The translations under genes were made by a program, and so were the position numbers. A DNA stretch of 64,000 bases, taken from positions 143,490 through 207,489 of the IMG/VR virus record IMGVR_UViG_3300042544_001590. One strand, given 5' to 3'. The notes beneath the pieces were generated by a model that saw only the letters and a list, made by a program, of their open reading frames with translations, was not told the origin of the DNA and ran no database searches. Position 1 is the first letter of the stretch. Every line of letters begins with the position of its first letter. Below, in pieces: positions 1 through 64,000 of the stretch.

Positions 1-240
1 CAAGCATATTTAAAAGGGTTGACGGATGCCGAAGACCGAATCATCGACAACCTGATCAATCTCCTAAATGATTCCAAATATGACGTTCCGTTTCCCAACC
101 CCAAGTTGGAAATCGTGAGACATATCATCAAGGATCGCTCGGATTATTATCACAATCTTGCCAAGAGAATTAATAATATGGGTGGATCATTTAGAAAAAA
201 ATTGGCACAACAAAAGGATTATCTTGACAACGCCAGATAA
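1..240 (+). CDS. hypothetical protein, 5'-truncated by window edge
   Basis: Frame open from base 1 to TAA at 240. Confidence 0.6.
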   Translation, partial: QAYLKGLTDAEDRIIDNLINLLNDSKYDVPFPNPKLEIVRHIIKDRSDYYHNLAKRINNMGGSFRKKLAQQKDYLDNAR

Positions 241-258
241 ACAATTAAATCTACACAT

Positions 259-615
259 ATGAAAGAAAACAAGCACATCGTAATCATCGACAATATTGGG
301 CGCAACATCATCGGCAAGCTGGTGAACGAAACCGACACCACCCTGACACTCCATAATCCGGTGATCGTATTTGTCCAGCCAGAACAAAGCGGACAGATTC
401 AGGTTCAGAGCTTCCCCGTATTCTTCTTTGAGTTCATCAACAAGGACTTCAGGGGGCAAAACAATTGGACTTATCAGAAGGCTAATATCACCACAAGTGA
501 TGTTGTTCTAGATGATAGGATTCTCATTCAATATGAGAAGATCAACACTCCTCCGGAGGAACCACAGGCGGCTCCAAGCGCATCGCCTAAAATTATTTCA
601 ATCGATTCTCTGTAA
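259..615 (+). CDS. hypothetical protein, possibly Sm-like fold
   Basis: 118 aa ORF; beta-rich N-terminus IIGKLVNETDTTLTLHNP. Confidence 0.6.
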   Translation: MKENKHIVIIDNIGRNIIGKLVNETDTTLTLHNPVIVFVQPEQSGQIQVQSFPVFFFEFINKDFRGQNNWTYQKANITTSDVVLDDRILIQYEKINTPPEEPQAAPSASPKIISIDSL

Positions 616-881
616 TGTCACCTTCTGATTTCGCATACTGGTTGACCGGATACTTTGAAATCTCCGATAGTAATAATCTGAGTCCTCAACAGGTTCAGAT
701 TATTCGGGATCATCTGGCTTTGGTATTTGAAAAGGTTACACCCGATAGAAAGGGATATGAACCGTTGGATACCAGATCTACCGGATTATCAGCTATAGGA
801 TTGTGTGGACAACCGCAAGAGATTGATTGGACGAAATTACCGAAAATGAAATCATATAAAGTAGAAACAAGATACTGTTAA
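615..881 (+). CDS. hypothetical protein
   Basis: 88 aa ORF coupled to the previous stop (TAATG). Confidence 0.6.
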   Translation: MSPSDFAYWLTGYFEISDSNNLSPQQVQIIRDHLALVFEKVTPDRKGYEPLDTRSTGLSAIGLCGQPQEIDWTKLPKMKSYKVETRYC

Positions 882-884
882 ATT

Positions 885-2009
885 ATGTCAAAAGAAATAG
901 ATAAAGAATTATTCGCCTCCCTGAAATCGTTGGATGATGTGGTGCCTTATGCATCGTTCCTAAGTGAATCCACGCTGTCATCGGTTGATGATTGGATTGA
1001 TACGGGAAGTATGGTGTTGAATGCCCTGATTTCCGGTTCTCTATATGGGGGTGTCCCCAAGGGACGATTGGTGCAATTTGCGGGTCCATCAATGTGTGGA
1101 AAATCATACTTCGCATTGCAAATCGCCGCAAATGCCCAAAAGAAAGGTATGATTCCCGTCATCTTTGATTCGGAAGGTGCCATTGATCCTGAGACTGCCA
1201 AGAACTTCGGTTTGGATACCACCAAGGTCAAGTATGTGGGCTGTGAATCGGCGGAACAAACAAGAAACGCTATTTTCAAGTTCCTGACAAGTGTTAGGGA
1301 GAAGAAACAGAATGGTAAGTTTATTATCATCATTGACTCTCTGGCAAACCTCAATTCTGAGATGGAATTGAAGAGGATGGATAAGGATTCCACTTCTGCT
1401 GACATGGGAACCTTCGCCAAATCGGTGAAGAGTCTGTTGAAGACTTGCACCAATATGGGAACCTTAACAAAGACTCCGATCATCATCACCAACCATGTGT
1501 ATGATGATCCTAGCCAAATGTATCCATCATTGGAGAAGAACATGTCGGGTGGTAAGTCCGCTGTTTATCTTCCATCGGTGAACGTGCAGCTTGCCAGAGA
1601 ATTGGTTCGGGATGAGAAAAATACCCAAGTTGTGGATAAGCTTTCCGCTTCCCAGAAGAATTACTCCGGTGTCGTGCTACACGCTCTGATCACCAAGAAC
1701 CGCTTTGCCAAACAATATCTGGAAGGTAAGATTTATCTCTCCTTTAGCAAGGGTCTGGACAAGTATTTCGGTCTTCTTGATATCATGAAGGGTATGGGTG
1801 TTGTCACATTGGATGGACAGACATACAGCGATTGGGAGAAGAATAAAATCGGCAAATATAAAACATGGTCGAAGGACATTGATTTATGGGAAAATAGATT
1901 GCTTCCAGAACTTGAGAAGCGCATCAAAATCCATTGGGCATATGGTTCTTCTCCTGAAGACGATGATCTGGTGGCATTGGAAGAGGATGATGAATTAGAT
2001 GCAGATTGA
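885..2009 (+). CDS. uvsX: RecA/UvsX-like recombinase
   Basis: IDTGS..LNALISG..GG.P.GR, Walker A GPSMCGKS, FDSE, Walker B IIIDS, TNHVY, SGG. Confidence 0.93.
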   Translation: MSKEIDKELFASLKSLDDVVPYASFLSESTLSSVDDWIDTGSMVLNALISGSLYGGVPKGRLVQFAGPSMCGKSYFALQIAANAQKKGMIPVIFDSEGAIDPETAKNFGLDTTKVKYVGCESAEQTRNAIFKFLTSVREKKQNGKFIIIIDSLANLNSEMELKRMDKDSTSADMGTFAKSVKSLLKTCTNMGTLTKTPIIITNHVYDDPSQMYPSLEKNMSGGKSAVYLPSVNVQLARELVRDEKNTQVVDKLSASQKNYSGVVLHALITKNRFAKQYLEGKIYLSFSKGLDKYFGLLDIMKGMGVVTLDGQTYSDWEKNKIGKYKTWSKDIDLWENRLLPELEKRIKIHWAYGSSPEDDDLVALEEDDELDAD

Positions 2010-2115
2010 AAAAGGTATCCACTTGTTTCATGGTGATTGCTTGGAAGTCCTCAAAAAGATTCCAAGCAATTTTTGTAATGATCACCAATCGCTATTAAGA
2101 TTATCTTTCGGGTAA
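1999..2115 (+). pseudogene. N-terminal stub of an N4/N6 DNA methyltransferase
   Basis: ATG overlapping the uvsX end reads MQIEKGIHLFHGDCLEVLKKIPSN, the typical start of beta-class MTases, then runs into the 3' end of the opposite-strand Mom gene. Confidence 0.7.
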
Positions 2116-2726
2116 GGCATTGGTTTGTGTTTCAATTCACTTATTATTCTTTTACGGTCTTTTTTATGTAGAATGTAAACGTATCTATGTTTTTTCTTTA
2201 TTTTGACCCTTTCATAATTGGGATCAATTTTAAGCAATTCTTCGCGTTTAATCGTGTTATATACAACACAAACACTTCTTTGATTTGTGAGTTTTCCATT
2301 TATTCTATGTAAATAACCTTGTCCAAGCGAAAGGTTATTACCTTGATATATCCAATTCGTTGCTTGATAAATAGTTCCTAAATGATTCGCCATTGGATCG
2401 GAATAACTGACCAAAACTTTTATATTGGTATTTTTTCTCAACCAATCAAAGGTTTTGCCTATGAAATAGCTTTCACTATTTTTAGGTGCTTCATCAACAA
2501 GCCACAATCTTTTCAGTTCCAAAACATCTTTATTCTCTAAATTGGGGGTAATGGATTTAACAGTTTGTCTGCCAACGGGAAACCCATACACGGCAACACC
2601 GATCAAATTATCCTCATCAAATAATCCCAATGAATACCTAGAAGGAGTCCAACTGTGGGAATAGTGGTTTTCCTTTATTAACTTTTTCGCCAAGTTTGTA
2701 TCTATTAAATCAATCGTGTAATTCAT
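2082..2726 (-). CDS. Mom-like DNA adenine modification enzyme (GNAT fold)
   Basis: HYS, LIGVAVYG.P, LELKRL, KNSES, VSYSDP..H.GTIYQATNW motifs of the Mom family. Confidence 0.8.
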   Translation of the reverse strand: MNYTIDLIDTNLAKKLIKENHYSHSWTPSRYSLGLFDEDNLIGVAVYGFPVGRQTVKSITPNLENKDVLELKRLWLVDEAPKNSESYFIGKTFDWLRKNTNIKVLVSYSDPMANHLGTIYQATNWIYQGNNLSLGQGYLHRINGKLTNQRSVCVVYNTIKREELLKIDPNYERVKIKKKHRYVYILHKKDRKRIISELKHKPMPYPKDNLNSDW

Positions 2727-2737
2727 GATTCAATTTA

Positions 2738-4387
2738 TCACTCATTCAAAAACAACCAATGAGCATAATTTATGGGTTTTTTAAATCCACGATCTCTATA
2801 CTCTCCGATGTTGTTGAGATGTCTGTCTTTATTGACCTGTTCGGTCATGTAACCCATGACACCTTCTTCATCTTCGGGATTATCTTTTTTGAGTTTGATT
2901 AGATATTTGGATATGGCATCAATTTTTTCATAATCTGGATCATCATCATCCATCATTTCTCTTAATTTTTCTTCAATTTCTGGTGCCGACAATCCAGCAA
3001 CTTCACCTTCAATATTAATCTTCGGTTTCTTTACACCCTTTTCCTTTAATTTTTTTTCAGCTTCCCATTTCTTACCTCGTTTTTCATATTCTCCTTGACG
3101 AATCATTCTCGCGTCTTCTCTAGATTGAGCTTTTTCAGCCTTTTCATCATCTCTTGAAGATTTACTCACTATTGATAGTTTAAGTTTCGATAGAATATTT
3201 CTCCAGTTTGATAATATTCCACTTTCTTCGTCAGTTATAATCCCCTCATTAACCAAATCATCCAGAAGACCATCATCCAAAGTATCATATACAGATTGAT
3301 ATCTGTCTTTCTTGAGTAGCATTTCCGCTTCGTTTTGGTATGAAGAAGTCTTTAAATTTCTTTTATAATATTTTAAAACCACTCCACCCGCATTACCCAT
3401 AACATTAATTATAAATTTTTGAATTTTTTCATCGGTGATGTCTTGATTAGATTCAATACGAGCCTCAATATTTCTCAGTACTTCATTAAATGTTGCTTGG
3501 GGGGTATTCTTCAACAAGTCTCTTTCATATTTGATGTTTTCTTGAGTGTCTAAACCCACACCTCTCATCTCTTCATCATTATCTTTATTCAAATTTGCAA
3601 TTTGTTGTTTATATGAAATCAACTGTTTTAGAGTATCCCTAAATATAGTAAGGGGAGTGTTGTTATCAACATCGAGTTCTGGTTGAACGAAATTTGTATC
3701 GGCATGATAGATAGACGAAGTTATACCTTTTGGTAATTTTTTAGATTTTTTAAGTTTTTGAATTATTGAACGGGCTTTATTTTGAATAATATAAGCCTCT
3801 TCCATACTCATACCAAACATTTCTTCTTTTTTTGCTGTTGTTCCATATGCGAAATTGGAGCTTCCTCTTTTTTGGAAGTGCTTATCAGCATAATCATAAA
3901 TATTTTTTTGATTTAATAATTTTTTTGCAAATTGCTGGGACAACGCAATTTCTGGATACGCTTTCACTATCAATCTCAACATAAATTCTTGTTGTAATTG
4001 TGTATTATCTGCATTTTTTGGAGCAAATTTAGCATATTCGGGTGTATATGCTCTTGTTTTTCTACTTCCTATTCTTTCTTCCGGCGTGAGTGGTCTGATT
4101 GCTAAATCTTGAACACTTTGGTCAAACCCAACACTTTTATTAATTCCAATCTTTGCAAGATTCTCCGCAGATAAAAAATTGAATAAAGATTTGGTCACGT
4201 ATTCCAACCTTCTATGTCCGAGAGTTGGGCTAGGTGGTGCTTTTGGGTGTCCTTTCATTATTCCCTGCACCTGTAAATATAAATTTTCAAAGTCTGGAAA
4301 TTCATTTCTCCAAAAGGGACTAAATCGAGCCATTTCGTTCAATACCTGCACTTTTTCCACTAGATAATCAAAGCCGTAATTTCTCAT
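2738..4387 (-). CDS. hypothetical protein, putative internal head/ejected protein
   Basis: 549 aa; TAAATA-N5-ATG upstream; N-terminus FDYLVEKVQVLNE. Confidence 0.6.
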   Translation of the reverse strand: MRNYGFDYLVEKVQVLNEMARFSPFWRNEFPDFENLYLQVQGIMKGHPKAPPSPTLGHRRLEYVTKSLFNFLSAENLAKIGINKSVGFDQSVQDLAIRPLTPEERIGSRKTRAYTPEYAKFAPKNADNTQLQQEFMLRLIVKAYPEIALSQQFAKKLLNQKNIYDYADKHFQKRGSSNFAYGTTAKKEEMFGMSMEEAYIIQNKARSIIQKLKKSKKLPKGITSSIYHADTNFVQPELDVDNNTPLTIFRDTLKQLISYKQQIANLNKDNDEEMRGVGLDTQENIKYERDLLKNTPQATFNEVLRNIEARIESNQDITDEKIQKFIINVMGNAGGVVLKYYKRNLKTSSYQNEAEMLLKKDRYQSVYDTLDDGLLDDLVNEGIITDEESGILSNWRNILSKLKLSIVSKSSRDDEKAEKAQSREDARMIRQGEYEKRGKKWEAEKKLKEKGVKKPKINIEGEVAGLSAPEIEEKLREMMDDDDPDYEKIDAISKYLIKLKKDNPEDEEGVMGYMTEQVNKDRHLNNIGEYRDRGFKKPINYAHWLFLNE

Positions 4388-4392
4388 ACTGT

Positions 4393-4415
4393 TATTTAGT
4401 CATAATAATTAAATA
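4393..4415. promoter_or_regulatory. back-to-back T4-type late promoters
   Basis: TATTTA 4393-4398 and TAAATA 4410-4415, each 5 nt from an ATG. Confidence 0.75.
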
Positions 4416-4420
4416 ATGTT

Positions 4421-5152
4421 ATGATTTCATTCTCACAATACTTTCTAATCAAAGAAGCGTTTGATACTGTCACCGAATTCATGTTAAATCCTGAAAATTC
4501 AGATAAGGATTATGATGAACTTATTGCAGAATTCGAGGCATCAGGTGGGGAGGTCATCGGTTCCGGTTCGTTTGGTATCGTGTATTCCCATCCTAAGTGG
4601 CCGTATGTTCTAAAGGTTTTCTCTTGGGATGATCCTTACTTAAAATTCGCTAGATATGCTCACGATAATCCTCATCCATCTTTTCCCAAATTCTTCGGCA
4701 AACCACAAAGAGTAGTCCCCCAATTCACACGATACAAGGACGAAGCAAAACAATATTTGGCTAGAATTGAAAGGCTTAATCCGACTCCTGTTAATGTTTT
4801 GGGACTAATAGATAATAATCTGATGCTTTATTTTCATTTGAAAGAAAATCCTAAATTAATACAAGATAGGACACAATTCATGAAATTGTCTTCCAAAGTT
4901 AAATCTTTACCAAAAGCTGTTTATAATCTGTTGGAAGGATGGTATCTGCTCCGCAGAGATTTACCTGATCTGAATCCCGATTTACACGGAGATAATGTGA
5001 TGATGCGAGATGATGGTCAATATGTTTGGGTTGATCCGGTCTGGACAGGAGATGAGAATATTGATAATCCTCTGACTGCCGCTATGACATCCAAGGATTA
5101 CGAACCTAGTAACATGCTTAAAGGAGGGAGAACAAAGTTGACTTCCCGATAA
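4421..5152 (+). CDS. protein kinase-like enzyme
   Basis: Gly loop GSGSFGIVY, VLKV lysine, catalytic loop DLHGDNVM, VWVDP. Confidence 0.8.
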   Translation: MISFSQYFLIKEAFDTVTEFMLNPENSDKDYDELIAEFEASGGEVIGSGSFGIVYSHPKWPYVLKVFSWDDPYLKFARYAHDNPHPSFPKFFGKPQRVVPQFTRYKDEAKQYLARIERLNPTPVNVLGLIDNNLMLYFHLKENPKLIQDRTQFMKLSSKVKSLPKAVYNLLEGWYLLRRDLPDLNPDLHGDNVMMRDDGQYVWVDPVWTGDENIDNPLTAAMTSKDYEPSNMLKGGRTKLTSR

Positions 5153-5165
5153 GACATGGTAAGGT
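5138..5165 (+). promoter_or_regulatory. sigma70-like early promoter
   Basis: TTGACT-N16-TAAGGT with extended TG, 6 nt before ATG 5172. Confidence 0.55.
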
Positions 5166-5171
5166 AATTCC

Positions 5172-5852
5172 ATGGAAAATACTAACGTCTCGTCCAACAT
5201 CGCCATTTTTACGGCAACAAAAGGTAATAACGGACAATTCCCATTAGCCCAAACAGCGTTGAAATTGAATCTGGATGAATTTATTCACCCAAAATTCAAC
5301 AATCGCCAAGGATTACCCAAGGTTTACAACGAATTCCTAGACTTGGCTATTAGGGAGAAATTTGAATACGTCATGTTCATCCACGATGATGTCCATCTGG
5401 AACACGATCCCCGCCCAAAGCTGGAGAAGCTGTTTCAGGAATACGATATCGTAGGTGTGGCAGGATGTTCCAAAGCAGAAATAGAGTCCCCCGCACTTTG
5501 GCACATCATGGGTGGGGGGTTTGGAGGTGGCTTTCTACATGGTGCGGTAGCTCACGGCAACGCTGATAGGAAGCACATGACGAGCTTTGGTGTATATCCC
5601 CATCGCGTGGTGATGATTGATGGTGTTTTCATGGCATTTAATCGGAAAGCGATTGAAACGGTGAGATTTGACGAGGCTTGCCCATCAAGCTTTCATTTTT
5701 ACGATCTTTGCATGTGTGCTTCAGCTTTAGAAAGAGGCTTGAAAATTGGGGTGGGGGATGTTATGATAACTCACGAGTCACCGGGATTGCGAGAATTTAC
5801 AGAGGATTGGAAAGCTGGGGAGTCTTACTACCTAAACAAATATGGAAAATAA
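5172..5852 (+). CDS. GT-A fold (GT2-like) glycosyltransferase
   Basis: YN, FIHDDV (DxD-like), IVGVAG, IDGVFMA, FDE, FHFYDL, H.SPG. Confidence 0.8.
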   Translation: MENTNVSSNIAIFTATKGNNGQFPLAQTALKLNLDEFIHPKFNNRQGLPKVYNEFLDLAIREKFEYVMFIHDDVHLEHDPRPKLEKLFQEYDIVGVAGCSKAEIESPALWHIMGGGFGGGFLHGAVAHGNADRKHMTSFGVYPHRVVMIDGVFMAFNRKAIETVRFDEACPSSFHFYDLCMCASALERGLKIGVGDVMITHESPGLREFTEDWKAGESYYLNKYGK

Positions 5853-6222
5853 AGAAGAAATAGTCCTCATTAAAGGAGAAGAGTGGAAGATGACGATGAT
5901 TGATGCTCCTGATTATACCGGAAAGTCTGATAGACTCAACCCCAAGTATAATTTTGAATACAAATCGGATTTTTCGTGGGGGGATTACACGAAAGTTATT
6001 TACGATTTTATTAATGATAATTTGAAATCCGCACTGAAGAAGGATAATGTTGAAGACCTGACAGATGATGAGAAATTTGCCATTGCCCAATCAGCGGGAG
6101 TTCGTATGAATAATTTGATGGTTGATGATAAATTCAAATTGCAAACAGAAAAATGTGGCATCATTAAGGATGGTGATAAGTGGGTGGTATTAACTGAAAA
6201 TGAAGGATGGATAATGAGATGA
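5842..6222 (+). CDS. hypothetical protein
   Basis: 126 aa ORF overlapping its neighbours. Confidence 0.6.
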   Translation: MENKEEIVLIKGEEWKMTMIDAPDYTGKSDRLNPKYNFEYKSDFSWGDYTKVIYDFINDNLKSALKKDNVEDLTDDEKFAIAQSAGVRMNNLMVDDKFKLQTEKCGIIKDGDKWVVLTENEGWIMR

Positions 6223-6431
6223 GTGAAAAATTTGAAGAACCGGAATGGTCGAAGGAAGCATCGAAAGAATTTTCTAAAGAATATTGTGAAAAAGTTGACA
6301 AGTCATTTGTAGAAGCCATTAATCATTATTACAATATTCTCGGAGAAACTGATAAAATTGACATCAAAAGGTGTTTACAACAGTGTATAGATAATACCAC
6401 CAAGAGTTACGGATTTAAAGTGAATGAGTGA
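6219..6431 (+). CDS. hypothetical protein
   Basis: ATGA coupling at 6219. Confidence 0.5.
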   Translation: MSEKFEEPEWSKEASKEFSKEYCEKVDKSFVEAINHYYNILGETDKIDIKRCLQQCIDNTTKSYGFKVNE

Positions 6432-7740
6432 AATTGATTTTGATTATTTTGAGAAAGTTCTGGTGAAGAACGCGATCACAAATGGGTCTTATCTCGCTTC
6501 CATCGCTGATTACGTCCAACCAAAATATTTTACTGATAAAAATATCGCAAAATATTTTGAGATTGTCGCGGATTTCTATGAGAAACGGCAAGCTCTTCCC
6601 ACATTTTCAGAGGTTAAAACGTATCTCACCACTGATGAACTCAAGACCAACTTCAAAAAGCTGATTGAGTCTTTCAAGGAGATTGATTCCAACCACAATG
6701 AGGATGAATTATACGAGAATACGGAAAGATTTCTCAAGGAACGGGGGATGTATCACTCCATTTTGGAGTCAGCGGAAGAAATATCGGAAGGAGAAGCTGA
6801 TACTGCCAAGATCGTGGAGAAATTTGAGAAGATTGCGGGTATTAATCTCAATGTTGACAAGGGAATTGAGCTTTATGGTGATGTTGAGAAGGTTATTGAT
6901 GACATTCTGAGTGATGAAGCTACCATTTCTTCCAAATGGCCATGGTTGGATGAGGCTCTTGGTGGAGGATTTCAAGAAGCTGGTAAGGCTCTGTATGTGT
7001 TTGCTGGACAATCCAACATTGGTAAGAGTATCTTCCTTGGTAACGTTGCTGCAAACATGGCATCCCAAGGTAAGCATGTGCTTGTGGTGACTTTGGAGAT
7101 GAGTGAAACGCTCTATGCCAAGAGAATTGCGTCCAATGTGACGAAGATTCCCATGAAGGAGTTCCGAAATTGTGTTCCCACGCTTAGACATGCTCTGGAA
7201 GAGGAACATAAGAACACTGATGGTAGAATTTACATCAAGGAATTTCCCCCATCAACGATTACTCCCAAGCAATTGGGAGCGTTCATCAAGAAGATGAAGG
7301 ATTCTGGTATTAGGATTGATGCTATTGTTCTTGACTACATCACCTTGATGACTGCTGCTGGTGTAAATTCCTATGAGAAAGGCAAGAACATCTGTGAACA
7401 GATCAGAGCGTTGACGTATGTATTTAAATGCCCTATAATTAGCGCATGTCAGCTAAATCGATCTGCTGTGGGGCAAAATAACCCTGATATGTCGGGTGTT
7501 GCAGAGAGTTTGGCAATTGTCATGACTGCTGACGTTATCACATCCATCTTCCAGAACGAGGAAGATCAGGAAATGGGTATTATCCGTCTGGGAATGATGA
7601 AAAACCGATTTGGTATGCGGGGAATGGTTCAAGCCATGAGGATTGACTACCAAACGCTCACCGTTTATCAATCGGAGGAAGATGAGGAAGAGTTGATGAA
7701 CGATGAAGAACTTAGTCTGCTTGAGAAGCTTTCGGAATAA
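6424..7740 (+). CDS. DnaB-like replicative helicase (T4 gp41)
   Basis: Walker A AGQSNIGKS, TLEMSE, IKEFP, LDYI, CQLNR, AES, KNRFG. Confidence 0.93.
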   Translation: MSEIDFDYFEKVLVKNAITNGSYLASIADYVQPKYFTDKNIAKYFEIVADFYEKRQALPTFSEVKTYLTTDELKTNFKKLIESFKEIDSNHNEDELYENTERFLKERGMYHSILESAEEISEGEADTAKIVEKFEKIAGINLNVDKGIELYGDVEKVIDDILSDEATISSKWPWLDEALGGGFQEAGKALYVFAGQSNIGKSIFLGNVAANMASQGKHVLVVTLEMSETLYAKRIASNVTKIPMKEFRNCVPTLRHALEEEHKNTDGRIYIKEFPPSTITPKQLGAFIKKMKDSGIRIDAIVLDYITLMTAAGVNSYEKGKNICEQIRALTYVFKCPIISACQLNRSAVGQNNPDMSGVAESLAIVMTADVITSIFQNEEDQEMGIIRLGMMKNRFGMRGMVQAMRIDYQTLTVYQSEEDEEELMNDEELSLLEKLSE

Positions 7741-7753
7741 AAAACAATTTTAC

Positions 7754-7759
7754 TAAATA
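7754..7759 (+). promoter_or_regulatory. late promoter
   Basis: TAAATA-N5-ATG 7765. Confidence 0.65.
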
Positions 7760-7764
7760 ATTAA

Positions 7765-8262
7765 ATGAATAATTATTTCAAAGAATTGGGTTTAATTTAT
7801 GAAAATATTTTATTAGAGGCAAATTTATCAAATAAAAATCTTTTTTATGGCTTAAAAAGTATGCTGGATGGTGGAGATGATTTTGTATTGTTGACTGATA
7901 GAAACATCGACACGGACAACCAACAAACTATGAGTTGTCAATTTATTTATAAAGGAACTAGACATATTAAAGTTTTCACAGGAGCATTTTTTGAAAATAA
8001 AAATTATAATAATGTTTCACATATTACTGTTACTATATTTGAAGTAACCCCAGAGGGTAAAACAATATCTAAATTGGATACTAATGTATTCTATAATAAA
8101 GGTGGACACCTTGATCTTTCACACGATCCAGTAATATCTACGGTTGAGAATTTTGTAAAATATGTAAAATCAGTATTGGATAGGTCTGATAGGGATGGTG
8201 ATGATGAAATATTACCACCGAAATCTCCAAGCCCGATGAGTAAAAAATTGTTATCAGTTTGA
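7765..8262 (+). CDS. hypothetical protein, putative internal head protein
   Basis: AT-rich ORF with late promoter; N-terminus LIYENILLE-A. Confidence 0.6.
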   Translation: MNNYFKELGLIYENILLEANLSNKNLFYGLKSMLDGGDDFVLLTDRNIDTDNQQTMSCQFIYKGTRHIKVFTGAFFENKNYNNVSHITVTIFEVTPEGKTISKLDTNVFYNKGGHLDLSHDPVISTVENFVKYVKSVLDRSDRDGDDEILPPKSPSPMSKKLLSV

Positions 8263-8276
8263 TAGTGTCCTTTGTA

Positions 8277-8304
8277 TTGATTTGTCCTGATCCCATGCTA
8301 AGAT
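8277..8304 (+). promoter_or_regulatory. sigma70-like early promoter
   Basis: TTGATT-N16-TAAGAT with extended TG, 6 nt before ATG 8311; a second TTGACA at 8324. Confidence 0.45.
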
Positions 8305-8355
8305 TCCTACATGGAATCACCCCTTGACAAATTCATAGAGAATACTAATTATAGT

Positions 8356-9210
8356 ATGTCTCGCGTATTTGCTTGGGTCAACTCAGATTTAGATGGAATT
8401 GGATCAACAATTCTATTGGGAAACCTTTTCAAAAATTTTGAGTATCGCCACTGTTTCTTCGGTAAATTTGAGGAGCAATACCTACCATGGGCGAAGGAAA
8501 ACGCGGATGATTATGATAAAATCTTCATCGTTGGCATGGTCTTGGATCAAAATCTAATCAAAAAGATTGATGATCACCGTGTCGTGTTCGTTTCAGACCG
8601 TCCCGATGACTTCAAAACATGGGATTCCACCAAGATTCAGGAAGAATGTTCATCTTGCACCAAGATGTTATATAAAAAATTCAAGGAAAAGGTGGAATTT
8701 ACTAAAGATTTGAAGAAATTTTTCCTTTACGTTGACGATTATAATTCATATGATCTGAAACATGAGGAAACCAAGTATCTTAATGCTCTTTACCGCAAAT
8801 CAGGGGGAAATCGCTTTATTAATTTTGTAAATCGCTTCTGGAACGGGTTTGATGGGTTCACCACTACCGAAGTTAAGCTTGCTGAAGATTTTTTTGAGAG
8901 ATTAGACGATGAATTGGTTGATATTACATTATATTCAGGAGAGTGGGAAGGATATAAGGTCATCTCCACGATTTCCAAGTTCTCCGTGAATGAATTATCC
9001 CATGCCATCATGGAAAATTACCAAGGAGACGCTGTGATTGTAATGAATGCGGATACTCAATTTGTATCTTTTAGGAAATACAAAGGATCAGAGGTTGACA
9101 TTGCGAAAATGGCTGGTAATCTGTGTGACGGTGGTGGCGGCGAATGGGCTGCTGGTGGAAAAATCACCAAGGAATTTTTGAAATTTAGTGAAACATTGAG
9201 AGAAATATAA
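8356..9210 (+). CDS. DHH/DHHA1 family phosphoesterase-like protein with degenerate motifs (alternative start 8311)
   Basis: NSDLDG motif I; C-terminal VSFR...GGGGEWAAGG resembling DHHA1 GGGH..AAG. Confidence 0.7.
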   Translation: MSRVFAWVNSDLDGIGSTILLGNLFKNFEYRHCFFGKFEEQYLPWAKENADDYDKIFIVGMVLDQNLIKKIDDHRVVFVSDRPDDFKTWDSTKIQEECSSCTKMLYKKFKEKVEFTKDLKKFFLYVDDYNSYDLKHEETKYLNALYRKSGGNRFINFVNRFWNGFDGFTTTEVKLAEDFFERLDDELVDITLYSGEWEGYKVISTISKFSVNELSHAIMENYQGDAVIVMNADTQFVSFRKYKGSEVDIAKMAGNLCDGGGGEWAAGGKITKEFLKFSETLREI

Positions 9211-9599
9211 ATTATGGAACAGATACAATACCCAATTAAAGTTTATGGTTATACTATAAAAGGATTTAATATTGATGGATTTAATATATTTGAAAGAATT
9301 TTTGATCATCCATCAGATGGAATCGTAGATGAAATAGATGATGGTAAATTTATTAGAAAAACACCAGAGGATGTTGTAAAATTTAAATCTGATAATATGT
9401 TTAATTATAAAAGTTATTGGGTGAATTTTGACGAATTTAAATTATTTATGTGTGAACAAATTAAAGATTTTAAATTGAAGGCTGATGTAGAGTATAAAAA
9501 TAAAATTGAAAATATGAATGAATGTATGGTGGAATTGGAAAAAATAACACCAAGGAATTTTTGAAATTTAGCGAAACACTGAACGAAATTTAAATTATG
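9165..9599 (+). repeat. imperfect 52-bp direct repeat (9165-9216 and 9548-9599) flanking an inserted gene
   Basis: 47/52 identical by manual alignment. Confidence 0.9.
9214..9564 (+). CDS. hypothetical protein (inserted, AT-rich)
   Basis: 116 aa ORF between the direct repeats. Confidence 0.6.
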   Translation: MEQIQYPIKVYGYTIKGFNIDGFNIFERIFDHPSDGIVDEIDDGKFIRKTPEDVVKFKSDNMFNYKSYWVNFDEFKLFMCEQIKDFKLKADVEYKNKIENMNECMVELEKITPRNF

Positions 9600-9884
9600 A
9601 GTAATCCTTCTCCATCTTCTGCAATTATAGAAAGCGAAAGCGATCACCTATTCCTTTGCTATTGTTCCTTCGTGAACCATCTCAAGGGCAAGAAATTGTC
9701 CATCCAGAACGTTTTCGTGACCACTCTCCAAGAGGAGAAGCTGAAAACGATCCTGAAAACGATATTGTCTCTTGACTCTGATCAGGAACTTGTTAAGGTT
9801 TTCCTAGACCAAGACAACGCTCTTGCAAAGTCGAAATACGTTACGAAATTTATCAGGGGGGAACAGAAGAAGAAAAAGAAATGA
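9597..9884 (+). CDS. hypothetical protein
   Basis: 95 aa ORF with core-gene codon usage. Confidence 0.6.
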   Translation: MSNPSPSSAIIESESDHLFLCYCSFVNHLKGKKLSIQNVFVTTLQEEKLKTILKTILSLDSDQELVKVFLDQDNALAKSKYVTKFIRGEQKKKKK

Positions 9885-10180
9885 AATACACATACTCAAT
9901 CCAATGCCCATGTCTAAACGATTGGAACTCTTTCATCAAAGACGAAATCAAATCTTATTGCGATGGCTACATGGATGCCATGAAAGGAGAGATGCCACGG
10001 ATTCACCTGAGAATGGTTCGTTCAGATGGTAAGATCATCAGAGAAATAACAGAACACGATGATGTGGGTATTGGCATGATCGCTGGATTTCCCACTGCCG
10101 AACAATATGAACGGGCTGCGGAGAGGGCATTGGAGAGAGCAAGGAAAATTAGGGAAAATCAAGAGAAGAACAGACGATGA
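9881..10180 (+). CDS. hypothetical protein
   Basis: ATGA-coupled ORF. Confidence 0.6.
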   Translation: MKYTYSIQCPCLNDWNSFIKDEIKSYCDGYMDAMKGEMPRIHLRMVRSDGKIIREITEHDDVGIGMIAGFPTAEQYERAAERALERARKIRENQEKNRR

Positions 10181-10497
10181 TTACTAATTTAGGCGATACT
10201 GGTTCACAACATTCCCATCGCAATTATTATTGTCCAACATGTAAATGTTTTGGTTGGAGAACACCACACGAAGAAGGCTGCGTTGGGGAGAAGGTTATGA
10301 TTTCAGCCACCGCTAGAATACCGAGAAAAAATGCTTCTAAAAAGACATGGGATGAATTTTATGATAAGTTCGTCCTCCAGAAAGATTTGAAAGAATTTTT
10401 ATCAAAACCTAAAAAAGAATCCAAATCAATGAAGACTTGGAGAATACGGAGAAAGTTGAAATCATTCGACGTTAAAACCAATAAATGGTATGACTGA
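10177..10497 (+). CDS. hypothetical protein with possible zinc site
   Basis: CPTC...H...C; ATGA-coupled. Confidence 0.55.
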   Translation: MITNLGDTGSQHSHRNYYCPTCKCFGWRTPHEEGCVGEKVMISATARIPRKNASKKTWDEFYDKFVLQKDLKEFLSKPKKESKSMKTWRIRRKLKSFDVKTNKWYD

Positions 10498-11116
10498 TTT
10501 TCAAAAAAGAATATATAACTCCCATCTCGCCATCTCCCGCAAGATGCGTGACAAACCATTTCGGATTAGAAAAGATTTCTCCGATATGGATCAAACCAAG
10601 CTGGATTACCTTGCTTCTCTGGAAAGGTTCTTCAATAGTTATAATAATATTAAAATTGATGATTACTTCTCTGCTCCTTATAGGATTTTTGAGGACACTG
10701 ATTATTTTGATTTGGAATTCTACTTGACTTCCAAGGCGAAGAAGGCATACTCCCAATATATGAAGAAGATTGAGATGGACGATCCCGATTCCGAAAGCTC
10801 TCTCAAGCGATTGGCAGATAGTCTCAAATTTGTCAAAAATTTCTGCAAAGAAAAGGGCTTGACTTTGGAAGAATATCCACTATATATAGAGGTATCGCTG
10901 CCGAACATGATTGAGCATCTAAAGAACCATCACATTAATATGTATTGTTTGCATTCTTTGGGTGTCTCAAAAATCGAGGTGGATAATCGGATTTTGGATT
11001 TCATATTCTCGGATTTTTGGATTACATTCCAGAAGACGAAGAATAAATACTTTCTCAGTAAGAAAATGAAGGATTTTGGGAAAAAAGCAATAACAAAAAT
11101 ACGAACACAATTATGA
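10490..11116 (+). CDS. hypothetical protein, possible helicase loader (gp59 position)
   Basis: 208 aa, basic and aromatic, helical, upstream of gp32; function is inference only. Confidence 0.4.
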   Translation: MTDFQKRIYNSHLAISRKMRDKPFRIRKDFSDMDQTKLDYLASLERFFNSYNNIKIDDYFSAPYRIFEDTDYFDLEFYLTSKAKKAYSQYMKKIEMDDPDSESSLKRLADSLKFVKNFCKEKGLTLEEYPLYIEVSLPNMIEHLKNHHINMYCLHSLGVSKIEVDNRILDFIFSDFWITFQKTKNKYFLSKKMKDFGKKAITKIRTQL

Positions 11117-11355
11117 ACATGCGAGCTAAATTCAGAGTAACAGAAGTTAAAACACCATACGAAGGTCAGGAAGAATTACATTGGGTTCCCGTGACGGAAT
11201 CTCCATTTAATGAGCATGGTATTAGTGAAGATAATACTTATTCAAAATGGACACCCAGCGGTGAACTTAGAATGGTAATCACTAATCCAGCACTACTTGG
11301 AAAATATGAAGTCGGGGATAAATATTATCTCGACTTCATAAAAGCAGAACAATAA
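11113..11355 (+). CDS. hypothetical phage protein
   Basis: RAKFRV...N..YSKWTPSGEL...YYLDF ORF. Confidence 0.6.
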   Translation: MNMRAKFRVTEVKTPYEGQEELHWVPVTESPFNEHGISEDNTYSKWTPSGELRMVITNPALLGKYEVGDKYYLDFIKAEQ

Positions 11356-11388
11356 TCTCACAACAAAAACAAACAAAATAACTAAAAT

Positions 11389-12303
11389 ATGAGCAATACA
11401 AAAACAAAAAGCAAATTCGGCGCAGCTATGTTCGATTCGATCAAAGCAGCATTAAACAAGAGCAACGATTCATCGGGAGGTCAATTCTCCAATATCATGA
11501 GTTTCCCCGCAGGACACACCTACACGCTTAGGTTGATCCCCAACGTGGAAAACTTTGAGAAGAGCGTCTTTGCTCATTGGGTGCATGGATTTACCAGCAA
11601 GGCGAGTGGTAAATACATGAGCTTTCTTGGTCTTCAAACCATGGGAGATCGTGATCCGATTTCAGATCTTCGTTGGAAGCTTTTCAAAAGCTGGAAAGAA
11701 GCAAATCCCAAGGCTGAAAACAAAGAATACAAGGCGGAAATCTCTCAAAAGGAGCAATGGCTTGTGAATGTCTATGTGATCAACGATCCCGCAAAGCCTG
11801 AGAACAATGGCACGGTGAAGATTCTTCGCATGGGTCCACAACTCAAGAAGATCATTGACGATGCTACCGAAGGGGAGCGTTCCGATGAACTTGGATGGGA
11901 TATCTTTGATCCTACCAAGGGACATGATTTCAAGATCGTGGCAGAGAAGAAAGGTGATTACACCACGTTTGAATCTTCGTTCATCACCACCAAATCCAAG
12001 ACTGTTCTGGATGAGGAAGAGATTGAAAAGATTTGTTCGGAAATCCATGATCTGGAAGCTGTGTATTCCGTGAAGACTTATGATGAGCTTCAGGAAGTTC
12101 TCAATGAACACTTCTTCGTTGGCGAGGAAAAGGAAGAGCGTAAGCCTCTTAAACAAGCCAAGCAGGAAGCAGCTAAAGTTGAGGACGACGATGACGACAT
12201 TCCCATGGTTCACGAAGAAAAGAAATCAGCGGCAAAACCCAAGAAAGTGGAAAAGCAAGAGGACGATGAAATTGACGAACTCCTTGCAGGACTAGATGAC
12301 TAA
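11389..12303 (+). CDS. single-stranded DNA-binding protein (T4 gp32-like)
   Basis: LRLIP, HGF, DPI, NVYVINDP..PENNG.VKI, FDP..G.DF, acidic tail IDELLAGLDD; lacks the T4 zinc cysteines. Confidence 0.9.
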   Translation: MSNTKTKSKFGAAMFDSIKAALNKSNDSSGGQFSNIMSFPAGHTYTLRLIPNVENFEKSVFAHWVHGFTSKASGKYMSFLGLQTMGDRDPISDLRWKLFKSWKEANPKAENKEYKAEISQKEQWLVNVYVINDPAKPENNGTVKILRMGPQLKKIIDDATEGERSDELGWDIFDPTKGHDFKIVAEKKGDYTTFESSFITTKSKTVLDEEEIEKICSEIHDLEAVYSVKTYDELQEVLNEHFFVGEEKEERKPLKQAKQEAAKVEDDDDDIPMVHEEKKSAAKPKKVEKQEDDEIDELLAGLDD

Positions 12304-12310
12304 CCCGATT

Positions 12311-12347
12311 CCCTCCCCATCAAGTCGGTGGGGAGGGTTTCCTTTTT
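12311..12347 (+). terminator. intrinsic terminator
   Basis: CCCTCCCCA...TGGGGAGGG stem followed by a T-rich tract after gp32. Confidence 0.85.
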
Positions 12348-12353
12348 AATAAT

Positions 12354-12770
12354 ATGAATCCAGAAATTCCAGAAGAATACAAAACGATGGCTGCTCTGCT
12401 TGGGGAGAGTGCTGCCATTGATTCGTTGATGATTAATAATCCAACGACATTGGCTACCAATACCAACACCCTCAAACGAGGCATTGCTGAATACCAAGAG
12501 CAACAGAAGCGGGAACGTATGCAACCACAACAACCCGTTCCAACCCATTATTATGGTGAAACTGCAACAGCGGTTCCCGTTTATATCCCACCCCAACCTC
12601 TTCCACAAGCTCCCCAATATGCTCCCATGCCCCAAAAAGTGGATGATGGACAATTGGAACTGAATCTGGAACCATCCAAGGCGGATATCATCATCAATCT
12701 GTTGAAAGAGATTTCCGTAAAGTTGACAAAACAAAATAGTATGTTAGAAAAAAAACAAACCGGAAAATAA
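12354..12770 (+). CDS. hypothetical Pro/Gln-rich protein
   Basis: 138 aa ORF. Confidence 0.6.
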   Translation: MNPEIPEEYKTMAALLGESAAIDSLMINNPTTLATNTNTLKRGIAEYQEQQKRERMQPQQPVPTHYYGETATAVPVYIPPQPLPQAPQYAPMPQKVDDGQLELNLEPSKADIIINLLKEISVKLTKQNSMLEKKQTGK

Positions 12771-12772
12771 TT

Positions 12773-12901
12773 ATGGGTGATTGGATAGCTTTTATTTCAT
12801 TTTGGGTGGTTTTCACAGTTGGATTGATAGTATCAATTTGTGGTATTTTATCATTTTTAATTAAAATTTTAAACAAATTTACTGATTGGGAGAGACGATG
12901 A
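12773..12901 (+). CDS. small membrane protein (not in ORF track)
   Basis: 42 aa MGDWIAFISFWVVFTVGLIVSICGILSFLIKILNKFTDWERR; one TM segment; ATGA-coupled to the clamp gene. Confidence 0.55.
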   Translation: MGDWIAFISFWVVFTVGLIVSICGILSFLIKILNKFTDWERR

Positions 12902-13605
12902 ATTTAAATCTAAAGAAAAAAGAATTTCAATATCTCCTTCAAAGCCTCGCCCAAATCCATGACACGTGTGTTCTGGAACTGAGGGAAGATGGTATCCACG
13001 GGATTGCCTCCAGCGAGGATAATTCCATGTTTGCCCATGCTTATCTGTCAGGAGAGTATGAGGATCAGAATCTCAATCTACCTTCTCTGAAGAAGCTTTC
13101 CAAAGCTTTGGATATGATTTCTTCCGATGATATCAAGCTCAAGCTGAATAATAATCATCTGGAATACAAGAACAAGTCTCTGAAGTTCAAGTATCATCTC
13201 CATGAAGATGGGGTGATCACCAAACCGAAGTTGTCTCTGGAAAAGATTCGTAATTTTGAATACAATCTCCAATTTGATCTGGATTTTGAGTTCCTTTCCA
13301 ATGTTCTCCAAAAATCATCCATCACAAATACCAACAAGCTCTATCTATTTACTGAGAACGATTCTCTGGTGTGGAAGCTGGGGGATGAGACGGTTCCCAA
13401 TAGTGATACTCTGAGCATCGTGGGAGATGAGGTGGATTTTGAATTGGAATCTTTTATTCTAAAGATCGATAATCTAAAGCTGCTGTCCAAGGTATCCAAG
13501 ACGGGAAACATTTTCAAGATCAATTCCAAGCTTGGGGTCGGCTGCATCATCACGAAGAGTGGAGATTTTGAGATGGAATACATTTTATCGAGCCTTAAAA
13601 ACTAG
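12898..13605 (+). CDS. DNA polymerase sliding clamp (gp45-like)
   Basis: 235 aa with two-domain beta/alpha clamp pattern, in replication cluster. Confidence 0.7.
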   Translation: MNLNLKKKEFQYLLQSLAQIHDTCVLELREDGIHGIASSEDNSMFAHAYLSGEYEDQNLNLPSLKKLSKALDMISSDDIKLKLNNNHLEYKNKSLKFKYHLHEDGVITKPKLSLEKIRNFEYNLQFDLDFEFLSNVLQKSSITNTNKLYLFTENDSLVWKLGDETVPNSDTLSIVGDEVDFELESFILKIDNLKLLSKVSKTGNIFKINSKLGVGCIITKSGDFEMEYILSSLKN

Positions 13606-13613
13606 AATACAAT
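13595..13613 (+). promoter_or_regulatory. conserved TTAAAAACTAGA-H-TAnnnT motif, copy 1
   Basis: TTAAAAACTAGAATACAAT; TAG is the clamp stop codon. Confidence 0.7.
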
Positions 13614-13734
13614 GAATGACCTTGAAAAAATATTGGATGATATTTTGGAAATTACCGAAAGGAAATATATCATTCCTGAAATTGAAGATTATTACAACGA
13701 TTTGAAAGAAATTAAACAACGAATTGAAAATTAA
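13612..13734 (+). CDS. small hypothetical protein (not in ORF track)
   Basis: 40 aa MNDLEKILDDILEITERKY... filling the gap. Confidence 0.45.
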   Translation: MNDLEKILDDILEITERKYIIPEIEDYYNDLKEIKQRIEN

Positions 13735-13735
13735 C

Positions 13736-13948
13736 ATGCAACAACACAGATTCAGGATTGAGGAGACTAAAGCAGTCATTGAACAGCTTCAACAAGCACA
13801 GAATAATCTCTATGATGCGCTAATCGATATGATCGAACCAACAGAAGAACAAGAGCCTTGGTTATGGGATTACGTGTTCAACACATACCCCAAGGACAAT
13901 TCGGAATACAACCAGATGGTGGAAAGGGGAATTTACGGTGAGCTATAA
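13736..13948 (+). CDS. hypothetical protein
   Basis: ORF in run of small genes. Confidence 0.55.
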   Translation: MQQHRFRIEETKAVIEQLQQAQNNLYDALIDMIEPTEEQEPWLWDYVFNTYPKDNSEYNQMVERGIYGEL

Positions 13949-14186
13949 CGATATAACTTTGAAAGCAATAAAGACTGGCATCCAGAACAAAGCCTATGAT
14001 GAGGGTTGGGAGCGCATCTTCGCCAAGAAGACCGCTCATGAATGGCTTGAAACAATGCCCGATATTCGGCTGCTTGATCCTGATGGATGGAGATGGGATG
14101 ATGGGGTGACTATGGATACTCCTATCAAATGGTCGGATTTCAATAATCGTTTGAACCACTCAACGCTCACTGGATTGATTAAATAA
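13938..14186 (+). CDS. hypothetical protein
   Basis: 82 aa with LDPDGW motif; GTG start. Confidence 0.55.
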   Translation: MSYNDITLKAIKTGIQNKAYDEGWERIFAKKTAHEWLETMPDIRLLDPDGWRWDDGVTMDTPIKWSDFNNRLNHSTLTGLIK

Positions 14187-14190
14187 GTAA

Positions 14191-14790
14191 ATGCGTCCGT
14201 TTTACGATTTTTATCTAGAGAAATTTTCTGATTTGGGTAAATTATCCCCCGAACAATTGAGAAAAGGTCAGAGACTTGATCCAAACAACCCCGATAACTT
14301 CCAACAGGTGAGCGGGAGGGTGTTTTCTCAAGCCCTTACCAACATCACAAAGAATGATGAATTTCGCCGAACGGTAAATCCAAAGTTTTTCAAGAATATC
14401 AAGAACAATCTCAGTGTTTATAAAGTTGAAGAATATCAGCGCATGAAATGTTTCCTTGGAAAGAACAATTCCAGTGGTTTTGCCATCAAGGATGGGGATG
14501 AATTGGTGTCAGTATTCTCTTCTCAAGAATCTTCTGGTAATGCGCTGGTTCAGGAAGCGATTCGGCAAGGTGCCACACGATTGGATTGTTTTGCCACACA
14601 AGATGAAAACGGTAATATCAAGGATGAGGGTTTATACAGGCTTTATAGTAGGAATGGGTTTGTGATTGACAAAACGCTGAACATGGACGGAGAATATCCT
14701 GTCAAGAATGGGATATCCTACTTCGTGGACGAAAATGGAAATGTTGATCCCACCAATCCTACCGTGGTGATCTTCATGGTTAAAAACTAG
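14191..14790 (+). CDS. GNAT-like domain protein, putative internal head protein
   Basis: ELVSVFS...GNALVQEAIRQGATRLDCF...LYSRNGF; TAAATA (14180)-N5-ATG. Confidence 0.55.
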   Translation: MRPFYDFYLEKFSDLGKLSPEQLRKGQRLDPNNPDNFQQVSGRVFSQALTNITKNDEFRRTVNPKFFKNIKNNLSVYKVEEYQRMKCFLGKNNSSGFAIKDGDELVSVFSSQESSGNALVQEAIRQGATRLDCFATQDENGNIKDEGLYRLYSRNGFVIDKTLNMDGEYPVKNGISYFVDENGNVDPTNPTVVIFMVKN

Positions 14791-14798
14791 AATACAAT
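14780..14798 (+). promoter_or_regulatory. conserved motif, copy 2
   Basis: TTAAAAACTAGAATACAAT-N7-ATG. Confidence 0.7.
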
Positions 14799-14805
14799 TT
14801 AATCA

Positions 14806-15102
14806 ATGAAGATACTTTATCCTGAAAAATATCAAGAAAACGCGCCAAAATCAGAAGATGTTGATTTTGATAATATCGTCAATTTTCACATTGGAAATAA
14901 TTTGTCTGGTTTTTTAGATACTGTTGTGATTGTGGTGGAACACTGTGTAAATGTTCATTATTTGAATTTTGAATCTTGGATTGAAGGAAGGGCGAATACC
15001 ATTTATGTGAAAACATTGGTTGATTGTAGATATCACTCTGATAATCTCAAGTTCTTGATTGAGAAATTTAGAAAAATTGAGGAGGTTTGGAATGAAGGAT
15101 GA
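14806..15102 (+). CDS. hypothetical protein
   Basis: 98 aa AT-rich ORF. Confidence 0.55.
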   Translation: MKILYPEKYQENAPKSEDVDFDNIVNFHIGNNLSGFLDTVVIVVEHCVNVHYLNFESWIEGRANTIYVKTLVDCRYHSDNLKFLIEKFRKIEEVWNEG

Positions 15103-15910
15103 TTTAAACATACGGGAGCTTTACCAAAAGATAATTGAGGAGAGGGCGGCAGCTAGAGGCGTGATCTTGATGGAAAATGTGAAGATTCCTTCCAATAATT
15201 CCAGTCCCGATCAGGTCAATTTTGATGGAAAGTCATATTCTTATGAATTGGGGGACGCTTTTTCCCTCATAGGAGACACACTTTACCATACGGAGAACAC
15301 CCACCCATACATTTTCAATTCACTTTTAAAAATTAAAAACGATCCAAAGGATTTTAAGAGGATATTAAAATCGTATTATGTGGAAATATGTGGAAAATTC
15401 AACAAATCCGATTTGGAATACTTTTTCAATAACCAGAAAGCGGAAAGCATGGGAGATACCAGAATCAACACTCAATCTGGAAGAATCTGGAAAGATATCA
15501 CCTCAACATCCGCTAAAAAGGATGTGTCGGTGGTGGTGTTTTGGTGTAGGGAGAAAGATATCCAACCGGACACGCTTAAAAAAATCAAGAAGTGTTTTAC
15601 TAAAAATGATATTTTTTGGGCTGCAACCGATTCCAAGAATTTCAACCATTTTGGGGATTCTTATCAAGACACTCCATCTGGAGAAATCAAGGAATTGAAA
15701 AGTAAAATATATCCAGAGCTTTCTCACGAAGATATTGTGGATATCCTGATGAGAGCGCATTCAAATTTCAAGATATCTCCCTTTGAGAAGAAGGTGGTGT
15801 GGGAATTCCGAGGAATCAACCCAGAAGATTTGAAAGTTATTGATGGAGGATACCCATCGGTGGCGGAATTCAGGGATAAACAAAAATTTAGCGAAAATTA
15901 TGAAAAATAA
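15092..15910 (+). CDS. hypothetical protein, putative internal head protein
   Basis: Likely ATG 15092; N-terminus IRELYQKIIEE. Confidence 0.6.
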   Translation: MKDDLNIRELYQKIIEERAAARGVILMENVKIPSNNSSPDQVNFDGKSYSYELGDAFSLIGDTLYHTENTHPYIFNSLLKIKNDPKDFKRILKSYYVEICGKFNKSDLEYFFNNQKAESMGDTRINTQSGRIWKDITSTSAKKDVSVVVFWCREKDIQPDTLKKIKKCFTKNDIFWAATDSKNFNHFGDSYQDTPSGEIKELKSKIYPELSHEDIVDILMRAHSNFKISPFEKKVVWEFRGINPEDLKVIDGGYPSVAEFRDKQKFSENYEK

Positions 15911-16559
15911 ATTTGATGAATTGTATGAACAGGTGATTATTGAAAGTGGTCTTTCAAGAGTATGGAGAAAGATTCAAAATCATTCTTCTGGCACCATCAC
16001 GGCTTTTAGGGGTGATGTCCCATATCAGCAGAATATTAGAAATAATAAAAAGATACTTGCTTATCTACAATCTAAAGGATATTCGGTGACATCTATTATG
16101 GGGACATACATTGAAAATTTTAGAGATGAAGAAAAAAAGGAGGAGATTCACGCTAGAAATGCTGGAGGTGATCCATATGATCCCGAAGAAAGACATGTTC
16201 AAGAAAGATCATTTTTAGTAGTAAATGATAGGGTGGAAGGTGATGATGGTGGTAAATTGGCGCACGATCTTTTTAAATTGGGGGTAGCTTTTGATCAGGA
16301 TTCGGTTATGATTATTCCCGTTGGTGGTAATAACGCATATCTGTGGGGAACATCCAAAAGAGAAGAATCGTATCCCGGTTACAATATCAAAGCTCCAGTT
16401 GGTAGTGGTAAATATGGAAAAACATCAGGAGCATTTTTATCTAAGATTAAGGGGCGAGAATTCGCGTTTGAGGCTATCAAATCACCACAAACCATAAATG
16501 GCAAGCGTGGTCAAATGATTTCGTTGAAAGAAGTTAAGAAACAACTCAATGAAATATAA
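15900..16559 (+). CDS. hypothetical protein, putative internal head protein
   Basis: Likely ATG 15900; MKNKFDELYEQVIIE-SGLSR, ITAFR, FDQDSV. Confidence 0.6.
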   Translation: MKNKFDELYEQVIIESGLSRVWRKIQNHSSGTITAFRGDVPYQQNIRNNKKILAYLQSKGYSVTSIMGTYIENFRDEEKKEEIHARNAGGDPYDPEERHVQERSFLVVNDRVEGDDGGKLAHDLFKLGVAFDQDSVMIIPVGGNNAYLWGTSKREESYPGYNIKAPVGSGKYGKTSGAFLSKIKGREFAFEAIKSPQTINGKRGQMISLKEVKKQLNEI

Positions 16560-16950
16560 TATTTTTCTGGACGACATTCGGTTTCCCAAGGATGCTTTTC
16601 TCCAAAAAGAATTGGCATATCTCACGGAATATTCTAAAATTCCTGAAAACGAATGGGTGATCGTGAGGAATTATGAGGATTTTGTGAAAACGATTGAAGA
16701 ACGCGGTATTCCAGCGGCAGCGAGTTTTGATTGTGATTTAAATTCTGAACATTTTAGACATTATGTTAAGGATAGTATTAATTCCGGTATTTATGAATGG
16801 GAAAATTTCAAATCTAAATGTGGAATTCATTGTGCTTTATATTTGAAATCTTTATTGTGTGATGGAGATGACACAAAAGTTTTTATACATAGTGCTAATA
16901 TTATTGGTAGTATGATTATTAGAGAAATGATGAGGGCATATTTATTTTAA
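16549..16950 (+). CDS. receiver-like (cyclic-phosphate processing REC type) domain protein
   Basis: IFLDD.R.P, W.IVRNY, SFD.DL, G..CA, HSAN..G. Confidence 0.65.
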   Translation: MKYNIFLDDIRFPKDAFLQKELAYLTEYSKIPENEWVIVRNYEDFVKTIEERGIPAAASFDCDLNSEHFRHYVKDSINSGIYEWENFKSKCGIHCALYLKSLLCDGDDTKVFIHSANIIGSMIIREMMRAYLF

Positions 16951-17909
16951 ATATTTTTATTTTTTGGGATTAAAATCCATCCTTTATGTATTCCTGTTTT
17001 TGATGGTTTGTTTTCTTTTCCAGCTTTTGCTAAAAAATTAAAATCCAAATTTTTTTCTCTACAAAATTCCGCGACATTATGTATTAAATATTCCTCTCCA
17101 GTGTAAATATTTTTAATAATTCTTTTAGTTTCTTGAAAAGAATCAATATTTTTTATAAATTTTTCATATTTTCTATCTAATCTAATAGATTTTGTAGAAT
17201 CTTTATAAATCCATTCCAAAAATTTGAATGCATCTTTTTGAATTGATATACTACAAAGGTTTACATATTTAGTATAATATATTTCTTGAGTTGTTATCTC
17301 TATGGTTTTTAGATAATCTTTAATAAAAATTAGACATTCTGAAGTGCTTAGAAGATTTATTCTGTATCTGTTATTGATAATAGTAACATTACCATCTCCA
17401 TCAAATATACCCCTAACGAAGTGTGAATAATATTTTTCTTCGATAATTGGAAATTTAAAAGATTTTGATTTATTTTCATCAACACCGTGATTTTTTATAT
17501 ATTGGCAAAATTCTTTAGAATTGACTTGTAAAAATTCTATATCATAGGTTTTTCCTGTACGTTTGTCATATCTATTGATACTTGAAATTGGACTTCCAGA
17601 ATCTATAGCCTTTTTAAATTTTGGTAAAACATCTTTATCCTTTACACCAATAGTTAATTTATAGCCAGATTTTTGAATACATCCATCTGCAACAATAAAA
17701 CCCAACCAGTAAGCTTTTTCGGCAGAATCAATTTTTTCGAAATATTTTATATCTAATGATCTTTTTCTCATAGGTGTTGGAATTCCATTAGAATCTAATA
17801 TTTTTTTGATATGTCTAACTGTTATGTTTAAATTCTTAGAAACCTTACTCAAACTTTGGAGCTTGAGGTATTCATCTATAACTGTTTGATGTTTTATAAA
17901 TTCTTTCAT
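16947..17909 (-). mobile_element. free-standing LAGLIDADG homing endonuclease
   Basis: Two motifs AYWLGFIVADG and HFVRGIFDGDG; AT-rich; opposite strand to neighbours. Confidence 0.85.
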
Positions 17910-17957
17910 AATTATTCGGGTGTATGTTTATACTTAGTCTCCTAATCTAAAAAAACG

Positions 17958-17996
17958 CGTATTATCCGTGATATTATGAAAGAATATCTTGCTTGA
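17958..17996 (+). pseudogene. orphaned 3' end of the REC-like gene
   Basis: Reads RIIRDIMKEYLA*, matching MIIREMMRAYLF* at the end of 16549-16950. Confidence 0.65.
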
Positions 17997-18024
17997 CATC
18001 CAAAATTCTTCATTAAGTATTAAC

Positions 18025-18375
18025 ATGAAGAACAACGTAAGCACACAGGGGTATTTCATCAAGAGACTTAGAGATTCTGGATTCGCTACCATCAAGCTGT
18101 TTGACAATTATGCACAACACGATCCTCGCAAGTGGTCGATCATGGTCGATCCCAATAATACTTCCGTGATCATCACTTGTTACCAGAACAAGGAAGCTGT
18201 GGGTGATGTGATGTTTGAGTTCAATGATGGGGGTAATCGCTTCATTAAGAACTTTAATCTCAAGACGCAGAGCATGGAAATCGTTGTCACCACCCTGATT
18301 GAAAAAGGGGTGGAGCAAATGAATATCAACTCTGAGTATGTAAAGTCTAAGTATGAATATGGCCAAGAAGGATGA
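18025..18375 (+). CDS. hypothetical protein
   Basis: TAAGTA-N5-ATG 18025. Confidence 0.6.
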   Translation: MKNNVSTQGYFIKRLRDSGFATIKLFDNYAQHDPRKWSIMVDPNNTSVIITCYQNKEAVGDVMFEFNDGGNRFIKNFNLKTQSMEIVVTTLIEKGVEQMNINSEYVKSKYEYGQEG

Positions 18376-18676
18376 TGATCAACCGGAGGAAATCTTCAAG
18401 GATGAGCAGGTTTTGGAAGTTCTTCGGGAATCCCTGAAAAAGAAGCTTAGGAATGAGCGTAAGAAAGGTTCTCCACCACTGACAAATGATGCTCTGAAGG
18501 CTATTTTAAAGGAGTTCATGGTTTGTGGGAAACTTTTCGGATATGATCTGGATGGGAATGTCGTGGAAATCGCATTCCACGACAATAAGATGGAGGATAA
18601 TGCCATGCAGAACCTTTTTATTCAGAAATTTGGAGAGTTCATGGCTGGTAGGATGAATATTTTGGATGATTTTTAA
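18359..18676 (+). CDS. hypothetical protein
   Basis: ORF with core-gene codon usage. Confidence 0.6.
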   Translation: MAKKDDDQPEEIFKDEQVLEVLRESLKKKLRNERKKGSPPLTNDALKAILKEFMVCGKLFGYDLDGNVVEIAFHDNKMEDNAMQNLFIQKFGEFMAGRMNILDDF

Positions 18677-18691
18677 AAACTAGATTACCAT
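18673..18691 (+). promoter_or_regulatory. conserved motif, copy 3
   Basis: TTAAAAACTAGATTACCAT-N6-ATG. Confidence 0.7.
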
Positions 18692-18697
18692 CCACGT

Positions 18698-18856
18698 ATG
18701 GGAAATTACAACATATACGAAATCGAAACATTTGACGATAAGTGTCCGAATTGTGGATTGGATATTTACCAATTATTACACGTTGAAGAGTGGGGTAGGA
18801 CTTTTTGTGTCGATTGTTTGGACAGAGAACTTGAAAAATATGATAAACATTTTTAA
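18698..18856 (+). CDS. small zinc-finger protein (not in ORF track)
   Basis: 52 aa with CPNC...CVDC, starting 6 nt after motif copy 3. Confidence 0.6.
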   Translation: MGNYNIYEIETFDDKCPNCGLDIYQLLHVEEWGRTFCVDCLDRELEKYDKHF

Positions 18857-19115
18857 AAAACAAAAGATCAAAAAAGGTGACGTTTACGCAGTCCAAACTG
18901 GTGATTTCGTTGGGCAGCTATTCAATTTCATTAAAAAAGATGGGGATGATTACGTGTTTCTCTCCGTTCCAGATATAAAAATCCAAAGGGTTCCGATAGA
19001 AAAATTTGACTTTGGCAAAGAACATGAGATTATCGAATTCGTTGAACATCTCCCAAAAAATATCCGCCGCGTTATCGAAGCCCAATACGAAGTCCTTGCA
19101 AAAGAGGATGATTGA
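18840..19115 (+). CDS. hypothetical protein
   Basis: Likely ATG 18840. Confidence 0.55.
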   Translation: MINIFKKQKIKKGDVYAVQTGDFVGQLFNFIKKDGDDYVFLSVPDIKIQRVPIEKFDFGKEHEIIEFVEHLPKNIRRVIEAQYEVLAKEDD

Positions 19116-20130
19116 GTTTCCCACGGATTATGTGGTGTCCAAATTCTACGAATATGGATATAAAGTTTCTTTTAGCTCCCATAATGGAAATTATAATTGC
19201 TGTTGCCCCATATGCAGAGAGGGTAAAAGCTGGGGCAAAAAGAAAAGATGTTTCTACATTCCCGAAAATGACAATATCTTCTGTCATAATTGCGGTTGGT
19301 CGTCCAAACCTTTCAAATGGATTAAGGAAGTGTCGGGACTGTCATTCAATCAGATGGTGGATGAAATCGAGAAAGGTAATTACGGGATGATAAATGTCAT
19401 GGACATGGAGGATAAGCAGGAAAAGCCCAAATCAGCATCCCTACCCATTGATAGTATCAACTTATTTGATAAAACCCAGACGGATTACTACAAGAACAAT
19501 AAGATCGTCCAAAAAGCTCTGGCTTACATCAAGGAAAGACGGCTGGATACCGCTGTAAATCGACCAGATGCCTTCTACATCTCTTTGAAGGATGAGAAGC
19601 ATGATAAGCGTCTGGTGATCCCCTTCAAGGACGAGACGGGCAAGATTGTTTATTACCAAAGCAGACGATTGATGGATGATGAATCTCCTTCTTATCTCTC
19701 AAAAGATGGGGGTGACAAGAGTATCTTTGGAATTGAGCGCATATCCCCCGATCTGGATAAGGTTTTCCTTATTGAAGGTCCATTGGATGCCTGTTTTGTT
19801 AAAAATGGGCTTGGTCTGGGGGGTATTACTAAGGGAGATCAGCTTTTCACCGCATATCAACAGGAACAGATGGATGGTCTGAAGTTCTTTGAGCGTATTT
19901 GGGTGTTGGACTCGCAGTGGATAGATGAAACGGCGCGAAAGAAGACCCTAAAGCTCATAGAAATGGGGGAAAAGGTGTTTATCTGGCCTGAATACGATGG
20001 TAAACGCTTTAAAGACATAAATGCCGTGTGTATGGCTTATGAAATGAACGAATATCCCACAGATTTGATTTTAAAAAATAGCTGCAAAGGTTTGGCAGCT
20101 ACGGTAAAAATGAAAATGATTAAAAACTAG
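19108..20130 (+). CDS. DNA primase (T4 gp61-like)
   Basis: Zinc ribbon CPIC...CHNC, RLVIPF, YQSR, TOPRIM IEGPLD, VLD, KDIN. Confidence 0.92.
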   Translation: MIEFPTDYVVSKFYEYGYKVSFSSHNGNYNCCCPICREGKSWGKKKRCFYIPENDNIFCHNCGWSSKPFKWIKEVSGLSFNQMVDEIEKGNYGMINVMDMEDKQEKPKSASLPIDSINLFDKTQTDYYKNNKIVQKALAYIKERRLDTAVNRPDAFYISLKDEKHDKRLVIPFKDETGKIVYYQSRRLMDDESPSYLSKDGGDKSIFGIERISPDLDKVFLIEGPLDACFVKNGLGLGGITKGDQLFTAYQQEQMDGLKFFERIWVLDSQWIDETARKKTLKLIEMGEKVFIWPEYDGKRFKDINAVCMAYEMNEYPTDLILKNSCKGLAATVKMKMIKN

Positions 20131-20138
20131 AATATACT
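20120..20138 (+). promoter_or_regulatory. conserved motif, copy 4
   Basis: TTAAAAACTAGAATATACT-N6-ATG; TAG is the primase stop codon. Confidence 0.7.
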
Positions 20139-20144
20139 ACGATT

Positions 20145-20477
20145 ATGGAAATTGAAATTTTTGACCAACAAATTATTCAAAAAAAGTGGAAAAATTATGA
20201 TGCTCATACGCAAGATTATTTACCACATATTGGTTACGGTGCGTCTGGTACATATGACTCTATAACAAAAAAGGGAACGATTAGATCGTATATGAAAAAA
20301 TGTAAGGAACTTGAAAAGGCAGGTTACAAAAATTTAAAATTTTGTAACGGGGGCGATGACGACTGGTTGGTGGTAGATCACGATGCCAAAGAATTTGGAT
20401 TTTTTGAAGATTACGCTCCCTCTTTAGAAAGGGCTGTGAAATTTGACAACCTCACCACACTTTGGAATAATCATTGA
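20145..20477 (+). CDS. hypothetical protein
   Basis: 110 aa ORF after motif copy 4. Confidence 0.55.
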   Translation: MEIEIFDQQIIQKKWKNYDAHTQDYLPHIGYGASGTYDSITKKGTIRSYMKKCKELEKAGYKNLKFCNGGDDDWLVVDHDAKEFGFFEDYAPSLERAVKFDNLTTLWNNH

Positions 20478-20887
20478 GACTTTTTAGCAGTCATAAACGA
20501 TTGTTGAAGAGCAGCAAGATCAGAAGCAATGCGACCAATCTTCACTTGTTGATTCTTCAGATTGCCCAACATCGACTCAGGATTGGCGGTAGCCAGAACG
20601 CTCTGAATGCTGTTTGGTTGATCACCATTGAGATAACCAAGGAACTTATCAATATTTGCATTCCACTTATCAACAACACTAACCATTTGCTCATTCTGAC
20701 GAGCCATAGCATCCCCAATCTCATCAACAGCGGATGGATCAACTTCCATATCCACATCATAATCATCCATGGCAACATCGTCGTCTAAGGACATCTCAGC
20801 AGCATCGCGCTCCAAATCAGGATCGATGTCAAGTTGGGGAGCTTCTTGGAGAATACGGAGGAATTTAGCGTGGAATTTATTAGCCAT
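20471..20887 (-). CDS. acidic hypothetical protein, putative head core protein
   Basis: Late promoter; N-terminus KFLRILQE-A. Confidence 0.6.
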   Translation of the reverse strand: MANKFHAKFLRILQEAPQLDIDPDLERDAAEMSLDDDVAMDDYDVDMEVDPSAVDEIGDAMARQNEQMVSVVDKWNANIDKFLGYLNGDQPNSIQSVLATANPESMLGNLKNQQVKIGRIASDLAALQQSFMTAKKSQ

Positions 20888-20892
20888 ACCTT

Positions 20893-20915
20893 TATTTAGT
20901 CAAAAGTGTTAAATA
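20893..20915. promoter_or_regulatory. back-to-back late promoters
   Basis: TATTTA 20893 and TAAATA 20910, each 5 nt from an ATG. Confidence 0.75.
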
Positions 20916-20920
20916 TCTAT

Positions 20921-21271
20921 ATGTCTGCTTCAAATTCTCCCTATTCCACCGCAATCGCCTCTGGTGCCATTGATTTCGACTTTGAAAGTTCGTTGAATCC
21001 TTCGGAACAGATGCGAAAATACAAGACGGATGAGAAAGAAGCCAAGGCTCCCCACACTTTACCGTTTGAATTCGGAGAATTGCCCCAACAAATGGCAAAT
21101 ATCGTGGATAATGCGTTTGCAGCGTCCAAAAATCTGGAAAATCTCCTGAAAATGGAGGAATTCCAGAAAAACGGGGAACTCATCAAGCTCAAGGGTAATC
21201 TGGAGAAGATGATCATGTATTTGATGCAGAACGGGGATAAAACGCTTGAGAAATTCACGATTGGTGTTTAA
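20921..21271 (+). CDS. hypothetical late protein
   Basis: TAAATA-N5-ATG 20921. Confidence 0.6.
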   Translation: MSASNSPYSTAIASGAIDFDFESSLNPSEQMRKYKTDEKEAKAPHTLPFEFGELPQQMANIVDNAFAASKNLENLLKMEEFQKNGELIKLKGNLEKMIMYLMQNGDKTLEKFTIGV

Positions 21272-21286
21272 AAACTAGACTACAAT
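21268..21286 (+). promoter_or_regulatory. conserved motif, copy 5
   Basis: TTAAAAACTAGACTACAAT-N5-ATG. Confidence 0.7.
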
Positions 21287-21291
21287 AGGGT

Positions 21292-21462
21292 ATGACTTCA
21301 AAAACACTTCAAGACTTCCCCAGAGATGAGCAACTTGCGATTCTGAAAGATATCTGTAACAAAATTTATATCGCTCGGAACATTTCAATGTCTCCTGACA
21401 CGATTATTGAGAATCTGGAAGAGATTGATAGGCTTTTTCGAGATAACGAAAATTATAATTGA
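21292..21462 (+). CDS. small hypothetical protein (not in ORF track)
   Basis: 56 aa MTSKTLQDFPRDEQLAILKDIC... Confidence 0.55.
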   Translation: MTSKTLQDFPRDEQLAILKDICNKIYIARNISMSPDTIIENLEEIDRLFRDNENYN

Positions 21463-21471
21463 TGGTAATAA

Positions 21472-21879
21472 GTGGCACATATCCAAGGTAAAATAATGAA
21501 AAATCAGCAAAAATGGCTAACATCCAAGCTCAAAGGTTCTTGGGTGGACAAGGATGGACTATTGGAAATATGTATTTTTGAATCTCTTGTTCATTTTGTG
21601 GAGAAAGAGCGTGGTCTTTGTGATAATCTTGATGAATTATACAAAGAACAACTTGAGAAAGGGTATGTGACGCAAGAGACTGTTGATCTAATCAAGACCA
21701 GAGAAGGATTACTCAAACATTGCTACGATTGGATTAAAGTGGAGCGGGTTGAAATACAAAAATTGCTTGACTCTATTGAGGATTGGAGAGAATATGAGCG
21801 GATTGAACAAGAACTTTATGATGAGGATTCAGCGGTAATGAAAATTATCATTGAACAGCGCGGATACCTCTGGACATGA
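21472..21879 (+). CDS. hypothetical protein
   Basis: 135 aa; W.DKD...LVHFVEKE...RGYLWT. Confidence 0.6.
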   Translation: MAHIQGKIMKNQQKWLTSKLKGSWVDKDGLLEICIFESLVHFVEKERGLCDNLDELYKEQLEKGYVTQETVDLIKTREGLLKHCYDWIKVERVEIQKLLDSIEDWREYERIEQELYDEDSAVMKIIIEQRGYLWT

Positions 21880-22418
21880 AAATTATGAACGAAAAAACAA
21901 AAAGAATAGGATTGCAAATATTGGGAGGAATTGGCATTTCCCTCGGATTGGCATTCGGGTTGACTACAAATGAGACAGATTTCCTACGGTATTTCGTATT
22001 ATCTATGATTGGATGTGTAGTGGGAATGTTCTGGTGGGACAACCGCAAGCAAAAGGATGACAGGGTTGCCGATTTAGAGAACCAGCTTGAGAAAAAGCAG
22101 ACTGATGAGCGTGTGATTGCTCTGGAAAAGATGCTTCAGGAAGCGGATGGCGTGATGGTTGAACAGGAGGATGTGATTAAAAACTACGAGAGTATGTTGG
22201 ACGAAGCGACTGTTAGATTTCCCTGCAATTGTGGACAGAACATGTTTGAGGGGATATTCAAACCGGAGGAGGAATATGAAGTGAAATGTGATGCCTGTAA
22301 CAACACGTATTCCGTCACTCTAAAGATTGATAGCATACTAATTACCGAACCAATTGAAGACTTGAACATAGATAATCTAATTAAAACAAAACTGAATGAT
22401 AACAATAAAAACAAATAA
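21876..22418 (+). CDS. membrane protein with coiled coil and zinc ribbon
   Basis: Two hydrophobic segments, heptad region, CNC...CDAC. Confidence 0.6.
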   Translation: MKIMNEKTKRIGLQILGGIGISLGLAFGLTTNETDFLRYFVLSMIGCVVGMFWWDNRKQKDDRVADLENQLEKKQTDERVIALEKMLQEADGVMVEQEDVIKNYESMLDEATVRFPCNCGQNMFEGIFKPEEEYEVKCDACNNTYSVTLKIDSILITEPIEDLNIDNLIKTKLNDNNKNK

Positions 22419-22626
22419 AAAGGGGTTGGTCAAAATGACCATGGAGGAATTTGCAAAATGGGCTTGCTTGGTGGAAGCATTCCATTTCATTCAACAGAGG
22501 GCGGAAGAGCTTGAAGTGAATCCAATCAACATGATCAAACCAGCAGCAATCGAAAAGTATATTGAGGAAAGATTTGAGGCAATGCTTTGGGACACTCGGA
22601 TTGAACATCAATTAGGAAATATTTGA
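22396..22626 (+). CDS. hypothetical protein
   Basis: 76 aa ORF. Confidence 0.55.
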   Translation: MITIKTNKKGLVKMTMEEFAKWACLVEAFHFIQQRAEELEVNPINMIKPAAIEKYIEERFEAMLWDTRIEHQLGNI

Positions 22627-23451
22627 TAACATAACAGCTTCCACTTCAATCTTGTTCATATCATCCACGGATACAACACTTTTGAACTGTTCCTTGAGAA
22701 CTTTGGTATCCTGTCCCAATTCGTGGTGTCCAATCATGTAATTGCGGAAGCGATCCTTTAGGTCGTTCTTGTATGGAATGCCAGCGGGACGTTCAAAGCG
22801 GTGTAGCCAGCGCAGGAAGGGCAAGCAGAGCGTCTTCTTACCGTGTTGGCGATACTTCTCATGGATATACTTCTCCTCGCCTCCAAAGCCCCGAAACGCC
22901 TTGTTAAAGCCCAACCATGAGTCTGTTCTACAAGAGAACAATCCCATGCCTTGGGCTGGTATTTCAAATGGGGGAGCATCAACATCCTTTCCTCTTTCAT
23001 CTGTTTGCCAAGTTCCCCACATGTGGGAACTCCAAGTGTCGTCAAAGTGGGTGGAATAATGATGGAAATCGTCATATAGTAATGGACCTTGTAAAAGATT
23101 TCCAGCATCTCCCCCACAATCATACAAATGAATCAGCTTTTTCAAAGCACCGGGGACGATCATCACATGACTGTCCATGCAAAGGGTGTATGGGGTATCG
23201 GACAGGGAAAAAACCTTATTTTTAACGGTTGATGCGTTGTATTTGGTGAATGGTAGATACTGATAGGGTTCCTTGATCCAATTTGTCAGATTTCTATTTG
23301 ATTGTCCATGGGGGGAATCTGGATTATTATCAATGATAATAAATTCAATATTATTTAGGACTTCTCGATGATATGTTCTAATGGCTTGAATGCTGAAATA
23401 TAATCCGTCGTAATCATTGTAGGTGGGAATACCAATCGTGAGTTTTCGCAT
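22612..23451 (-). CDS. GT2 family glycosyltransferase
   Basis: LTIGIPTYN, IIIDN, CMDSHV, GFGGEE, WLHRF. Confidence 0.85.
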   Translation of the reverse strand: MRKLTIGIPTYNDYDGLYFSIQAIRTYHREVLNNIEFIIIDNNPDSPHGQSNRNLTNWIKEPYQYLPFTKYNASTVKNKVFSLSDTPYTLCMDSHVMIVPGALKKLIHLYDCGGDAGNLLQGPLLYDDFHHYSTHFDDTWSSHMWGTWQTDERGKDVDAPPFEIPAQGMGLFSCRTDSWLGFNKAFRGFGGEEKYIHEKYRQHGKKTLCLPFLRWLHRFERPAGIPYKNDLKDRFRNYMIGHHELGQDTKVLKEQFKSVVSVDDMNKIEVEAVMLSNIS

Positions 23452-23462
23452 GTGAATAATTA

Positions 23463-23948
23463 TCAGAACCCAAGCTTTTTACAATAACTTTCACATTCAA
23501 TAGGCACAACTGTTCCAGTTCTTGGAACAGTTGTTGTGGTCGTTGTGGTCGTAGTCGTTGTTGTGGTGGTCGTAGTTATTTGAATGGTGAATGGATTGAG
23601 AGATGTCGGGGGTATTAGATCAATAACTAACGGGGGAATGGTTCGTGTTGTAAAGTTCGGAATGACGGGGGAATTGATTACTGGTGGGTTTGGAGGGGGC
23701 GCACAGCAATCACTTAAAGATGGTGTCGTGGAAGAACCTGATGGTGTTGTTCCAGTGGTGCTTGTGGGGGGTTCTGGCGTGGTGGTGCCTGAGAGAGTAG
23801 TGGTGGTGCTTGTGGGGGGTTCTGTAGTGATGGGGGGTTCTGGCGTGGTGCTGGTAGTACTCGTGGTGCCTGAGAGAGTAGTGCTGGTGCTTGTGGTGGG
23901 TTCTGGCGTGGTGGTGCCTGAGAGAGTAGTGGTGGTGCTTGTGGGCAT
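23463..23948 (-). CDS. Thr/Pro/Ser-rich mucin-like protein
   Basis: Repeated TSTTTTLSGTTTPEP, a poly-Thr run, and Cys at CC and CESYC. Confidence 0.7.
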   Translation of the reverse strand: MPTSTTTTLSGTTTPEPTTSTSTTLSGTTSTTSTTPEPPITTEPPTSTTTTLSGTTTPEPPTSTTGTTPSGSSTTPSLSDCCAPPPNPPVINSPVIPNFTTRTIPPLVIDLIPPTSLNPFTIQITTTTTTTTTTTTTTTTVPRTGTVVPIECESYCKKLGF

Positions 23949-23971
23949 TACAGTGTCAAAGTATATTTACA

Positions 23972-24439
23972 TTATACGATCATATAATTTACATCGGAAA
24001 CGATGTAAAAAGTGTTGGAATCGTTGGAAGCCGATAGTGTTGACCACTCAACCGAAGTGACCCGAACCAGATTATCAATCTGAACACCCCCCAGAGCTTG
24101 GTTTGTATCACTAATCACACCAGAACCTCCAATTTTTTCCCAATCGGATAATAGAGAACCATCATTTACAGATAGGCGATATAATACATTCGCATCACTA
24201 TTATATGCTAGATCGCCAATTTCAGCAGGGGCAAAGATAGTAACATCTGGATTCGATCCTTTAAACACATTACCTGTCAACACTCCCCCATTATCAGCAC
24301 CATTCCCGATGAAAAGACGTTCGGTATCGGTGGTGAATGCGAATTCCCCGGAATTTAAAAGGACATTTAAACGTTCTGCGTTAGTTCCTTGACGGGCAAG
24401 CAACTTTAAAAGGGTGTCGTTGGTGATTGATATTGACAT
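23972..24439 (-). CDS. fibre/baseplate-associated protein with Mtd-N-like domain
   Basis: KLLARQGT...GEFAFTTDTERLFIGNG. Confidence 0.65.
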   Translation of the reverse strand: MSISITNDTLLKLLARQGTNAERLNVLLNSGEFAFTTDTERLFIGNGADNGGVLTGNVFKGSNPDVTIFAPAEIGDLAYNSDANVLYRLSVNDGSLLSDWEKIGGSGVISDTNQALGGVQIDNLVRVTSVEWSTLSASNDSNTFYIVSDVNYMIV

Positions 24440-24440
24440 A

Positions 24441-25499
24441 TTAGTATGTGAAGATTGGGATTGCGAATCTATTTACCGTTTTTCCGGTTTCGGATGTATT
24501 CCCCGCAAATGTGATGAATCCAGCGGAAGATAAGGTGATTGATATGGAAGAAAGACCATTGGAAGACAGTGCTGTGAAACTTGTCAATTGTATTCCGGGA
24601 ACCACACCATCCGTGAGTTGTGATGGACTACCATTGAATAGTGTGGATAGGGAATTATTGGTGGAATTTCCAGTCAGAGTATCATAAATTGTCAGCGCGT
24701 CCTTGGAAATGGCTTCCCAATTTGATAATGCCGTGGATGGCAATGATTGTAATTGGTAGATTACTTTATCAACCGATGCAGTGTTCCCTACTTTGGCGGG
24801 AAGTCCACTGAGGGCATTATAGGCAGACACGGGGAGGTGTGATTGGGTGTTTAGACCATAAGCTGAAATTCTGGCGTAATTTGCCGAAAGTATTCCAGAC
24901 TGGAATGTGAAATCGGTGGGGGAAACGGTCAGAGATATCGGTCTTCCATTACCACCACTCAATCCATTGCTAAATGAAGACGATAAAAGTTCTCTTGTAG
25001 TGATTCCACCAGTCTTGATTGAAAGTTGGTTGGATGATATTTCAAAAAAGTTTGTTCTATAATTTAGTTGGATTTTTCCATCAATGATATTGACACCATT
25101 TGTAACGGTGTTTGGGTTAATTTTGGAAGCGGATAATCCACTAACAGCCATATTAACGGTGGAAGACGAATCATATATAAATTCGGAAGAGAATTTGGTT
25201 CTCATGTCCCCCCAATTTGTTATGACACTATAAGGGGATGCTGTAAGCTGATACCAGATGGAATTAACGGAAACTAAGTCTCCAACTTCAGCCAAAGTGG
25301 TGCTAAGGCTATAATAATTATTCAGAGGGGGGTGAATTTTGCTGGAAACTGGATTACCCCCACTCAACACTCCATTACCAACGAATAGACGTTTGGAATC
25401 TGTTGCGTGAACAAGTTCTCCTTGGTCGAAACGGGTTGAATTGATCTCAGCGTTTGTTCCTCTACGAACTTTGATTTTTGAAATGTAAATGTCTGCCAT
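24441..25499 (-). CDS. tail fibre-like protein with Mtd-N-like domain
   Basis: KIKVRRGT...QGELVHATDSKRLFVGNG; Ser-rich. Confidence 0.65.
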   Translation of the reverse strand: MADIYISKIKVRRGTNAEINSTRFDQGELVHATDSKRLFVGNGVLSGGNPVSSKIHPPLNNYYSLSTTLAEVGDLVSVNSIWYQLTASPYSVITNWGDMRTKFSSEFIYDSSSTVNMAVSGLSASKINPNTVTNGVNIIDGKIQLNYRTNFFEISSNQLSIKTGGITTRELLSSSFSNGLSGGNGRPISLTVSPTDFTFQSGILSANYARISAYGLNTQSHLPVSAYNALSGLPAKVGNTASVDKVIYQLQSLPSTALSNWEAISKDALTIYDTLTGNSTNNSLSTLFNGSPSQLTDGVVPGIQLTSFTALSSNGLSSISITLSSAGFITFAGNTSETGKTVNRFAIPIFTY

Positions 25500-25511
25500 G
25501 GTTCTATTTTA

Positions 25512-26141
25512 TTATGTTAAGCGTTTCCATATATAAACACCAAAAGACGGTGGGGTGATGTTATGTGCTAATGATCCACCCGTTTCTTCTATAATATTAC
25601 TGTAAGAACCATATTCCAAAATGCTGTCCATACCAGAAAAACCGTTTCCGTCTCTGAGTGTGTCGGTGTTTTCTCCCCCGGTGCCGTTCCTTACTCTGTG
25701 GCTATGTGCTGGAATTTCATTTGTTGTTAATGTGTGTTGATATTCTCCAGCATTTGATCCGGGAGATATCGTTTTATTTACCCCGTTGGTATCCGTTCCA
25801 GTGCCAACTCCCGCCAAGAATACACCATCAGAAATTTTAACCCAAGTGGTTCCCACAAATCGAGTTTGGGGATTGACATCTAAAGTATCAAGATAAACTG
25901 CCCCGACCGGATAAAGATAATCGATAATACTGGGATAACCAGTCAATGTGAGACAATCCGCTGATAAACACCCACTAACAGATGCACCGTTTCCAGCAGA
26001 ACCCAACCTTAAAGAAGATTTGTTACCCAATCCATCATAAACAGGGGGTAAATTTGCTTCAGATAGTGGAACATTTGCAGTGTGTAGAACACCTTTGTAA
26101 CTATCAGCGACGAATAAATTGGTTAAATCTGGTAAAGCCAT
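25512..26141 (-). CDS. baseplate/short fibre protein with gp10 C-terminal-like domain
   Basis: YPVGAVY, NP, HTLT..EIPAHSH, AHNITPP...YIWKR; TAAATA-N5-ATG. Confidence 0.75.
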   Translation of the reverse strand: MALPDLTNLFVADSYKGVLHTANVPLSEANLPPVYDGLGNKSSLRLGSAGNGASVSGCLSADCLTLTGYPSIIDYLYPVGAVYLDTLDVNPQTRFVGTTWVKISDGVFLAGVGTGTDTNGVNKTISPGSNAGEYQHTLTTNEIPAHSHRVRNGTGGENTDTLRDGNGFSGMDSILEYGSYSNIIEETGGSLAHNITPPSFGVYIWKRLT

Positions 26142-26149
26142 ATTGTTAT

Positions 26150-27928
26150 TTATTCGGTGGATGTTAAGTTGGCAACTAATTGTTTTTGCAAGTTTGTCAA
26201 TAATGTTAAAATTCTTTGTAACATTAAAACGTTGATTGTTTCATTACCATTCATATAAAGATTGTTAGTGTCATATGTGATTTCCTGAATTTTGTTCAAA
26301 AACACATCATTTTTACCAATTGAATAGGAATTGGTGGCTTTGGTGTAAAGGGTTAATACATCTTTTAAAATATATGAGATGGTTTTATTTAAAAACAGAC
26401 CAAAAGATGTGTCTGAACAACGGATACCGTCATATGTTTTCACCAAATCCAATGAAACGGATGCAAGATATGAATTTAATATATTTTGACGAATTGGATA
26501 GATTCTACCGGAATTTAGAAGAAACAAATAATTTTTATCTGATTTAGTAATACTATCAAACATATAATTAGTGAAAAAATTGGAATCCGTTGTTTCGGTG
26601 TTCCATTTTAATACTCCATCACCGAATTTTTGTAAATAATTCTTGAATGTCTCTTTCTTCACATATTTTAGATTGTTTTCTCTCATTTGTCCCACTGGAT
26701 ATGTGGGGTTAGATATCATACGAGTGTGAGATTGCATAGTGCTATTCAAATAAAACACGTTTGAATCATAGGTTGAAAACGAAATTCTATAATTATCACT
26801 ATCATTAAACTCGAAAATTTCCTGATCCAATAAACTGTTCTCTATATCAAGAGGGTCAAAAAATGTCACATGGAATTTTTCAGATTTTTTATGCAGGATG
26901 AGAACACAATCATCAATAACCCTAATATTAACGTCCAATAGTTGATTAATACCAAGGGATTCTAAATTAAAGTCAACAATTTTATCAGTTGAATACTTAT
27001 TTCTAAGAGTGAGGTTATCCCCTTCAATGGATGTTCTGTAATTATTGCCAAACCGTATGAATTCCGTGGAATATTCTGTGAGGTTATAAAATTTACGATT
27101 CCATTTACCAATTAAATTTTTATATGCTTTTTGAGTTCCCCAAGTGAGAATTTCAGAATCAACATCCCCCAATTTAATACTGTCAATCAATACCAGAGTA
27201 TCACATGTGATATAATTGATTGAATCATACACCAACAATTCCCCAAGAATGATGATTGTTATTTTATTTTCAAATTCATCATAATCAATCCCATATATCT
27301 CTTGCCCAAATTCCAATTCTTGAATGGAATATTCAATATACCCCTCATCTGTAAATGATCCTTTAAGTGTATATAATTCAAATCCGGTGGAACAGAGGTA
27401 TTTGAAAGTTTGATCCGAGCTAACGAATAATGCACCATATTTAATTTTTTCCAGAAATGCCCATTCCGGGGAATATCGAAATGGATCAATGTGGGAGATG
27501 TTTTTCTTCCCAAGCATGAGATCGTCATTTCTCATGTCAACGATGGTGGATGACAACCCGTAATAATGGGAGTCGTTTTCCGTGAAATTGATGATTTGAG
27601 GATTATTAACAATCAGAGATTTGAAAACAATTAGATTATTCTGGTTGATGATGGATAATAATCTTTCCATCTCAACCTTGTTGAGAACATCAAAAACATT
27701 GGCTGTTATATCGGATGTTTCCGTGATTGAATCAAATTGATTGTCAAATTCCATTTTATTGAGATAGAAATCTGAAATGAAAGTGTTCTTCGGAGTAAGT
27801 TGCTCAGAAGTCTCGCTTTTTTTGCGTTCCGTATATGCAACCCCTTCTTCAACGTGGAAGAATCCAGAGTAATCGGCACCATTTAAGGTAAATGCTTCAC
27901 CGGATGTAAATTTGAAATAGGAAATCAT
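26150..27928 (-). CDS. putative baseplate structural protein
   Basis: 592 aa in baseplate operon. Confidence 0.5.
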   Translation of the reverse strand: MISYFKFTSGEAFTLNGADYSGFFHVEEGVAYTERKKSETSEQLTPKNTFISDFYLNKMEFDNQFDSITETSDITANVFDVLNKVEMERLLSIINQNNLIVFKSLIVNNPQIINFTENDSHYYGLSSTIVDMRNDDLMLGKKNISHIDPFRYSPEWAFLEKIKYGALFVSSDQTFKYLCSTGFELYTLKGSFTDEGYIEYSIQELEFGQEIYGIDYDEFENKITIIILGELLVYDSINYITCDTLVLIDSIKLGDVDSEILTWGTQKAYKNLIGKWNRKFYNLTEYSTEFIRFGNNYRTSIEGDNLTLRNKYSTDKIVDFNLESLGINQLLDVNIRVIDDCVLILHKKSEKFHVTFFDPLDIENSLLDQEIFEFNDSDNYRISFSTYDSNVFYLNSTMQSHTRMISNPTYPVGQMRENNLKYVKKETFKNYLQKFGDGVLKWNTETTDSNFFTNYMFDSITKSDKNYLFLLNSGRIYPIRQNILNSYLASVSLDLVKTYDGIRCSDTSFGLFLNKTISYILKDVLTLYTKATNSYSIGKNDVFLNKIQEITYDTNNLYMNGNETINVLMLQRILTLLTNLQKQLVANLTSTE

Positions 27929-30150
27929 GGAATTGTTAAATTATTTATCTCTGTTGTAATCGGAGAACGATCAACAATCTCTGAAGATATACGATTATGA
28001 AGTCCAACCATATCAGAATCTTCCAATTCAACATTTTTGATGAATATATTAACAAAATTCGATTTATAAGCTTGATTGCTGCACACGCTTTGAAGGTATT
28101 CAACCGTGTCGGTGCTGTTCCTCATACCGCAAGGTAAAGTAATTGTAATTGGGTCTATTTTAGATTCCCCATCAAGCATTGGAGTGATAAATGCGAGATT
28201 TTCTGATGTATATTCTGTGGTTACACCAACTTTCAACAAGGTATTTTGGTTAAAAATGTCCTCATCATTCACCACAAAATCTCCAAACACCAATCTTTTC
28301 CCATAAAATTGGTAAATATCAAAAGTGTAATACCCCACAATTTGATTATTGAGAAAGAAATATAATTGTCCGGTCACAGTATCAATTGAAACACAAACAA
28401 AATTGCGCTGGGATGGTTTATACACAACCGTTTCCGTGAAAGTGGTGGTTTCAACGAATCCGGGATTATAAAGGTTCATTTCAAATATCAGATTATCACC
28501 TCTTTTTTCAATGGTGAGTCCTCCATTGGTATTATTTCGTTTGCTTTTGAATTTCCAATTTTGTCTATTACCATCAAAATAAAATTTTACGGTGAATTTA
28601 CCAGCATCATTCAATTGTTTGAAATAATTAATATTATTTCCGGTTGTTATTAGGGATTGACAGGGTGTTATCACCACCGGATCGGTTATAGATTCTTCCG
28701 CTTTAATTCTTTCATATGTATATTTTCCATTTGGAATGAATACCATATCGCTTTTTTTATCAAACACTGTGAAAGATGAGAGACTGTCTTGTATCGAGGT
28801 GTTTGCCGCCACCAATTCCTCCACCACATCATCATATGTAGGATTGAATGAATTATCTCCCATCAGTGCTAAGGATTTTTCAATCAAATCGGGGTAATAG
28901 TAACGATCCACCCAAACTTTTTCACTACCAAGGGGGGAACCGGACAACCAAGTGCATAGATATGTTTGCCCATCATCATAGCTCACTGAAACATCGGAGC
29001 GATATACCTTATCTGCATATTCGGGCGTTGGATATCCAAATGCCCCCGATTCCACGAATTTTGTATCATTGATATTGATCCTGCTGAATGGGGACATGTT
29101 ATCCGGCGCAGTAAAACGATTCAGTCCGGGAAGAATTTCATATGATTTGTTGTAAAGAACATAATTTAGAGCTAAAGTCTCATCTTTTTCAGTGTCAATA
29201 TCATTGAAAATGGATGTATAATTTCGCATACCATCAACGAAAAATTTCAGGTCTTGAGAAGATAGTAATGTGTTGCCCGATGTGAACGTATTGTCTTGGG
29301 TGAGTTGATTCTTTAGAACAATGATATCAGTTGAATCGTTTTCACGGTGTAACAGATAGTTATTCTCCAAATCCTTTAGTATTCCGTTTTCCGATATGGT
29401 ATTATCGTCCTCATATTCGACATAAGAAGTATTTGGATTGATATTGAAATCGGAATATATGTCTTTGCTCAGATAAATGGGATTGGCATACACACTCGCT
29501 TTATTTGCGGATGTAGATGGGGATAGTGTGAGGAGGTTTCCGGTTTTTCTGACAAAATGAGTAATCCCTGATAAGGTTTGAAATAGAAATATTGCCTTAT
29601 TTGGGCGAGAATATATGTATTTGAAATTAGATGCAGTTAATCCCAGATTTTGAGTGTAAAAATTTAATTCATCATTAGCATTTCTAGTCAAATAATACTT
29701 TTTGTAATCGTAATATTGGTAAATATCGCAGACATTATCAGATTTTAGTGTGATGACGAAATTGGTTGACAAAGTATCACCGTTGGTTGTGAAATTATAA
29801 TTGCCATAGTATTCACTCTCATTGTAAATACCCAATAATCCCAATTGTCTATTATCAGCATTTTGAAACGCCAAAAAATTACCCCCAAAGTTCAGATTGG
29901 TCAACAACGAATCGGATTTCAGAATTTGATCTTCCTTTTCGAGAATGTTCGATACTTTGGTGTTTCTAGTCAGTAAGAAATTGGTATAATTCTTATTTTT
30001 GACATCAACGATACCCGAAAGAGCGTTGTAAAACGTCAGAGTATAATCTCCTTGATAATATCTTGAAAAATTCTGAAACCTTACATCCTCCAAATTTGAG
30101 GAAAGGGGAACAGATTCACAGGATGATAATTTATCAAACAAAATAGCCAC
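27925..30150 (-). CDS. putative baseplate structural protein (GTG start at 30150)
   Basis: TAAATA-N5-GTG fixes the start; possible LamG-like C-terminal region. Confidence 0.55.
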   Translation of the reverse strand: MAILFDKLSSCESVPLSSNLEDVRFQNFSRYYQGDYTLTFYNALSGIVDVKNKNYTNFLLTRNTKVSNILEKEDQILKSDSLLTNLNFGGNFLAFQNADNRQLGLLGIYNESEYYGNYNFTTNGDTLSTNFVITLKSDNVCDIYQYYDYKKYYLTRNANDELNFYTQNLGLTASNFKYIYSRPNKAIFLFQTLSGITHFVRKTGNLLTLSPSTSANKASVYANPIYLSKDIYSDFNINPNTSYVEYEDDNTISENGILKDLENNYLLHRENDSTDIIVLKNQLTQDNTFTSGNTLLSSQDLKFFVDGMRNYTSIFNDIDTEKDETLALNYVLYNKSYEILPGLNRFTAPDNMSPFSRININDTKFVESGAFGYPTPEYADKVYRSDVSVSYDDGQTYLCTWLSGSPLGSEKVWVDRYYYPDLIEKSLALMGDNSFNPTYDDVVEELVAANTSIQDSLSSFTVFDKKSDMVFIPNGKYTYERIKAEESITDPVVITPCQSLITTGNNINYFKQLNDAGKFTVKFYFDGNRQNWKFKSKRNNTNGGLTIEKRGDNLIFEMNLYNPGFVETTTFTETVVYKPSQRNFVCVSIDTVTGQLYFFLNNQIVGYYTFDIYQFYGKRLVFGDFVVNDEDIFNQNTLLKVGVTTEYTSENLAFITPMLDGESKIDPITITLPCGMRNSTDTVEYLQSVCSNQAYKSNFVNIFIKNVELEDSDMVGLHNRISSEIVDRSPITTEINNLTIP

Positions 30151-30154
30151 AAGA

Positions 30155-30640
30155 TTATTTAATGAGTAATTCCAATAGATAACCACCTTCATCAGTCACC
30201 AACTGATGAATCTTTGAACCGCTCTGTAAATAATCTGTATTTACAAGCTTAACATCTCTCACTGATGTCGCATAATCATAGTTGGTGATGGATAAAGGTA
30301 ATGTAAAAGTTGATATATCAGTATTGGTATAATATAAGGAAACCGTCGCTGTCAGTGTTTGGCTTGTGGAGATGGCAGATGGGAAGTATTCGTGTGTGTA
30401 GGTGGTCATCAGAAGAGATGAAAACACGTTGGATGCAATGTTTTGATTCTGTAGTATATCATTTTCAAAGAAATCTTCCACATTATCTCCCCAATCAATG
30501 GTTAGGTGTGTGGGAAAAATTCGTTCAGTGGCTCCCGATAACGATAATGTCAACAAGGTATGATCAACCACACCTATTGTTGAATAGGTGGTGGTTTGAT
30601 TGGTGTTTGTTGAAGACAAGGATAGGAATTTGGTGTTCAT
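30155..30640 (-). CDS. putative structural protein, PKD-like
   Basis: IDWGD...THEY. Confidence 0.5.
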   Translation of the reverse strand: MNTKFLSLSSTNTNQTTTYSTIGVVDHTLLTLSLSGATERIFPTHLTIDWGDNVEDFFENDILQNQNIASNVFSSLLMTTYTHEYFPSAISTSQTLTATVSLYYTNTDISTFTLPLSITNYDYATSVRDVKLVNTDYLQSGSKIHQLVTDEGGYLLELLIK

Positions 30641-33201
30641 CGTTGTTTGATTTGCTTATGGTTAATCATGGAGAACGGATTCAATTTGAAATCGAATTCC
30701 TGAATGATGAATTGATTGTCCACGGTTTTCATGAGGAATGATATATTATATTGATCGGAGCGATTATCATAGGTGAACATGGGTTCTTCCGCCTTGATGT
30801 ATGCTTCCGATCCTCCCGACACAGCATAGAAGTTGGTCAAACCTCCCACTAAATGAATTTTTCTAATATGTTTGGTAGTATCAATTTCATAAATTGTTGG
30901 ATATATTTTGAAATCGTTACCCACCACTGGATAAGTCTCAACATCCAATCTTGCGTAATACACCTTATCTTTTTTCTTATATCTCTTGGATATCTTTTGG
31001 TAAGGATTATCGTTGAACGATGTGACATATGTAGATTCTTTGGGATTTACAAATTCCCCGTTCTCGAAAAGGATTTTTTGGACGATTAGATTGTTATCGG
31101 TTTGGATAAACATGGTGTCACCCACCACTTCAAACGATAAAACACCTGACAATTCATTGTAAACGGAACTCAACAAGGTTGTTGAGAGATAACCGAATGT
31201 TGTTTGGAGTGGTTTCACTTCTTTGGTGTATGCATTTCTAACATACATGGTGCCAGTAGATGACAATCTTGTGAAATAATTCTCAGTGGGGGAAGATGAA
31301 AGATTGTAAACGCTGGTTTGCAGCACTGTAGGATCGTAGTAGATGGATGGAAGCTGGAATTGTATATCACATAGCGAATTTGTTACTTTACCACCATCAA
31401 TCATGAAAGTCGTTGTTTCATCGGGAACAATTTCTTGGGTAGCGTTTGCAGTCAGGGTTGGATACGAAGGATCAACCAAGGCTCTTTGCAGGGGGGACGA
31501 GTCATGAACACCCCCTTCGATCAAACGGGAGTAATAGTAAGTGCCACTGAGAGGATAGCCACTCAAATCAGATGAAATGGTATCGGTCGCGGGAACTCCA
31601 TTGCGGAAAACATTATAACCTTCCAGAATTTGACAACTTGGATAAAAATCGGGAGGATATACGAACTCATCAGTGAATTTACCACCAAAGAGGATATAAT
31701 GACGGGAGAAATCCGTGGTGAAACCTCCAGTGTATGAGGATAACCCCGATCTTGTGGTGTATGGGAAGGTGGAATCATCAACTGTTGAATAATCGAAGGC
31801 ATATCCTTCCCCATATTTGAAATCGTAAAATGTGTGACCATCCAGAATGATATATTGTTTTTCCGTTTCGGGAATTACCTTGATGGTTTGCTTGAAGCTT
31901 CCATCATTTTTAAACAAACCATAGAGATTGTTATAGATATCCTCCTTGGCATCCTGAATGTAACCCGATTCAAACACCTTATCCAGATATTTGGAAGGTG
32001 TCGTCTCCGTTTGGGATATATAACCGTAATATTGGGAATCGCTTTTATTACTAATCGGTTGATTTTTGGCTTTTCCCGAAGAATCATTGCGTTTCAGGAA
32101 CAAATCGTTGTTCACAAACGTGAGAACACCATCATTATTACCTCTGATATCAGGATCAGGAAAATAATAGATGGTATTTGGTTCCAAATTATTAAAATTG
32201 AAGGAATATGAAGGTCTTTCCCCATCAATTAAAATAATGGATAGCTTGTGGGGGCGAAAGAACCCCATTTCCATGGGTGTTTTGAACTCTTTTCTCTGCG
32301 TGGAGGCTGTTGTGGGGTATTTGGTATTGAAAAAAGAAGCTGCCGGATTATCAGCGTCCAACATCTTACCAGAAATAAAATCATATACAGTGGAACCCGT
32401 GGAAAGATAATAATAATTGGAGGAAATATATTTTTCCGTCAATTTTCTTTTATTATCCAATAAGGAATCCCCTTCTTTCAGTTCTATCAGGGGAGCGGAT
32501 ACACCCGCGAAGATTTCAGGAATGAGTTCCGCATTGGTTTTGAGGAAAATATCCAACCCATAATCCAAATCCTTGTTGTCATATATCTGATCATTGGGAG
32601 TCTGATTGAAGTATTCAGGATATGTTTCATACAATTCTTCAATTTCAACTTCCAAATTGTTTTTCAGATTGGAAAAGTCATAATTGATCTTTCTGTTATC
32701 AATATTTTCCAGATAATTTATGGTGATATCCTTGATATCCTTGGTCAATCCAAAATTTGTTCCTGAAATTCGCTTCTTGGTGATCTGAAATTTGGCTTCT
32801 TCCCGTTTTTTATTGTAATATTCCGAAATTTCAATCAATTTACGGGAATAAAACGGAATGGCAATATCAAGGTCAAGCGGATCATTGAAATCTAGCTTGG
32901 AAAGGAATTTCTGTTCCTCCAAAGTGGTGTATTCCAGATTGACATCCTGAATGAATTCCCGATAACGCTCAATGATTACGGAATTAGCATCAACAGTCTT
33001 GGTATTCTTTACAAAATTCCATACCTTGAGATATGCTGTGTAATAATCCTGATTCTTGGAAGGATTGAACGACGCATCCATCGTTTTGATGAATTGTAGG
33101 AAAGAAAGGGGAGTATTCGCATCCAGAGCATCACGAACCATCACATTTGGATTGGTGATGGACTTGGGAATGTTCGGATAACCTAATGATGTTAGAGTCA
33201 T
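30637..33201 (-). CDS. putative baseplate structural protein
   Basis: 854 aa; TAAATA-N6-ATG. Confidence 0.55.
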   Translation of the reverse strand: MTLTSLGYPNIPKSITNPNVMVRDALDANTPLSFLQFIKTMDASFNPSKNQDYYTAYLKVWNFVKNTKTVDANSVIIERYREFIQDVNLEYTTLEEQKFLSKLDFNDPLDLDIAIPFYSRKLIEISEYYNKKREEAKFQITKKRISGTNFGLTKDIKDITINYLENIDNRKINYDFSNLKNNLEVEIEELYETYPEYFNQTPNDQIYDNKDLDYGLDIFLKTNAELIPEIFAGVSAPLIELKEGDSLLDNKRKLTEKYISSNYYYLSTGSTVYDFISGKMLDADNPAASFFNTKYPTTASTQRKEFKTPMEMGFFRPHKLSIILIDGERPSYSFNFNNLEPNTIYYFPDPDIRGNNDGVLTFVNNDLFLKRNDSSGKAKNQPISNKSDSQYYGYISQTETTPSKYLDKVFESGYIQDAKEDIYNNLYGLFKNDGSFKQTIKVIPETEKQYIILDGHTFYDFKYGEGYAFDYSTVDDSTFPYTTRSGLSSYTGGFTTDFSRHYILFGGKFTDEFVYPPDFYPSCQILEGYNVFRNGVPATDTISSDLSGYPLSGTYYYSRLIEGGVHDSSPLQRALVDPSYPTLTANATQEIVPDETTTFMIDGGKVTNSLCDIQFQLPSIYYDPTVLQTSVYNLSSSPTENYFTRLSSTGTMYVRNAYTKEVKPLQTTFGYLSTTLLSSVYNELSGVLSFEVVGDTMFIQTDNNLIVQKILFENGEFVNPKESTYVTSFNDNPYQKISKRYKKKDKVYYARLDVETYPVVGNDFKIYPTIYEIDTTKHIRKIHLVGGLTNFYAVSGGSEAYIKAEEPMFTYDNRSDQYNISFLMKTVDNQFIIQEFDFKLNPFSMINHKQIKQR

Positions 33202-33210
33202 TTATCTTAT

Positions 33211-35295
33211 TTAAGCCGAATGGAATAATGATAAAGACTGATAAAGAGTATCCCGCAAAGAAATGTTCATCATTTCCGAGTTATAATCAAAATCAAATTC
33301 CTCAAAGATCGGTTCCGATGTTTCAGTGAGAATTGGATCACCATTCTCATCCCTCAGAACATGTTTGGATGAAAGGTTATCATAGAGGGTGTAATCATAC
33401 ACAATGCTATTGTCAACGAGGGTGTTTTCATATCCTGATTGATATTCAAAGAACAGATAATACTTCTCCAGATCAGAATATTGGTATGTATCGGGAAGAA
33501 CCAAAGGCCAACCCCAATTTGCATTGTATCCAGATAGCATGTAAGCACTCAGTCCGGTTGATTCCGTGGGTTGCTCGGTGTTTAACAACACATAGCGGTT
33601 GGAGAATTTTTCGAGGGCTACAATGGGAGTTCCCGCTGATATGATGTAGGTATCAGTGTTTATCTCATCCCCCAGATTGGTTCCAAAGATTTCTTTGGAG
33701 GAGAATCCCTTGATATCAAAATTCTCCTTAAATTTGTTATTATATCCAATCAACTTGTTCTTGCTGATTGATCCCAAGTCCAGAATACGCTTGATTTTCT
33801 CAGGATATGTGAAAAGGTTGGATTCAAACACATCATTGTCAACTCCCGTCATTTTCATTTGGGAAATCAGGGAGAATATTTCTCCTCTATCCACATCTTG
33901 GGTGTTTTCCACGAAATTGGTGATCTTTTCATAGATTTTCTTACCAAGGGTGTCATAAGAAGAACTAAGTGTTCCAAACGCCGATCCCATAAAATCATCA
34001 AACAATACCGTCTTATCCAAAAGGAATTCTTGGAATCTCAAACCCTTAAATGTCTCTTGGGCATCAAAATCTTCATTTCTCTTTTCAATGGAAATATAAT
34101 TTTTAGGATATACGTCGAAATAATCGGTGACACCAGCCAAGGAATAAGAAGTTCCCTGATCGTTAGTGGTAGTGAGGGAAGCACTCAACTGGACATAATG
34201 AACAACACTATCGATGTTGAATTTCACCTTACCTCTGGCCGAACCGTAATAAGCTCCCACATCTTCCAATTCATAATAGGAAGAATTCATAACATCGCCG
34301 CTTGACAATACTATAACATTGACATCAGAAGCGGAAAGCAAGGGGAAGTTCTTGACGCTGAAATTCTCCGAATCCTTGATCTTGACTACAAATGGGATAT
34401 CAACTTGAGCAAATTTTCTCCCATCAATGTTGAAAGAATCAATCTCATAGAATTCCCCATCCAGACCATTGCTGGTGATGGACAAATCTTCAACTTCATC
34501 ATTATCCACGATAAGAGCCGATAGAGAAATCTTGGCATTATTCCGATTGTTGAGATATTCCACACTTCTATCGAAAAACAGGTCAATGTTGATTCGGTTG
34601 ATGGAATCATCCTTGAAATGGATATCCTTGGTTCCCGATACCCCCACAAAAAATGAATTGTTGTCGCTTTCCGTGGCATTTATCAGATTGGTTCCCGATA
34701 TCTTGGCATAGACGGAAGTATTTTCAGTGGTAATGCGATCAATCTCCTGATATTGGTAGCTTGAGAGATAATTATTATAAATTTTCTCGTGGAAAGCATA
34801 GGTCTTATCCAAATGACGGAATTTATCCACATCATCGAAGTAATAATCGCTGTTGCTGCCACTGATACGATAGAATAGGCTTGTGATGGGAATGGTGGGG
34901 GGATAATATGCTCGTATTGTGATAGGATCACTAATTTGCCCCAATTTCCATGAAATATTATCATAATAGGTGGGACTATCAAAATCTACGGTGAACGTGT
35001 GCTTGAGATAATCAATGATGTGGATGATCTTGTATTCTGTGGAAATCACAGCATTGGAATAGCAATCATAGAGGGTGAAATTGACGACATATTTACCCGG
35101 ATTTTCCCAATACTTCTGAGCAGTCAGAGAAGAGGAAATCGTACCATCTCCAAAGTCCCATAAGACCCGAACATAGCTGAAATCATCCAGATCGGGAATG
35201 AACCGAAGCGGTGTCTGTTCCAAAGCATAGGAACTCAATACATTTTCGTTCTTCCAATCCAGAACATCAAATTCAATATCGCTAAAAATGCTCAT
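33211..35295 (-). CDS. baseplate wedge protein (gp7 position) with PKD domain
   Basis: WDFGDG...PGKY; directly downstream of gp6. Confidence 0.55.
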   Translation of the reverse strand: MSIFSDIEFDVLDWKNENVLSSYALEQTPLRFIPDLDDFSYVRVLWDFGDGTISSSLTAQKYWENPGKYVVNFTLYDCYSNAVISTEYKIIHIIDYLKHTFTVDFDSPTYYDNISWKLGQISDPITIRAYYPPTIPITSLFYRISGSNSDYYFDDVDKFRHLDKTYAFHEKIYNNYLSSYQYQEIDRITTENTSVYAKISGTNLINATESDNNSFFVGVSGTKDIHFKDDSINRINIDLFFDRSVEYLNNRNNAKISLSALIVDNDEVEDLSITSNGLDGEFYEIDSFNIDGRKFAQVDIPFVVKIKDSENFSVKNFPLLSASDVNVIVLSSGDVMNSSYYELEDVGAYYGSARGKVKFNIDSVVHYVQLSASLTTTNDQGTSYSLAGVTDYFDVYPKNYISIEKRNEDFDAQETFKGLRFQEFLLDKTVLFDDFMGSAFGTLSSSYDTLGKKIYEKITNFVENTQDVDRGEIFSLISQMKMTGVDNDVFESNLFTYPEKIKRILDLGSISKNKLIGYNNKFKENFDIKGFSSKEIFGTNLGDEINTDTYIISAGTPIVALEKFSNRYVLLNTEQPTESTGLSAYMLSGYNANWGWPLVLPDTYQYSDLEKYYLFFEYQSGYENTLVDNSIVYDYTLYDNLSSKHVLRDENGDPILTETSEPIFEEFDFDYNSEMMNISLRDTLYQSLSLFHSA

Positions 35296-37103
35296 TATTC
35301 GCTATCCGTGATTAGGATTCTATCTCCGATTGTTTGTGGTCTATAAAAATATGGGAACTTGAAAAATGGAAGTGTTGTGGTTTGGTTCACAAATTCCTCA
35401 TCAACCCCCTCATAGACAGGATTCCAGCTTATGAAGGAGATTCCGTTGAAAATCTCGTTTCCGTTGCGGGTTCTGATCTTGTCAACACCTTCCAATCCAA
35501 GAATTGTGGATGTCAGGTCTGATAGATCAAGTCTTTGTCCCAGAGAATTGTTGAGAGGATTGAAGAAATCCAGAATAATATTAATAATTCTCTTTTTCAG
35601 GTTTTCCTTGTTGATCTTGGAATTGGATGTGCGAACGATTTCCAGCTTGGATGTCAAATACACATCCTTATCAGCAGCTTGAGCCGAATATCCAATATCA
35701 AATGCCGTGTAGATCGGATCACGGGGAACAACTTCATGACTAAGCATCTTTTTATCGGAAGTGGAGTCGATGATTAGGTTTTTCAGGCTGTTTGAAAGGA
35801 ATGGGGGATACTCCGCATCCGTTTGAACCACGAATTTGGGAACCACGAAGATATTCACATTGTTGAAGTCACAAGAATCCGCAAAATTCACCTGATTTAG
35901 TATAACCCTGTTCGATTTGTTGGGGTCAACGCAGATACGATAAAAATAATCAATATATTCCCCAATGAATCGCTTGTTATTCACCACTTCCACCGATTGG
36001 AGAACATTGGAAAGGTTTTTGGTGAGATATGTATCATAATCCACCTCAGTCACAAGCCTAAGCTGGGAACTGAGATACTTGGGAACATTCTGGCGAATCT
36101 GATCCACTGTCTCCCCATCGGAGATTGCCGTGGAATTGGCAGTATTGGAGAAATTCAGGGTAGCATTGTTTGTCAGGTCAATTATGGATGAAGGATCGAC
36201 GGTAATCACATCATTGTAGATTGCCGTGAATTGGGAAGTGTTGAAATTGAACAATTTGTTACCATTGATGACGTTCTTGCTGATAATACCCTTGTTATTA
36301 TCACTCAGGATATAATAAACGGCAACCTGATCACCTTCGGCAAGTTTCTTACCAAACACATCATTACCGAACTTGATTTCATAATGACCATTCTCATTGA
36401 GACGAACGCTGTAATATCTATCGGAATCGGGAGTGAGGAACAGATTGTCAATCTCTTCCCATTCATACCAAGTGGCATCTCCGATTTCTTTCACATAAAC
36501 ACTGAGAGTTCCATGGGCAATGAAACGGTCATCGTTCTCATCCACCAGATTATCCACAACAACAGGGAACGTTTCAAATTCCTTACCTTCCGCTGTGTAG
36601 ATGGGGTATTCCTGAACGGTTCCCTGATACAGAATGAGATTATTTTCAATGGAATCAATTTTCTCCGATCCGCTTGTGGTTTTCTCAAAGGAGAAATCGT
36701 TCAGGACGGTGTATTGGATGTTATTGACAAGGAAATAGGAATACTTGCGGAGAGTGTAGTTCCCCGCTGCTAGAGAGGCACTGGCGGTGCAAGTAACGGG
36801 AACAAGGGACGTTTGCTTGCCCGTAGGATTGTAACCCACAAGGTTCACAATCTTGTTCATGTTTTCATAGAGCGATGTCTGGGAGAAAAGGGCTTCCGAT
36901 CCCGTCTGGTTCAAATAGAAAAGCAGGGTGTGGTAGCTGTAAGCGATAATGTCGATGAAAGAAGCCAGATTACTCCCCTCGTAATTCTGATCCGTGAATT
37001 TGGGATTCTCATTCAACCGTTGAATGATGAAATCTTTCAGGGACAACGCATCAAAGTTGATATAGGCGTTTTTGGGCAGGTTATACTCAAGAGAATCATT
37101 CAT
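35295..37103 (-). CDS. baseplate wedge subunit (T4 gp6-like)
   Basis: DF..LK, FTD.NYEGSNL, GYNP, FGNDVFGK, ET.DQIR, Q.RLVT..DY. Confidence 0.88.
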   Translation of the reverse strand: MNDSLEYNLPKNAYINFDALSLKDFIIQRLNENPKFTDQNYEGSNLASFIDIIAYSYHTLLFYLNQTGSEALFSQTSLYENMNKIVNLVGYNPTGKQTSLVPVTCTASASLAAGNYTLRKYSYFLVNNIQYTVLNDFSFEKTTSGSEKIDSIENNLILYQGTVQEYPIYTAEGKEFETFPVVVDNLVDENDDRFIAHGTLSVYVKEIGDATWYEWEEIDNLFLTPDSDRYYSVRLNENGHYEIKFGNDVFGKKLAEGDQVAVYYILSDNNKGIISKNVINGNKLFNFNTSQFTAIYNDVITVDPSSIIDLTNNATLNFSNTANSTAISDGETVDQIRQNVPKYLSSQLRLVTEVDYDTYLTKNLSNVLQSVEVVNNKRFIGEYIDYFYRICVDPNKSNRVILNQVNFADSCDFNNVNIFVVPKFVVQTDAEYPPFLSNSLKNLIIDSTSDKKMLSHEVVPRDPIYTAFDIGYSAQAADKDVYLTSKLEIVRTSNSKINKENLKKRIINIILDFFNPLNNSLGQRLDLSDLTSTILGLEGVDKIRTRNGNEIFNGISFISWNPVYEGVDEEFVNQTTTLPFFKFPYFYRPQTIGDRILITDSE

Positions 37104-37109
37104 TGTTAT

Positions 37110-37133
37110 TATTTAGGAGGATGATATTAAATA
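37110..37133. promoter_or_regulatory. back-to-back late promoters
   Basis: TATTTA 37110 (N6 to ATG) and TAAATA 37128 (N5 to ATG 37139). Confidence 0.75.
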
Positions 37134-37138
37134 ATCAT

Positions 37139-38419
37139 ATGGAATTTGATAAGCTGTATCGTGAATTGATGTTGGAGTTCTCGGAAGGAGCGATCCGTAA
37201 CATTGTGAAGAAATTCCAAAACGATGCCACGGAACAAGAAATCCGTAGAGAGGTTCAGGATTTTGAAAAGTATAAGAACGCTTTACAAAAGAAAGACCCT
37301 TTCCAATATAAATCGTGGATAGAGTTCACGGAAGCGATCCATGCTGCAAAGGGTAAGGCTGAATTTAAAAGGAAAAAAGCACCAACCCAAGATGTTGTTG
37401 CCAATCAGGATGATATCATAGCCGATGATGAGAACGTGACCATCTATCGGGGAGATTCCCAAGACAAGTGCGTGTTATATGGAAAGGGTTATTCTTTCTG
37501 TATCTCAAGACAGGTTGGAGGTAATATGTTCTCTAACTATCGTTTGGGTAAAGAATCTACATTCTATTTCATATATTTCAAGAAGAAACCGAAGAGTGCG
37601 GTTGACCATATTATGGTGTTGGATCATACCAAGCATGGGTATGAATGGACTTTTGCCGATAATGATACTAAAAAGGTGAATGGTGGGTGGGATGAGGTGG
37701 TGGGTAAATATCCAGAATTAAAGAAATATGAAAAATTATTAGTTAATAAAAAGTTGGATGATGAAGAGAGTGAATTTATAAAAGTGTTAAAGAATTTTTC
37801 TAAAAATCCAAGATTAGAAAATTTTAATAAATTCTCTTATGAACAAAAAGCACAAGCTCTTAAAAGTGTTGTTGATTTAAGTGATCAAATATGGAACGCT
37901 TTAGATTCTACTTTGAGAAATGAATTTTTGAGCATAGGTCCAAATTTAACAAAACATCAAGCATTTAATCTTAAACCTAATGAAATTGAACGGTATAAAA
38001 AAACAAGAAATCTTTCCAGACAACATTTAATTGATGATTATAAATATAAGGAAAATATATTTGATTTTTCAGATGATGAAAGATTGGCATTGGAGTATAT
38101 GGAAAAAGTTGGAAGTTCAAAATTTTTCAAAGATGATAGATTATCTAATAAAAAATTAAAGTTTGAAACATCTAATGATTATGAAAGGTCTATTTATGAC
38201 TTGGTTTTTGATGAAAACGGTGCATTAGTGACATATCAAAATATTGTAAGAGATGTTTTTGGGGGGAATCCAGATGATGTTTTATACATAAAGTATGATA
38301 CGAATGGAAATATTATTAATATTGAATCAAGCTATGATGATATTGAAGATACTTCAAATTATAATGAATCTATCCATTTTGATAAATATTATCAAAAGAT
38401 AATGTCAAGTCTCTTTTAA
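37139..38419 (+). CDS. hypothetical protein, putative internal head protein
   Basis: MEFDKLYRELMLE; lies antisense between gp25 and gp6. Confidence 0.6.
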   Translation: MEFDKLYRELMLEFSEGAIRNIVKKFQNDATEQEIRREVQDFEKYKNALQKKDPFQYKSWIEFTEAIHAAKGKAEFKRKKAPTQDVVANQDDIIADDENVTIYRGDSQDKCVLYGKGYSFCISRQVGGNMFSNYRLGKESTFYFIYFKKKPKSAVDHIMVLDHTKHGYEWTFADNDTKKVNGGWDEVVGKYPELKKYEKLLVNKKLDDEESEFIKVLKNFSKNPRLENFNKFSYEQKAQALKSVVDLSDQIWNALDSTLRNEFLSIGPNLTKHQAFNLKPNEIERYKKTRNLSRQHLIDDYKYKENIFDFSDDERLALEYMEKVGSSKFFKDDRLSNKKLKFETSNDYERSIYDLVFDENGALVTYQNIVRDVFGGNPDDVLYIKYDTNGNIINIESSYDDIEDTSNYNESIHFDKYYQKIMSSLF

Positions 38420-38901
38420 ATAATTGAATAACCCGTGGAATTCAGCTTCGATTTCAGGGAAAGCCCCTTGACACCCAGAGATGGAACATCAATTTGCAGA
38501 GACACATCATATTCCTGCGCGTCCTCATTACCCACAACACTCACGTTTCTCACGACAATGCGTGGTTCCGAACGGGGTAATTTCCGTTCAATGTCATCCT
38601 GAATGTCTTCCGCTGTGAATTCATCCACTGGTTCAAACAGATAGCGTCTCAGATCAATGCCAAAGGTTGGATTGAGTATCTTTTGACCGGGAGATGTAAG
38701 GAAAGCATTGGAAATGCTTGTCTTGATGGCTTCCACATCGAAAATAGCCTGAATATCCTTCAGTTGCTCTTTGCGATTGAGTTGGTTGTTGAAAGAATAC
38801 GAAGGTTCCAGATCAAACGACACATCCTTGTAGAGATAATCGTTTTTCAGGGATACTTCATCAATCTTGGATGCTTGAAGTGATTTGATTTTGATGTTCA
38901 T
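38416..38901 (-). CDS. baseplate wedge subunit (T4 gp25-like)
   Basis: D..AIK.SI.N...T.PG.K..NP.FG..L..YLFEP, EPRI. Confidence 0.9.
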   Translation of the reverse strand: MNIKIKSLQASKIDEVSLKNDYLYKDVSFDLEPSYSFNNQLNRKEQLKDIQAIFDVEAIKTSISNAFLTSPGQKILNPTFGIDLRRYLFEPVDEFTAEDIQDDIERKLPRSEPRIVVRNVSVVGNEDAQEYDVSLQIDVPSLGVKGLSLKSKLNSTGYSII

Positions 38902-40740
38902 TTACCAATTCTTGCAGCTTTCGGCTTTGGGGGTTCCGGGTTTCGCTTTATCGCAACCATGTCTTGCTCGAAATGCTTTCTTTCTATCAGTGTTTCCACT
39001 ATCACCAGTTGCTTTCACACCTTTTTGTCCAAAATGGATTCTTTTATAACCCGAACCATCGGGGTCTTTTACACATTTAGTATATTTTTTACCCTTACGA
39101 TCACTGGATGCTTTTTGAGTAACTTTGGTGCATTTCTTGGATTTTTCTAAGAACACGGCAACTTCCTGAAGATCAATCATGAAGTCGTTGATATCAACAT
39201 TGAAAGATGATGCGTATTTGTTTGCCAATTCATCAAAGGATTCGTTCACCGTTCCTTCATCTCTCATTCCTTGCACGGTGGACAACAATTGCGTTGCACT
39301 GTTAGCACCACTTCTGGTTATAGACCAAAATCCCTTGAGTCGTGAATTGATAATATCCTTGGATGTTTTATTAAATGGTAAATTCTTGACAAGTTTCTTT
39401 AATTCTGGGATGGCGGCATTCCATTGATCCTTTGACTTGATTTCTTCCAATTTCTTGATGAACTCTTCCATTGCCATATAACGGGGATCAACATCCAAAT
39501 TCTCCAAAGGAATGGTTTTTCTTTCCATACCTCGACCCGCAATGGAATTGAAGAATTTTTGTAATGATTGTGCTGGAAGTTCTCCGACTCTCCGCATCAC
39601 TCCAATGTTTATGTTGCGATTCAATGTGCGGGGATCAAAATTTTCCAATCCTCTATCGAATCGATTTACATGATAATCAATAAATGAAAATATGGGATTA
39701 TCATCAGTTGTTAATTTTTTCAATAATCCCAATTTATAAAGAAAATCTGTTTTATTAACATTTAAAAAATCAACCCCGGTGGGTATTTCACTATCTGATA
39801 TTCCATGCTCTATTTTTAACATATCCAATATCCCTGCTGCTTTGTTGTTGATTAAACTTTTCACCTTCGCCAATACAGTATCATTGGATTTCATATTGTT
39901 GGATGTTTTTGTTTCTATTTTTGAATTTATTTCTTCAAATCGTTCATCCGCAGCGTTTGAAGCCTTTATAGCATTTATCAATTTTTTTTCAGCATCTTCT
40001 AATTTACTTTGAACGGAAGATAATTTTTTAACATCTTGTAAAAGAATAGATAATTCTATCTCCGCTTGCTGGATTTGACCGCTTAGGGTTTCCTTTTTTT
40101 CTTTAATCCTAGTATTCTTTTTTTCGGTTTTTTTTCTTTGGATAAAGGATTTGATTTGATCGATTCTATCACTACCATATAAAGAACTATCAAGAATTTC
40201 TTTGAGTCTATTCACTTCGTCTCTCGCATCCGAAGCTTGTCCCGCTCTTTTTTGTTGAGAGACGAGAGCATTATTCCACTCTTTTTCATTATCATCATTT
40301 ATAGTATCTATTCTTAATCCTCCTACCAGTTTAATTTTACCATCTATATCTTCTTTCTTTTCACCGCTGTATATTTTTTTAAAATCTTCAAAGAATGTTT
40401 TGGAATTGAATAGGATTGCAAAAGCATTAGCCATTTCTCTATCTCGCGCAGCTTTCAATTCATAGGTATCCTGTTGACTAACACCTTTGGAGGTGTCATA
40501 AAGATATTTTTTCATCTGATCTATTGGTTTTTGCTTTTCAAAATTGTCAACTTTGCCAACAGGACTGGACGAATAACCAGAGGAAGTTGATGCTCCAGCA
40601 ACTCCCCCATCGGCTGTAATACCAGCTTGTTGCCCACTGATATTCTGTGGTCCTATATTTCGTTGCGCCCTAAAATACGCATCTCCCCCGCGAGTTCCCT
40701 TTGCTTCCAGCGCCAAATTATATAAATCATCAAAGTTCAT
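38902..40740 (-). CDS. coiled-coil protein with basic C-terminal domain, putative internal head protein
   Basis: MNFDDLYNLALE-A; C-terminal IHFGQ...RKKAFRARH.C. Confidence 0.6.
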   Translation of the reverse strand: MNFDDLYNLALEAKGTRGGDAYFRAQRNIGPQNISGQQAGITADGGVAGASTSSGYSSSPVGKVDNFEKQKPIDQMKKYLYDTSKGVSQQDTYELKAARDREMANAFAILFNSKTFFEDFKKIYSGEKKEDIDGKIKLVGGLRIDTINDDNEKEWNNALVSQQKRAGQASDARDEVNRLKEILDSSLYGSDRIDQIKSFIQRKKTEKKNTRIKEKKETLSGQIQQAEIELSILLQDVKKLSSVQSKLEDAEKKLINAIKASNAADERFEEINSKIETKTSNNMKSNDTVLAKVKSLINNKAAGILDMLKIEHGISDSEIPTGVDFLNVNKTDFLYKLGLLKKLTTDDNPIFSFIDYHVNRFDRGLENFDPRTLNRNINIGVMRRVGELPAQSLQKFFNSIAGRGMERKTIPLENLDVDPRYMAMEEFIKKLEEIKSKDQWNAAIPELKKLVKNLPFNKTSKDIINSRLKGFWSITRSGANSATQLLSTVQGMRDEGTVNESFDELANKYASSFNVDINDFMIDLQEVAVFLEKSKKCTKVTQKASSDRKGKKYTKCVKDPDGSGYKRIHFGQKGVKATGDSGNTDRKKAFRARHGCDKAKPGTPKAESCKNW

Positions 40741-40745
40741 ACTAT

Positions 40746-40768
40746 TATTTAGAACAAATGACTAAATA
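40746..40768. promoter_or_regulatory. back-to-back late promoters
   Basis: TATTTA 40746 and TAAATA 40763, each 5 nt from an ATG. Confidence 0.75.
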
Positions 40769-40773
40769 ATCCT

Positions 40774-41541
40774 ATGGGCAAGAAATTTGATGCTATCTAT
40801 GAAGCTGTTGTGAGTCGTTCCGAAGTGGGGGGTTATCTTCCCGGCGATATCATAAAATTTAGGGATGGATATAAAAACACGGAAACTTACAAGTATATGC
40901 CATTCACTCTCAGGAAAGAAGTGGATGAATTGGCGACTTGCGGATTGAACATCAAAGTCGTTCAGGTTGGAGACAAACAATCAGGATATTCCATTGGAAA
41001 TCAATTCAAACCAGCATCCCAGATCGTTCTCACCATTGCTGCTGATCATGGTGGTGGTAGAACTTATGGTAGAGTGGTTGTCTGTCCCGCCATGGTTGAT
41101 ATGGTGGATGTGAGCGCAGGAGTTCCGGTTCCCGATCAATTCAAGCGCAAGGATACTGTCATCATCAAGCCCAAACCCTTAAAAATTGATCCAAAGATCA
41201 TCACCAATGTCACTGACAAGGGAAATGGTAAGAATACCCCCACCGATCTGAAATTGGCGGGAGAATCCAAGGCTTGGGAATCCACCAAGGAATTGGCTGA
41301 TTTGTATATGGAATCTTTGGGGGAGGTTCCCCTGAGAAATATGCCTCCAGAAAAATCTTTAGGGGAGGTTCCTCGGCGTGATCCGAACACACAACCCCCA
41401 ACAAAAAACAGATTGAATTTGCTTTATGATAGATTACCAGAACTTAAAAAAGCTATAGAAGATGTGAGGTATGGTTCTTTTAAAGAGTTCTATAACAAAA
41501 TTTCAGAGTTTAAGGATTTTCTTGATAACGAGTTTGTTTAA
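40774..41541 (+). CDS. hypothetical late protein
   Basis: MGKKFDAIYE; duplicated SLGEVP.R near the C-terminus. Confidence 0.6.
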   Translation: MGKKFDAIYEAVVSRSEVGGYLPGDIIKFRDGYKNTETYKYMPFTLRKEVDELATCGLNIKVVQVGDKQSGYSIGNQFKPASQIVLTIAADHGGGRTYGRVVVCPAMVDMVDVSAGVPVPDQFKRKDTVIIKPKPLKIDPKIITNVTDKGNGKNTPTDLKLAGESKAWESTKELADLYMESLGEVPLRNMPPEKSLGEVPRRDPNTQPPTKNRLNLLYDRLPELKKAIEDVRYGSFKEFYNKISEFKDFLDNEFV

Positions 41542-41569
41542 AAATAACAATCAAATAATAAATAACATC

Positions 41570-42286
41570 ATGGCACAATATAATAACAAAGATCAGCGCA
41601 ATCTGGAAGAACTCCTTGAAGAAGGGTGGATGGATCGTCTCAAGGCACGGGGAGCCGAAGCTTTGGGTTCCGTCAAAGGAGTGGGGCAACAAATCAAAGG
41701 TGGCTTTCAACAAGCTGCTGGCAGTGGCTTGAGTAAGGCTGGAGATTGGCTTGAAAGCGATAAGATTTCTCGTAAAGGGGATAAATACACGCAACAAGGT
41801 CAAAAAAGTGAGCGAGAAGGAAGCGTCTCTGGTCACAATGCCAAAGTCCAGTATCTTCAGAAGAATATTGACAAACGTATTGACTCATTTGTTGCCGATA
41901 TCAAAAATGATATTAAAAAGCTTGGTCTGGACATTGGTAACATTGAAATCGTGTCTGGTATCAATGCTGCTCTTGGACAACTCAAGAAAAGCGTGAGCGG
42001 TGCAACACCTCCTCCTTTACCACAACAATCTGGCGCAACACCTCCTCCTTTACCCCAACAATCTGGCGCAACACCCCCACCACTTCCAAAACAACAAACA
42101 CCGGAGCCAGAAGAGGATGAGCCGGAAAATCCCGTGGAATACTCTTACAGAAAAGCTATTAGTAGGAAGAAAAAAACACAACCAAACACTAATCCCCGTA
42201 AAAGTAAGGTGAGAAAAGACCCATTTGCAAAATATGCCGCTCCCGAACAGGAAGAGGATTTGGACAAGATGTTTTGGGAACGCTAA
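41570..42286 (+). CDS. hypothetical late protein with PPPLP repeats
   Basis: TAAATA-N5-ATG 41570; LEELLEE-G. Confidence 0.6.
   Translation: MAQYNNKDQRNLEELLEEGWMDRLKARGAEALGSVKGVGQQIKGGFQQAAGSGLSKAGDWLESDKISRKGDKYTQQGQKSEREGSVSGHNAKVQYLQKNIDKRIDSFVADIKNDIKKLGLDIGNIEIVSGINAALGQLKKSVSGATPPPLPQQSGATPPPLPQQSGATPPPLPKQQTPEPEEDEPENPVEYSYRKAISRKKKTQPNTNPRKSKVRKDPFAKYAAPEQEEDLDKMFWER
41996..42094 (+). repeat. 3 x 33-bp coding tandem repeat (SGATPPPLPQQ)
   Basis: Seen directly. Confidence 0.9.
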
Positions 42287-43197
42287 AACAATTCCTCAAG
42301 CTGTAACAAGCAAGCAATACCACAAATCTCCCTGTCCGTAACGGATATCATCTTAAACAGGTTCTCCGCAATGATAAGGATAGCCTGTTTTTTTGTGGTA
42401 TCATCCAAGGATAAATCATAAAAATAGTTCAACAGGTCTTTCAGAAGGGATTCGTGATCGGAATCGAACAATTCCTCGTTCTCAATCAGAAATTTGCGTG
42501 TTTTCAGGGTATCTCCCGATTTGAGATTGGTGTAAATCAAATCCATCACCTGATTGGTGTCTTTTTTCGTCTCAATGGAGAGAATCCCTGATTTTGAATA
42601 TTTTTCCAATTCATTGATACATTTCCTGATATCGGGATAATGGCTTTTGATCAGGGCAACCAATGGTTTCTTCTGATCATCAGGAATCTCAATTTCCTCT
42701 TTTTTCAGAATCTCCAGACACCTACGAGTAACATCTTTCAGGGATGTGTGGAGTGTGAGACTCTGGCAACGCGATTGGAGGGCGGGAATGATGCGATGCT
42801 TGTAATTGCCCGTGAGAATGAAACGTGTGGTGGATGAATAGGATTCCATGACATTCCTCAAAATTGCCATGGAACTTTTTGATAGATAATCAGCCTCATC
42901 CAAAATGACAATTTTCAATCCCCCGTCAAAGCTCTTCGTTTGGGAGAATCCGATAACTTTATCCCTGATCGTATCCACCCCATTCTCATCGGAAGCGTTA
43001 ATGTAAAGATAATCACAATTTAGGATATCCTTTGCCAATATTTTGGCCAATGTTGTTTTACCAACACCACAAACCCCCGTCAATAATAGATTTGGAACAT
43101 CTTTACCAAAATCTTCGATGATTTTTCTGGTGGTGTCATCCACCATTAAATCGTCTAGCGTCTGTGGTCTGTAACGTTCTGTCCAAGGATTGCTCAT
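42283..43197 (-). CDS. clamp loader ATPase subunit (T4 gp44/RFC-like)
   Basis: W.ERYRP, GVGKTT, NASDE.G, ILDEAD, ALQSRC, PDIRK. Confidence 0.93.
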   Translation of the reverse strand: MSNPWTERYRPQTLDDLMVDDTTRKIIEDFGKDVPNLLLTGVCGVGKTTLAKILAKDILNCDYLYINASDENGVDTIRDKVIGFSQTKSFDGGLKIVILDEADYLSKSSMAILRNVMESYSSTTRFILTGNYKHRIIPALQSRCQSLTLHTSLKDVTRRCLEILKKEEIEIPDDQKKPLVALIKSHYPDIRKCINELEKYSKSGILSIETKKDTNQVMDLIYTNLKSGDTLKTRKFLIENEELFDSDHESLLKDLLNYFYDLSLDDTTKKQAILIIAENLFKMISVTDREICGIACLLQLEELF

Positions 43198-43946
43198 ATG
43201 CCTACCAAACCAATAGCATGGTTTGAGCGATTGTCAATAGTCCGAACCAAATTTGCACAATCCAATAGACTGTCATATGTGCCAACGTCGAACCAAAATC
43301 CATCCAATTTCTCAACACCAACACCTTCTTTATCATTCATCATGCGAATCAGGTCAACAATTTCCAGTTCTCCTCTAGCAGATGGTTTGACTTTTTTAGC
43401 CATTTCCACAACTTCATTGGAAAACACATAAAGACCAATCACTGCATCTTCGGAAATAAATTCTTTCGGTTTCTCCACAATTTGAATAATATTGCCATCT
43501 TCATCTGTTTCAACCACACCATAGGCGGATGGGTCTTTCACTTTATATGTGTAGATGGTGTTCGGTTGTGGTTGTATTGGGGAATTACCAATAATAACAT
43601 TATCACCAAGAATCAGGCAGATTTCATCTGCATCTTTGACAAATTCTTCCCCAACGATAAAAGCATCGACTAATCCTTTGGGAGAATCTTGGATTGCGTA
43701 TGATAGATTTAATCCGAATTTACTCCCATCTCCAAGTAGAATCTTGAATTGTTTTTGTTGATCCTCGTCGGCATTAATGATGAGGATATCAACATATCCC
43801 ATATCTTTCAGCGTTTGAAGTGGAAATGCGATGCAGGGCTTGTTGAAAATTGGTAAAAGTTGCTTTGATATAACCTTGGTAATCGGGTATAATCTCGTAG
43901 CTTTTCCGCCCGCCAAAATTAGACCACGTTTAATCGTTTCTTGCAT
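43194..43946 (-). CDS. rmlA: glucose-1-phosphate thymidylyltransferase
   Basis: GLILAGG..TRLYP.T...SKQLLP, LGDN, EKP, SARGELEI, W.D.GT. Confidence 0.9.
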   Translation of the reverse strand: MQETIKRGLILAGGKATRLYPITKVISKQLLPIFNKPCIAFPLQTLKDMGYVDILIINADEDQQKQFKILLGDGSKFGLNLSYAIQDSPKGLVDAFIVGEEFVKDADEICLILGDNVIIGNSPIQPQPNTIYTYKVKDPSAYGVVETDEDGNIIQIVEKPKEFISEDAVIGLYVFSNEVVEMAKKVKPSARGELEIVDLIRMMNDKEGVGVEKLDGFWFDVGTYDSLLDCANLVRTIDNRSNHAIGLVGI

Positions 43947-44847
43947 ATTTCTCCTCTATTTCGTTTTTAATTCTCTTATCTTCCGCTTGTTTCTCAAGCA
44001 TTTTCTCAAAACATTCCTTCATCACATCCTTCTCAAATCGCATCTCATAGATTTCCTTTGATTTGGAGCCATCCAGAACACAATTGCTTCTTCCAGTGGC
44101 AATGGGAAGATCGGCAAGATATACGAATTTCCAATTATCGTTGTGGAATCCGTATTCTTTCATGACATCACACACTTCCTGTGTGGTTAATGCCTGTGGA
44201 TTGATGACATTGTAGATGTTCTGTCCTTTCCATTTACCGACTTTTTTAATCAAAAGATTCTTCACAAATTCGCAGAAATCGGGGATATATGTCTTGGAGT
44301 TCTTGAAATTGATCAAATCGTCGTATTGTCTAATTTTGTTCAAATAATTCCTATTAGATGATTCGTAATGGAATGGCATACGAACCCTCAGAATGATATT
44401 ATCCATATTTTTTGATAAATTTTCAAAAGCGTGTTTTGATTTGGAATAAAATGAAGCCCTATTACAGAATAATCCATAATTTGGGGAATCTTCCTCGTTC
44501 CACACTTTCTCATATCCATCATAAACACAACCAGAAGAAACATGGAGATAATTCACTTCATGTAATTGACATACAGCATTTACTTTTAAAGGAGAAACTG
44601 TATTGAGTTCCCAACACAATTCTTTTTTCATCTCCGCTTCATCAATGTTGGGTCTTCCCGTGAATCCCGAACAGTTAATCACGGTATCAATGGTATTATT
44701 GAGAAGAAATTTGTGGAGGATTTCCACTTTATGATAATCAATCTCTTCCGCTGATTTGATAATCACGTTAAAATCGTTTTTCAAATGATTGTAAAGATGA
44801 TTACCAACGTAACCCTTCCCTAAAATTAATAAATTAAGCTTGCTCAT
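43930..44847 (-). CDS. RmlD-like NDP-4-keto-6-deoxyglucose (epimerase/)reductase
   Basis: Likely ATG 44847; G.GYVG, GFTGRPNID, SSGCVY, YSKSK, LRVRMP. Confidence 0.8.
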   Translation of the reverse strand: MSKLNLLILGKGYVGNHLYNHLKNDFNVIIKSAEEIDYHKVEILHKFLLNNTIDTVINCSGFTGRPNIDEAEMKKELCWELNTVSPLKVNAVCQLHEVNYLHVSSGCVYDGYEKVWNEEDSPNYGLFCNRASFYSKSKHAFENLSKNMDNIILRVRMPFHYESSNRNYLNKIRQYDDLINFKNSKTYIPDFCEFVKNLLIKKVGKWKGQNIYNVINPQALTTQEVCDVMKEYGFHNDNWKFVYLADLPIATGRSNCVLDGSKSKEIYEMRFEKDVMKECFEKMLEKQAEDKRIKNEIEEKYARND

Positions 44848-45055
44848 ATGTGTTTTCAATAAATTCCCGAACGTTTTCCAAATTACAAATATCATTTTCG
44901 TATAGATATTCCTGTATGCCCTCACATAAATCATCAGCCATTTGGGAAATCTCTTCGTCATCCACAGTATGAAGGAAATCCTGTAAATCCATAATGGATT
45001 TTATGATTTTCTCTTCGTGTAGTTCCAATTTTTTCAGTATCGTATTCTTTTTCAT
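44834..45055 (-). CDS. hypothetical protein
   Basis: 73 aa; first gene of the rml/gp44 operon. Confidence 0.55.
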   Translation of the reverse strand: MKKNTILKKLELHEEKIIKSIMDLQDFLHTVDDEEISQMADDLCEGIQEYLYENDICNLENVREFIENTYEQA

Positions 45056-45125
45056 TTATGTAGGGATTTATTTAGGTTTTGGTTGATGTCAATACGAAAT
45101 ATGGGTTGATTTGTTAAATAGTATT

Positions 45126-46229
45126 ATGCCAAAGATTTCCCAATTAACATCTGCAACATTACCTATTGTTGGTAATGAGGTGGCTATCATCAATCAAAAT
45201 GGAACCACTTATTCAAGTGCTTTAAGTAATTTTATTGGGGGTGGATCGAACGTGTCATCCTTATCTTCAAATTGGCAGAACACTTACACCACATTTTCCT
45301 CAAATTCTGCCAATTATGCAAAGGTTAATGTCAATAATAATTTTTCATCTACCCAAACGTTCACCACAGGTTCAATAAATGTCGGAGGATTTCCTTTATC
45401 TGCGACAGTGAGTAATAGTTTGTTTGGTGGTAATCTCGCAGGTTTCGGTGCTACGTGTGCATGTTTCTCCAATTTCTTTGGTTATAACGCAGGTAACGGT
45501 GCCACATGCGCATCCAATTCCAATTTCTTTGGTCAAGGCGCGGGTTACAATACCACAAACGCATATAGCTCCAATTTCTTTGGTTCAAACGCAGGTTTCG
45601 GTGCCACAAACGCATCCAATTCCAATTTCTTTGGTTCAAACACAGGTTTCGGTGCCACAAGCGCATGTAATTCCAATTTCCTTGGTTCAAACGCAGGTTA
45701 CGGTGCCACAAACGCATCCAATTCCAATTTCCTTGGTAGATACTCAGGTAACGGTGCCACAAACGCATCCAATTCCAATTTCCTTGGTTCAAACGCAGGT
45801 TTCGATGCCACAAACGCATCCAACTCCAATTTCCTTGGTAGATACGCAGGTAACGGTGCCACAAACGCATCCAACTCCAATTTCCTTGGTAGATACGCAG
45901 GTTACTATGCCACATACGCATCATTCTCCAATTTCCTTGGTCAAGGCGCAGGTAACGGTGCCACAAACGCATGTCACTCCATATTCATTGGTTCAAACGC
46001 AGGTAACGGTGCCACAAACGCATGTCACTCCATATTCATTGGTTATAACGCAGGTTTCGGTGCCTCTCTGTCAGCTTCAATCGCCCTTGGCTCTTGTGCT
46101 ATCCCCACATCACACAATCAATTAGTGTTGGGGTCGTCAGCATACCCACTATCAACTGTTAATAGCGGCAACTGTTTAGTTGTAAACATAAATGGAACTA
46201 TGAAGAAAATAGCGTTGCTTTCCGTTTAA
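45126..46229 (+). CDS. fibre/adhesin-like protein with 17-aa beta-roll repeats
   Basis: TAAATA-N5-ATG; MPKISQL N-terminus; SNF(F/L)GxxAGxxATxAxx repeats. Confidence 0.7.
   Translation: MPKISQLTSATLPIVGNEVAIINQNGTTYSSALSNFIGGGSNVSSLSSNWQNTYTTFSSNSANYAKVNVNNNFSSTQTFTTGSINVGGFPLSATVSNSLFGGNLAGFGATCACFSNFFGYNAGNGATCASNSNFFGQGAGYNTTNAYSSNFFGSNAGFGATNASNSNFFGSNTGFGATSACNSNFLGSNAGYGATNASNSNFLGRYSGNGATNASNSNFLGSNAGFDATNASNSNFLGRYAGNGATNASNSNFLGRYAGYYATYASFSNFLGQGAGNGATNACHSIFIGSNAGNGATNACHSIFIGYNAGFGASLSASIALGSCAIPTSHNQLVLGSSAYPLSTVNSGNCLVVNINGTMKKIALLSV
45471..46065 (+). repeat. about 12 x 51-bp coding tandem repeat
   Basis: Units start at 45471 + 51n. Confidence 0.95.
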
Positions 46230-46234
46230 TGCTA

Positions 46235-46242
46235 TATAAATA
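46235..46242 (+). promoter_or_regulatory. canonical T4 late promoter
   Basis: TATAAATA-N5-ATG 46248. Confidence 0.8.
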
Positions 46243-46247
46243 GCAAT

Positions 46248-47120
46248 ATGATAAAAAATGCTATTTTTCATATTGAGGGGGGGTTGGGTAAAAACATTGT
46301 AGCCACTTCGGTTATCCGTTCCTATAAAAAGGAACATCCAATCCACAACATTATAGTAAATTCTGCATATCCTGACATTTTTCAAGGAAATCCTGATATT
46401 GATAGGTGTTATCTATTGGGAAATACTCCGTATTTTTATGAGGACTTTATCTTTGATAAAGATTGTGAAATATTTGCACATGATCCATATAAAACAACGG
46501 CACATATCACCAAACAACAAATATTGGTGAAATCGTGGTGTGATATGATAGGGGTTACTTATGATGGTTTAAATCCGAATATCCATTTTAATTTTAGGGA
46601 AATGGAAATATCCAGAGCGTTACTACCTCAAACTGATAAACCCATTCTCATCTTTCAACCATTTGGAGGCGCACAAAACCAAGAATTTCCATACTCATGG
46701 ACAAGGGATATTCATCCTTTCATTGCCCAAGAAATAATCAATAATCTTAAAGAACAATATACAATATTGCATATTTGTCACCCCCACCATCCTCAATTAC
46801 AAAATGTGATTCGCTATGATAAAAATCAAAATAAAAAGATTTTATGTGCCATGTTGAATCTTTCTAAAAAAAGAATTCTAATCGACTCTTCCTTACAACA
46901 TGCTGCGGCTGCCATGGGATTACCATCAACAGTGGTGTGGGTTGGGACACAACCGGAAGTATTTGGTTATGATATGCATAATAATATAACTCCCCATGTT
47001 ACCTTTCCAAAGGGTAATATTAATTCGTATTTATATGATTATAGTTTCAATGGAATCATCCACGAATGCCCATATGATAACATTTATCAAATTTTCAATA
47101 TCGAAAACATCATAAAATGA
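46248..47120 (+). CDS. GT9-like (GT-B) glycosyltransferase
   Basis: GGLGK, NPDID, IDSSLQHAAAA.G.P..VVW. Confidence 0.75.
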   Translation: MIKNAIFHIEGGLGKNIVATSVIRSYKKEHPIHNIIVNSAYPDIFQGNPDIDRCYLLGNTPYFYEDFIFDKDCEIFAHDPYKTTAHITKQQILVKSWCDMIGVTYDGLNPNIHFNFREMEISRALLPQTDKPILIFQPFGGAQNQEFPYSWTRDIHPFIAQEIINNLKEQYTILHICHPHHPQLQNVIRYDKNQNKKILCAMLNLSKKRILIDSSLQHAAAAMGLPSTVVWVGTQPEVFGYDMHNNITPHVTFPKGNINSYLYDYSFNGIIHECPYDNIYQIFNIENIIK

Positions 47121-47908
47121 GAGATATATTTTATGTGTCCGGCTTACCCAGATCGGGAAGCACTCTTCTGATGAATCTGATGGCACAAAATCCTAAAGTA
47201 TTCTGTACTCCTACATCGGGTTTGAATCAATTGATGAATAATATCAAAACATCGTGGGGTAATATCATTGAACATCGATCTGATAAAAACGCTGGTAATG
47301 ATGAAAATTTGAAGCGTATCCTAAACACTATATTACATTCCTACCATAATACCGAAAAACCGTATGTCATCGACAAATGTAGGGGGTGGGGATTCTCCAT
47401 TGAAATGTTGGAGGCAATCACCAATAAAAAAACCAAGATCATAGCACCAGTTAGAGATATAAAGGATGTTCTTGCGTCTTTCGAATTATTATATCGAAAG
47501 GGTTCCTACAAGTTCAACCCCCAAGGACCAATGCCCCAATGTTTAACAACTGAAGGTAGGATGATGCATTGGGCAAGTTTGGATGGGGAAGTCGGTGCTG
47601 CTTACGCAATATTAAAGGATGCTTTTTTAAGAGGATTGGGGGATAGATTCCTTTTGGTGGATTATGATTATCTGACACATAATCCTAAAATTGTCATGGA
47701 CGTAATTTGGGATTTCCTCAATATACCCAAATGTGAACATGATTTTGAAAACATATTGAACCAAACACCAGAAGATGATGGTGTTTATAATTATGTCGAT
47801 TTACATAAAATTAAGAGTAAAGTCGCACCATCCAGTTCAAAAGCTAAAGAAATTTTGGGGGATGAAATATGTAAAGGATTGGATGGTTATGAATTTTGGA
47901 AGAAATGA
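47117..47908 (+). CDS. sulfotransferase
   Basis: 5'-PSB GLPRSGSTLL; 3'-PB VRD..DVLAS. Confidence 0.85.
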   Translation: MRDIFYVSGLPRSGSTLLMNLMAQNPKVFCTPTSGLNQLMNNIKTSWGNIIEHRSDKNAGNDENLKRILNTILHSYHNTEKPYVIDKCRGWGFSIEMLEAITNKKTKIIAPVRDIKDVLASFELLYRKGSYKFNPQGPMPQCLTTEGRMMHWASLDGEVGAAYAILKDAFLRGLGDRFLLVDYDYLTHNPKIVMDVIWDFLNIPKCEHDFENILNQTPEDDGVYNYVDLHKIKSKVAPSSSKAKEILGDEICKGLDGYEFWKK

Positions 47909-47920
47909 CTAAATAATGAT

Positions 47921-48289
47921 ATGTCCATATTAGGTAATAACACACTACCAACACCACCCCCGACGCCCAATAAGGAAGTCCTATTGAAACAAGCGGTATC
48001 CCGTATCAAAAATCTTTCCAAGGAATGTTTCGGTAATTTGGTGAGAACCCAACGAGAAGGTATTAAGATTGTTTGGGAGAACGAAAACCTCACCCCGCAG
48101 GAAATAATTGATGAGATGGGGTCGGATGTTTTTAAGATTTTTCAATTCCATGGGGAGCTTACACAATTTATTCTGATGTTGGCCCAAGAGGATGGAGCAA
48201 CGGTTGATGTTAAGTATCCCACCCACTCATTCACCGCAAACCTTAGTGCTGGAACTATCACCGTCCACGATACACCTTACCAACAATAA
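47921..48289 (+). CDS. hypothetical late protein
   Basis: TAAATA-N5-ATG. Confidence 0.6.
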   Translation: MSILGNNTLPTPPPTPNKEVLLKQAVSRIKNLSKECFGNLVRTQREGIKIVWENENLTPQEIIDEMGSDVFKIFQFHGELTQFILMLAQEDGATVDVKYPTHSFTANLSAGTITVHDTPYQQ

Positions 48290-48293
48290 TTAT

Positions 48294-49322
48294 ATGAAAA
48301 AACAACCGACATTGGGAGATATATATGGACAAATGCTGAACAGTGTTCAAGTCGTTCAAGAGAACGCACAGGAAAACATCAACAAGTCCAAAAAAATTCC
48401 CAAGCAATCCAAAAACGCTTTCAACGAAACAAATCCCTTGCAAAAAGGTGGTCCATCTGAGAAAAGCGGTTATCACAAAGCTCTGAATGATACTTATGAT
48501 GAGGATGAAGAGCGTAAGTATGCTAATCTTGATAAACTTAAAGAAAAGTTGAAGAATCCCAATCTTTCTGATAAACAGAAGGAATCTCTCAAAAAAGAAA
48601 TTGCAAGAATGGAGAGTGGAATCCAAAGAGAGGAAGCGGAAGAGAGAATTCACAAGGAATCTAAAAAAATTGCAAGAGATAGACTAAATACATTTATGAC
48701 TAAGAAATCTACATTTGATAAGTTGTTTGAATCCGTTATGGGTAATAATTTTGACCAGCAAGAGGATGCTCAAGAAGTTGATGCCCTCGGCCTTGGTGAT
48801 GCTCCCATGGACGATGAGTTTGGAGATGACGAATTCGGTGACGACGAAGACCAAGTTACATTTACTCTTGATCGTGCCACAGCACAAAAGCTTCACGATG
48901 TTTTGATGGGAGTTCTTGATGGTGGTGGTATGGAAGATGAAGGCGATGATCTGGACTTCGATACTGAAGATGATTTTGGAGGAGACGATGAAATGGACGA
49001 AGACAACGAAGAAGAAGACGATTTCTCCTATGACGAAGACGAAGAGCGCGGAACCTTCCCAACTGACAAGGTTGGTAATGATGGAACCGTTGGTGCCAAG
49101 GATGGCAAAGGTGGTGGTCAACAACACAAGCTCCAAGGTCGTAGCAATAAGGTCAATGGTCGTCCTCAACCAAAAGGTCAAAAAACCAAGGTAGTGGGAA
49201 CCACTGACAAGGTTGGTAATGACGGTGATTACGGTCATGCTCTCCATGGTGCAAAGCAACCCGATATGGGCAAGCAGAACAAAGTTTCAGACATTCGCCA
49301 AGCGGAAGATTTCTTCCGTTGA
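48294..49322 (+). CDS. acidic low-complexity protein, possible prohead core/scaffold, with nested start at 48696
   Basis: Asp/Glu-rich; internal TAAATA-N5-ATG; TDKVGNDG twice. Confidence 0.55.
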   Translation: MKKQPTLGDIYGQMLNSVQVVQENAQENINKSKKIPKQSKNAFNETNPLQKGGPSEKSGYHKALNDTYDEDEERKYANLDKLKEKLKNPNLSDKQKESLKKEIARMESGIQREEAEERIHKESKKIARDRLNTFMTKKSTFDKLFESVMGNNFDQQEDAQEVDALGLGDAPMDDEFGDDEFGDDEDQVTFTLDRATAQKLHDVLMGVLDGGGMEDEGDDLDFDTEDDFGGDDEMDEDNEEEDDFSYDEDEERGTFPTDKVGNDGTVGAKDGKGGGQQHKLQGRSNKVNGRPQPKGQKTKVVGTTDKVGNDGDYGHALHGAKQPDMGKQNKVSDIRQAEDFFR

Positions 49323-49345
49323 ATGTGAATTAAAAAAATAAACCT

Positions 49346-49380
49346 AAGAAGAGGGGATCGTGATGATTCCCTCTTTTTTT
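49346..49380 (+). terminator. intrinsic terminator
   Basis: AAGAGGGGATC-GTGAT-GATTCCCTCTT followed by a T run. Confidence 0.85.
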
Positions 49381-49393
49381 GTTAAGTATTATC

Positions 49394-50191
49394 ATGAAGT
49401 CCTTTCTGGAATTTTTTGAAGAGCGTAACGGTGTTCTATTGGAATACCGTCACAGGGATGGTTTTGGGGGTATTAAACAATCCCTCCATGCCAACAACAA
49501 AAAAGGGGGCAACATCACCCGTGATCCTCTGACACGCAAGATACCATGGAACAAAGGACCGTATAAGAAAATCAGAACAGCGGGAGAGATTCTGATCGGA
49601 GATGATCTGTTGAAAGAATTGGGTTCTATGGGAGGCGTGGAGTTCAAGGATGGTAAGGAGATCAAAAGAAAAAATAGTAATCAAATTTTAAAATTGTTCA
49701 CAAATCTTCATGGACAACAATGTGGAAAAATAGTGGAGGTAAAAAACCGAAACGCTTTTACTGAAAAAACAGATTATTATGGTAATTGTGTTGATCTGTG
49801 TAATCAATTTACTGTCGATACTGATGAAGATGATTATGACGGTGATTATGAAAATTATTATGAAGATGATGGTAGCGGCGCAGCAGAATGGATGATCAAC
49901 GTTTTATCAAATGATAATAATGTTATTAGGTTAAACAAAGAAACCTTTGATCAGTATGTAGACATTTCAGGTATCCCACAAGACAGAATTGAAAATTTAT
50001 CAAGTGATGAGTATTATTATATTATAGATGGTAGAGGACACCCTAACGGATATGTTAATTTTGTTTTATATGGTGAGAATAGGAATGGTGATGATATACA
50101 TTATTTTTTCAATGTATCACCTGATCCTAATTTAGAAAATAAAAAATTGCCGAAATTGCCAAATGGATATGGGGCAGGTTCTAATATGTGA
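49394..50191 (+). CDS. hypothetical protein, putative internal head protein
   Basis: TAAGTA-N5-ATG; MKSFLEFFEE. Confidence 0.6.
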   Translation: MKSFLEFFEERNGVLLEYRHRDGFGGIKQSLHANNKKGGNITRDPLTRKIPWNKGPYKKIRTAGEILIGDDLLKELGSMGGVEFKDGKEIKRKNSNQILKLFTNLHGQQCGKIVEVKNRNAFTEKTDYYGNCVDLCNQFTVDTDEDDYDGDYENYYEDDGSGAAEWMINVLSNDNNVIRLNKETFDQYVDISGIPQDRIENLSSDEYYYIIDGRGHPNGYVNFVLYGENRNGDDIHYFFNVSPDPNLENKKLPKLPNGYGAGSNM

Positions 50192-50202
50192 TAAATAAAA
50201 AT

Positions 50203-51075
50203 ATGTCCTCTGGTTGTCCAACAATTCCTTTATCGTGTCTAACACCTGAAAACATCTTTGCTGGTGTCTATCGCCCCAATTGTGGGGGATTTGCCGATCC
50301 ATCCAACTTTCAGGCGGAAAGAGCCATATTCAATTCCCAATTCGGGGAGCTTATCAACAATTATGGGGTGGAGATTGATTATTTTGTCAATACTTTCAAT
50401 CCCAAGGCGATGAACTCCATCTATGGGGAACATACGCTCATGTATTGGCTTGGTCCAACAACCATCAAGGCATATATCCAGATGGAAAACGGTTCCCCCA
50501 TATATGCTCTGGCTGGTATGGATTCTCCCGATACCCTGACACTATATTTACATATTGATGACTTCAACACCAAGTTTGAAGGACTCAGCATTTTTGATGG
50601 ATTTTTATACGATGAATCAAATAATAAGATTTTAACGGAAACTGGGGAACCGATCATTGTTGATAGGGACGATGGGCCATTTGTTCCCGAACCTAAATCA
50701 CAGGATAAGATTCGTGTAACACCATTTGGTTGCGATAGACCAAATGGTAGGGGAGCCAAGATATTTGAGGTTACGGAAGCCATGGATGAGGATCAGAGCG
50801 AACTCAATCCTGCGATGGGACATTATGTGTGGAGACTGAAAGCTGTCCGTAGCGAACATAACTTCACCACCAACGAGCCAAGGGAGGAATATAACCAGCA
50901 GATTGCGGACAATTCCTATTTTGGTAAGCTCTCCTCTGTCATGTTCCCCGAACTCTCAAGTGTGTTGGATGATAACAAGGTATATACGCAAAATTCCGAT
51001 GAAATCGTGCAAAGGGACGTGTTTCCTCCATCTACGGGAGGAAGTGATGGGAGTGTTTACGGTAATTATTTCTAA
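50203..51075 (+). CDS. neck/head closure protein (gp14-like)
   Basis: ELI..YG....Y, YGE, EP...D.I, IFEV, YVWRLK; precedes terminase. Confidence 0.6.
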   Translation: MSSGCPTIPLSCLTPENIFAGVYRPNCGGFADPSNFQAERAIFNSQFGELINNYGVEIDYFVNTFNPKAMNSIYGEHTLMYWLGPTTIKAYIQMENGSPIYALAGMDSPDTLTLYLHIDDFNTKFEGLSIFDGFLYDESNNKILTETGEPIIVDRDDGPFVPEPKSQDKIRVTPFGCDRPNGRGAKIFEVTEAMDEDQSELNPAMGHYVWRLKAVRSEHNFTTNEPREEYNQQIADNSYFGKLSSVMFPELSSVLDDNKVYTQNSDEIVQRDVFPPSTGGSDGSVYGNYF

Positions 51076-51084
51076 ATAATACAA

Positions 51085-52854
51085 ATGGCAGCTAAAAAGA
51101 AACATGAATACATGGGGAATCCGAATCTCCCCACTGCCAATGCGGTGTTTGAATATACACCGGAAATGGTGGTGGAAATTCAAAAATGTAAAGAGTCTCT
51201 AATACATTTTGCTGAAAATTATTTTTATATTATCGATCCCGATGAAGGTAAAAAGGTTATTCCACTCTTTGATTACCAAACGAGATTATTGAAGGCGTTT
51301 GAAGATTTCAAACAAAATATAGTTTTGAGTTCTCGCCAGAGCGGAAAAACGACGGTGATGACTATATTAGCATTACACGTAGCATGTTTTGAAAATCATA
51401 AAAATATTGTTATTGTTGCGAATAAAGAGGAAACAGCTAAAAACATATTCAAACGTGTTAAGTTGGCTTATGAAGAATTGCCTAACTGGTTAAAACCCGG
51501 AATTAAAAAGTGGGGAGATACTTCAATGGAATTGGCGAATGGTAGTTGTATTGAAATTTCAACCACTACTGGAAACGCAGCGAGGGGTAAATTTGTCAAT
51601 TTGTTGCTATTGGACGAATTAGCATTTATCGATCCGCCAAGCATAGTTGAAGACTTCTGGAGATCGGTGTATCCAACAATTTCCCGCGCTAAAACATCTA
51701 AAATTCTTATTACATCAACACCAAACGGAGTTGGTAATTTGTTTCATAGATTATATACTGGATCGGTAAAAGGTGAAAACAGATTCCACTATGAAAGAAT
51801 TGATTGGTGGGAAGTTCCGGGTCGTGATGAAGAATGGAAAAAAGATCAAATTAAAGATTTAGGTTCCCACGAGGCGTTCATGCAGGAATATGGGAACGAA
51901 TTCCTAGACAATAGCCAACAATCCATTGATGAAGCCCTATTTGACCGTCTCAAAAACGAATGCCGTGAACCCAAACACATCCTCAAGGAAGGTGCCTATA
52001 AAATATGGGAAGAATATGATCCCGAAAAAATATATGTTATTGGGGGGGACGTTTCCGAAGGTCTTGGTCTGGATGCATCCGTTCTCCAAGTTCTGGATGT
52101 CACCAATCCCAAGGAAATTATACAAGTTGCCGAATACTGGACAAATACCAAAGGGCCATCGGAATTCACCAACGAAGTGGTGGATGTTTGTGGACATTGG
52201 GGAAATCCTCTGCTATTGATTGAGCGAAACAACCAAGGAACGGGTGTTTGTGACACTTTGGCGAACACCCACATGTATCAGAACCTTGTGTCTTGGGGAG
52301 CTAAGGAAGCGCATAAGAATAAGCAGAACGGTATGATTTCCCATATCAACACCAAATATAAAGCGGTGGAGAACCAAAGATATTTCGTCAATGAAGCGCA
52401 ATCTGTGGTATTCCGCAACATTGACACGCTGAAAGAATTTAAGAATTTTGTGCGCTACCCCAATGGCTCTTGGAAAGCCAAAAGTGGGGAACACGATGAC
52501 CGTGTGATGGCATTCGTATGGGCATTGATGGCTCTCTACAAGGATATCACGGAATTATATTTTGAAATTGAGGAATTGGATGATTGCGATAAGCCTCTTG
52601 TGATCAAACCCATTGATCAGGGACTCCACCAATACAGATCGGCAACTTCCATCTACACCAACGAAGAAGTGCCTAAAATTGAGAATTCCAACATTGCCCC
52701 CATGCTCTTTGGAGGATACGGGGGGGCTGCTGTTAGTGACATGGCGGAATTGGAAGCTGCGGGATGGGCATTGCCTGATCATTCGGTGTTCTCCAATCCT
52801 GAAAGGAATATCAATCCTGATCAGTGGGCAGCGATGGAGAAATATTTCGGTTGA
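51085..52854 (+). CDS. terminase large subunit (T4 gp17-like)
   Basis: Y.GNPNL, SRQSGKT, LDELAF, STPNG, QEY, DVSEG.G.D, IERN, HDDRVMA. Confidence 0.95.
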   Translation: MAAKKKHEYMGNPNLPTANAVFEYTPEMVVEIQKCKESLIHFAENYFYIIDPDEGKKVIPLFDYQTRLLKAFEDFKQNIVLSSRQSGKTTVMTILALHVACFENHKNIVIVANKEETAKNIFKRVKLAYEELPNWLKPGIKKWGDTSMELANGSCIEISTTTGNAARGKFVNLLLLDELAFIDPPSIVEDFWRSVYPTISRAKTSKILITSTPNGVGNLFHRLYTGSVKGENRFHYERIDWWEVPGRDEEWKKDQIKDLGSHEAFMQEYGNEFLDNSQQSIDEALFDRLKNECREPKHILKEGAYKIWEEYDPEKIYVIGGDVSEGLGLDASVLQVLDVTNPKEIIQVAEYWTNTKGPSEFTNEVVDVCGHWGNPLLLIERNNQGTGVCDTLANTHMYQNLVSWGAKEAHKNKQNGMISHINTKYKAVENQRYFVNEAQSVVFRNIDTLKEFKNFVRYPNGSWKAKSGEHDDRVMAFVWALMALYKDITELYFEIEELDDCDKPLVIKPIDQGLHQYRSATSIYTNEEVPKIENSNIAPMLFGGYGGAAVSDMAELEAAGWALPDHSVFSNPERNINPDQWAAMEKYFG

Positions 52855-52878
52855 CATTGGGTGATTTTGTGGTAATTT
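52851..52878 (+). promoter_or_regulatory. sigma70-like early promoter overlapping the terminase stop
   Basis: TTGACA-N16-TAATTT with extended TG, N5-ATG 52884. Confidence 0.6.
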
Positions 52879-52883
52879 TAGGT

Positions 52884-53108
52884 ATGACTGACACAGGTGA
52901 AGTGAGGGAAGAACATTTGGTAAAGGAACGATACTATCAAGAGTGTATTTCCGACATGCATTATAAAGCTGGTCTTTATGAAAAAGAGGCTATGAAAATG
53001 TTTATCGATGGTAAGCAATTACATCAAGCTCATAGTGCCATGGATAATGCGAGAGCATTGAGAACCGCTGCGAACATTATGGACAATACAGCTTGTAATG
53101 GAGGATAA
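52884..53108 (+). CDS. hypothetical protein
   Basis: Likely ATG 52884. Confidence 0.5.
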   Translation: MTDTGEVREEHLVKERYYQECISDMHYKAGLYEKEAMKMFIDGKQLHQAHSAMDNARALRTAANIMDNTACNGG

Positions 53109-53111
53109 AGT

Positions 53112-53621
53112 ATGAAGTGTTATTCTGATTACATCACCGATCTAAAAAATGATGAAGTCTTTGTATTCACTTCGAATTCATATGGTTTTCATGGTGCTGG
53201 GTCGGCTGGTTACGCATCTTTTGGAGAATTTGGTAATGTCTGGAGAAATCATGATTATGGTAGCAAACCAGATGGGTGGAAAGGTAGATGGAATGTGAAA
53301 GGAATTGCGGAAGGTATTCAAGAAGGACGGGAAGGAAAATCCTATGCGATAAGGTCTGTATTAGCACCGGGATGTAGAAGATCAATAACCAAGGGACACC
53401 TAAAAGCTAACATTCAGGATTTTTATGATTTTGCGTGTGAAAATCTTGATTGGAAATTCTATGTTGCTCAAGATGCCAAACCGGGATACAATGGTTATTC
53501 AGTGGAAGAGATGGTGGAAATGTGGTCTGTTGAATATCCTCCAGATAATGTTTATTTTTATAAACCATTCTATGATTTATTAAAGGAGCGTTTCCCATTA
53601 AATATGTTTAGTGTCAACTGA
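53112..53621 (+). CDS. phage non-structural protein, possibly macrodomain-like
   Basis: EVFVF.SN..G.HGAGSA, G.SYAI, KFYV. Confidence 0.5.
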   Translation: MKCYSDYITDLKNDEVFVFTSNSYGFHGAGSAGYASFGEFGNVWRNHDYGSKPDGWKGRWNVKGIAEGIQEGREGKSYAIRSVLAPGCRRSITKGHLKANIQDFYDFACENLDWKFYVAQDAKPGYNGYSVEEMVEMWSVEYPPDNVYFYKPFYDLLKERFPLNMFSVN

Positions 53622-54216
53622 AATAAAACAATCATTCTTAAATCGCAGCAGGAAGGATAAATTCCTTCTCGTTTTCGATTTACCCCCCATTCTCAAGAGA
53701 ATCCAATCCAATTACACAAGGAATGATAATACCATCATTCCCGATAGTGTCCAATTCAGCATCTACGGGACAATGGTTCCGGGTCTGACTATCAAAGCGG
53801 TTGCCACCCGATATGCGGGAGATACGCTTTATGTGTCAAGCCATAGCAAAGACCCTTATCCTCCCGTGAACGTCAAATTCAAGGTGGATTCAGGATATAA
53901 TAATTATTGGGCAATTTACCAATGGTTGAATCTCCAACATGACCAAAAGACAGGTCAATTTAATGCGAAAGGTATCATAGTGGATGGTAATTTTTCGGAT
54001 TATCAGACGGATATCACGATGTATGGACTGGATGAATATGATAATAAAGTGATTCAATTCAAATATACCAAGGCTTTCATAACATCAATCGATCAGCTTG
54101 AATTTTCCCAAAATTCTGATGGTGATATGGAGATAGAAAGTGGTTTTACATTTGTTTTTTCCCAAATGCACATAGAATTGCTAGGATGTGATAGGTATAA
54201 TCAAACTTTGAGTTGA
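53611..54216 (+). CDS. tail tube family protein (gp3 tube terminator/gp19-like)
   Basis: VPG, F.VD..Y.NY..IY.W, F.YT.AF.TS; TAAATA-N6-GTG. Confidence 0.65.
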   Translation: MSTEIKQSFLNRSRKDKFLLVFDLPPILKRIQSNYTRNDNTIIPDSVQFSIYGTMVPGLTIKAVATRYAGDTLYVSSHSKDPYPPVNVKFKVDSGYNNYWAIYQWLNLQHDQKTGQFNAKGIIVDGNFSDYQTDITMYGLDEYDNKVIQFKYTKAFITSIDQLEFSQNSDGDMEIESGFTFVFSQMHIELLGCDRYNQTLS

Positions 54217-54240
54217 CATTTCAATTTTCCAGTTTAAAGT
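54213..54240 (+). promoter_or_regulatory. sigma70-like early promoter overlapping the upstream stop
   Basis: TTGACA-N16-TAAAGT-N6-ATG. Confidence 0.6.
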
Positions 54241-54246
54241 AATTCC

Positions 54247-54642
54247 ATGAAAAATAAATTTGATGAATTTATTCTTTTTTGCAATCTTTACAAAAAAGAA
54301 ACCGGAGAGAATATAACCCAAAAGTTGGTCGATAGATATGAAAAAATATATAACCATGTCACAACTCCATCTACATGGTTCCAGCATCCAAATGGAGTTG
54401 TAGTGAAAGGGAATGTATATAAATTTTGGAAAAAACAATCATCTGATTGTAAATTGGGATTGATGCATATTCCTCTTAAAGAGGATAGTGGGTATGTATA
54501 TTCTCTTCATACTGTTGGTATAGTTGAAGATTTTATACCAGATAAAATATTAGAAGTTATGTTGATGGATGGTTTTTTAACATTTGATTTTGAATTAGAT
54601 AGTAACAAAAATAGAATGGAGGAATTAAAAAATTATGAATGA
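54247..54642 (+). CDS. hypothetical protein
   Basis: 131 aa AT-rich ORF. Confidence 0.55.
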   Translation: MKNKFDEFILFCNLYKKETGENITQKLVDRYEKIYNHVTTPSTWFQHPNGVVVKGNVYKFWKKQSSDCKLGLMHIPLKEDSGYVYSLHTVGIVEDFIPDKILEVMLMDGFLTFDFELDSNKNRMEELKNYE

Positions 54643-54805
54643 TATATTTTTAGGAAAATTACCAACAATGGTTCAAGGAGACGAACCATTGGGAGCAGAA
54701 TTGATAGCCAAATTGGAAAAATATGCGGAAGATAATAAATTACCATCTTTCAAGATTGTCGAGGATATTGATGGGAATTCCGTGGCAGAGATAATTAAAA
54801 AATAG
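54635..54805 (+). CDS. small hypothetical protein (not in ORF track)
   Basis: 56 aa MNDIFLGKLPTMVQGDEPLG... Confidence 0.5.
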   Translation: MNDIFLGKLPTMVQGDEPLGAELIAKLEKYAEDNKLPSFKIVEDIDGNSVAEIIKK

Positions 54806-54809
54806 TGGA

Positions 54810-54854
54810 ATTGCTGTTTAGGAAATTTTTGGCGGGGATTTGCTAAATAGTAAT
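54810..54854 (+). promoter_or_regulatory. RNA hairpin enclosing the sheath late promoter
   Basis: About 20-bp stem with G-U pairs and one mismatch; TAAATA 54844-54849, ATG 54855. Confidence 0.6.
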
Positions 54855-57257
54855 ATGGCAACACGCACAATAAATTCGGCTGGGGTAGAGATATTTGAGA
54901 GAGATTTAAGTCTAGTCGCACAGACGAACGTAGGCACGAATGTCTTTGTAGCTGGATATACCCCCCAAGGTTATTCCGACGAGGTTTTGAAAATCACCAC
55001 CAGAGATGAACTGGAATCAATCTACGGAACCCCAACCAATAGCGCAGAACGCTATTTCTATTACACTGTCCGCGAACTACTCAACTCTCCTGCAAACATC
55101 TACACTTTCCGCCTTCCATATGGATCGGGAACTGGAGATGGATTTGGAACACAACATTCCGCTCTTGTATATCCTGTTGTTGCCGCTACTCCAACTGATG
55201 TAACAACAACCAGAAGCCTTGATCTTTCTGCTGCAACCTATTTCCTTGGAAAACCCTATCAGATTACCCTATCTGAAACGGAATTTGCCCAAGCCATGGA
55301 AGGAACCCTCTTCGATTGGTCTTCCACTGCTGGAAGTAGAGCGGAACTTATTTCTGGATTTTCCACTGACCCTCTTAGTGCGCTAACCTTAAAACAACGT
55401 ATGGGCAATGCTGGTGTCATTGTCTTTGATAAAGCCCAAACCACGATCAATAGCCAATTTGAAGGTTATTATGTCGGTATCGCAGATAACGTCAATCTCA
55501 ATCCTGCATCCAATTTTGATGCAATCACCCGCGCCTATACCACAAGCCTTACTGCTGGGGTGATTTCGGATTATACCCAGATTCCAAACGGAACTCTCCA
55601 ATTCAATCTCTCAGCTACTGCTGGAGGTGCCACTGGTAGTATCTCCCAAGTCATGGAGAACCTTACCGATTATAACATCGATGGTAGGGAAGATGATGAC
55701 CTTCTGAATGTTGGTGTGTTTAAGCTCCGCAAGAGTGTTTATGCAACCGAAGCGTTTAAACTGGATTATGTGCTTGATGACCGTATCGTGGGTTCCATTG
55801 ATACCTTCAGAACTCAACTCAATCCAAATGGTGGACCATCGGTTCCATTCTTCCTTGAGACTCAGGATACCAATTCCCGCAACGTGGAAATCATGGTCAA
55901 CCCATTCATCTCCAACAAATTCACACAATCCTCGCTGGATTCTTCGGGTAATCCTCTCAAGAAAATCCGTGTGGTGACTGAGAGCTTGCTTAATACTGAA
56001 TATGCATCCATTTCTGCTGCATTAGGTATTACAACCACTACCTCTACCGCGCCCGCTCTTAGTGCTAACTTAACGGTAGCCAATACATATGCTCTTTCTG
56101 GTCTTGATGCAAGCGTGGGAGTCGCAAATGCCCTGTATCCTCTTGGTGTTTACAACCCTGTCAAGATTACCCAAAAGATCATCGGCAATGTTCCAACCAA
56201 GATCAACCGCGCTCTGGAATCCATCAAGAATGATGAAATCTATGACATTGATGTGGTTGTCGAAGGTGGTCTGGGAACGATCTTTACGATGATGTCTGCT
56301 GCGGGAACTGATTACTATGATGACACCCTCTACAATACCGCTCTGAAGACCAAGGTGGATACCCTGAGAACTTCGGGTGACATTTCCAATGATGCGGTTG
56401 CAACCGATCTCCGTGCCAATTACAGCGCGATCTTCAACCAATTTGAGAATTTCTGTAACCTTCCAAGCAATACTGGTGGTCGTGGAGACTGTGTGTTCAT
56501 TGCTGATCCAATCCGCCACATCCTTGTTACGGGTAGAAACACCAAGATTCTCTCCGATAGAAACAAAAATTTCCAAAAGGATGTTTATTGGGCAATGCGT
56601 CACCAATTTGAATTGGAAAACACTTCCTATGCTGCCACCTATGGTAACTGGATTCTGGGTTATGATGATTTCAGCGGTGAAAAGGTTTGGCTTCCATTCT
56701 CTGGATACCAAGCTGCTATCATGGCCCGTAGCGATGCTGCGGAATTCCCATGGTCTGCTCCTGCCGGATTTACCCGTGGTCTGGTGACTAATGCTCTGGA
56801 TATTGCAATCAATCCGAATCAGAAACAGCGTGATGAGTTCTACAAGATCAACATCAACCCTGTCATGTTCTCTCCCGCCCAAGGTGTGGTTGTGTTTGGT
56901 CAGAAAACTATGAGCCGCAAACCAAGTGCATTTGATCGTATCAATGTCCGTAGGCTCTTCCTCGCTCTGGAAAGACCTACCAAGAAAGCTGCTCAATTCT
57001 TCGTGTTTGAACCCAACAACGAATTCACCCGCACTCGCTTGGTGAACGTTCTCACTCCGATCTTCGAATTTGCGAAACAGAACGGCGGTTGCTACGATTA
57101 TCTGATCGTTTGTGACGAACGGAATAATACTCCCCAAGTCATTGATACCAATGAGTTGAAAGTTGACATTCTTATCAAACCAACGAGAACCGCCGAGTTT
57201 ATTTTAATAACTTTTACGGCTACCCGTAGTGATGCCAACTTTGAAGAGTTGATTTAA
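54855..57257 (+). CDS. contractile tail sheath protein (gp18-like)
   Basis: S.GVEI.E.DLS, PW.APAG..RG, INP, FGQKT, SAFDRINVRRLFL, FEPN. Confidence 0.95.
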   Translation: MATRTINSAGVEIFERDLSLVAQTNVGTNVFVAGYTPQGYSDEVLKITTRDELESIYGTPTNSAERYFYYTVRELLNSPANIYTFRLPYGSGTGDGFGTQHSALVYPVVAATPTDVTTTRSLDLSAATYFLGKPYQITLSETEFAQAMEGTLFDWSSTAGSRAELISGFSTDPLSALTLKQRMGNAGVIVFDKAQTTINSQFEGYYVGIADNVNLNPASNFDAITRAYTTSLTAGVISDYTQIPNGTLQFNLSATAGGATGSISQVMENLTDYNIDGREDDDLLNVGVFKLRKSVYATEAFKLDYVLDDRIVGSIDTFRTQLNPNGGPSVPFFLETQDTNSRNVEIMVNPFISNKFTQSSLDSSGNPLKKIRVVTESLLNTEYASISAALGITTTTSTAPALSANLTVANTYALSGLDASVGVANALYPLGVYNPVKITQKIIGNVPTKINRALESIKNDEIYDIDVVVEGGLGTIFTMMSAAGTDYYDDTLYNTALKTKVDTLRTSGDISNDAVATDLRANYSAIFNQFENFCNLPSNTGGRGDCVFIADPIRHILVTGRNTKILSDRNKNFQKDVYWAMRHQFELENTSYAATYGNWILGYDDFSGEKVWLPFSGYQAAIMARSDAAEFPWSAPAGFTRGLVTNALDIAINPNQKQRDEFYKININPVMFSPAQGVVVFGQKTMSRKPSAFDRINVRRLFLALERPTKKAAQFFVFEPNNEFTRTRLVNVLTPIFEFAKQNGGCYDYLIVCDERNNTPQVIDTNELKVDILIKPTRTAEFILITFTATRSDANFEELI

Positions 57258-57263
57258 TCCTAT

Positions 57264-57299
57264 AAAAAACCATATCTAATTATAGATATGGTTTTTTTT
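57264..57299. terminator. bidirectional intrinsic terminator
   Basis: AAAAAACCATATCTA...TAGATATGGTTTTTT. Confidence 0.85.
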
Positions 57300-57327
57300 G
57301 TATCTATTTGCTAAATACTAATGAAGT

Positions 57328-59154
57328 ATGAATGGGCTTATTGAAGATAACAACACTAAAGAGTATATTTTAAATCGTAAAAATAATGGAATGCCCTTAT
57401 CGAAATCTTTATTTAAAAGAAAATTTCAAAGTATCTTAAATGAAATAAATGATCATAATAACAAATACCTCTTAAAAAATGATAAATTTTCACAAGAAGT
57501 GTATAATTGGATATTTGATATTAAAGAAAATCCAAAATGTCCGCTAACTGGATTGGATTTAAAATTTGATTATCATAAATTTAAATACAGACCAGTTAGA
57601 GGGAAAGGCAAACATTTACCAGACGTTCAACAAATTATAACAAGCAAAAGATTGAAAAATTTTAGTTATAAGAAGTTGTATGAGTCTAAAAGAAATGTTG
57701 AGCCAGTTGAAATATCATTTGAAAAAATAAGAAAATTATTAAATAAAAATTTCAAAAATATTACTAATTTTGGGGGGTTTACCACCAAATTCTTATCAAG
57801 ATTTCCAGAATATTATAATTATGTGGATTCGGATCAATTTTTACCATGGTGTGAATCCTTTCAGGAAAAAATATATTGTATTATCAACAATATTCCAGAA
57901 TCAATAGGTAAAAAATACATGGGATTTGGAAAGGGATATTCCAAATATGCTGATTGGGTGGAGTATCGTAGAAGTAAAGCTGCCAAAAAAATGAATGCTG
58001 CCGTAGATTACGACAAAGATAAGACCATATTAGAACTTAATAAAAGAATCGAAGAGTTAAAATTAGCCAATAAAGCAACCAATAATTTACGACAATCTTT
58101 TATGGGAACCGATCCAAATTTAGTTAGAAGTATTTTTACCCATACCTCAGAGTATCCAGATATAAAATTCAGCAATAGGGTATTTTTATTACTCAATGGG
58201 CAACCAGTTCCAGATAAAGGTTATATAAAACCAGTATTTTTCAGTTTGGATAAAGGATATAGTATGAGATTTTCATCTCAAAATGGAACTTCCAAACCGG
58301 AACAAGAATTATTTGATTGGTTGGGGGGATACATACCAAATCTAAAAAAAGATAGAACGGTGTTAAATGGTAGAGAAATAGATGTATTTTCTGAAGAGAA
58401 TGGTGTAGGAATTGAATATGATGGTGTATATTGGCATAATTATGAAATAGTGGGTGATAAATCATTATTTTTGAAAAATCAATTGGCGAAATCAAAAAAC
58501 ATAAGATTATTACACATTTTTGAAACTGAATGGCTACAAAAACAGGATATTGTTAAGAGTATTATTCTTTCTAAATTTAATATTTTTGAAAATAAATATC
58601 ATGCTAGAAAATGTGATATTAGAACGGTTGATAGTAAAATTTGTGTTGATTTTTTAAACGAAAATCATTTACAAGGTAAAGATAATTCAAAATATAAATA
58701 TGGACTCTATCATAAGGATGAGTTGGTTTCGGTGATGACGTTTGGGCAACGAACCATTACGAAAAATCCACAAATGGAATTGATTAGATTTTGCAATAAA
58801 AAAAATACTACAGTTATTGGAGGTGCTGGTAAATTATTCAAACATTTCATTAAAACGCATAATCCAACATATGTTAAGACATACGCAAACGCCAGAATAA
58901 GTGATGGTGATATGTATAAAAAATTAGGATTCTCTTTCAAACACCACTCACCCCCAAATTATTGGTATTATAAACCAGAAGCAGCCAAAAAGATCAAATT
59001 GATGCATCGAAGTGGTTTTCAAAAACATAGGCTGTCTGGGATTCTTGAAAGATTTGACAAGGGTAAAACGGAATGGGAAAACATGAGCGATCATGGATAT
59101 AAGAAAATCTACGACTGTGGCAACCTTGTTTTTGAATATCAAAGAGAAAATTGA
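57328..59154 (+). mobile_element. Hef-like putative homing endonuclease with C-terminal GNAT/Mom-like domain
   Basis: S..E, EID, IEYDG.YWH, HIFE.EW nuclease motifs; then NHLQG, ELIRF, GGA.KL, Y..LGF, IYDCG; AT-rich; between sheath and tube. Confidence 0.7.
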
Positions 59155-59175
59155 TCCGAAAAGCTAAATAATAAC

Positions 59176-59745
59176 ATGGCGACCACAATTGAAAACTTTT
59201 TTAATCAGGCTTCTCAAAAGCAATTTGCAAGGGACTTCCTATTCCGTGTTAAACAAATCAGTGTTACTGGTCTTTCCTTAAATGGGGAGACTGATCTGAT
59301 TTATGCAAGAACCGCAACTTTTCCGGGACGAAACATCCAGAATAAGCAAGTCAACTTCAGTGGTCAAACATTCAACCTACCGGGAAAATCTGAATATCCC
59401 GGAGCAGAAGCATGGTCTATTGAATTCTATGTTGATCAAGACCTTGATATTCGTTCCAAATTGGAAGCTGCATCGAGAGTTTTATTCGATAATGAAACGA
59501 CCACTGGTAACATTTGTATGCCGGGATATGAATCCGTGATTACTCTTGATGTTCTACAAATCCCATGTCAACGTGGATCGAATGTTACATCTGGGGGGGA
59601 ACTTCAAGTTGGTAAAACAATTGAACTGATTGGTGCTTCCCTTAGAGACATTGGTGAAATTTCTTATGAGATTGCTGACGGAACGGGAGAAGTTAAAACC
59701 TTCAATGCGACTTTTGCATATCATTTCTACAAGAAATTTACGTGA
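59176..59745 (+). CDS. tail tube protein (gp19-like)
   Basis: R.FLFRV, PGR, W.I.FY.D, F.ATFAY; TAAATA-N5-ATG. Confidence 0.8.
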   Translation: MATTIENFFNQASQKQFARDFLFRVKQISVTGLSLNGETDLIYARTATFPGRNIQNKQVNFSGQTFNLPGKSEYPGAEAWSIEFYVDQDLDIRSKLEAASRVLFDNETTTGNICMPGYESVITLDVLQIPCQRGSNVTSGGELQVGKTIELIGASLRDIGEISYEIADGTGEVKTFNATFAYHFYKKFT

Positions 59746-59772
59746 GCTTAATCTTACGGATTAAGTATCTAC

Positions 59773-60375
59773 ATGGCTGGTCCTCAAATTAACGATTTCC
59801 TACAGGCATTTTCTGGTGATGCCAAATACTGCCTATCAATACCAGTATTATGGACTGTATCCATTGATGGTGTCACGGAATCGGCAATCAATAGCGTTCT
59901 ATCGGATGCTGGACAGAAATGGCAAGCTAAGATCGCTCCCAATGCCATGACGAAGAGCGGCACGATCCTCCCAGCCCAAGCAGTTACAATCCCACAAGAA
60001 TCATCCAATTTCTCCGCAATGGTAGCGGGGAATTCGTATGGTGGTTTCCTGCCGGGGTATGCTATGGATTCCCGTGCCGATTTCCTCTCCCGCAGCTTCT
60101 CCATCAACTTTCTAGAAACGAGACAGGATTTGGAACATGAGTATTTTCGTCCTTGGCAGATCGCCATTGGTATCAAGGGTTTGGTTGAGCGTGGAGTGAA
60201 TCTGAAGTCCACCATCACCGTGAAACAATACACCAATGATGGACAGCTTAGGAAAGGATACCGATTCAAAAGGGCATTCCCCACCGCTGTTGAGGGATTC
60301 ACCATGGATTATAATAACACGGATTATCCAATCAAGAGTGTGACATTTGCTTGTGAAAATTATGAGCAATTATGA
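59773..60375 (+). CDS. tail tube paralog/baseplate-tube initiator (gp54/gp19-like)
   Basis: INFLET, FRPW, AFPT, VTF; TAAGTA-N5-ATG. Confidence 0.65.
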   Translation: MAGPQINDFLQAFSGDAKYCLSIPVLWTVSIDGVTESAINSVLSDAGQKWQAKIAPNAMTKSGTILPAQAVTIPQESSNFSAMVAGNSYGGFLPGYAMDSRADFLSRSFSINFLETRQDLEHEYFRPWQIAIGIKGLVERGVNLKSTITVKQYTNDGQLRKGYRFKRAFPTAVEGFTMDYNNTDYPIKSVTFACENYEQL

Positions 60376-61070
60376 AGATTACTTTTAAAAATCTTAAAGA
60401 AATCTCCGAAAACGGGGACGATCATCTGATTGATTATCTTAACCAATTTTCAGGATATAATATTTACGAAAAGTTCTTAACAGTTCTCAAATGCTGGGAG
60501 CGTGATGTCTCCTATGACATGGGATTCACCGTGGAAGAGAAGAATGTGAAGGTATCCCTTTCATATTTTATAAAAGAATTGGAAAATTACGATAAGGAAC
60601 CCCTGATCATCAAAACCGATAATCTGGAATTTGAATTGGATGTCCCTCCACTATTTAAAAAGGGTTATGATATTTTTTCCATATCGGAGACGATCCGAAA
60701 GGTGAAATATGGAAAATCCGTTCTGGATTTCGCCAATGTTGGGGATAAATCTGCCTTGATTGAACAGCTTCCCGCATCCACATACAATATGCTGATCAAT
60801 GCCCTTCTTAAAAATGAATCCAAAACAGTCCGTTTTACCAATTCATCCCTAAAAAATATAAAAGTTAACTTTATGAGTAACGCTCCATATGAATTATTAA
60901 AAGGTCTTTGTAATCCCTATGGGGAAGATTACTATCGGGAAATCATATATCACTTGTCGTCCAAAATAGATGGTAATATACTCCTGAATTCCACCATGCG
61001 TGATATTGATTATTATGTGGATAAGCTCAATACTGAGAATACTTCAGAAAAAACACCACAATTGGGTTGA
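60372..61070 (+). CDS. putative baseplate hub assembly protein
   Basis: Position between tube genes and tape measure. Confidence 0.4.
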   Translation: MKITFKNLKEISENGDDHLIDYLNQFSGYNIYEKFLTVLKCWERDVSYDMGFTVEEKNVKVSLSYFIKELENYDKEPLIIKTDNLEFELDVPPLFKKGYDIFSISETIRKVKYGKSVLDFANVGDKSALIEQLPASTYNMLINALLKNESKTVRFTNSSLKNIKVNFMSNAPYELLKGLCNPYGEDYYREIIYHLSSKIDGNILLNSTMRDIDYYVDKLNTENTSEKTPQLG

Positions 61071-61102
61071 TTTTTTGAAATGACGGTGTAAATATGGTTA
61101 AT

Positions 61103-61300
61103 ATGAAATTGCGAGAGTTAATCGAAAAGCTTAATCACTATGACATGGATAGTGATGTGACTGTCCACGCCGCGAATGGAACAAAATCTTTAAAAATTAA
61201 AAGTTTTAATCTCCATACAGAACGCGAAATGGGAGATACTACAGAGCCTAGATTAACTTTAATTTGTTATGATGATTTTACGGTTTATACCCACAATTAA
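61103..61300 (+). CDS. hypothetical protein
   Basis: MKLRELIEKL..YD.D..V small phage protein pattern. Confidence 0.5.
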   Translation: MKLRELIEKLNHYDMDSDVTVHAANGTKSLKIKSFNLHTEREMGDTTEPRLTLICYDDFTVYTHN

Positions 61301-61322
61301 TTTTAATCTTAAATAAACACAT

Positions 61323-62057
61323 ATGGAAAACAACGTTCAACAATTCCTTGACAGCATTCAGGAACTCAAGGCAAAGAAATTCAAGGCATACCAAGCTTCT
61401 ACCAAAAAGGAAGTGGATTGCTCTCCCCTCACCTTCAAGCAACAGAAAGATATCATCGCCACGGTAGCGGACGGGACGGTGGGAGTTCTCAAGTTCCAAA
61501 AAATCCTCAATGACATTCTCATTGAAAATACCGAATCCGACACCCTTAAAGTGGAGGATAAGCTACCCCTGATTCTCAGAATTCGGGGAGAAAGCCTTGG
61601 ATATGATCTGAAGCTGGATGGAGAAGTCGGCAACATTGAAAGTAATGTCGAAAGCTCCCGTAAGATCAAATCTCCCAAGGAAAAGACGATCAATGGTGCT
61701 GTGGATGTGGTTCTGGCTACTCCCACTCTCAAGGATGAGAATAAGGTCATCAATTACTCCATTGAAATTCTCAAAAAGGATGGGGATAAGGATGCAGGTA
61801 AAAATATCGGTAATATCTACACTTTTGAAATCGTAAAATTTATCAAATCCGTGAAATTCGGGGAAAATGAGATTGTCTTTGCCGATACTCCCGTGAAGGA
61901 TCGTGTGCGGATCGTAGAAAATCTACCACTTTCCATTAATAAGGAAATTATCAAATATATCGAAGCTTTCAAGGAGGATGAACAATCCCATCTGAAAGTT
62001 ACGATCAATGGTGAGGAAAAGGCGTTTGATATTGATGTGAGTTTCTTTGATAATTGA
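61323..62057 (+). CDS. baseplate hub assembly protein (gp26-like)
   Basis: PLT.KQQK, D...L.LRIR..S.G, P.L, FF C-terminus. Confidence 0.65.
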   Translation: MENNVQQFLDSIQELKAKKFKAYQASTKKEVDCSPLTFKQQKDIIATVADGTVGVLKFQKILNDILIENTESDTLKVEDKLPLILRIRGESLGYDLKLDGEVGNIESNVESSRKIKSPKEKTINGAVDVVLATPTLKDENKVINYSIEILKKDGDKDAGKNIGNIYTFEIVKFIKSVKFGENEIVFADTPVKDRVRIVENLPLSINKEIIKYIEAFKEDEQSHLKVTINGEEKAFDIDVSFFDN

Positions 62058-62076
62058 TGCCTGATTAAATAATAGA

Positions 62077-64000
62077 GTGAATGTCGCTTTATTAGAAGAA
62101 CTTTTAGGATTGCTGAAAACGCTGAATGAAACCATTGGCGTTCCGCAGGGGGAATCTATAGAGGATAAGAACGTATTGCAGGGTAATAATCCCTCCGATC
62201 CCAACAAAAGGGTGACACCAACGCTCAATAGCAATGAGCGCAAGAGAACCACGGAAATCGCTTCCCTGTTCGCCAAAACATTCTTCGATTTCCAAAAGAA
62301 GAAGACACCCGATAAGGCGATCAAGACTTCCATTCAAAAAGTAACGGGTAAAACAGGGGAGAAAATCCAACAAGGGGGTGATAAGGTTGACAAAAAATCT
62401 TCTTGGTGGAAGATTCTTTTGCCATTAGTGATAGGTATTGGAGCATTAATAACTGGATTGATGACAGATGGCCCATTTAAAGGTGCTTTGAAAATACTTG
62501 CTAGATTAGGGTTGGGTATCGTTCAGAGGCAAATTAAAATGATACTCAGATTAGCACGGGGACTAATGCCCGATAAGTTAATAGGTAACTTGTTTGAAAA
62601 ATTAATACCGAAAAATTTCATAGGTAATTTAATTAAAAGATTATTACCCATTGATGATATTATCAAAGTTATCACAGGGGGTATGACAGGATTTATAAAT
62701 TCCCTGAAAGGGATGATAGGTGCGCCTTTCAAAGCTCTGGGGGGTATGGTAAAGGGTGGTGGTATAATGGCTAAAATGTTGAAATTTTTAAAGCCGATGC
62801 TATTGGTTCTCAAGAGAATCCCTCTAATTGGAACTATCATATCTTTCGGTTTTGCCATCTCTCGTTTCAGTAGTGGAGATACTGTTGGGGGTGTAATCGA
62901 TGTTTTAAGCGGATTGGCGGGATTACTCGATTTGGTAGCTCCCGGACTTGGCACAACTTTATCCATAGGCTTGGATGTTCTCAACGCATTTTTGGATGTT
63001 AAAACTGGTGGTGCCACTGGTAAACAACAAGGAGCTAAAATGGACTTGCTTGGAGATATGGCTAAAGGAATTGGTAAGTGGATATGGAAAAACGCTCTAT
63101 GGATTCCAGTTCTTGGAGGATTTAAGAGAATGTCTATGTCTTGGGATGCTTTCAAAAGCGGTGATATTATGGGTGGTCTTTATCAATTTGGTATGTCATT
63201 GATATCATTTACCGGAATGGTACCGCTTGTTACTGGTATTGAGATGCTGCTAGGATTTGGGGGAAAGAAAGAAAAGGATAAATCATTATCTCCTAAAACG
63301 GGATGGTTCTCTGGTTTAAAATCGTGGATTAAGAAGAAGTTAAAAGACTTGCCATGGGTTATTAGGAAGCCTTTGGAATGGTTTGGTATTTTGGATGATA
63401 CTGATGATAATACTGCCATTAAAACAAGTTTAATGAATAGTGCATATGATAACTTAAAAAAGTTTGCTTCTGCTATGTGGAGCGGAATTACGAGTGGTTT
63501 AACTTTAGTGGGTGATGCGTTGGTAAAAGGTATTACAATGCTTTATAATAATGTAAAGCAAACGCTTAATGACGCGGCTAAAGCGGTAAAGAAATCCGCA
63601 GTAGAGGTTCACAACAAGCAAGTCAAAAAATATCAGGGTCTTGCAGAAAAAGATGCAGCTACTAGGGTGGTGGAAAGTGTGAAAAATCCAATTGGAACCA
63701 TATATGGGGCAGGAGCGGAAATAGTCGGCATTGGAGCTACACGGAAACGTGCTGCTGCAAGCAAGGCGGCGGGTGATGAGACGCAAAAAAGGTTAATAGA
63801 ACGCGGAATCCTCAATCCAGATGGAACTCCTAAAAGCTACGATGAACGGGTAAAATCGGGTGTATCAAAACCGCGCCCATCACAGGAGAAAACGGTGGTA
63901 TCCGATGCAATCAATACTGTAAAGATTCCCCAAAAATCACAGGAGAAAACGGTGGTATCCGATGCAATCAATACTGTAAAGATTCCCCAAAAATCACAGG
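62077..64000 (+). CDS. putative tape measure/hub protein, 3'-truncated by window edge (not in ORF track)
   Basis: TAAATA-N5-GTG; frame read as open to the window end; Gly/Leu/Lys amphipathic helices, LKRIPLIG, hydrophobic segments. Confidence 0.7.
   Translation, partial: MNVALLEELLGLLKTLNETIGVPQGESIEDKNVLQGNNPSDPNKRVTPTLNSNERKRTTEIASLFAKTFFDFQKKKTPDKAIKTSIQKVTGKTGEKIQQGGDKVDKKSSWWKILLPLVIGIGALITGLMTDGPFKGALKILARLGLGIVQRQIKMILRLARGLMPDKLIGNLFEKLIPKNFIGNLIKRLLPIDDIIKVITGGMTGFINSLKGMIGAPFKALGGMVKGGGIMAKMLKFLKPMLLVLKRIPLIGTIISFGFAISRFSSGDTVGGVIDVLSGLAGLLDLVAPGLGTTLSIGLDVLNAFLDVKTGGATGKQQGAKMDLLGDMAKGIGKWIWKNALWIPVLGGFKRMSMSWDAFKSGDIMGGLYQFGMSLISFTGMVPLVTGIEMLLGFGGKKEKDKSLSPKTGWFSGLKSWIKKKLKDLPWVIRKPLEWFGILDDTDDNTAIKTSLMNSAYDNLKKFASAMWSGITSGLTLVGDALVKGITMLYNNVKQTLNDAAKAVKKSAVEVHNKQVKKYQGLAEKDAATRVVESVKNPIGTIYGAGAEIVGIGATRKRAAASKAAGDETQKRLIERGILNPDGTPKSYDERVKSGVSKPRPSQEKTVVSDAINTVKIPQKSQEKTVVSDAINTVKIPQKSQ
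63880..64000 (+). repeat. perfect 57-bp tandem repeat, 2 copies plus start of a third
   Basis: Encodes SQEKTVVSDAINTVKIPQK in frame. Confidence 0.95.

Follow-up and report, generated by a model that had tools for sequence, protein, structure and literature searches.

Among the systems described so far, the protein heptosyltransferases TibC and Aah (BAHT; PDB 4rap, 4rb4, 4q1q) heptosylate the repeat solenoids of their autotransporter substrates, the adhesins TibA and AIDA-I, and their fold is related to that of the GT9 LPS heptosyltransferases WaaC and WaaF (PDB 2h1f, 1psw; Pfam PF01075), which classically act on the LPS core. In mycobacteriophages, phage-encoded glycosyltransferases decorate the phage's own structural proteins (Freeman et al. 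2023, PMC10527164). Sulfotransferase genes are repeatedly annotated in cyanophage, pelagiphage-like and OM43-phage genomes, and the sulfation of collagen-like and tail-collar proteins has been predicted for related bacterial sulfotransferases on the basis of their operons (Iyer et al. 2010, PMC2938197). The closest solved sequences of the sulfotransferase studied here are the tyrosylprotein sulfotransferases TPST1/2 (PDB 5wri, 3ap1). The sulfation of a fibre is not known to have been shown for any phage.

The locus that we analysed lies in the complete 207-kb genome of a freshwater T4-like phage (IMG/VR record IMGVR_UViG_3300042544_001590), within a window of 64,000 nucleotides that corresponds to positions 143,490 to 207,489 of that record. 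An initial annotation of this window, made from the sequence alone, had described at 45126-48289 a fibre gene, a promoter driving a coupled GT9-like transferase and sulfotransferase pair, and a small late gene, without any PAPS synthesis gene in the window. This observation is confirmed, and the four ORFs are found at these coordinates. The features of the locus and of its surroundings are the following.

43194..43946 (-), RmlA-like glucose-1-phosphate thymidylyltransferase, without the late motif and co-oriented with the gp44 clamp loader gene
43930..44961 (-), RmlD-like SDR, a 4-reductase acting on a dTDP-4-keto-6-deoxyhexose, whose true start is probably near 44847, the Rossmann motif beginning at residue 44 of the ORF
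44834..45055 (-), conserved 73-aa ORF without family match, divergent from the fibre gene
45114..45120 (+), late-type promoter element TTAAATA, 5 nt before the fibre ATG
45126..46229 (+), repeat protein of 367 aa, the putative fibre
45467..46064 (+), 51-nt tandem repeat array inside the fibre gene
46235..46242 (+), TATAAATA, which contains the late element ATAAATA, 5 nt before the transferase ATG at 46248
46248..47120 (+), GT-B glycosyltransferase of 290 aa with a predicted GT9/TibC-like fold
47117..47908 (+), PAPS-type sulfotransferase of 263 aa, whose ATG overlaps the transferase stop (ATGA, 47117-47120)
47909..47915 (+), late-type element CTAAATA, 5 nt before the ATG of the small ORF
47921..48289 (+), small ORF of 122 aa, for which the family and fold searches returned no match
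48294..49322 (+), very acidic protein of 342 aa (80 D+E) with two (T/S)YDEDEER motifs, without a late motif at its start and probably co-transcribed with the small ORF

The 8-mer TATAAATA, which the initial annotation had taken as the promoter, is not enriched in itself, since the window contains 5 copies against 4.94 expected, and it is only one variant of the phage's own signal. In contrast, the positional motif HTAAATA-N5-ATG (H being A, C or T) is found 18 times in the window against 1.36 expected, and none of 100 shuffles reaches 18. It precedes the fibre gene (45114), the transferase gene (46236) and the small ORF (47909), as well as the sheath, tube and baseplate genes and, with a spacing of N6, the terminase gene. 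The genome also encodes a homologue of the T4 late sigma factor gp55 (43% identity, E 1.5e-14). Late expression is inferred from these sequence features, as a search for transcript data found none. None of 64 distinct sulfotransferase upstream regions carries the motif, whereas those of fibre homologues in relatives do, so that the sulfotransferase gene must be read through from the gene upstream. The additional promoter of the transferase is lineage-specific, being present in only 2 of 13 distinct transferase upstream regions of relatives, while the element of the small ORF is conserved in the relatives L003, L015, L017, L018, L022 and L059 (the numbers designate loci of related viral contigs).

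The array inside the fibre gene has a period of 51 nt, 11.7 copies and 83% matches (TRF score 685) and corresponds to 13 copies of a 17-aa unit, SNSNFLGSNAGxGATNA, with invariant Ser and Thr in each repeat. The protein is almost devoid of charge, with 1 Asp and 1 Glu in 367 residues. The repeats are preceded by a conserved N-terminal motif, MPKISQL...G.E....Q.G.T, and followed by a conserved C-terminal one, NQLVLGS...LVVNINGxxKKIALLSV, and the members of the family range from 367 to 996 aa through repeat number. The AF2 model gives a pLDDT of 90-98 for residues 100-310 and predicts a solenoid with one short strand per 17 residues. It has no significant PDB match, TibA and Ag43 being among its weak matches, and the only phage-database matches of the protein are PAU gp257 and a "virion structural protein" of a Methanosarcinales virus. 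In the absence of proteomics, the assignment as a virion fibre is therefore an inference.

The sulfotransferase is above the curated Pfam cut-offs, with 50.2 bits for PF13469 (Sulfotransfer_3, cut-off 27) and 41.3 bits for PF00685 (Sulfotransfer_1, cut-off 22); it matches phrog_27463 and belongs to a largely viral clade. The 5'-phosphosulfate-binding loop PRSGST (P11 to T16), K87 and the 3'-phosphate-binding R113 and S121 are invariant, the loop, R113 and S121 in 19 homologues, and align with the PRSGTT and VRD...S of TPST. The catalytic Glu that TPSTs carry about 21 residues after the Arg of this loop is not conserved, since in the HMMER alignment the Glu-Glu of the TPST motif CGEET aligns with P-T of the phage TPTSG, T33 being invariant. 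The transfer of sulfate from PAPS is inferred from these features.

For the transferase, the GT9-like label has no support from sequence profiles: no Pfam hit at E <= 0.1, no NCBIfam hit and no result in a PDB profile search were obtained. It is supported by the predicted fold, as the AF2 model (pLDDT 91) has the GT9 structures 3tov, 1psw and 2h1f as top Foldseek matches (E 1e-9 to 1e-11; with 6dfe, E 9e-12 to 2e-9 and TMq 0.56-0.71), followed by TibC 4rb4/4rap. It is also supported by the C-terminal nucleotide-sugar motif DxxLxHxAAA, in which IDSSLQHAAAAMGLPSTVVWVGTQP aligns by hhalign with VDTGLSHLTAALDRPNITVYGPTDP of E. coli WaaC and with WaaF, D213, S214 and H218 being invariant. At the N-terminal turn corresponding to the GT9 "LGD", placed without a residue-level structural alignment, the family has an invariant GG-x-GK, which reads GGLGK here. 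More than 2600 homologues were found, some of them named ADP-heptose:LPS heptosyltransferase by JGI.

The absence of a PAPS synthesis gene holds for the whole 207-kb genome. On the other hand, RmlA-, RmlB- and RmlD-like enzymes are encoded, which the initial annotation had not seen. The RmlA-like protein matches PF00483 (E 2.3e-54) and TIGR01207 at 258 bits, below the 360-bit cut-off; the RmlD-like protein matches PF04321 (E 2.4e-18) and TIGR01214 at 67 bits, also below cut-off; the RmlB gene is distant. The RmlA gene stays clustered with the fibre, transferase and sulfotransferase genes in the rearranged relatives L005, L017, L021, L023, L052 and L059, the RmlD gene is syntenic in relatives, and homologues of the 73-aa ORF occupy the same position in L005, L006, L010-L013, L017, L021, L023, L052 and L059.

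The order fibre-(transferase)-sulfotransferase-(small ORF) is kept in close relatives at two different genome positions, and as a cluster with RmlA/RmlD even where orientations are inverted. The transferase lies 18 nt after the repeat-protein gene here and, in 49 of 53 more distant loci, 18-58 nt after the gene of a same-strand G/S/T/N-rich protein, most with the same N-terminal motif; in pelagiphage HTVC111P its homologue directly follows the annotated tail fibre gene. The sulfotransferase has a protein of at least 400 aa within two genes in 52 of 65 loci, against 46% for other genes of the same loci, a comparison whose Fisher p-values overstate independence because the loci are phylogenetically related. 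These neighbours include collagen-like tail fibres, Kelch, RCC1, CBM and Peptidase_S74/YadA-head proteins, and other glycosyltransferases (GT25, GT4, GT2) and methyltransferases are also recurrent neighbours. Bacterial homologues lie beside giant surface proteins or, in Pseudomonas, next to a PMT_2/ArnT-like membrane glycosyltransferase. The small ORF, for its part, is a general downstream companion of fibre genes and not of the sulfotransferase, a point that the initial annotation had missed: 19 of 20 homologues in sulfotransferase loci lie directly after the sulfotransferase gene, but in 79 loci found with the small ORF itself only 21 have the sulfotransferase in between, the ORF elsewhere directly following the gene of a G/S/T/N-rich protein of 412-1359 aa. 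In other phages a Sulfotransfer_2 protein, from an unrelated sulfotransferase family, or a methyltransferase fills the same slot between the fibre gene and the small ORF.

The model we favour, with moderate confidence only, combines these observations in a late-expressed fibre-decoration module. The analysis establishes that the repeat-protein, transferase and small genes each carry the late promoter element, that the sulfotransferase gene is translationally coupled to the transferase gene, and that the phage encodes Rml-like enzymes but no PAPS pathway; the sequence of events that follows is inferred, as are the catalytic activities, the acceptor and the place of the repeat protein in the virion. 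Earlier in infection, the Rml enzymes would enlarge a dTDP-6-deoxyhexose pool. Late in infection, the nearly uncharged Ser/Thr/Asn-rich solenoid fibre would be made and the GT9-like enzyme would put sugars on its repeats, in the way TibC and Aah modify TibA and AIDA-I. The sulfotransferase would then use host PAPS to sulfate that glycan, and the fibre would so acquire a polyanionic surface. The small ORF would be an assembly factor or partner of the fibre and would take no part in the chemistry. Several results weigh against this model. Only 10 of 46 dereplicated sulfotransferase loci have the GT9-like gene within two genes, about 16 of 46 when other GT families are counted, and one 96%-complete sulfotransferase-bearing genome showed no GT9-like, GT2 or GT1 match, so that the sulfotransferase need not act on a phage-made glycan. 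Its closest solved relatives are not carbohydrate sulfotransferases, a complex prediction for sulfotransferase plus fibre gave no answer, and genes next to tail-fibre genes are a site for accessory "moron" insertions, which makes adjacency alone weak evidence. The interpretation given in the initial annotation, namely that late timing and adjacency point to a sulfated glycan on the fibre or virion rather than on DNA, is thus partly supported: the late timing, the link between the enzymes and the fibre, which recurs across rearranged relatives, unrelated fibre types and in a podovirus, and the absence of phage PAPS genes are borne out, while the sulfated glycan on the fibre remains a hypothesis. 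Its suggestion that sulfated polysaccharides bound by the host might be mimicked has no evidence for or against it.

Among the alternatives, the one that survives best, although we consider it unlikely, is that the sulfotransferase O-sulfates the fibre protein directly on Ser, Thr or Tyr hydroxyls, the GT9-like enzyme being a separate and optional decoration. In many relatives (L005, L017-L020, L023) the sulfotransferase indeed follows the fibre gene with no transferase in between, the nearest solved homologues are TPSTs (E 1e-8), the near-complete genome mentioned above lacks GT9-like, GT2 and GT1 matches, and the prediction of Iyer et al. (PMC2938197) is of this kind. However, the catalytic Glu of TPST aligns with the invariant T33, and the fibre, with its 1 Asp and 1 Glu, has no acid-flanked Tyr of the TPST acceptor type. 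Furthermore, the sulfotransferase accompanies fibres of unrelated sequence (collagen, Kelch, RCC1, solenoid), which is easier to explain by a common glycan than by a common peptide motif, and the Sulfotransfer_2 family, which fills the same slot elsewhere, holds carbohydrate sulfotransferases.

It is more doubtful still that the two enzymes modify a host envelope molecule (LPS, capsule, S-layer glycan or the phage receptor) late in infection, which could stop progeny from adsorbing to infected cells and debris, the position next to the fibre gene then reflecting a common insertion site for accessory genes, which often sit near tail-fibre genes. The classical role of GT9 enzymes, the JGI names of some homologues and the Pseudomonas neighbourhood are in its favour. 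Against it, the sulfotransferase would be transcribed from the fibre or transferase late promoter and is translationally coupled, the transferase is tied to a fibre-like gene in 49 of 53 loci and to a different fibre family in a podovirus, which random moron insertion would not give, and neither enzyme has a predicted membrane or secretion feature in the family searches, which are not a specific test of this point. Finally, a tyrosine sulfotransferase acting on the acidic protein encoded at 48294-49322 is very unlikely: although TPST1/2 are the closest solved relatives, its two motifs look like classical TPST acceptor sites and it is syntenic with the sulfotransferase in close relatives, five of 14 distinct homologues next to a sulfotransferase have no acid-flanked Tyr, the fibre-transferase-sulfotransferase-small block of L003 lies elsewhere without this protein, most sulfotransferase loci lack it, and the catalytic Glu is not conserved.

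The pairing of fibre gene and modifying enzymes in well over a hundred other viral contigs suggests that phages chemically decorate, probably by sulfation, their own fibres. A broader possibility, which we regard as tentative, is that many aquatic phages carry a fibre-decoration slot between a fibre gene and a small companion gene, in which interchangeable enzymes sit: two unrelated sulfotransferase families, methyltransferases and GT9-like transferases. In this phage the result would be a virion fibre coated with sulfated O-glycans made with host PAPS, and, as far as the papers searched go, it would be the first sulfated bacteriophage structural protein known. It would represent a new way for phages to tune adsorption, or to shield fibres, by charge. 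The comparative evidence ties this largely viral sulfotransferase clade and the very large GT9-like family to fibre genes, and so provides a concrete target. If phage fibres are glycosylated and sulfated, the receptor-binding proteins of abundant aquatic phages should be modelled differently, because their surface chemistry is not readable from sequence alone; fibre function would depend on host sulfur metabolism through PAPS supply; virion glycosylation would extend beyond mycobacteriophages; and enzymes for making sulfated glycoproteins would be provided.

When the locus is compared with the described systems, the resemblance to TibC/Aah lies in the GT9-like GT-B fold (matches to TibC with E 1e-7 to 1e-8 and TMq about 0.6) and in the position of the enzyme gene next to that of a predicted beta-solenoid protein built of short Ser/Thr-rich repeats. 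However, the phage enzyme has 290 aa against about 400 aa, its TM normalised to TibC is only 0.45-0.50, and it has only two invariant Cys, C98 and C274, and nothing like the four-Cys iron site of the dodecameric TibC. It is presumably cytoplasmic and is phage-encoded, the phage is predicted to make dTDP-sugars and not ADP-heptose, the presumed substrate is a phage protein and not an autotransporter, and a sulfotransferase is attached. WaaC and WaaF are the best structural matches and share the C-terminal D-(S/T)-x-L-x-H-x-A-A-A motif, but here the genomic partner is a fibre gene and not an LPS core cluster. TPST1/2 share the PRSG(S/T)T loop, the catalytic Lys and the 3'-phosphate-binding Arg/Ser, and differ by the catalytic Glu and by the acid-flanked Tyr, which is missing from the neighbouring fibre. 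In mycobacteriophages, the capsid and tail-tube C-termini are modified and no sulfation is reported, whereas here the presumed target is a fibre, the GT family is different and a sulfotransferase is added. In the operons of Iyer et al., a P-loop sulfotransferase is likewise co-encoded with fibrous collagen-like or phage-tail-fibre-like proteins proposed as its substrates, and collagen-like tail fibres are the commonest neighbours of the present sulfotransferase family in more distant phages. Those operons carry hydroxylases and often PAPS synthetases; this phage has neither next to the sulfotransferase nor, for PAPS, anywhere in its genome, and a glycosyltransferase takes here the place of the hydroxylase.

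The complete IMG/VR virus record of 207,489 bp, of which the window forms the last 64 kb, carries direct terminal repeats, originates from a freshwater metagenome and belongs to a distant T4-like myovirus. It encodes, among others, a gp44-type clamp loader, TerL, a tail sheath, two tube-like proteins, a gp6-like baseplate wedge, UvsX and a DnaB-type helicase. A DNA similarity search against 50,697 phage records gave no match, and the closest isolate terminases are 33-37% identical. The features noted in the window are the following.

41570-42286: ORF with a threefold SGATPPPLP(Q/K)Q repeat; the late motif at 41558 indicates that its start is ATG 41570 and not 41471.
42283-43197, minus strand: gp44-type clamp loader.
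43930-44961, minus strand: RmlD-like ORF with a 38-residue N-terminal extension before its Rossmann motif; since the relatives are about 300 aa long, the real start is probably near 44847, overlapping the end of a conserved 73-aa ORF.
45126-46229: repeat protein of 367 aa, here called the fibre, preceded by a late-type motif at 45114.
45467-46064: 51-nt tandem repeat inside the fibre gene.
46235-46242: TATAAATA, five bases before the transferase ATG at 46248.
47117-47120: ATGA overlap between the transferase and the sulfotransferase ORFs.
47909: late-type motif of the small ORF.
48294-49322: very acidic 342-aa protein (80 D+E) with two (T/S)YDEDEER motifs; an in-frame internal late-type motif with an ATG at 48684-48698 could give a shorter product.
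51085-52854: TerL.
53611-54216 and 59176-59745: two tail-tube (phrog_45) paralogues, one on each side of the sheath gene.
54855-57257: tail sheath.
57328-59154: 608-aa ORF between the sheath and tube genes, whose C-terminal 300 residues match HNH/homing-endonuclease PHROGs (E 1e-90) and which has its own CTAAATA 10 nt upstream.

The observation made in the initial annotation, that of a repeat fibre gene followed by a coupled transferase-sulfotransferase pair and a small late gene, is confirmed by our analysis. In the fibre ORF, which starts at ATG 45126, TRF finds the 51-nt unit repeated 11.7 times, which corresponds at the protein level to 13 copies of SNSNFLGSNAGxGATNA with Ser3, Phe5, Gly7, Gly11 and Thr15 nearly invariant. 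The whole protein contains 56 Ser, 59 Asn, 29 Thr and 15 Tyr, but only one Asp and one Glu. The third ORF matches Sulfotransfer_3 and Sulfotransfer_1 above their cut-offs. The second ORF matches no Pfam or NCBIfam model, but an AlphaFold model built on 26 homologues (mean pLDDT 91) has as its best PDB matches a Veillonella GT9 enzyme, E. coli WaaF and WaaC, and then the protein heptosyltransferase TibC (E 9e-12 to 1e-7). A profile comparison with WaaC and WaaF aligns only the C-terminal IDSSLQHAAAA segment with the heptosyltransferase D(T/S)GLxHxAAA motif. The designation "GT9-like" is therefore fair as a statement about the predicted fold and one motif, and not as a statement about family membership. 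In the case of the small ORF, searches of Pfam, PHROG, phage sequences by tblastn and the Atlas gave no lead.

The AlphaFold model of the fibre is a very confident solenoid (pLDDT 90-98) for residues about 100-310, with one short strand per 17 residues, whereas the N-terminal 82 residues are of low confidence. Foldseek finds nothing significant for this model, and the weak list (E > 0.003, TM < 0.25) holds pentapeptide-repeat proteins, glycosylated TibA, Ag43 and tailspikes. The family varies from 367 to 996 aa by repeat number while keeping both termini, so that "fibre" is a reasonable but unproven label. In two public assemblies (loci L003:3602-5129 and L006:3398-5838) the fibre homologue is uncalled or split into two ORFs (458 + 281 aa with X or N), which is probably the result of assembly collapse in the 51-nt repeats.

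The promoter described in the initial annotation, TATAAATA, is not enriched as an 8-mer, with five copies against 4.94 expected, and it was replaced in our analysis by a positional motif. A k-mer screen of the 60 nt upstream of 354 ORFs of the whole genome showed CTAAATA and TAAATAA enriched about 10-12-fold, and the listing of every NTAAATA site showed that [C/T/A]TAAATA sits exactly five (sometimes six) bases before the start codon of about 45 genes, with no room for a Shine-Dalgarno sequence. These genes include those of the sheath, both tube proteins, TerL and the baseplate wedge; examples within the window are the sites at 4385-4423, 20885-20923, 40738-40776, 54843-54857 and 59164-59178, and several form back-to-back divergent pairs (4385/4409, 20885/20909, 40738/40762). 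In the window, HTAAATA-N5-ATG occurs 18 times against 1.36 expected and none of 100 shuffles reaches 18. Three of these sites are at 45114 (fibre), 46236 (transferase) and 47909 (small ORF), whereas UvsX, the helicase, the clamp loader and the RmlA and RmlD genes lack the motif. The genome also encodes a homologue of the T4 late sigma factor gp55 (43% identity over residues 10-117, E 1.5e-14), while scans for sigma-70 promoters and terminators remained at chance level. In the T4 geometry TATAAATA lies at -13 to -6, the A of the ATG would then be +1, and the late mRNAs would be leaderless. This is an inference, since the metatranscriptome runs of the same study hold none of this stretch. A second motif, TTAAAAACTAGAnTAnAAT, lies 20-29 nt before the ATG of 75 genes, mostly outside the window (5 sites inside), and 120 of its 124 sites are on the + strand. 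Its TAnAAT part ends about 6 nt before the ATG, so that this probable early/middle promoter may also give leaderless or nearly leaderless mRNAs. In relatives, the fibre and small genes usually keep the late motif, but the transferase keeps it in only 2 of 13 distinct upstream regions and the sulfotransferase in 0 of 64. On this sequence evidence the sulfotransferase would thus always be read through from the gene before it, usually from the fibre promoter.

Divergently upstream of the fibre gene lie the conserved 73-aa ORF, the RmlD-like reductase and an RmlA-like thymidylyltransferase. An RmlB-like dTDP-glucose 4,6-dehydratase (TIGR01181, 329 bits) is encoded at genome position 4426-5439 (1423-2436 of L168, the same locus), far from RmlA/RmlD in the linear record, but a few kb past the window's end on the circular map and only about 20 kb away from them across the terminal repeat. 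No RmlC was found in the genome. The genome contains no ATP sulfurylase and no PAPS_reduct/CysD-type protein, and its single APS_kinase hit is rejected, because this 318-aa protein matches the KaiC/RadA-type ATPase family better and only its P-loop region matches APS kinase. The absence of PAPS synthesis genes noted in the initial annotation for the window therefore extends to the whole genome, and PAPS must come from the host.

The sulfotransferase has at least 539 homologues in the protein database and at least 538 matches in IMG/VR, and its nearest Atlas clusters are 91-100% viral. Among culturable phages, Synechococcus phages S-SKS1 and S-SRM01 carry homologues of it. In close relatives, the order fibre-(transferase)-sulfotransferase-small recurs next to RmlA/RmlD, and in the loci L003/L004 it recurs at a different place, between neck genes and the gp21-gp23 head genes. 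In relatives L052-L055, L059 and L061 the orientations are rearranged, but RmlA, RmlD, the 73-aa ORF, fibre, transferase and sulfotransferase stay together. The transferase is absent in about half of these relatives, and there the sulfotransferase follows the fibre gene directly. In distant loci the sulfotransferase lies beside other long proteins: collagen-repeat tail fibres, Kelch-like and RCC1-repeat giants, and a CBM_4_9 protein. A protein of at least 400 aa lies within two genes in 52 of 65 distinct loci, against 46% for other genes of the same loci, a comparison which is only indicative because the loci are related. Among 96 medium-sized neighbours in 46 dereplicated loci, the recurrent families are the GT9-like family (10 loci), GT25, GT4, GT2 and methyltransferases. 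Of four near-complete sulfotransferase-bearing genomes without the GT9-like gene, three carry GT2 or GT1 enzymes elsewhere and one shows none of the three families tested.

In 60 more distant viral loci found with the transferase itself, 53 had an upstream gene, and in 49 of these it was on the same strand, 18-58 nt away and rich in Gly/Ser/Thr/Asn. Most carried the N-terminal motif (M)xIKI(S/T)(E/D)LP...G.E..P.VQ..TR that the window's fibre shares, and about a third of the loci also had the sulfotransferase downstream. In the podovirus pelagiphage HTVC111P, the homologue (29% identity) starts at the stop of the annotated tail fibre gene, which belongs to a different fibre family. The small ORF was sought in viral contigs with a sub-alignment, the full alignment lacking conserved stretches, and was found in 79 further loci, in only 21 of which the sulfotransferase lies directly upstream. 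Elsewhere it directly follows a 412-1359-aa G/S/T/N-rich protein, some with Beta_helix or Laminin_G_3 domains. The hypothesis that it is a partner of the sulfotransferase is rejected, because about 50 of 73 loci have it without the sulfotransferase. In two other viral contigs (L137:5228-5959 and L140:5216-5959) the small ORF follows a 243-247-aa protein matching Sulfotransfer_2 (PF03567), and in a third (L097:2112-2672) a Methyltransf_24 protein, in exactly the position that the sulfotransferase occupies here. The presence of non-homologous enzymes in the same slot between a fibre gene and its companion gene argues for a functional link and against a chance insertion.

In cellular genomes (loci L264, L308, L256, L266 and L248, which include the 340-kb contig named below), homologues of the sulfotransferase at about 30% identity lie directly after giant surface proteins, namely a Cadherin-like/Big_9 surface protein (Teredinibacter), a PATR autotransporter-repeat protein (Dyella) and a PEP-CTERM protein (Methylococcaceae), or after a PMT_2 glycosyltransferase (Pseudomonas). 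On a 340-kb contig with cellular-type genes, the sulfotransferase follows a 2123-aa Peptidase_S74/YadA-head protein by 15 nt. The best genome matches to the sulfotransferase (38-43% identity) lie on contigs deposited as candidate-phyla-radiation MAGs (L250, L251, which is the record of the locus L007, L252, L254, L257 and L263), including single contigs of 207 and 388 kb. As these could be either cellular or mis-binned viral sequences, they were counted as neither.

The best-supported reading of these observations is a late fibre-decoration operon. In this model, the transferase would glycosylate the repeat solenoid, the invariant Ser and Thr of each unit being the obvious candidate acceptors, and the sulfotransferase would sulfate the product with host PAPS, while the Rml enzymes probably supply a 6-deoxyhexose. 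The gene identities, the late signals, the coupling and the synteny are established by the analysis, whereas the acceptor, the donor, the order of the reactions, the virion location of the fibre and sulfate transfer itself are inferred. The acceptor class of the sulfotransferase cannot be read from its sequence. Its closest solved relatives are tyrosylprotein sulfotransferases (E 1e-8), and the 5'-PSB loop, the catalytic Lys and the 3'-PB residues are conserved, but the TPST catalytic Glu aligns with an invariant Thr and the fibre has no acid-flanked Tyr. A complex prediction of the sulfotransferase with the fibre gave no answer and is not used as evidence. That the sulfotransferase would act as a TPST on the very acidic protein encoded two genes downstream is unlikely in spite of its (T/S)YDEDEER motifs, since five of 14 distinct homologues of this protein next to a sulfotransferase have none and most sulfotransferase loci lack the protein.

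The interpretation given in the initial annotation, that of a sulfated glycan on the fibre or virion, is thus supported only in part, and its suggestion that such a glycan mimics sulfated polysaccharides bound by the host remains pure speculation. We found no report of a sulfated phage structural protein in the literature searched. Phage sulfotransferases are annotated, but their role is stated to be unclear (PMC10580990). Related bacterial sulfotransferases, together with dioxygenases, were predicted by Iyer et al. 2010 (PMC2938197) to modify collagen-like and tail-collar proteins, whereas the sulfotransferase described here is coupled to a GT9-like transferase. Virion glycosylation is established for mycobacteriophage capsid and tail-tube proteins (Freeman et al. 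2023), whereas the candidate substrate in our model is a fibre. The nearest mechanistic analogue is the heptosylation of repeat solenoid adhesins by TibC/Aah.
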